A DNA stretch of 20,853 bases, from positions 1-20,853 of IMG/VR virus record IMGVR_UViG_2636415477_000002; one strand, written 5' to 3'. Both the position numbers and the translations under genes were made by a program. Shown piece after piece: positions 1 to 20,853 of the stretch (positions within the stretch are counted from its first letter, which is position 1; every line of letters begins with the position of its first letter). Under the pieces are notes generated by a model. It saw only the letters and a program-made list of their open reading frames with translations. It had not been told where the DNA came from and ran no database searches. Origin of the DNA: a virus (lineage: Duplodnaviria; Heunggongvirae; Uroviricota; Caudoviricetes).

Positions 1-8
1 GATTAAGC

Positions 9-140
9 ATGTCAGACAAACTCATAACGCTGGCGAAGATCCTCTGTGTAATTGTCGGCATTTCATTTTCACTAATGCTGGTTGCCATTTTCTTTTCCAC
101 CGCCTGGCGAGTCCTGACGTTATCGGGACTGGTGGGGTGA
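9..140 (+). CDS. Hypothetical small hydrophobic protein (43 aa, one predicted transmembrane segment); may instead be the C-terminal end of a longer ORF running off the window
   Basis: ATG at 9, TGA at 138-140, translation [43 protein letters not shown]. Below the 60-aa cutoff of the ORF track. The frame is open to the window edge, so the true start is uncertain. Confidence 0.25.
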
Positions 141-147
141 AAGAGAG

Positions 148-642
148 ATGAGCCGTGTTCTGTGTGTGGTGATTATTGTCCTGGCGGGTGGCTGTGGTGC
201 GCTGTGGCTGGCAACAGACCATTACCGCGATAACGCCATCACCTACAAAGCGCAGCGCGATAAAAAAGCCAGAGAGCTGGAGCTGGCAAACGCCACCATT
301 ACTGATATGCAGGTGCGCCAGCGCGATGTTGCTGCGCTCGATGCAAAATACTCGAGGGAATTAGCCGATGCGAGAGCTGAAAATGAAACTCTGCGCGCTG
401 ACGTTGCCGCTGGTCGTAAGCGCCTGCGGATCAACGCCACCTGTCCAGGCTCCGTGCGTGAAGCCCCCACCACCTCCGGCGTGGATAATGCAACCGGCCC
501 CAGACTGGCAGACGCCGCTGAACGGGATTATTTCATCCTCAGAGAACGGTTGATGACAATGCAGAAGCAGCTGGAAGGGGCGCAGGAATATATCCGCACT
601 CAGTGCACTAAGCTGGCTTTTTATTATCCGGAGAATGCATGA
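148..642 (+). CDS. Rz: Rz inner-membrane spanin (i-spanin)
   Basis: 164 aa with an N-terminal TM segment; matches lambda Rz through motifs such as [15 protein letters not shown] and [19 protein letters not shown]. Start preceded by AAAGAGAG. Confidence 0.93.
368..553 (+). CDS. Rz1: Rz1 outer-membrane lipoprotein spanin (o-spanin), embedded in the +1 frame of Rz
   Basis: Entirely inside Rz in another frame; lipoprotein signal with lipobox LVVSAC and the proline-rich [27 protein letters not shown] matching lambda Rz1. Alternative start at ATG 383 (MKLCAL...). Confidence 0.9.
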
Positions 643-863
643 AGAAATTACTGGTAACCGTAAAGCCTTTTCAGGGAACAATTCCGTTCCGTATTTTGCA
701 GCGTGGTCGTGTTCTTGTTGAAGGTTCGTTCAGTGGTAAATGTACGCAATTACACTCCCGGACCTTTCAGGTGAATGCCACGAATGAAGAGCTAACCGTT
801 GAGTGTACGATGAATGCCGCTAAATGCCGCATGGTATCCGCTGCATTACAGCCAGTGTGTTGA
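639..863 (+). CDS. Hypothetical small protein (74 aa, basic, 4 Cys), translationally coupled to Rz
   Basis: ATG at 639 overlaps the Rz stop (ATGA). No signal peptide or TM segment evident. I do not recognise the protein. Sits where lambda carries bor and other morons. Confidence 0.4.
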
Positions 864-1074
864 GCGACCTTATTATCCATGCGCGGTATTGTCGCCGTAT
901 TCCTGCATTAACAGAGACCGCAGCCCGACCGGGAGACTCCTCTGCGCGAGTGTGCGGGGATAATCAAAAACGATACACACCGGGGTTTACCGCGTTAACG
1001 GAGCGTGGCGTTGTCCCCTCATGGTCGCTCGTCCGGTGCGATGGTGGAAGAAACTGGATTTTGTTGCAACTGAT

Positions 1075-1300
1075 AATCATTATCATTTTCTCGGGTCCTT
1101 TCCGGCGATCCGGGCCGTTACGGGGCGGCGACCTCGCGGGTTTTCGCTATTTATGAAAATTTTTCGGGAAAAAGCATGTCAGTTCTTCTTGTTGTTAACT
1201 TATTGTTTTTAAAGAAATAATCATCAAGAAAGAAACGACATCAGAACGCTGAAAAATCTGTCTTTTTTGGCATTTCATGTCGTAACTGATTTTTGATAAG
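1075..1300. other. cos: cos site (cosQ-like, cosN and cosB with R3/IHF/R2/R1-like elements)
   Basis: 1075-1122 resembles the lambda right end (GATAATCATTATCA...GGGTCCTTTCCGG-GATCCG...GTTACG); 1123 onward matches the lambda left end (GGGCGGCGACCTCGCGGGTTTTCGCTATTTATGAAAATTTT). Downstream, GTCAGTTCTTCTTG and AAGAAAGAAACGACA resemble gpNu1-binding R sites. Confidence 0.85.
1123..1134 (+). other. cosN: cosN cohesive-end sequence GGGCGGCGACCT (12-nt 5' overhang after terminase nicking)
   Basis: Exact match to the lambda 12-nt cohesive end as I recall it, flanked by lambda-like right-end and left-end sequence. Confidence 0.85.
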
Positions 1301-1310
1301 GAATTGCTGA

Positions 1311-1859
1311 ATGAATGTTAATAAAAAGAAGCTTGCTGAAATCTTTAATGTCGATATACGCACTATTGATCGCTGGCAAACTCAGGGGCTCCCTCAGATA
1401 TCTGGTGGAGGAAAAGGTGTTGAGGTCATCTTTGATTCTGCGAAGGCGATCGAATGGTATGCTCAGCGCGAAGCTGATATTGAAAATGAAAAACTCCGTA
1501 AAGAGGTCGAGGATTTGAGGGCTGCCAGCGAATCAGACCTTCAGCCCGGCACCATTGATTACGAACGTTACCGACTGACGAAGGCACAGGCAGATGCACA
1601 GGAACTGAAAAATGCCCGCGACAGTGGGCAGGTCATTGATACAGGGTTTTGCCTTTTTGCTCTGGGAAGACTGGCACAGGAGATCTCTGCCATTCTTGAC
1701 TCCATTCCATTGTCCATGCAGAGACAGTTTCCGGCACTGACGCCCGCTATGCTTGATTTCCTGAAAACCGATATAGCAAAGGCGGCAAACCGATGCGCAT
1801 CAACGGCAGAGAAGTTACCGGAGATGCTGGATGAATACCTCAGAGAAGCAGCTAAATAA
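1311..1859 (+). CDS. nu1: Terminase small subunit
   Basis: 182 aa; N-terminal winged-helix region and [41 protein letters not shown] match lambda gpNu1; sits directly downstream of cosB. Confidence 0.95.
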
Positions 1860-3759
1860 CTTTGCTGTTGTTTGTGGAGTGGCACTTCGTGGGCTTTTAC
1901 GCCCACTGCCTGTAACCACCGTTGAATGGGCCGATCAAAATTATTATTTGCCCCCGGAGTCCTCTTATCTTGCTGGGCGGTGGAAGACGTTGCCCTTTCA
2001 GGTGGCAATAATGAACTGCATGGGTAATGACCGGATCCGCACAATTAATCTTATAAAATCAGCTCGAGTCGGTTACACCAAAATGCTGATGGGCGTTATT
2101 GGTTACTTTATTGAGCATAAAAACCGTAACAGTCTTCTGTTTCAGCCTACGGATTCTGCCGCTGAAGATTTTATGAAGTCTCATGTGGAGTCAACATTAC
2201 GGGATGTTCCCTGTCTGAAAATTCTTTCCCCCTGGCTGGGGCGTAAGCACCGGGATAACACACTGACATTAAAAAGATTCACGTCCCGTGTGGGGTTCTG
2301 GTGCCTGGGTGGTGCTGCCGCCAAAAACTACCGTGAAAAATCCGTGGACGTGGTCTGCTATGACGAACTTTCCTCGTTCGAGCCGGATGTCGAAAAAGAG
2401 GGCTCGCCAACCCTGCTGGGGGATAAGCGTATTGAGGGCTCGGTATGGCCAAAATCCATTCGCGGCTCGACGCCTAAAATAAAAGGCTCCTGCCAGATCG
2501 AAAAAGCGGCCAACGAGTCGGCGCATTTCATGCGTTTTTATGTGCCCTGCCCACACTGTGGGGAGGCGCAGTATCTGAAATTTGGCGATGAGTCCACGCC
2601 TTTTGGCCTTAAATGGGAGAAGGACAGTCCAGAAAGTGTTTTCTACCTCTGTGAACATCATGGCTGCGTGATCCATCAGTCTGATCTTGACCAGAGCAAC
2701 GGGCGGTGGATCTGTGAAAACACGGGCATGTGGACCCGTGACGGCCTGACGTTTTTCAGCGCTGCGGGTAATGAAATTCCGCCGCCGCGCTCCATCACAT
2801 TCCATATCTGGACGGCGTACAGTCCGTTCACCACCTGGGTACAGATTGTCTATGACTGGCTGGATGCACTGAAAGATCCCAACGGCCTGAAAACCTTTGT
2901 GAACACCACGCTGGGCGAGACCTGGGAAGAGGCCGTGGGCGAAAAACTCGATCACCAGGTGCTGATGGATAAGGTTGTGCGTTACACGGCTGCGGTGCCT
3001 TCCCGGGTGGTTTATCTGACGGCGGGCATTGACTCGCAGCGAAACCGTTTTGAGATGTATGTCTGGGGATGGGCTCCGGGAGAGGAAGCCTTTCTGGTGG
3101 ATAAAATCATCATTATGGGGCGTCCCGATGAGGAAGAGACGCTGTTACGTGTGGATGTGGCGATCAACAAAAAATACCGCCATGCAGACGGAACCGAAAT
3201 GACCATTTCCCGTGTCTGCTGGGACACCGGAGGGATCGATGGCGAAATTGTCTATCAGAGGTCAAAAAAACACGGTGTTTTCCGGGTGCTGCCGGTAAAA
3301 GGTGCATCTGTTTATGGCAAGCCGGTGATCACCATGCCAAAAACCCGCAATCAGCGGGGCGTGTATCTGTGCGAAGTGGGGACGGACACCGCAAAAGAAA
3401 TTCTCTATGCCCGTATGAAAGCCGATCCCACGCCTGCGGATGAAGCCACGTCGTATGCCATCCGTTTTCCTGATGATCCGGAGATTTTTTCGCAGACAGA
3501 GGCGCAGCAACTGGTCGCGGAAGAGCTTGTGGAGAAGTGGGAAAAAGGAAAGATGCGTCTGCTGTGGGATAACAAAAAGCGGCGTAACGAAGCGCTGGAC
3601 TGCCTGGTGTATGCCTACGCGGCATTACGTGTGTCCGTGCAACGCTGGCAGCTTGATCTGGCTGTACTGGCAAAATCCCGGGAAGAAGAGACGACCCGGC
3701 CAACCCTTAAAGAACTGGCAGCGAAGCTGTCCGGAGGAGTGAATGGTTACAGTCGCTGA
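1831..3759 (+). CDS. A: Terminase large subunit (ATPase/endonuclease)
   Basis: 642 aa, collinear with lambda gpA ([54 protein letters not shown]); start overlaps the end of nu1. Confidence 0.97.
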
Positions 3760-3949
3760 ACTGCAGGCGCTGCGTCAGGCGCGCCTTGATTTATTAACCG
3801 GTAAACGGGTGGTGTCTGTCCAGAAAGATGGTCGCAGAATTGAATATACGGCGGCTTCTCTGGATGAGCTTAACCGGGCGATCAATGATGCGGAGTCGGT
3901 ACTGGGGACAACCCGGCGTCGCCGTCGTCCGCTGGGAGTGAGGTTATGA
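3743..3949 (+). CDS. W: Head-tail joining protein
   Basis: 68 aa; LLTGKRVVSVQKDGRRIEYTA and the arginine-rich C-terminus match lambda gpW; GGAGGA precedes the start. Confidence 0.93.
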   Translation: MVTVAELQALRQARLDLLTGKRVVSVQKDGRRIEYTAASLDELNRAINDAESVLGTTRRRRRPLGVRL

Positions 3950-5538
3950 AACGAACGCCTGTCCTGATTGATGTGAACGGCGTTCCGCTTCGTGAGAGTC
4001 TCAGCTACAACGGGGGCGGTGCAGGATTTGGCGGGCAAATGGCTGAGTGGTTGCCACCGGCGCAGAGTGCCGATGCGGCCCTGCTACCCGCGTTGCGTCT
4101 GGGGAATGCCCGGGCAGATGATCTGGTGCGCAATAACGGAATAGCGGCTAATGCGGTGGCTCTGCATAAGGATCACATTGTCGGGCATATGTTTCTGATC
4201 AGCTACCGTCCGAACTGGCGCTGGCTGGGGATGCGGGAGACCGCAGCAAAAAGCTTTGTCGATGAGGTGGAGGCGGCCTGGTCGGAATACGCCGAAGGGA
4301 TGTTTGGCGAGATCGACGTGGAAGGAAAACGCACGTTCACGGAATTTATCCGTGAAGGTGTGGGCGTTCATGCGTTTAACGGCGAAATCTTTGTGCAGCC
4401 GGTCTGGGATACGGAAACCACGCAGTTATTCCGTACGCGTTTTAAAGCCGTGAGTCCGAAACGGGTGGACACGCCTGGACACGGTATGGGGAACCGTTTT
4501 CTGCGGGCCGGTGTGGAGGTCGATCGATATGGCCGTGCCGTCGCGTACCATATTTGTGAGGATGATTTTCCGTTCTCTGGTAGTGGACGATGGGAACGGA
4601 TCCCGCGTGAACTTCCCACCGGACGTCCGGCCATGCTGCATATTTTCGAGCCGGTGGAGGACGGGCAGACCCGTGGGGCTAATCAGTTTTACAGCGTCAT
4701 GGAACGGCTGAAGATGCTCGATTCCCTGCAGGCAACACAGCTTCAGTCGGCCATAGTGAAGGCGATGTATGCAGCGACGATTGAAAGTGAACTTGATACC
4801 GAAAAGGCCTTTGAATATATCGCCGGTGCGCCGCAGGGGCAGAAGGATAATCCGCTTATTAATATTCTGGATAAGTTCTCCACCTGGTATGACACGAATA
4901 TCGTGACGCTGGGCGGTGTCAAAATTCCGCACCTTTTCCCCGGTGATGATCTGAAACTTCAGACCGCGCAGGATTCAGACAATGGATTTTCGGCGCTTGA
5001 ACAGGCGCTGCTGCGGTATATCGCTGCCGGTCTTGGCGTTTCCTACGAACAGTTGTCCCGTGATTACTCGAAGGTCAGTTATTCAAGTGCCCGCGCATCC
5101 GCCAATGAGTCGTGGCGCTATTTTATGGGGCGGCGAAAATTTATTGCGTCCCGGCTGGCCACGCAGATGTTTTCCTGCTGGCTGGAAGAGGCACTTCTTC
5201 GGGGGATTATTCGTCCGCCACGGGCACGTTTTGATTTTTATCAGGCGCGATCAGCCTGGTCACGGGCTGAGTGGATTGGAGCCGGAAGAATGGCCATTGA
5301 CGGGCTCAAGGAGGTTCAGGAATCAGTGATGCGCATTGAGGCCGGACTGAGCACGTATGAGAAAGAGCTGGCGCTGATGGGCGAGGATTATCAGGACATT
5401 TTCCGCCAGCAGGTCAGGGAATCTGCAGAGCGGGAAAAAGCCGGACTCTCACGTCCGGTGTGGATAGCGCAGGCGTATCAGCAGCAGATAGCGGAGAGTC
5501 GCAGGCCGGAAGAGGAGACAACACCACGTGAGACGTAA
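3946..5538 (+). CDS. B: Portal protein
   Basis: 530 aa, collinear with lambda gpB (GNARADDLVRNNG, FEPVEDGQTRGAN-FYSVME, LQSAIVKAMYAATIESELDT, LLRYIAAGLGVSYEQLSR). ATGA overlap with W. Confidence 0.97.
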   Translation: MKRTPVLIDVNGVPLRESLSYNGGGAGFGGQMAEWLPPAQSADAALLPALRLGNARADDLVRNNGIAANAVALHKDHIVGHMFLISYRPNWRWLGMRETAAKSFVDEVEAAWSEYAEGMFGEIDVEGKRTFTEFIREGVGVHAFNGEIFVQPVWDTETTQLFRTRFKAVSPKRVDTPGHGMGNRFLRAGVEVDRYGRAVAYHICEDDFPFSGSGRWERIPRELPTGRPAMLHIFEPVEDGQTRGANQFYSVMERLKMLDSLQATQLQSAIVKAMYAATIESELDTEKAFEYIAGAPQGQKDNPLINILDKFSTWYDTNIVTLGGVKIPHLFPGDDLKLQTAQDSDNGFSALEQALLRYIAAGLGVSYEQLSRDYSKVSYSSARASANESWRYFMGRRKFIASRLATQMFSCWLEEALLRGIIRPPRARFDFYQARSAWSRAEWIGAGRMAIDGLKEVQESVMRIEAGLSTYEKELALMGEDYQDIFRQQVRESAEREKAGLSRPVWIAQAYQQQIAESRRPEEETTPRET

Positions 5539-7033
5539 TCTTTCACACATTATTGCAGCAGCATTCAATGAACCGCTGCTTCTGGAGCCCGCCTATGCGC
5601 GGGTTTTCTTTTGCGCGCTCGGGCGCGAGATGGGGGCAGCAAGTCTTTCGGTACCACAACAGCAGGTACAGCTTGATGCACCCGGAATGCTGGCTGAAAC
5701 GGACGAGTACATGGCCGGAGGTAAACGACCGGCCCGTGTTTACCGGGTGGTGAACGGTATTGCTGTACTGCCGGTCACAGGCACGCTGGTGCACCGGCTG
5801 GGGGGTATGCGGCCATTTTCCGGAATGACAGGCTATGACGGCATTGTCGCCTGTCTTCAGCAGGCAATGGCGGATAGCCAGGTGCGGGGTGTACTGCTGG
5901 ACATTGACAGTCCGGGCGGGCAGGCCGCCGGTGCGTTTGACTGTGCTGACATGATTTACCGCCTCCGTCAGCAGAAGCCGGTCTGGGCACTGTGCAATGA
6001 CACGGCCTGTTCTGCAGCCATGCTGCTGGCGTCGGCCTGCTCCCGACGGCTGGTTACCCAGACATCCCGTATCGGCTCCATTGGCGTGATGATGAGCCAT
6101 GTCAGCTATGCCGGTCATCTGGCGCAGGCCGGTGTGGATATCACGCTGATTTACTCAGGGGCGCACAAGGTGGATGGCAATCAGTTTGAAGCGTTGCCGG
6201 AAGAGGTTCGCCAGGACATGCAGCAGCGGATTGATGCGGCGCGCCGGATGTTTGCCGAAAAAGTGGCGATGTATACCGGTCTGTCTGTTGATGCAGTCAC
6301 GGGAACAGAGGCCGCCGTTTTTGAAGGTCAGTCCGGCATTGAGGCCGGGCTGGCGGATGAATTAATCAATGCGTCGGATGCCATCAGCGTGATGGCTGCG
6401 GCGCTGAACACACATGATACAGGAGGCACTATGCCGCAATTAACTGCAACGGAAGCTGCCGCGCAGGAGAACCAGCGAGTGATGGGGATCCTGACGTGTC
6501 AGGAAGCGAAAGGACGTGAACACCTTGCCACGATGCTGGCAGGACAACAGGGCATGAGCGTTGAACAGGCCCGGGCGATTCTGACCGCGGCAGCACCACA
6601 GCAGCTGGTGGCATCCACGCAGAGTGAAGCCGATCGCATTATGGCGTGTGAAGAAGCTAAAGGTCGTGAACAACTGGCGGCAACGCTGGCGGCGATGCCG
6701 GAGATGACGGTGGAAAAAGCCCGCCCGATCCTGGCGGCTTCACCGCAGGCGGATGCCGGACCCTCACTCCGTGATCAGATTATGGCTCTGGATGAGGCAA
6801 AAGGGGCTGAGGCGCAGGCTGAAAAACTGGCGGCGTTTCCCGGAATGACGGTGGAGGCTGCCCGCGACATTCTGTCCTCATCGCCGGATAAAGCAGAACC
6901 GGTTTCTGCATCCACAACCGCCATGTTTGAACGCATCATGGCGAACCATTCACCGGCAGCCGTGCAGGGTGGCGTGTCACAGACGTCGGCAGACGGTGAT
7001 GCGGACGTGAAAATGCTCATGGCCATGCCATGA
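5528..7033 (+). CDS. C: Head maturation protease (S49/ClpP-like), with the scaffold region in its C-terminal part
   Basis: N-terminal two-thirds matches lambda gpC (AFNEPLLLEPAYARVFFCAL, NGIAVLPV-GTL, SRRLVTQTSRIGSIGVMM). The most upstream in-frame start is GTG 5528. About 60 aa longer than lambda gpC because of a repeated C-terminal motif. Confidence 0.93.
   Translation: MRRNLSHIIAAAFNEPLLLEPAYARVFFCALGREMGAASLSVPQQQVQLDAPGMLAETDEYMAGGKRPARVYRVVNGIAVLPVTGTLVHRLGGMRPFSGMTGYDGIVACLQQAMADSQVRGVLLDIDSPGGQAAGAFDCADMIYRLRQQKPVWALCNDTACSAAMLLASACSRRLVTQTSRIGSIGVMMSHVSYAGHLAQAGVDITLIYSGAHKVDGNQFEALPEEVRQDMQQRIDAARRMFAEKVAMYTGLSVDAVTGTEAAVFEGQSGIEAGLADELINASDAISVMAAALNTHDTGGTMPQLTATEAAAQENQRVMGILTCQEAKGREHLATMLAGQQGMSVEQARAILTAAAPQQLVASTQSEADRIMACEEAKGREQLAATLAAMPEMTVEKARPILAASPQADAGPSLRDQIMALDEAKGAEAQAEKLAAFPGMTVEAARDILSSSPDKAEPVSASTTAMFERIMANHSPAAVQGGVSQTSADGDADVKMLMAMP
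6431..7033 (+). CDS. nu3: Scaffolding protein, in-frame internal initiation within C
   Basis: AGGAGG at 6421-6426 followed by an in-frame ATG at 6431; lambda Nu3 is likewise nested in the 3' part of C; downstream motif MGIL-C-EA-GRE matches lambda Nu3. The exact start is inferred. Confidence 0.6.
   Translation: MPQLTATEAAAQENQRVMGILTCQEAKGREHLATMLAGQQGMSVEQARAILTAAAPQQLVASTQSEADRIMACEEAKGREQLAATLAAMPEMTVEKARPILAASPQADAGPSLRDQIMALDEAKGAEAQAEKLAAFPGMTVEAARDILSSSPDKAEPVSASTTAMFERIMANHSPAAVQGGVSQTSADGDADVKMLMAMP
6470..6950 (+). repeat. Three degenerate tandem copies (about 140-160 bp each) of the scaffold motif R-IM--EAKG-E-LA--LA--P-MTVE-AR-IL---P, plus a fourth partial start
   Basis: Protein-level repeats RVMGILTCQEAKGREHLATMLAGQQGMSVEQARAILTAAAPQ / RIMACEEAKGREQLAATLAAMPEMTVEKARPILAASPQ / QIMALDEAKGAEAQAEKLAAFPGMTVEAARDILSSSPD, then RIMANH. 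Confidence 0.6.
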
Positions 7034-7069
7034 AGTCAGTGCTGACCATCAATATGAGGTTTTTACAAT

Positions 7070-7417
7070 ATGGTAACGAAAACCATCACTGAACAACGTG
7101 CAGAAGTACGTATTTTTGCCGGTAATGATCCGGCTCATACCGCCACAGGCAGCAGCGGGATTTCTCAGGCAACACCGGCACTGACGCCCCTGATGCTGGA
7201 TGAAGCCAGCGGGAAACTGGTGGTCTGGGACGGACAGAAAGCCGGTAGTGCGGCTGGCATACTGGTACTGCCGCTTGAAGGCACAGAGACGGTGCTGACG
7301 TATTACAAGTCGGGGACCTTTGCGACGGAGGCAATCCGCTGGCCTGAAAGTGTGGATGAACACAAAAAGGCCAACGCCTTTGTCGGCACAGCCCTGAGTC
7401 ACGCGGCGCTGCCGTAA
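7070..7417 (+). CDS. D: Head decoration protein
   Basis: 115 aa; DPAHTAT, TPLMLD, KLVVWDG, YKSGTF match lambda gpD. Confidence 0.93.
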   Translation: MVTKTITEQRAEVRIFAGNDPAHTATGSSGISQATPALTPLMLDEASGKLVVWDGQKAGSAAGILVLPLEGTETVLTYYKSGTFATEAIRWPESVDEHKKANAFVGTALSHAALP

Positions 7418-7474
7418 CACGTTATCAGGCCACCGCGTTGGCCTGACTGATTTCTGAATGAAAGGAACTGATTT

Positions 7475-8503
7475 ATGGGATTGTTTACGACCCGCCAGTT
7501 ACTCGGTTATACCGAACAAAAAGTGAAATTTCGTGCGCTGTTTCTGGAACTGTTTTTCCGCCGTACGGTGAATTTCCACACCGAAGAGGTGATGCTGGAC
7601 AAAATTACCGGAAAAACGCCGGTGGCAGCCTATGTCTCCCCGGTTGTTGAAGGAAAAGTGCTGCGTCATCGTGGTGGTGAAACCCGTGTGTTACGTCCGG
7701 GCTACGTCAAGCCCAAACACGAATTTAATTACCAGCAGGCGGTGGAGCGCCTTCCCGGTGAAGATCCGGCGCAGCTGAACGACCCGACCTACCGTCGTCT
7801 GCGTATCATCACCGATAACCTCAAACAGGAAGAGCACGCCATTGTCCAGGTGGAAGAAATGCAGGCGGTGAATGCCGTGCTGTATGGCAAATACACCATG
7901 GAAGGAGACCAGTTCGAGAAAATTGAGGTTGATTTTGGCAGATCGACAAAGAATAACATCATACAGGGTAGCGGTAAGGAGTGGTCAAAACAGGACCGTG
8001 ACACGTTCGACCCGACATATGATATCGACCTTTTCTGTGATCAGGCCAGCGGTCTTGTGAATATTGCCATCATGGACGGTACCGTCTGGCGTCTGCTGAA
8101 TGGCTTTAAGCTGTTCCGCGAAAAACTGGATACCCGTCGCGGCTCAAATTCACAACTCGAAACGGCAGTGAAAGACCTGGGGTCGGTGGTGTCTTTCAAG
8201 GGGTATTACGGTGATCTGGCCATTGTGGTGGCGAAAACGTCTTATGTGGCAGAGGACGGTACCGAAAAACGTTATCTGCCGGAGGGCACGCTGGTCCTGG
8301 GAAATACGGCTGCTGAGGGCATCCGTTGCTATGGTGCCATTCAGGATGCGCAGGCGTTGTCCGAAGGTGTGGTGGCCTCTTCCCGTTATCCGAAACACTG
8401 GATGACCGTGGGCGATCCGGCCCGTGAATTCACCATGACGCAGTCCGCTCCGCTGATGGTGCTGCCGGATCCGGATGAGTTTGTGGTGGTACAGGTGAAA
8501 TAA
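7475..8503 (+). CDS. E: Major capsid protein
   Basis: 342 aa, collinear with lambda gpE (PGYVKPKHE, VEEMQAV-AVL-GKYTM, KLDTRRGSNS-LETAVKDLG, GDPAREFTMTQSAPLM-L-DPDEFV). Confidence 0.97.
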   Translation: MGLFTTRQLLGYTEQKVKFRALFLELFFRRTVNFHTEEVMLDKITGKTPVAAYVSPVVEGKVLRHRGGETRVLRPGYVKPKHEFNYQQAVERLPGEDPAQLNDPTYRRLRIITDNLKQEEHAIVQVEEMQAVNAVLYGKYTMEGDQFEKIEVDFGRSTKNNIIQGSGKEWSKQDRDTFDPTYDIDLFCDQASGLVNIAIMDGTVWRLLNGFKLFREKLDTRRGSNSQLETAVKDLGSVVSFKGYYGDLAIVVAKTSYVAEDGTEKRYLPEGTLVLGNTAAEGIRCYGAIQDAQALSEGVVASSRYPKHWMTVGDPAREFTMTQSAPLMVLPDPDEFVVVQVK

Positions 8504-8511
8504 TCCGTGAG

Positions 8512-8540
8512 CGGGGGCGAAATGCCCCCGTGTCTTTTTT
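8512..8540 (+). terminator. Intrinsic-terminator-like hairpin plus T-run immediately downstream of E
   Basis: CGGGGGC (8512-8518), loop GAAAT, GCCCCCG (8524-8530), then TTTTTT (8535-8540). Confidence 0.55.
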
Positions 8541-8555
8541 CACAGGGGGCTGGAT

Positions 8556-8924
8556 ATGGCAACAAAAGAAGAAAATCAGAAACGTCTTCGTGAACTGGCT
8601 GGCCTGCTGGGGCGCGAGGCGGATATGTCGGGGAGTGCAGCGGATATCGCACAGCGTGTGGCAGAGTGGGAAGAGGAGGTTTGCGCATCGGAAAATGAAA
8701 TCGCAGATGTTGATGATACCGTTTATGAGCAGGCATACAGGAACACCGGTGAGGATGCTTTCGGTATTCTGGAACGTATCATGCTTCTGAAGTGTTTTTA
8801 CCTGTGCGGTGTTGACGATGAAACAGGTGAGCCTGTTGAGCATGTTGATGCTGGCAGAGTAATTCTGATGCCCCCCTCAGTGGCAAAAGACATGGTCAAG
8901 AGTGGAATGGCCGTTTATGCGTGA
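8556..8924 (+). CDS. FI: DNA-packaging / head assembly protein, FI-like
   Basis: 122 aa acidic protein at the FI position between E and FII; weaker similarity to lambda gpFI than neighbouring genes, so the call is mainly positional. Confidence 0.7.
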   Translation: MATKEENQKRLRELAGLLGREADMSGSAADIAQRVAEWEEEVCASENEIADVDDTVYEQAYRNTGEDAFGILERIMLLKCFYLCGVDDETGEPVEHVDAGRVILMPPSVAKDMVKSGMAVYA

Positions 8925-9270
8925 TTTTCAGAATGCCTTCGATGCTGCCCTCGCCGGGGTGGACAGCACGATTGTTGAAGTGATGGGACTTTGTGCGCAG
9001 TTCACCTCGGGGGCACAGCGTGGTGGCGAAGTTCAGGGGGTTTTTGACGATCCGGAGTCGCTGGGTTTTGCCGGTGGCGGGGTCCGTATTGAAGGAAGCA
9101 GCCCGTCATTATTTGTGCGGACGGATACGGTTCGGGCTGTGCGGCGTGGTGACACGCTGACCATTAACGGCGAGATGTTCTGGGTGGATCGTGTTTCTCC
9201 GGATGACGGGGGAAGCTGTTATCTCTGGCTCAACCGTGGGCAACCACCCGCTGTTAACCGGCGACGATAA
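8917..9270 (+). CDS. FII: Head-tail connector / head completion protein
   Basis: Matches lambda gpFII (GVFDDPE, GVR-EGSSPSLFVRTD-VR, RRGDTLTI, FWVDRVSPDDGGSC-LWL-RG-PPAVNRRR). ATG 8917 chosen over the upstream GTG 8902 by alignment to the lambda N-terminus. Confidence 0.92.
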   Translation: MRDFQNAFDAALAGVDSTIVEVMGLCAQFTSGAQRGGEVQGVFDDPESLGFAGGGVRIEGSSPSLFVRTDTVRAVRRGDTLTINGEMFWVDRVSPDDGGSCYLWLNRGQPPAVNRRR

Positions 9271-9285
9271 ACGCAGGGTGAAATT

Positions 9286-9819
9286 ATGGCGATAAAAGGG
9301 CTTGATCAGGCGATTGATAATCTGAGCCGGGTTCGTAAAAACGCCATTCCGGCGGCTTCAGCAATGACGATTAACCGCGTGGCCACAACGGCGATTAATC
9401 AGTCTTCGTCACAGGTTGCCCGGGAAACCAGGGTGAGACGGAAACTGGTAAAGGAACGGTCCAGACTGAAACGGGCGACGGTCAGAAATCCGAATGCCAG
9501 AATTATCGTTAACCGCGGTGATCTCCCTGTGATTAAGCTGGGGATCAGGATGCTGGGGCGTCGCCCGAACAGCATACTTAAAGCCGGTCAGCATCGGTAT
9601 CAGCGGGCATTTATTCAGCGATTAAAAAATGGTCGCTGGCATGTCATGCAGCGTGTGGCCGGGAAAAACCGTTACCCCATTGATGTGGTGAAAATCCCGA
9701 TGGCGGCCCCACTGAAACAGGCATTTGATGAGAATGTTGACCGTATCCGGCGTGAACGCCTGCCTAAAGAACTGGCATACGCGCTGAAACAACAACTGAG
9801 GATTGCAATAAAACGATGA
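9286..9819 (+). CDS. Z: Tail completion protein
   Basis: 177 aa; MAIKGL-QA--NLSR, SQVARET-VRRKLVKER-RLKRATV, RGDLPVIKLG and NGRWHVMQRVAGKNRYPIDVVKIPMA match lambda gpZ. Confidence 0.95.
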   Translation: MAIKGLDQAIDNLSRVRKNAIPAASAMTINRVATTAINQSSSQVARETRVRRKLVKERSRLKRATVRNPNARIIVNRGDLPVIKLGIRMLGRRPNSILKAGQHRYQRAFIQRLKNGRWHVMQRVAGKNRYPIDVVKIPMAAPLKQAFDENVDRIRRERLPKELAYALKQQLRIAIKR

Positions 9820-10211
9820 AACACACTGACATTCGTGCCGCAGTGCTGGATGCACTCGAGCAGCATGAACACGGGGCGACGCTGTTTGATGGTCGCCCCG
9901 TTGTTTTTGACGAAGAGGATTTTCCTGCGATCGCGGTTTATCTGACGGATGCAGAGTATACCGGTGAAGAGCTGGATGCAGATACCTGGCGGGCCACACT
10001 GCATATTGAGGTGTTTTTACCGGCACAGGTACCTGATTCGGAGCTCGATCAGTGGATGGAAAGCCGGATTTATCCGGCGATGACTGCGATCCCGGCACTG
10101 GCAGGACTGATTACCACGATGGTTACGCAGGGCTATGAGTATCATCGTGATGACGATATGGCGTTATGGAGCTCTGCGGATCTGACTTATTCCATTACAT
10201 ACGAGATGTGA
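9816..10211 (+). CDS. U: Tail terminator protein
   Basis: 131 aa, near-collinear with lambda gpU ([63 protein letters not shown]). ATGA overlap with Z. Confidence 0.96.
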
Positions 10212-10218
10212 GGACGAT

Positions 10219-10965
10219 ATGGCAACACCAAATCCCCTGGAGCCGGTAAAAGGTGCCGGTACCACTCTGTGGGTTTACAACGGCAAGGGTGATGCTTATG
10301 CAAACCCGTTGTCAGACGATGACTGGCAGCGACTGGCTAAGGTGAAGGATCTGACGCCGGGCGAGATGACGGCAGAATCCTACGATGATAACTACCTGGA
10401 TGATGAAGACGCGGACTGGACCTCGACCGGGCAGGGACAGAAATCTGCAGGTGATACCAGTTTTACGCTGGCCTGGAAACCGGGTGAGGAAGGCCAGAAA
10501 GGGCTTATCGCATGGTTTGAAAGCGGGGATGTCAGGGCCTATAAAATCCGGTTCCCGAATGGTACGGTGGATGTGTTCAGTGGCTGGGTCAGCAGTATCG
10601 GTAAGGCCGTGACGGCGAAGGAAGTGATCACCAGAACGGTGAAAGTTACCAATGTGGGACGCCCGTCGATGGCGGAAAATCTCACTAAAATTACGCCGGT
10701 TTCCGGTGTGACCATTAAACCGGAAACCCTGACCCTAGAAAAAGGGAAGGCAGGCACACTTACTGTGGCTGTGTTGCCGGATAATGCGTCTGATCCTTCA
10801 TTAAGGGTGTCGACCGTGCATCGTGCGGTGGCCACAGCCACGTTGAAGGAGAACACAGTGACGGTAAACGCACTTGAGAAAGGAACAACGTCGGTCGTGG
10901 TCATGAGTGATAACGGTAATTTTGTCGCTCTGGCGACAGTAACCGTTAATGTCCCTGCCGCGTAA
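10219..10965 (+). CDS. V: Major tail tube protein with a C-terminal Ig-like domain
   Basis: N-terminal 160 aa match lambda gpV ([111 protein letters not shown]); C-terminal 90 aa is a divergent beta-rich Ig-like domain. Confidence 0.96.
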
Positions 10966-10986
10966 CGGGTGTTTAGGAGAACACGC

Positions 10987-11418
10987 ATGTTTCTTAAAAC
11001 AGAACAATTTGAATATAACGGTGTGTCTGTCACGCTTTCGGAGCTGTCTGCGCTGCAGCGTATCGAGCATCTTGCCCTGCTGAAACGGCGGGCAGAAGAG
11101 GCTGAAGCCAGCGGCAACCTGCAGGTGAGTGTGGAAGATCTTGTCAGAACCGGCGCGTTTCTGGTGGCGATGTCCCTGTGGCATAACCATCCGGAGAAAG
11201 TGCAGCTGCTGTCAATGAATGAGGCCGTGATGCAGATCGAACAGGATGTGCTGACGACCTGGCCGGCTGATGCCATTGCCCGGGCGGAAGAGGTGGTGTT
11301 ACGTCTGTCCGGGATGAGCGGGGCTGTTCATGCGAATACTGACAGCACCGAAGTGGCGAAAAATAACACGCTGACTGATGATGATTTTTCTGCGGGAAAG
11401 TCTTCGACGGCGAGCTGA
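10987..11418 (+). CDS. G: Tail assembly chaperone G (zero-frame product)
   Basis: Matches lambda gpG (MFLKTE-FE-NGV-VTLSELSALQRIEHLAL-KR, VAMSLWHNHP-K, SMNEAV-QIEQ-VLTTWP). ATG 10987 with AGGAGA 7 nt upstream; the ORF-track start 10969 is an upstream GTG. Confidence 0.93.
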   Translation: MFLKTEQFEYNGVSVTLSELSALQRIEHLALLKRRAEEAEASGNLQVSVEDLVRTGAFLVAMSLWHNHPEKVQLLSMNEAVMQIEQDVLTTWPADAIARAEEVVLRLSGMSGAVHANTDSTEVAKNNTLTDDDFSAGKSSTAS

Positions 11419-11858
11419 ACTTTGCCCTCAGACTGGCGCGTGAGATGGGAAGACCCGACTGGCGCGCCATGCTTGCCGGGATGACATCCACCGAATATGC
11501 CGACTGGCACCGTTTTTACCGCACGCATTATTTTCAGGATACCCAGCTGGATATGCATTTTTCCGGGCTGACGTACGCTGTACTCAGCCTGTTTTTTTGC
11601 GATCCGGATATGCATCCCTCTGATTTCAGTCTGCTTGTCCCCCGGCATGAGGAAGAGCAGGTGGAGAGGCCGGATGAGGACAAAATGCTGATGCAGAAAG
11701 CGGCAGGACTTGCCGGAGGCGTCCGGTTCGGTGGGGACGGAGGGCGCGATATTTTATCGTCTGCGGATGTGGCGGATGTCATGGTGGATGATGCCGCATT
11801 AATGATGGCTTCAGCGGGGATTCCGGGAGGTGTGAGATATGTCCCAGCCGGTTGGTGA
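10987..11858 (+). CDS. T: Tail assembly chaperone G-T fusion made by a programmed -1 ribosomal frameshift at 11394-11400
   Basis: ORF 11445-11858 is in the -1 frame relative to G and is open back to the slippery site; post-shift translation VFDGELNFALRLAREMGRPDWRAMLAGMTSTEYADWHRFY matches the lambda gpGT junction and T sequence. Confidence 0.88.
11394..11400 (+). promoter_or_regulatory. Slippery heptamer G GGA AAG for the G/T -1 programmed frameshift
   Basis: GGGAAAG in the X XXY YYZ register relative to the G frame (codons GCG GGA AAG), 18 nt before the G stop, as in lambda. Confidence 0.85.
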
Positions 11859-14412
11859 TCTTGTTATTGACCTGAGTCTGGATGCGGCCCGTTTCGATGA
11901 GCAGATGAGCCGGGTAAGGCGTCATTTTTCAGGACTGGATACCGACGCCAGAAAAACCGCCGGTGCCGTTGAGCAGAGTCTGAACCGTCAGGCGCTGGCC
12001 GCACAAAAAGCCGGGATTTCCGTCGGGCAGTATAAAGCAGCCATGCGTACCCTGCCCGCACAGTTTACGGATATCGCCACGCAGCTTGCCGGTGGTCAGA
12101 ATCCCTGGCTCATCCTGCTGCAACAGGGCGGTCAGGTGAAGGACTCCTTCGGCGGGATGATCCCCATGTTCAGGGGGCTTGCCGGTGCGATCAGCCTGCC
12201 GATGGTCGGGGTCACCTCGCTGGCGGTGGCGACAGGTGCGCTGGCGTACGCCTGGTACCAGGGGGATTCCACGCTTTCAGAATTTAATAAAACGCTGGTC
12301 CTTTCCGGCAATCAGGCCGGACTGACTGCCGATCGTATGCTGACGCTCTCCAGAGCCGGGCAGGCGGCAGGGCTGACGTTTAACCAGGCGAGAGAGTCAC
12401 TGGCAGCCCTGGTGAATGCCGGTGTGCGTGGTGGTGAACAGTTTGATGCCATTAACCAGAGTGTCGCGCGTTTTGCGTCTGCATCCGGTGTTGAAGTGGA
12501 CAAGGTTGCAGAGGCTTTCGGAAAACTGACCACCGACCCGACGTCGGGACTGATGGCGATGGCGCGCCAGTTCCGTAACGTGACGGCAGAGCAGATTGCG
12601 TATGTTGCACAACTGCAGCGTTCCGGAGACGAGGCCGGGGCCTTACAGGCGGCGAACGATATCGCCACGAAAGGCTTTGATGAGCAGACCCGTCGCCTGA
12701 AAGAAAACATGGGAACACTGGAGACCTGGGCGGATAAAACAGGGAAGGCATTCAAATCGATGTGGGATGCCATTCTGGATATCGGTCGTCCGGAATCCTC
12801 AGCGGATATGCTCGCCAGTGCGCAGAAGGCATTTGATGAGGCGGATAAAAAATGGCAGTGGTACCAGAGCCGGAGCCAGCGCCGCGGTAAAACCTCCTCT
12901 TTCCGGGCCAACCTTCAGGGCGCATGGGATGACCGGGAAAATGCCCGTCTGGGTCTGGCAGCGGCAACGCTGCAGTCGGATATGGAAAAAGCCGGTGAAC
13001 TGGCGGCAAGGGACAGGGCTGAGCGTGAGTCGTCACAGCTGAAGTATACCGGAGAGGCGCAGAAGGCGTATGAGCGCCTGCTGACGCCACTGGAGAAATA
13101 TACCGCCCGGCAGGAAGAGCTGAATAAGGCCCTGAAAGACGGGAAAATCCTGCAGGCGGATTACAACACGCTGATGGCGTCGGCAAAAAAGGATTATGAG
13201 TCGACGCAGAAAAAGCCGTCCGGTGTGAAGGTGTCTGCCGGTGAGCGCCAGGAAGACCGGGCGCATGCAGCCATGCTGGCGCTTGAAACCGAGCTCAGGA
13301 CGCTGGAAAAACACAGCGGTGTGAATGAGAAAATCAGCCAGCAGCGCCGGGATTTATGGAAAGCGGAAAATCAGTATGTGGTCCTGAAAGAGGCCGCCAC
13401 GAAACGGCAGTTATCTGAGCAGGAAAAATCCCTGCTGGCCCATGAGAAAGAGACGCTGGAGTACAAACGCCAGCTGGCTGAGCTGGGCGACAAGGTTGAA
13501 CACCAGAAGCGGCTGAATGAGCTGGCACAGCAGGCGGCGCGGTTTGAACAGCAGCAGAGCGCGAAGCAGGCGGCAATCAGCGCAAAAGCCCGCGGCCTCA
13601 CCGACCGTCAGGCGCAGCGGGAGTCGGAAGAGCAGCGCCTTCGTGACGTGTACGGTGATAATCCGGATGCGCTGGCGAAGGCCACATCTGCACTGAAGAA
13701 CACCTGGTCTGCGGAGGAGCAGCTTCGTGGAAGCTGGATGGCGGGTCTGAAGTCCGGCTGGGGCGAGTGGGCGGAAAGTGCGACGGACAGTTTTTCGCAG
13801 GTTAAAAGCGCGGCCACGCAGACCTTTGACGGTATTGCACAGAATATGGCAGCGATGCTGACCGGCAGCGAACAGAACTGGCGTGGTTTCACCCGTTCCG
13901 TGCTCTCCATGCTGACAGAGATTTTTCTGAAGCAGGCGATGGTGGGGATTGTCGGGAGTATCGGCAGCGCCATTGGTGGTGCTTTCGGTGGTGGCGCATC
14001 CGCTTCCACGGGGACGGCCATTCAGGCTGCGGCGGCGAACTTCCATTTCGCGACCGGGGGATTTACGGGAACCGGTGGCAAATATGAGCCAGCGGGGATT
14101 GTCCACCGCGGGGAGTTTGTCTTCACGAAGGAGGCAACCAGCCGGATTGGTGTCGGGAACCTGTACCGCCTGATGCGGGGCTATGCGGAAGGGGGGTATG
14201 TGGGTGCTGCCGGAAGTCCGGCGCAGATGCGGCGGGCCGAAGGCATTAATTTTAATCAGAACAATCACGTGGTGATTCAGAACGACGGTACGAATGGTCT
14301 GCCAGGTCCACAGATGATGAAAGCGGTGTATGAGATGGCCCGTAAAGGTGCGCAGGATGAGCTCCGGCTGCAGTTGCGTGATGGCGGTCTGTTATCGGGG
14401 AGCGGGCGATGA
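11839..14412 (+). CDS. H: Tail tape measure protein
   Basis: 857 aa, collinear with lambda gpH along its full length (PVGDLV-DLSLDAARFDEQM-RVRRHFSG, QKAGISVGQYKAAMR-LPAQFTD, FHFATGGFTGTGGKYEPAGIVHRGEFVFTKEATSRIGVGNLYRLMRGYA). Start overlaps the end of T. Confidence 0.97.
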   Translation: MSQPVGDLVIDLSLDAARFDEQMSRVRRHFSGLDTDARKTAGAVEQSLNRQALAAQKAGISVGQYKAAMRTLPAQFTDIATQLAGGQNPWLILLQQGGQVKDSFGGMIPMFRGLAGAISLPMVGVTSLAVATGALAYAWYQGDSTLSEFNKTLVLSGNQAGLTADRMLTLSRAGQAAGLTFNQARESLAALVNAGVRGGEQFDAINQSVARFASASGVEVDKVAEAFGKLTTDPTSGLMAMARQFRNVTAEQIAYVAQLQRSGDEAGALQAANDIATKGFDEQTRRLKENMGTLETWADKTGKAFKSMWDAILDIGRPESSADMLASAQKAFDEADKKWQWYQSRSQRRGKTSSFRANLQGAWDDRENARLGLAAATLQSDMEKAGELAARDRAERESSQLKYTGEAQKAYERLLTPLEKYTARQEELNKALKDGKILQADYNTLMASAKKDYESTQKKPSGVKVSAGERQEDRAHAAMLALETELRTLEKHSGVNEKISQQRRDLWKAENQYVVLKEAATKRQLSEQEKSLLAHEKETLEYKRQLAELGDKVEHQKRLNELAQQAARFEQQQSAKQAAISAKARGLTDRQAQRESEEQRLRDVYGDNPDALAKATSALKNTWSAEEQLRGSWMAGLKSGWGEWAESATDSFSQVKSAATQTFDGIAQNMAAMLTGSEQNWRGFTRSVLSMLTEIFLKQAMVGIVGSIGSAIGGAFGGGASASTGTAIQAAAANFHFATGGFTGTGGKYEPAGIVHRGEFVFTKEATSRIGVGNLYRLMRGYAEGGYVGAAGSPAQMRRAEGINFNQNNHVVIQNDGTNGLPGPQMMKAVYEMARKGAQDELRLQLRDGGLLSGSGR

Positions 14413-14738
14413 AAACATTTCGCTGGAAAGTGAAGCCGGATATGGAGGTGAACTCGCAGCCATCGGTGCGTGAAGTGCGTTTTGGTGACGGGTACTCACA
14501 GCGTATGGCGGCAGGGCTGAATGCTGACCTGAAAACATACCGGGTGATGCTTTCCGTGACCCGGGAGGAGGCCCGTCATCTGGAAGCGTTCCTGGCAGAG
14601 CACGGTGGCTGGAAGGCATTTTTGTGGAAGCCACCCTATGCATACCGGCAGATAAAGGTGACCTGTGCCGGGTGGTCTGCGCGGGTCGGGATGTTGCGCG
14701 TTGAGTTCAGCGCGGAGTTTAAGCAGGTGGTGAACTGA
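14409..14738 (+). CDS. M: Minor tail protein M
   Basis: 109 aa; MKTFRWKVKP, VRFGDGYSQR, HGGWK-FLW-PPY, RQIKVTCA-WS-RV-MLRVEFSAEF-QVVN match lambda gpM. ATGA overlap with H. Confidence 0.96.
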   Translation: MKTFRWKVKPDMEVNSQPSVREVRFGDGYSQRMAAGLNADLKTYRVMLSVTREEARHLEAFLAEHGGWKAFLWKPPYAYRQIKVTCAGWSARVGMLRVEFSAEFKQVVN

Positions 14739-15436
14739 TGCAGGATATTCACGAAGAAAGTCTGAACGAGTCGGTTAAATCAGAGCAGTCACCGCGGGTG
14801 GTGCTCTGGGAAATCGACCTGACGGTACAGGGCGGTGAGCGGTATTTTTTCTGCAATGAGCTGAATGAAAAAGGGGAGCCGGTCACCTGGCAGGGGCGGC
14901 AATATCAGGCGTACCCGATTGAGGGCAGCGGCTTTGAGATGAACGGGAAGGGCAGCAGTGCCAGACCGTTGCTGACGGTGTCCAATCTGTTTGGTCTTGT
15001 CACCGGAATGGCGGAGGATTTGCAGAGCCTGGTGGGGGCCACGGTGGTCCGCCGCCGGGTGTATGCCCGTTTTCTGGATGCGGTGAATTTCGTTGCGGGC
15101 AATCCGGAGGCGGACCCGGAGCAGGAGCTGAGTGACCGCTGGGTGGTGGAGCAGATGTCGGAGCTGACAGCCATGACGGCCTCGTTTGTGCTGGCGACAC
15201 CGACGGAGACGGACGGGGCGCTGTTTCCCGGTCGCATCATGCTGGCGAACACCTGTATGTGGGATTACCGGGGAGATGAATGCGGGTATAACGGTCCTGC
15301 GGTGGCGGATGAGTTCGACAACCCCACCACGGATATCCGTAAGGACAGATGCAGCAAGTGCATGCGCGGGTGTGAACTGCGCAGGAATGTCGGCAATTTT
15401 GGCGGTTTCCTTTCCATTAATAAACTTTCGCAGTAA
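14738..15436 (+). CDS. L: Minor tail protein L
   Basis: 232 aa; VVLWEIDLT, GGERYFFCNE-NEKGEPVTWQGRQYQ, VVRR-VYARFLDAVNFV, FPGRIMLANTC-W-YRGDECGY-GPAVADE and C-terminal NVGNFGGFLSINKLSQ match lambda gpL. Confidence 0.96.
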   Translation: MQDIHEESLNESVKSEQSPRVVLWEIDLTVQGGERYFFCNELNEKGEPVTWQGRQYQAYPIEGSGFEMNGKGSSARPLLTVSNLFGLVTGMAEDLQSLVGATVVRRRVYARFLDAVNFVAGNPEADPEQELSDRWVVEQMSELTAMTASFVLATPTETDGALFPGRIMLANTCMWDYRGDECGYNGPAVADEFDNPTTDIRKDRCSKCMRGCELRRNVGNFGGFLSINKLSQ

Positions 15437-15446
15437 ATCCCGGTTT

Positions 15447-16190
15447 ATGACACAGACTGAATCAGCGATTCTGGCGCATGCCCGGCGGTGTGCGCCTGCG
15501 GAGTCGTGCGGCTTCGTGATAAGCACGCCGGAGGGGGAGCGGTATATCCCTTGTGTGAATATTTCCGCAGAGCCGGAGGCGTATTTTCGTATCGCACCGG
15601 AAGACTGGCTGCGGGCAGAGATGCAGGGGGAGATTGTGGCACTGGTCCACAGTCATCCCGGTGGTCTGCCCTGGCTGAGCGAGGCTGACCGGCGGCTGCA
15701 GATAAAAAGCGCACTGCCCTGGTGGCTGGTCAGCCGGGGTGACATTCACAAATTCCGCTGCGTTCCGCACCTGACCGGACGGCGCTTTGCGCACGGGGTG
15801 ACGGACTGTTACACCCTGTTCCGGGATGCATACCATCTGGCAGGCATTGATATGCCGGATTTTCACCGTGAGGATGACTGGTGGTGCAACGGTCAGAATC
15901 TCTATCTGGATAATCTGGAGGCCACAGGGCTGTATCAGGTGCCGTTGTCATCAGCACAACCGGGCGATGTGCTGCTGTGCTGTTTTGGTTCATCGGTGCC
16001 GAATCATGCCGCCATTTACTGTGGTGATGGCGAGCTGCTGCACCATATTCCTGAACAACTGAGCAAACGAGAGAGGTATACCGACAAATGGCAGCGACGC
16101 ACACACTCCCTCTGGCGTCACCGGGCATGGCGCGCATCTGCCTTTACGGGGATTTACAACGATTTGGCCGCCGCATCGACCTTCGTGTGA
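15447..16190 (+). CDS. K: Tail tip assembly protein K (MPN/JAB plus NlpC/P60-like)
   Basis: Very high similarity to lambda gpK (MTQTESAILAHARRCAPAESCGFV, HSHPGG, GVTDCYTLFRDAYHLAGI-MPDFHREDDWW). ATG 15447 follows the L stop; the ORF-track start 15186 is an upstream artefactual extension overlapping L. Confidence 0.95.
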   Translation: MTQTESAILAHARRCAPAESCGFVISTPEGERYIPCVNISAEPEAYFRIAPEDWLRAEMQGEIVALVHSHPGGLPWLSEADRRLQIKSALPWWLVSRGDIHKFRCVPHLTGRRFAHGVTDCYTLFRDAYHLAGIDMPDFHREDDWWCNGQNLYLDNLEATGLYQVPLSSAQPGDVLLCCFGSSVPNHAAIYCGDGELLHHIPEQLSKRERYTDKWQRRTHSLWRHRAWRASAFTGIYNDLAAASTFV

Positions 16191-16759
16191 AAACGGGGGC
16201 TGAAGCCATCCGGGCGCTGGCCACACAGCTCCCGGCGTTTCGTCAGAAACTGAGCGACGGCTGGTATCAGGTACGGATTGCCGGGCGGGACGTCAGCACG
16301 TCCGGATTGACGGCGCAGTTACATGAGGTTCTGCCTGACGGCGCTGTGATTCATATTGTTCCCAGAGTCGCCGGGGCCAAGTCAGGGGGCGTATTCCAGA
16401 TTGTTCTGGGGGCTACCGCCATTGCCGGATCATTCTTTACTGCCGGAGCCACCCTTGCAGCATGGGGGGCAGCCATTGGGGCCGGTGGTATGACCGGTAT
16501 CCTGTTTTCTCTCGGTGCCAGTATGGTACTTGGTGGTGTGGCGCAGATGCTGGCACCGAAAGCTAGAACTCCCCGTACACAGACAACGGATAACGGTAAG
16601 CAGAACACCTATTTCTCCTCACTGGATAACATGGTTGCCCAGGGCAATGTTCTGCCTGTTCTGTACGGTGAAATGCGCGTGGGGTCGCGGGTGGCTTCTC
16701 AGGAGATCAGCACGGCAGACGAGGGGGACGGTGGTCAGGTTGTGGTGATTGGTCGTTGA
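16088..16759 (+). CDS. I: Tail tip assembly protein I
   Basis: 223 aa, essentially collinear and near-identical to lambda gpI as I recall it; overlaps the 3' end of K by about 100 nt as in lambda. Confidence 0.96.
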   Translation: MAATHTLPLASPGMARICLYGDLQRFGRRIDLRVKTGAEAIRALATQLPAFRQKLSDGWYQVRIAGRDVSTSGLTAQLHEVLPDGAVIHIVPRVAGAKSGGVFQIVLGATAIAGSFFTAGATLAAWGAAIGAGGMTGILFSLGASMVLGGVAQMLAPKARTPRTQTTDNGKQNTYFSSLDNMVAQGNVLPVLYGEMRVGSRVASQEISTADEGDGGQVVVIGR

Positions 16760-16777
16760 TGAAAAACGTTTTATGTG

Positions 16778-16805
16778 AAACCGCCTCAGGGCGGTTTTGT
16801 CGTTT
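16778..16805 (+). terminator. Hairpin plus T-run between I and J (possible attenuator)
   Basis: AAACCGCC / loop TCAG / GGCGGTTT followed by TGTCGTTT. Confidence 0.4.
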
Positions 16806-16819
16806 CTGGAGCGTGAGGA

Positions 16820-19800
16820 ATGGGTAAAGGCAGCAGTAAGGGGCATACCCCGCGCGAAGCGAAGGACAACCTGAAATCATCCCAGATGCTGAGCGTGATA
16901 GACGCCATCAGTGAAGGGCCGATTGAAGGTCCGGTGGACGGATTAAAAAGTGTGCTGCTGAACAGTACGCCAGTGCTGGACAGTGAGGGGAATACCAATA
17001 TCTCCGGTGTCACGGTGGTTTTCCGGGCAGGTGAGCAGGAGCAGACACCGCCGGAGGGATTTGAATCCTCCGGCTCCGAGACGGTGCTGGGTACGGAAGT
17101 GAAGTACGACACGCCGATTACCCGGACCATCACGTCTGCAAACATCGACCGTCTGCGCTTTACCTTCGGTGTGCAGGCACTGGTGGAAACCACCTCAAAG
17201 GGGGACCGGAATCCGTCGGAAGTCCGCCTGCTGGTTCAGATACAGCGTAACGGTGGCTGGGTGACGGAAAAAGACATCACCATTAAAGGCAAAACCACCT
17301 CACAGTATCTGGCCTCGGTGGTGGTGGGTAACCTGCCGCCGCGCCCGTTCAATATCCGGATGCGCAGGATGACGCCGGACAGCACCACAGACCAGCTGCA
17401 GAACAAAACGCTCTGGTCGTCATACACCGAAATCATCGATGTGAAACAGTGCTACCCGAACACGGCACTGGTCGGCGTACAGGTGGATTCGGAGCAGTTC
17501 GGCAGCCAGCAGGTGAGCCGTAATTATCATCTGCGCGGGCGTATTCTGCAGGTGCCGTCGAACTATAACCCGCAGACGCGGCAATACAGCGGTATCTGGG
17601 ACGGAACGTTTAAGCCAGCATACAGCAATAACATGGCCTGGTGTCTGTGGGATATGCTGACCCATCCACGCTACGGCATGGGGAAACGTCTTGGTGCGGC
17701 GGATGTGGACAAATGGGCGCTGTATGTCATCGGCCAGTACTGCGACCAGTCAGTGCCGGACGGCTTTGGCGGCACGGAGCCGCGCATCACCTGTAATGCG
17801 TACCTGACCACACAGCGCAAGGCGTGGGATGTGCTCAGTGATTTCTGCTCGGCGATGCGCTGTATGCCGGTATGGAACGGGCAGACGCTGACGTTCGTGC
17901 AGGACCGACCGTCGGATAAGGTGTGGACCTATAACCGCAGTAATGTGGTGATGCCGGATGATGGCGCGCCGTTCCGCTACAGTTTCAGCGCCCTGAAAGA
18001 CCGCCATAATGCCGTTGAGGTGAACTGGATTGACCCGAACAACGGCTGGGAGACGGCGACAGAGCTTGTGGAGGATACGCAGGCCATTGCCCGTTACGGT
18101 CGTAACGTCACGAAGATGGATGCTTTTGGCTGTACCAGCCGGGGGCAGGCACACCGCGCCGGGCTGTGGCTGATTAAAACAGAACTGCTGGAAACGCAGA
18201 CCGTGGACTTCTGCGTGGGCGCAGAAGGGCTTCGCCATGTACCGGGCGATGTCATTGAAATCTGTGATGATGACTATGCCGGTATCAGCATCGGCGGGCG
18301 CGTGCTGGCGGTAAACAGCCAGACCCGGACGCTGACGCTCGACCGTGAAATCACGCTGCCATCCTCCGGTACCACGCTGATAAGCCTGGTTGACGGAAGT
18401 GGCAATCCGATCAGCGTGGAGGTTCAGTCCGTCACCGACGGCGTGAAGGTGAAAGTGAGCCGTGTTCCTGACGGTGTTGCTGAATACAGCGTGTGGGGGC
18501 TGAAGCTGCCGACGCTGCGCCAGCGCCTGTTCCGCTGCGTGAGTATCCGTGAGAACGACGACGGCACGTATGCCATCACCGCCGTGCAGCATGTACCGGA
18601 AAAAGAGGCCATCGTGGATAACGGGGCGTACTTTGACGGCGACCAGAGCGGCACGGTGAATGGTGTCACGCCGCCAGCGGTGCAGCACCTGACCGCCGAA
18701 GTCACCGCAGACAGCGGGGAATATCAGGTGCTGGCGCGCTGGGACACGCCGAAGGTGGTGAAGGGCGTGAGCTTCCTGCTCCGTCTGACCGTAACAGCGG
18801 ATGACGGCAGTGAGCGGCTGGTCAGCACGGCCCGGACGACGGAAACCACATACCGCTTCAGGCAACTGGCGCTGGGGAACTACAGGCTGACAGTCCGGGC
18901 GGTAAATGCGTGGGGGCAGCAGGGCGATCCGGCGTCGGTATCGTTCCGGATTGCCGCACCGGCAGCACCGTCGAGGATTGAGCTGACGCCGGGCTATTTT
19001 CAGATAACCGCCACGCCGCATCTTGCCGTTTATGACCCGACGGTACAGTTTGAGTTCTGGTTCTCGGAAAAGCGGATTACCGATATCAGGCAGGTTGAAA
19101 CCACAGCCCGCTATCTTGGTACGGCGCTGTACTGGATAGCCGCCAGTATCAATATCAAACCGGGCCATGATTATTACTTTTATATCCGCAGTGTGAACAC
19201 CGTTGGCAAATCGGCATTCGTGGAGGCCGTCGGTCGGGCGAGCGATGATGCGGAAGGTTACCTGGATTTTTTCAAAGGCAAGATAACCGAATCCCATCTC
19301 GGCAAGGAGCTGCTGGAAAAAGTCGAGCTGACGGAGGATAACGCCAGCAGACTGGAGGAGTTTTCGAAAGAGTGGAAGGACGCCAACGATAAGTGGAATG
19401 CCATGTGGGGCGTCAAAATTGAGCAGACCAAAGACGGCAAACATTATGTCGCGGGTATTGGCCTCAGCATGGAGGACACGGAGGAAGGCAAACTGAGTCA
19501 GTTTCTGGTTGCCGCTAACCGTATCGCATTTATTGACCCGGCAAACGGGAATGAAACGCCGATGTTTGTGGCGCAGGGCAATCAGATATTCATGAACGAC
19601 GTGTTCCTGAAGCGCCTGACGGCCCCCACCATTACCAGTGGTGGCAGTCCTCCGGTATTTTCCCTGACATCAGACGGAAAGCTGACCGCTAAAAATGCGG
19701 ATATCAGTGGCAGTGTGAATGCGAACGCCGGGACGCTCAACAATGTCACGGTAAATGAAAACTGTACGATTAAGGGCATGCTGGAGGCGACTCAGGTCAG

Positions 19801-20233
19801 AGGTGACTTCGTTAAAGCTGTATCCAAATCATTTCCGAAACAGGCTGGTACGTGGGGTAACACGGAAACACCAAACGGGACGGTTACAGTCACCATCAGC
19901 GATGATCATAACTTTGACCGTCAAATCATTATTCCGCCCATTATCTTTAACGGAATAGCGTATAGCGATCCGGGAAGTGGTAATAACCCGGGAGGTACAA
20001 GATACACGGGTTATGGTTTTGAAGTTCGCAAAAACGGTGTATTAATCGCATCCAGAGAAACTAAAGGGGCCATTCCCGGTAGCTACAGTGCGGTTATTGA
20101 TATGCCGAGTGGCAGGGGAAGCGTCACTCTGGAGTTTAAGGTTTTCCATAAAGGCAATCAGTGGGCAGGTAATATCACCGACTGTACGGTGATTGTGACC
20201 AAAAAAGCCGCTTCCGGCATCAGTATTCGTTGA
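16820..20233 (+). CDS. J: Tail tip / host-specificity protein J (central tail fibre)
   Basis: 1137 aa; the first roughly 985 residues are near-identical to lambda gpJ as I recall it; the last roughly 150 residues diverge. GAGGAA precedes the start. Confidence 0.97.
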
Positions 20234-20253
20234 AATTGTTATAACCCATATAA

Positions 20254-20278
20254 GGGCACCAGAAATGGTGCCTTTTTT
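20254..20278 (+). terminator. Rho-independent terminator downstream of J
   Basis: GGGCACC / loop AGAAAT / GGTGCC followed by TTTTTT. Confidence 0.65.
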
Positions 20279-20302
20279 ATTGCAGAAAAGCGAGAGGTAA
20301 TT

Positions 20303-20853
20303 ATGCGTAAACTTTATGCCGCCATTTTGTCCGCAGCCATCTGTCTGGCCGTATCCGGTGCGCCTGCATGGGCGTCTGAGCAGCAGGCCACGCTGAGTGC
20401 GGGGTATCTTCATGCCCTGACGAACACTACCGGTAGTGATGATCTGAACGGGATTAACGTGAAATACCGTTATGAATTTACGGACACGCTGGGGCTGATT
20501 ACGTCATTCAGTTATGCCAATGCTGAAGGTGAGCAAAAAACGCACTACAACGATACCCGCTGGCATGAGGATTCTGTGCGTAACCGCTGGTTCAGCGTGA
20601 TGGCGGGGCCATCTGTGCGCGTGAATGAATGGTTCAGCGCTTATGCGCTGGCCGGAGTGTCGTATGCCCGGGTGTCGTCTTTTGCCGGTGATTATGTGAC
20701 CCTCACGTCAGATGAGGGTAAAAAGCAGGAGCACCTGACCCGTTCGGACAGCGGACGCCGCAGCCATACCGCACTGACATACAGTGCAGGCGTGCAGATT
20801 AACCCGACAGAAAATATCGTGGTCGACCTGGCTTATGAAGCCTCAGGACGCGG
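20303..20853 (+). CDS. lom: Lom outer-membrane protein (Ail/Lom/PagC family beta-barrel), 3' end beyond the window
   Basis: N-terminal signal peptide MRKLYAAILSAAICLAVSGAPAWA; LSAGYLHA, NGINVKYRYEFTDTLGL-TSFSYA, WHEDSVRNRWFSVMAGPSVRVNEWFSAYA match lambda Lom. Partial. Confidence 0.93.
   Translation, partial: MRKLYAAILSAAICLAVSGAPAWASEQQATLSAGYLHALTNTTGSDDLNGINVKYRYEFTDTLGLITSFSYANAEGEQKTHYNDTRWHEDSVRNRWFSVMAGPSVRVNEWFSAYALAGVSYARVSSFAGDYVTLTSDEGKKQEHLTRSDSGRRSHTALTYSAGVQINPTENIVVDLAYEASGR

Follow-up and report, generated by a model that had tools for sequence, protein, structure and literature searches.

The 74-codon open reading frame (ORF) at 639..863 (+) of the analysed phage DNA (20,853 nt, referred to here as the window) is a genuine gene under selection. 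Its product, predicted to be soluble and all-beta, is identical to WP_000735655.1 and corresponds to the core of PHROG 2571. The reading that we favour, with a probability of about 60%, is that of a non-essential accessory gene of lambdoid prophages encoding a small, basic, soluble beta-sandwich, which would be made late in infection and serve as a binding module. The gene is an ordinary uncharacterised accessory gene and no new type of system.

Genomic Context

The window starts within a lambdoid lysis cassette. The Rz i-spanin gene (148..642, +, 164 aa) matched PF03245 (E = 2.9e-49), and Rz1, embedded in Rz in the +1 frame (368..553, +), matched PF06085 (E = 1e-21); the PHROG matches of the pair were PHROG 13 and PHROG 3198. 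The right-hand boundary of the slot is cosN, GGGCGGCGACCT, found as a single exact match at 1123..1134 (+), with 0 expected in shuffled sequences. Nu1 (1311..1859, +; PF07471, E = 1e-81) lies beyond it and is followed by terminase A (1831..3759). No other gene separates the ORF from the cohesive end. About 480 bp separate the Rz stop from cos, and the original prediction of a lone ORF in a short Rz-cos space agrees with this layout.

Further ORFs were noted at the locus. Just 5' of Rz, the product of a 43-aa ORF at 9-140 (+) is a highly hydrophobic peptide with a single TM segment (maximum KD(19) of 2.87); it matched PHROG 4906 (no assigned function, E = 2.5e-27). The 43-aa PGAP 'hypothetical protein' WP_001280932.1 occupies the same position in a related prophage, and the product is a conserved small membrane protein of the lysis cassette with no assigned role. 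A 110-codon ORF at 824-1156 (+) runs across cosN in another frame and overlaps the 3' end of the 639..863 ORF; it is most likely spurious, because linear virion DNA would split it. Minus-strand ORFs at the Rz-cos locus did not exceed 37 aa.

Sequence Properties and Evidence of Selection

The ORF protein has a size of 8.2 kDa and a pI of 9.7 (K+R = 10, D+E = 4). It carries cysteines at positions 35, 56, 63 and 74 and contains neither a TM helix nor a signal-peptide h-region (maximum Kyte-Doolittle(15) of 0.80), as expected from its initial description as a basic, four-cysteine protein free of such segments. The four cysteines are present but do not characterise the family: close relatives keep only C35 and C56, and none is retained family-wide. 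The GC-content of the ORF is 46.2% (GC3 44.0%), compared with 56.0% (58.2%) for Rz and 55.4% for the whole window. A base composition unlike that of the neighbours had been pointed out before and is evident relative to Rz, yet Nu1 (48% GC) and the spacer (47%) are likewise AT-rich.

Because several longer spurious ORFs overlap the region, ORF length is no proof of coding. Comparison of six alleles from E. coli and Salmonella revealed dN/dS values of 0.27-0.58 at dS of up to 0.7 (Nei-Gojobori), and the length differences among alleles corresponded to in-frame codon deletions. The MK start and the Shine-Dalgarno sequence were conserved among relatives. The original prediction holds in these respects: relatives retain the frame, the ORF has a translation signal and no characterised family was matched.

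The exact protein was found on at least 1000 contigs and bears the PGAP name WP_000735655.1, 'hypothetical protein'. The allele was carried by 1140 of 5426 complete E. coli genomes (about a fifth), with up to five copies per genome and always under the same annotation. Carriers included O157:H7 strains and EPEC E2348/69, and the allele was also found in Shiga-toxin prophages. With this record and the PHROG match given below, the earlier view of the ORF as unrecognised does not stand.

Translation Start and Overlap with Rz

As originally reported, the ORF start overlaps the Rz stop: the sequence reads ATG at 639-641 and TGA at 640-642, forming ATGA. A Shine-Dalgarno GGAG, likewise read from the sequence, lies at 630..633 (+), 5 nt before the ATG and within the extended 3' end of Rz. 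In the related loci L001, L004, L006, L007, L012 and L014, the Rz stop is a TAG located 24 nt 5' of the ORF start, and the Rz C-terminus reads RTQCIK* (L004, L007, L012) or RTQCIN* (L001, L006). Comparison of Rz-frame translations placed a CTG codon (613..615, +) at this position in the window, where Rz is read through. In L002, L003 and the window, CTG or CAG stands in place of the TAG, which makes Rz nine codons longer and produces the ATGA overlap. GGAG or GGGG was found at the same spacing throughout L001-L014, with or without the Rz overlap. The overlap, and any coupling it provides, is a derived, lineage-specific by-product and no defining feature of the gene. The proposed translational coupling to Rz was right about the overlap itself, but the overlap is derived through loss of the Rz TAG, and the gene has its own conserved Shine-Dalgarno.

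A different layout was observed in L009 (3558-4001; also in L010 and L011), where about 440 bp lie between Rz and the family gene. The 60 nt 5' of the family gene ATG in L009 still resemble the Rz 3' end, as a duplicated remnant, and the downstream partner gene (described below) is without its first 15 codons. This suggests that recombination within Rz brought the family gene in together with the Rz tail. In P0002 (125 aa, one E. coli contig), DUF1737 (PF08410) is fused to the N-terminus of the identical 74-aa protein; either the gene directly follows a DUF1737 gene and not Rz in some prophages, or a frameshift or miscall joined both.

Family Assignment and Database Searches

The ORF protein matched PHROG 2571 (function unassigned) with an E-value of 2.8e-28 and 99.9 bits, residues 1-73 aligning to positions 100-172 of the 291-column profile. 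The same profile was hit by the long forms and by every stand-alone relative tested, the distant relatives aligning to the same positions. No match for the ORF protein was obtained in Pfam or NCBIfam. With PADLOC-DB v2, the ORF protein and six of the seven relatives tested had no match at E <= 1; the exception, P0068 (181 aa), gave a weak 13-bit match to ZorA (E = 0.0063) reaching into its non-homologous extension. Rfam yielded no match within window positions 1-2000, and a literature search found no paper on the protein or family. The earlier failure to assign the ORF to a known family is therefore borne out for Pfam, NCBIfam and PADLOC, but not for PHROG. Since PHROG 2571 is a family without assigned function, membership in it explains nothing mechanistically.

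An exhaustive profile search covering 1.84 billion representatives listed 46 proteins at E <= 0.001, three of which were artefacts. The three long repeat proteins concerned (a cystatin multimer, an HYR_4C/PKD protein and a TQ-domain protein) were rejected, as each repeat contributed 4-10 bits and the totals were sums over near-identical repeats. Most of the remaining matches were stand-alone proteins of 70-81 aa with an MK start, and the named sources were Escherichia, Salmonella, Yersinia and Xenorhabdus. In a few proteins (P0068, P0074, P0076, P0078 and the 198-aa YDC107_5380 of an N15-like phage) the domain was fused to unrelated regions, including coiled-coil-like ones. The near-invariant family positions were M1, K2, V6, Q21, G33, K34, Y43, V45 and A68.

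Predicted Structure

The AF2 model, based on a 22-sequence alignment, had a mean pLDDT of 90.9 and a pTM of 0.77 and comprised six beta-strands and one short helix. According to this model, the ORF protein is predicted to be a small soluble single-domain beta-sandwich. A Foldseek search with the model against PDB and BFVD returned nothing at E < 0.09. PDB sequence searches with three family profiles gave only chance-level matches (alpha-crystallin and retinol-binding protein, E >= 0.05). The homology and structure searches suggested with the original prediction delivered a PHROG 2571 profile match and a confident model, but no structural neighbour below that Foldseek E-value.

Distribution and Genomic Slots

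The gene was present in 28 of the 298 phage records sharing the Rz region. Close E. coli and Salmonella alleles sit directly after Rz regardless of the packaging module. Across the family, the gene was found with the lambda-type Nu1/A terminase (window, L004, L007), with HNH+Terminase_4/TerL (L002, L003, L012, L016) and with Terminase_2 (L015), and different holin and spanin types accompany it as well. A role as a packaging (cos) accessory was rejected, the gene occurring with three unrelated terminase types and also far from cos.

Distant members were confirmed by profile comparison. In Yersinia prophages (L015-17) they follow DUF2570/LysC-type spanins and are associated with two different terminase types; in mEp237 a member follows an Rz-like gene, and in the N15-like YDC107_1 the family gene lies directly after the spanin genes. 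Members were also located in the slot between the Q antiterminator and holin genes of Salmonella and Xenorhabdus (L018, L022, L108) and between tail genes I and J in HK225 and SaltyDalty (hhalign probability 96.7-96.8%), with a terminator annotated downstream of HK225_020. One member lies on the early side of Yersinia prophage L020. The synteny comparison proposed earlier thus revealed presence/absence among related phages and several alternative slots.

In the Q-holin slot, a GC-rich hairpin followed by a T-run, e.g. GGCTGCGCTAATGCGCGGCCTTTT, was observed 5' of the family gene (L018:4955-5000, L022:4955-5000 and L108:2150-2194). It resembles an intrinsic terminator and is possibly the late terminator tR' or the boundary of a cargo unit.

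A simple consensus scan of window positions 1-1400 found no sigma-70-like promoter 5' of the ORF and no terminator 3' of it; the sole terminator-like hit, at chance level, is internal to the ORF. As the scan was a crude consensus one, expression in the lysogen may still be compatible with this result. Judged by its distribution, the ORF behaves as optional, mobile, moron-like cargo. The moron reading of the original prediction is supported by optional presence, mobility and atypical GC-content, but not by an own promoter or terminator, neither being seen here in the consensus scan.

The PHROG 4280 Partner Gene

A PHROG 4280 gene (68-73 aa, no assigned function) lies directly 3' of the family gene, at a distance of 40-100 nt, in five of 11 independent contexts (L007:4265-4471, L015:5341-5559, L019:5319-5534, L024:3306-3527 and L108:2501-2716). 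A Q-holin context is among the five, and the pair therefore moves together. In a reverse test, species-level genome loci were fetched through the partner alone (n = 12). The family gene was directly upstream in seven of them (five Xenorhabdus species, Pseudocitrobacter and Scandinavium) and was not in that position in four Pseudomonas/Stutzerimonas loci and one X. bovienii locus. The partner is characterised by the motif DPDN.GWVLGW.VV..PW.L.GVYA...A and had no Pfam or PADLOC match; the sole match in a PDB sequence search was weak (E = 0.088), to the SPOR peptidoglycan-binding domain of DamX.

No partner gene was detected in the window by tblastn. A block of about 930 bp that includes the partner is present in Salmonella locus L007 and absent in the window at the junction after the ORF stop (864..870); in blastn, window positions 582-864 correspond to 3944-4226 of L007 and positions 870-989 to 5158-5276. 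The window therefore carries a solo copy of an often two-gene cassette. With six of the 11 contexts being without the partner, the cassette reading may overstate the functional link.

In a Pseudomonas prophage (L117), a weak family-like ORF was observed on the minus strand at 2688-3020 (E = 5e-5, motif ...GREIYRERFIGKCTSPGGYTRKY...), after a gpI-like tail gene. The PHROG 4280 partner gene at L117:2486-2731 (+) is convergent and overlaps with it.

Resemblance to the FNIII-A Domain of the Tail-Tip Protein

The FNIII-A domain of lambda gpJ is an Ig-like insertion (residues 72-215) that touches gpI by beta-sheet augmentation (PMC10721106). The corresponding profile PF24801 (FNIII-A_GpJ; 126 positions, gathering threshold 27 bits) was the best Pfam match of three of the 30 relatives, at 14.9-15.4 bits (E = 0.02-0.03) and in one register covering profile positions 42-93; the window protein itself had no PF24801 hit. 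An hhalign comparison of the family profile with a nine-sequence gpJ FNIII-A alignment gave a score of 22.7 (P = 0.002, probability 13%), the match centring on a shared hairpin-GK(T/A)T..Y motif. In 300 column shuffles the score never rose above 19.6 (mean 11.1), and the reversed sequence already scored 18.7. The gpJ FNIII-A profile was shallow, with viral contigs contributing near-identical copies and the protein search contributing J fragments of at least 63% identity. The window's own tail-tip protein J (16820..20233) has its FNIII-A domain at residues 86-207, to which the ORF protein showed no significant pairwise similarity. The resemblance appears weak and is treated as a lead only.

Proposed Role and Alternative Explanations

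We infer that the Q-dependent late transcript would include the gene as its final one before cos, because the gene is co-directional with the late genes, no flanking promoter or terminator was found and its Shine-Dalgarno is conserved. Translation would start from this own Shine-Dalgarno, with loss of the Rz stop adding coupling to Rz in this lineage. The family is a mobile one, inserted at several optional late-operon slots in Enterobacterales phages and often as a two-gene cassette, of which the window keeps the first gene only. Late in infection, the product would bind, in stoichiometric amounts, to a macromolecule of the phage or the host. Binding is the most likely activity because the protein has no catalytic motif, membrane anchor or export signal and is predicted to form a compact sandwich, and because the domain is also fused to unrelated domains. 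The term 'binding module' is our best guess and reflects the predicted fold class and the lack of other features. Among possible binding partners, the tail-tip I/J module is the only one with a specific lead. The protein most likely belongs to neither the lysis nor the packaging machinery: the gene is accompanied by several unrelated versions of each and is also found away from them.

Four alternatives carry less weight, in the order in which they are considered here. The gene could be the surviving half of a toxin-antitoxin-like, exclusion, defence or counter-defence module composed of PHROG 2571 and PHROG 4280. Retention of the pair across Escherichia, Salmonella, Yersinia, Xenorhabdus, Pseudocitrobacter and Scandinavium in two genomic slots, together with the clean absence of the downstream block in the window, speaks for such a system. 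We nevertheless regard it as unlikely. Neither protein was matched by PADLOC or by Pfam models of recognised toxin or antitoxin families; solo copies of the family gene are frequent and purifying selection acts on them; the partner can be found by itself in Pseudomonas; and a late-operon gene without its own promoter is ill-suited to a function in the lysogen. Ranked just behind it, and similarly doubtful, is a tail-tip accessory: a free-standing FNIII-A relative that binds the I/J module during assembly or on the virion and modulates assembly or adsorption. The single-register PF24801 matches and the hhalign score beyond all column shuffles point weakly in this direction; the scores are, however, sub-threshold and cover less than half of the domain, and the ORF protein is half the size of FNIII-A.

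A lysis accessory, regulating or helping the spanin or holin step, would make the Rz/Rz1 adjacency and co-translation functional. The family gene is directly 3' of spanin genes in most contexts (window, L001-L014, Yersinia L015-17, mEp237 and YDC107_1), overlaps Rz as ATGA in the window, L002 and L003, and travels with a duplicated Rz 3' remnant in L009. However, other members of the family precede the holin gene, lie between two tail genes or, in one prophage, belong to the early side; the accompanying holins and spanins are of unrelated types; the Rz overlap is derived; and lambda and most phages with a related Rz are without the ORF. Spanins work in the periplasm, but the ORF protein contains neither a TM segment nor a lipobox or signal peptide, and no Pfam match to spanin or lysis families (Rz, Rz1, holin, antiholin) and no PHROG lysis-category match was obtained for it. 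This role is accordingly improbable. A non-functional ORF, whether a chance frame or the decaying remains of one of the longer PHROG 2571 proteins (198-280 aa), is the least probable explanation by far. Longer homologues do exist (YDC107_5380, 198 aa; P0076, 280 aa), the match spans only positions 100-172 of the 291-column profile and spurious long ORFs are frequent in the region, but dN/dS stays below 0.6 at dS of up to 0.7, indels preserve the frame, relatives share the start codon and Shine-Dalgarno, and the AF2 model is that of a complete, confident domain. Origin as a truncated remnant of the 198-280-aa form was rejected, as the short MK-initiated form is the commonest in the family and is under selection.

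The preferred reading remains a late-made accessory binding module. A more specific version is a long shot: the PHROG 2571 protein, alone or with PHROG 4280, could constitute a new class of late accessory factor, related to FNIII-A and binding the gpI/gpJ tail-tip module. If so, it could tune tail assembly or adsorption, or disturb the tail tips of lambdoid phages that compete within one cell. A very common 'hypothetical' prophage gene would be linked to tail-tip biology, and the family would illustrate that sequences can pass between free-standing cargo genes and the insertion domains of structural proteins.

About one-fifth of complete E. coli genomes encode the protein, with Shiga-toxin, EPEC and O157 prophages among its carriers, and it has no function in the databases. 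Its gene belongs to a large pool of small late-operon cargo genes in pathogen prophages. The family is experimentally tractable, offering a folded, selected and mobile single domain, a frequent second small gene and a faint tail-tip link.

Comparison with Known Systems

Small carbohydrate-binding and lectin beta-sandwiches (CBM35/36/6 and LecB) share only 7-17% sequence identity with the ORF protein. The latter is predicted to be cytoplasmic, has about 60% of their size and showed no conserved residues for calcium or sugar binding. Within PHROG 2571, the window protein matches the family profile but corresponds to its central ~73 of 291 columns, without the N- and C-terminal parts of the N15-like P0076.

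The moron concept reportedly goes back to Juhala and Hendrix (2000) and to Cumby et al. (2012). Morons of lambdoid phages include lambda bor and lom and HK97 gp15. Unlike classical morons, the ORF has no own promoter or terminator detected by the consensus scan and is co-directional with the late operon. Lambda bor is a lipoprotein gene in the opposite orientation that is expressed in the lysogen, whereas the ORF lies on the late strand and its product has no export signal or lipobox-type hydrophobic N-terminus; no Pfam-level sequence relation of the ORF protein to Bor, Lom or Cor was found. The ORF nevertheless occupies the same Rz-cos slot as lambda bor. Like the lambdoid morons, it is optional among otherwise related phages, is located between conserved modules, occurs in several slots and has an atypical GC-content.

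Follow-up and report, generated by a model that had tools for sequence, protein, structure and literature searches.

Gene J and its surroundings

The window, that is, the whole stretch of 20,853 nucleotides analysed here, starts in a lysis region, with an Rz-like spanin at positions 148 to 642 (E = 3.6e-75). Coordinate 1 (cos) of lambda and phage 434 aligns at about position 1123, upstream of nu1 (1311 to 1859). The location of Rz upstream of nu1, with cos at about 1123, indicates that the window follows a prophage or circular gene order and not that of the virion. The head and proximal tail genes (1123 to 12800) are about 65 to 80% identical to those of lambda, 434, and phage Perceval and 97% identical to those of PhiR5_1. 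The phage has a lambda-like gene order but, judged by these identities, is not a close relative of lambda outside the cassette of K, I, and J described below.

Gene J, encoding the tip attachment protein or central tail fibre, was identified from the list of open reading frames and their translations at 16820 to 20233 on the forward strand, with 1137 amino acids plus stop. In the order of open reading frames, it lies 3′ of the tail-tip genes L, K, and I and 5′ of lom, an arrangement collinear with that of lambda, 434, Perceval, and PhiR5_1. The product matches six J-specific Pfam domains, all above their curated cut-offs, in the order FNIII-A_GpJ, Phage-tail_3, Ig_J, Ig_J_second, Phage_Tail_Tip, and Ig_GpJ_C. 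The whole domain series of a lambdoid tip attachment protein J is thus present, beginning with the hub domains at the N terminus and ending with the Ig-like receptor-binding domain (RBD) at the C terminus, and over its full length the protein is 89% identical to J of lambda.

Two parts of J are distinguished here. The body (16820 to 19770, forward strand), comprising the hub domains, the FNIII domains, a helical shaft, and a beta-prism fibre, is near-identical to those of lambda and 434. It is followed at 19771 to 20233 on the same strand by a receptor-binding (specificity) region of the 434 type (residues ~985 to 1137), a putative OmpC binder, which was delimited by the breakpoint with lambda and by its identity to 434. 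The Ig-like C-terminal RBD proper (Pfam PF12421, Ig_GpJ_C) covers residues 1001 to 1136 (19820 to 20227, forward strand) and scores 90.9 bits (cut-off 26.2; E = 9.4e-26), with profile positions 1 to 134 of 135 matched. Among sequences in the Protein Data Bank (PDB), the last 177 residues of J match the gpJ 713 construct of A8 (9WCA; E = 7.5e-43) and the gpJ713 construct of lambda (8XCJ; E = 1.4e-33). An AlphaFold2 prediction of the last 198 residues, made without an alignment, had a mean pLDDT of 47, too low for a usable model. An open reading frame of 564 amino acids runs antisense inside J (17750 to 19444, reverse strand); the GC-rich codon pattern of that gene probably accounts for it. Small open reading frames overlapping the J tip and lom (19582 to 19779, reverse; 19755 to 19958, forward; 20042 to 20413, reverse) were treated as mechanical, being inside or antisense to these two genes.

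The spacer between J and lom contains an intrinsic terminator, found by a terminator scan on the forward strand at 20252 to 20285, with a 10-bp stem and a 4-nt loop (20252 to 20275) followed by a T run. The stretch from 20234 to 20293 is identical to phage 434 at 60 of 60 positions and to lambda at 24 of 60, and 434 has an annotated terminator at the matching place. Gene lom, encoding an outer-membrane protein of the Ail/Lom family (Pfam Ail_Lom, E = 9.9e-113), occupies 20303 to 20853 on the forward strand and is cut by the end of the window. It is 434-like in its 5′ part and only ~33 to 75% identical to lambda lom per 60-nt block; further into the gene, identity to 434 drops to 50 to 60% per 60 nt, and identity to PhiR5_1 stays at 96 to 100%. 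Phage 434 and lambda become alike again only at the 3′ end of lom; the J tip and most of lom thus vary as a single block when these two phages are compared. No promoter-like site was found in 19600 to 20853, and a scan of the whole window with Rfam returned no match.

The boundary with lambda J and the 434-type tip

An earlier note on this DNA, made from the letters, had described a J that is near-identical to lambda for about 985 residues and divergent thereafter. Alignment with lambda J (NC_001416, 15505 to 18903) bears this out. DNA identity per 90-nt window is 85 to 100% up to position 19789 and 38 to 61% beyond it. A maximum chi-square scan against lambda places the best breakpoint at nucleotide 19771, at about codon 985, with a chi-square of 1009 compared with a maximum of 21.9 over 200 permutations, and the mismatch rate rises from 3.8% on the left of this position to 51% on the right. 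In the protein, 958 of residues 1 to 985 (97.3%) are identical to lambda J, whereas for residues 986 to 1137 this holds for 57 of 158 aligned columns (36%). The boundary is therefore sharp, and uniform divergence along J was not seen. The end of the gene had also been said to look AT-richer, and the GC content indeed falls from 57.5% in nucleotides 1 to 2955 of J to 47.7% in the last 459 nucleotides; the RBD of lambda itself has a GC content of 55.6%. The note had placed the divergent segment at 19780 to 20233. Its left edge lies within 10 nt of the computed breakpoint, but its right edge does not hold, because the non-lambda block runs past the stop codon of J into the terminator and lom.

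A translated search of the J tip against 50,697 phage records separated its relatives into two classes, with 74 records at 90% identity or more and 169 records below 60%; lambda stands at 36%. The close class includes mEp460 and lambda h434 imm21 (OM418627), which has been sequenced and descends from the classical host-range hybrid (PMC9119081). Over the 152 residues compared (J codons 986 to 1137), the tip is identical to those of phage 434 (OL657226) and lambda h434 imm21 at 145 positions (95.4%), without gaps and with 92.3% nucleotide identity. The tips of A8 (44%), PhiR5_1 (about 42%; this tip resembles the 1A2 chimera), and lambda (37.5%, with 17 gap columns) are far more distant. The region thus has the high identity and the indel pattern of the 434 and lambda h434 RBDs. 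It does not show the lambda-like receptor loops (around residues 1012 and 1107) or the near-identity to lambda residues 986 to 1132 that would mark a LamB-binding RBD of the lambda type; it is 36 to 37.5% identical to that domain, with indels near all four hot spots known in it. The earlier note took the last ~150 residues to be a replaced receptor-binding region, and they can now be described more precisely as another allele of the J receptor-binding domain, a homologue of the lambda domain and not an unrelated fold.

Comparison with 434 gave a dN of 0.025 and a dS of 0.30. The resulting dN/dS of about 0.08 is indicative of purifying selection and hence of conserved function. Seven substitutions and 92.3% nucleotide identity, with a dS of 0.30, imply that the allele in the window is a sister of the 434 allele and not the same allele. 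The relationship extends upstream of the tip. Codons 1 to 960 of J are 97.1% identical in nucleotides to both 434 and lambda h434 imm21, and the stretch from 19070 to 19726 matches 434, not lambda, being identical to it except for two bases. J of lambda h434 imm21 is that of lambda as far as about position 18890 of the window and that of 434 from there on. At two residues (N1050D and W1115R) the RBD of lambda h434 imm21 departs from that of the sequenced 434, without any synonymous difference; both changes could have arisen in the laboratory as host-range changes or could reflect differences between stocks.

Exchange history and spread of the allele

The tip did not travel alone in its latest move. 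Mismatch positions against phage Perceval (OV696612) delimit a tract without mismatch at 15889 to 20341 on the forward strand, with the last left mismatch at 15888 and the first right mismatch at 20341. This tract contains the 3′ part of K, gene I, all of J at 100% identity, the terminator, and the first bases of lom. In the flanks (880 to 16644 and 20195 to 20850), identity to PhiR5_1 is about 97%, but the J of that phage carries another tip and reaches only about 76% identity. A Perceval-identical tract inside a PhiR5_1-like backbone implies that the latest exchange moved a 4.45-kb K′-I-J cassette and not the RBD alone. This exchange looks recent, with apparent crossovers inside K and at the J/lom junction. 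By the same comparisons, the junction at 19771 is an older boundary between lambda-type and 434-type alleles that would have been inherited inside the cassette.

A study whose phages included mEp460, cdtI, and Ayreon described the J specificity region (residues 960 to 1132) as a module that recombines independently and located hot spots for indels at 1012, 1048/49, 1077/78, and 1107 (Maddamsetti et al. 2018, PMC6646904). The same disagreement between the histories of RBD and J body is found here. Phage Stx2c_PV98-693 carries RBD DNA that is 100% identical to that of the window on a J body that is only 50 to 91% identical per 100 nt upstream of about 18580, and in the window itself identity to lambda is ~97% for the J body and 36% for the RBD. 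The recombinational swap proposed in the earlier note is the best explanation of the sharp breakpoint, the 10-point drop in GC content, and the identical RBD DNA on the divergent J body of Stx2c_PV98-693; an origin of the tip by recombination is thus well supported by sequence comparison.

The allele is widespread. Among the matches listed, RBD DNA with 100% identity occurs in 29 phage records, including O157 Stx1a/Stx2c phages, Perceval, and IdasGreatGrand, and phages cdtI and Ayreon have a nucleotide identity of 99.3% in this region. The RBD DNA has matches in 2111 of 5426 complete E. coli genomes (about 39%), and 722 records match at 99% or more. Many E. coli genomes contain several copies, up to 7 per genome.

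Receptor specificity and comparison with known systems

Substitution of 434 J into lambda gives OmpC binding in place of LamB binding, and OmpC is the receptor of both 434 and lambda h434 (PMC3509688, PMC11101478). The RBD trimer of lambda reaches with four distal loops into the LamB trimer; the RBDs spread as a result, and this movement is relayed up the fibre and opens the tail tip (PMC11101478). By homology to the h434 allele, the receptor of the J encoded in the window is most likely OmpC. The expectation of the earlier note that a receptor other than LamB is used is therefore likely to be right, given the 95.4% identity to the 434 tip without indels. Since J upstream of the tip is 97% identical to lambda, trimeric docking and tail opening like those of lambda are expected. 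A J body that is 97% lambda, joined to a tip that is 95% 434 and under purifying selection, makes the lambda mechanism with OmpC as the receptor the best-supported reading.

According to this mechanism, the tip of the central tail fibre would be formed by three copies of the Ig-like domain, as in lambda. The distal loops of these domains would dock into a trimeric outer-membrane porin, and binding to the porin would trigger the rearrangement that opens the tail tip. With loops of the 434 kind, OmpC and not LamB would most likely be bound. The difference between lambda and 434 stems from the specificity region of J, which lambdoid phages exchange as a module, and this module reached the phage of the window inside the larger, Perceval-identical K′-I-J cassette, within a virion gene set like that of PhiR5_1. 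Breakpoint position, kinship of the tip with 434, domain family, purifying selection, allele spread, and cassette limits are results of the sequence comparisons; OmpC as the receptor and the way of docking are inferred. Overall, it is highly probable that the 3′ end of J is the phage-434 (h434) allele, with OmpC rather than LamB as the most likely receptor, and that it arrived in the K′-I-J cassette.

The distance between the tip and lambda could also have arisen without recombination, if rapid diversifying selection on the receptor-binding loops had changed the C terminus in place, starting from a lambda-like ancestor. In favour of this, the two domains are homologues with 36 to 37% identity that belong to one Pfam family, and natural phages show diversifying selection in the specificity region (PMC6646904). 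However, framework positions and synonymous sites diverge too, not only the loops, the nucleotide identity being 38 to 61%, and the base composition falls by 10 points at the same place. The departure from lambda also extends over the non-coding terminator and lom, the part of the J body just before the tip is identical to 434, and one phage has the RBD DNA at 100% identity together with a J body that differs by 10 to 50% per 100 nt. Moreover, J-body and RBD phylogenies are not congruent across lambdoid phages (PMC6646904). Divergence in place is thus very improbable. Still less credible is the idea that J is a decaying remnant in a defective prophage, which would make its receptor specificity irrelevant. 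A gene order of the prophage or circular type, in which Rz precedes nu1, and the several RBD copies (up to 7) in many E. coli genomes would suit such a remnant, but J is open at full length with all six domains, the virion module from nu1 to lom is complete as intact open reading frames, and J is 100% identical to that of Perceval, which was deposited as a complete phage genome.

A more serious alternative keeps the 434-family tip and proposes that its specificity has been shifted or widened by the seven substitutions, toward certain OmpC variants (e.g., those of O157 or B2 strains as opposed to K-12) or toward another porin such as OmpF or LamB. These substitutions are S1004A, Q1008K, A1009V, N1019D, S1049D, R1099G, and W1115R (7 of 152 residues). 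Residues 1008, 1009, and 1049 are no more than 5 residues away from two of the four indel hot spots, and residue 1115 lies inside a gap-bearing stretch that is aligned with lambda 1100 to 1112 and adjoins the 1107 hot spot. Few substitutions suffice for lambda and phi21 to gain a porin receptor (PMC6646904; bioRxiv 10.1101/2023.04.13.536812). The OmpC-binding tips A8 and 1A2 accept strongly different OmpC variants, with 1A2 delivering poorly to K-12 OmpC (PMC11338833), and the exact allele of the window occurs in O157 Stx1a/Stx2c phages and in prophages of LF82 and NC101. Against such a shift stand the dN/dS of 0.08 without indels relative to 434, the record of E. coli K-12 as host for Ayreon (99.3% identical in the RBD) together with infection of K-12 by 434, and the clustering of the substitutions, of which 4 of 7 fall within 16 residues (P = 0.075, not significant). 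Because few substitutions can add porin receptors, a shifted preference among OmpC variants is possible and a shifted receptor is less likely; as a whole, this reading is unlikely. A related proposal, speculative and only slightly less doubtful, is that the seven substitutions tune the allele to the OmpC of pathogenic lineages (O157:H7 and the B2 AIEC strains LF82 and NC101) and not of K-12, so that two sub-alleles would partition hosts by OmpC polymorphism. If this were true, the tuning would bear on which strains can gain Stx1a/Stx2c phages.

The searchable literature yielded no adsorption or genetic data for the exact allele of the window, and no receptor assignment was found in the literature on its carriers (Perceval, Ayreon, mEp460, the PhiR series, and NC-SV of NC101). 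Phage phi330, an OmpC-using siphophage of EHEC, was rejected as a carrier, as its J is different and shorter, and a large receptor-prediction preprint was set aside as a source, since it concerns GpJ of the Drexlerviridae type and not lambdoid tips. The Eligo chimeras A8 and 1A2 (Nature 2024) were likewise rejected as carriers; the machine-read and noisy text of the supplement contains no DNA string specific to the window, and two sequences printed in it have, in the same noisy text, ends unlike the allele of the window. The C-terminal residues of PhiR5_1 J closely match the end of the translated sequence that stands just before the heading "GpJ A8" in that supplement (noisy text). This sequence is presumably the OmpC-binding chimera 1A2, and PhiR5_1, the nearest relative of the backbone, may by this resemblance carry another OmpC-binding tip.

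The window thus holds what is already known in kind: allele, module, and type of mosaic have all been described before, and the modularity of the J region is published. The principle of J swapping and the 434 allele family are textbook lambdoid genetics, and the importance of the present case beyond annotation is small. Its practical use is that this J can be labelled as 434-type and probably OmpC-specific instead of LamB-specific, which is useful for host-range prediction. The tip is common to Stx1a- and Stx2c-converting phages of O157:H7 and to AIEC prophages, and the label is relevant there.

Compared with the RBD of lambda (PDB 8XCJ/8XCK), a LamB binder, the tip belongs to the same Ig-like fold family (PF12421), sits at the same site at the end of the fibre, and follows a J that is 97% identical upstream. 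It differs in its identity of 36 to 37% and in indels near the hot spots at lambda 1012, 1048/49, 1077/78, and 1107, and another receptor is expected. J of 434 and h434 is likewise 1137 amino acids long and shares the tip without indels, an identical downstream terminator, and the J body at 19070 to 19726; 434 differs by seven RBD substitutions, by a dS of 0.30, and by a lom that diverges in its 3′ two-thirds. Perceval, a prophage of the AIEC strain E. coli LF82, differs in lom and in its head and tail genes upstream of 15.9 kb, which are only 62 to 90% identical. Named with it in the group of related tips are the Stx1a/Stx2c phages of E. coli O157:H7, phage cdtI, Ayreon, and ev099. Lambda has been retargeted to OmpC by joining the natural prophage J tips A8 and 1A2 to its own J at residue 964 (PMC11338833). 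These two chimeras (A8 is PDB 9WCA/9WCB) have the same modular junction as J of the window, and A8 is the best sequence match to its tip in the PDB, but with RBD identities of 44% for A8 and about 42% for 1A2 (the latter figure taken from the 1A2-like tip of PhiR5_1), neither chimera is the allele of the window.
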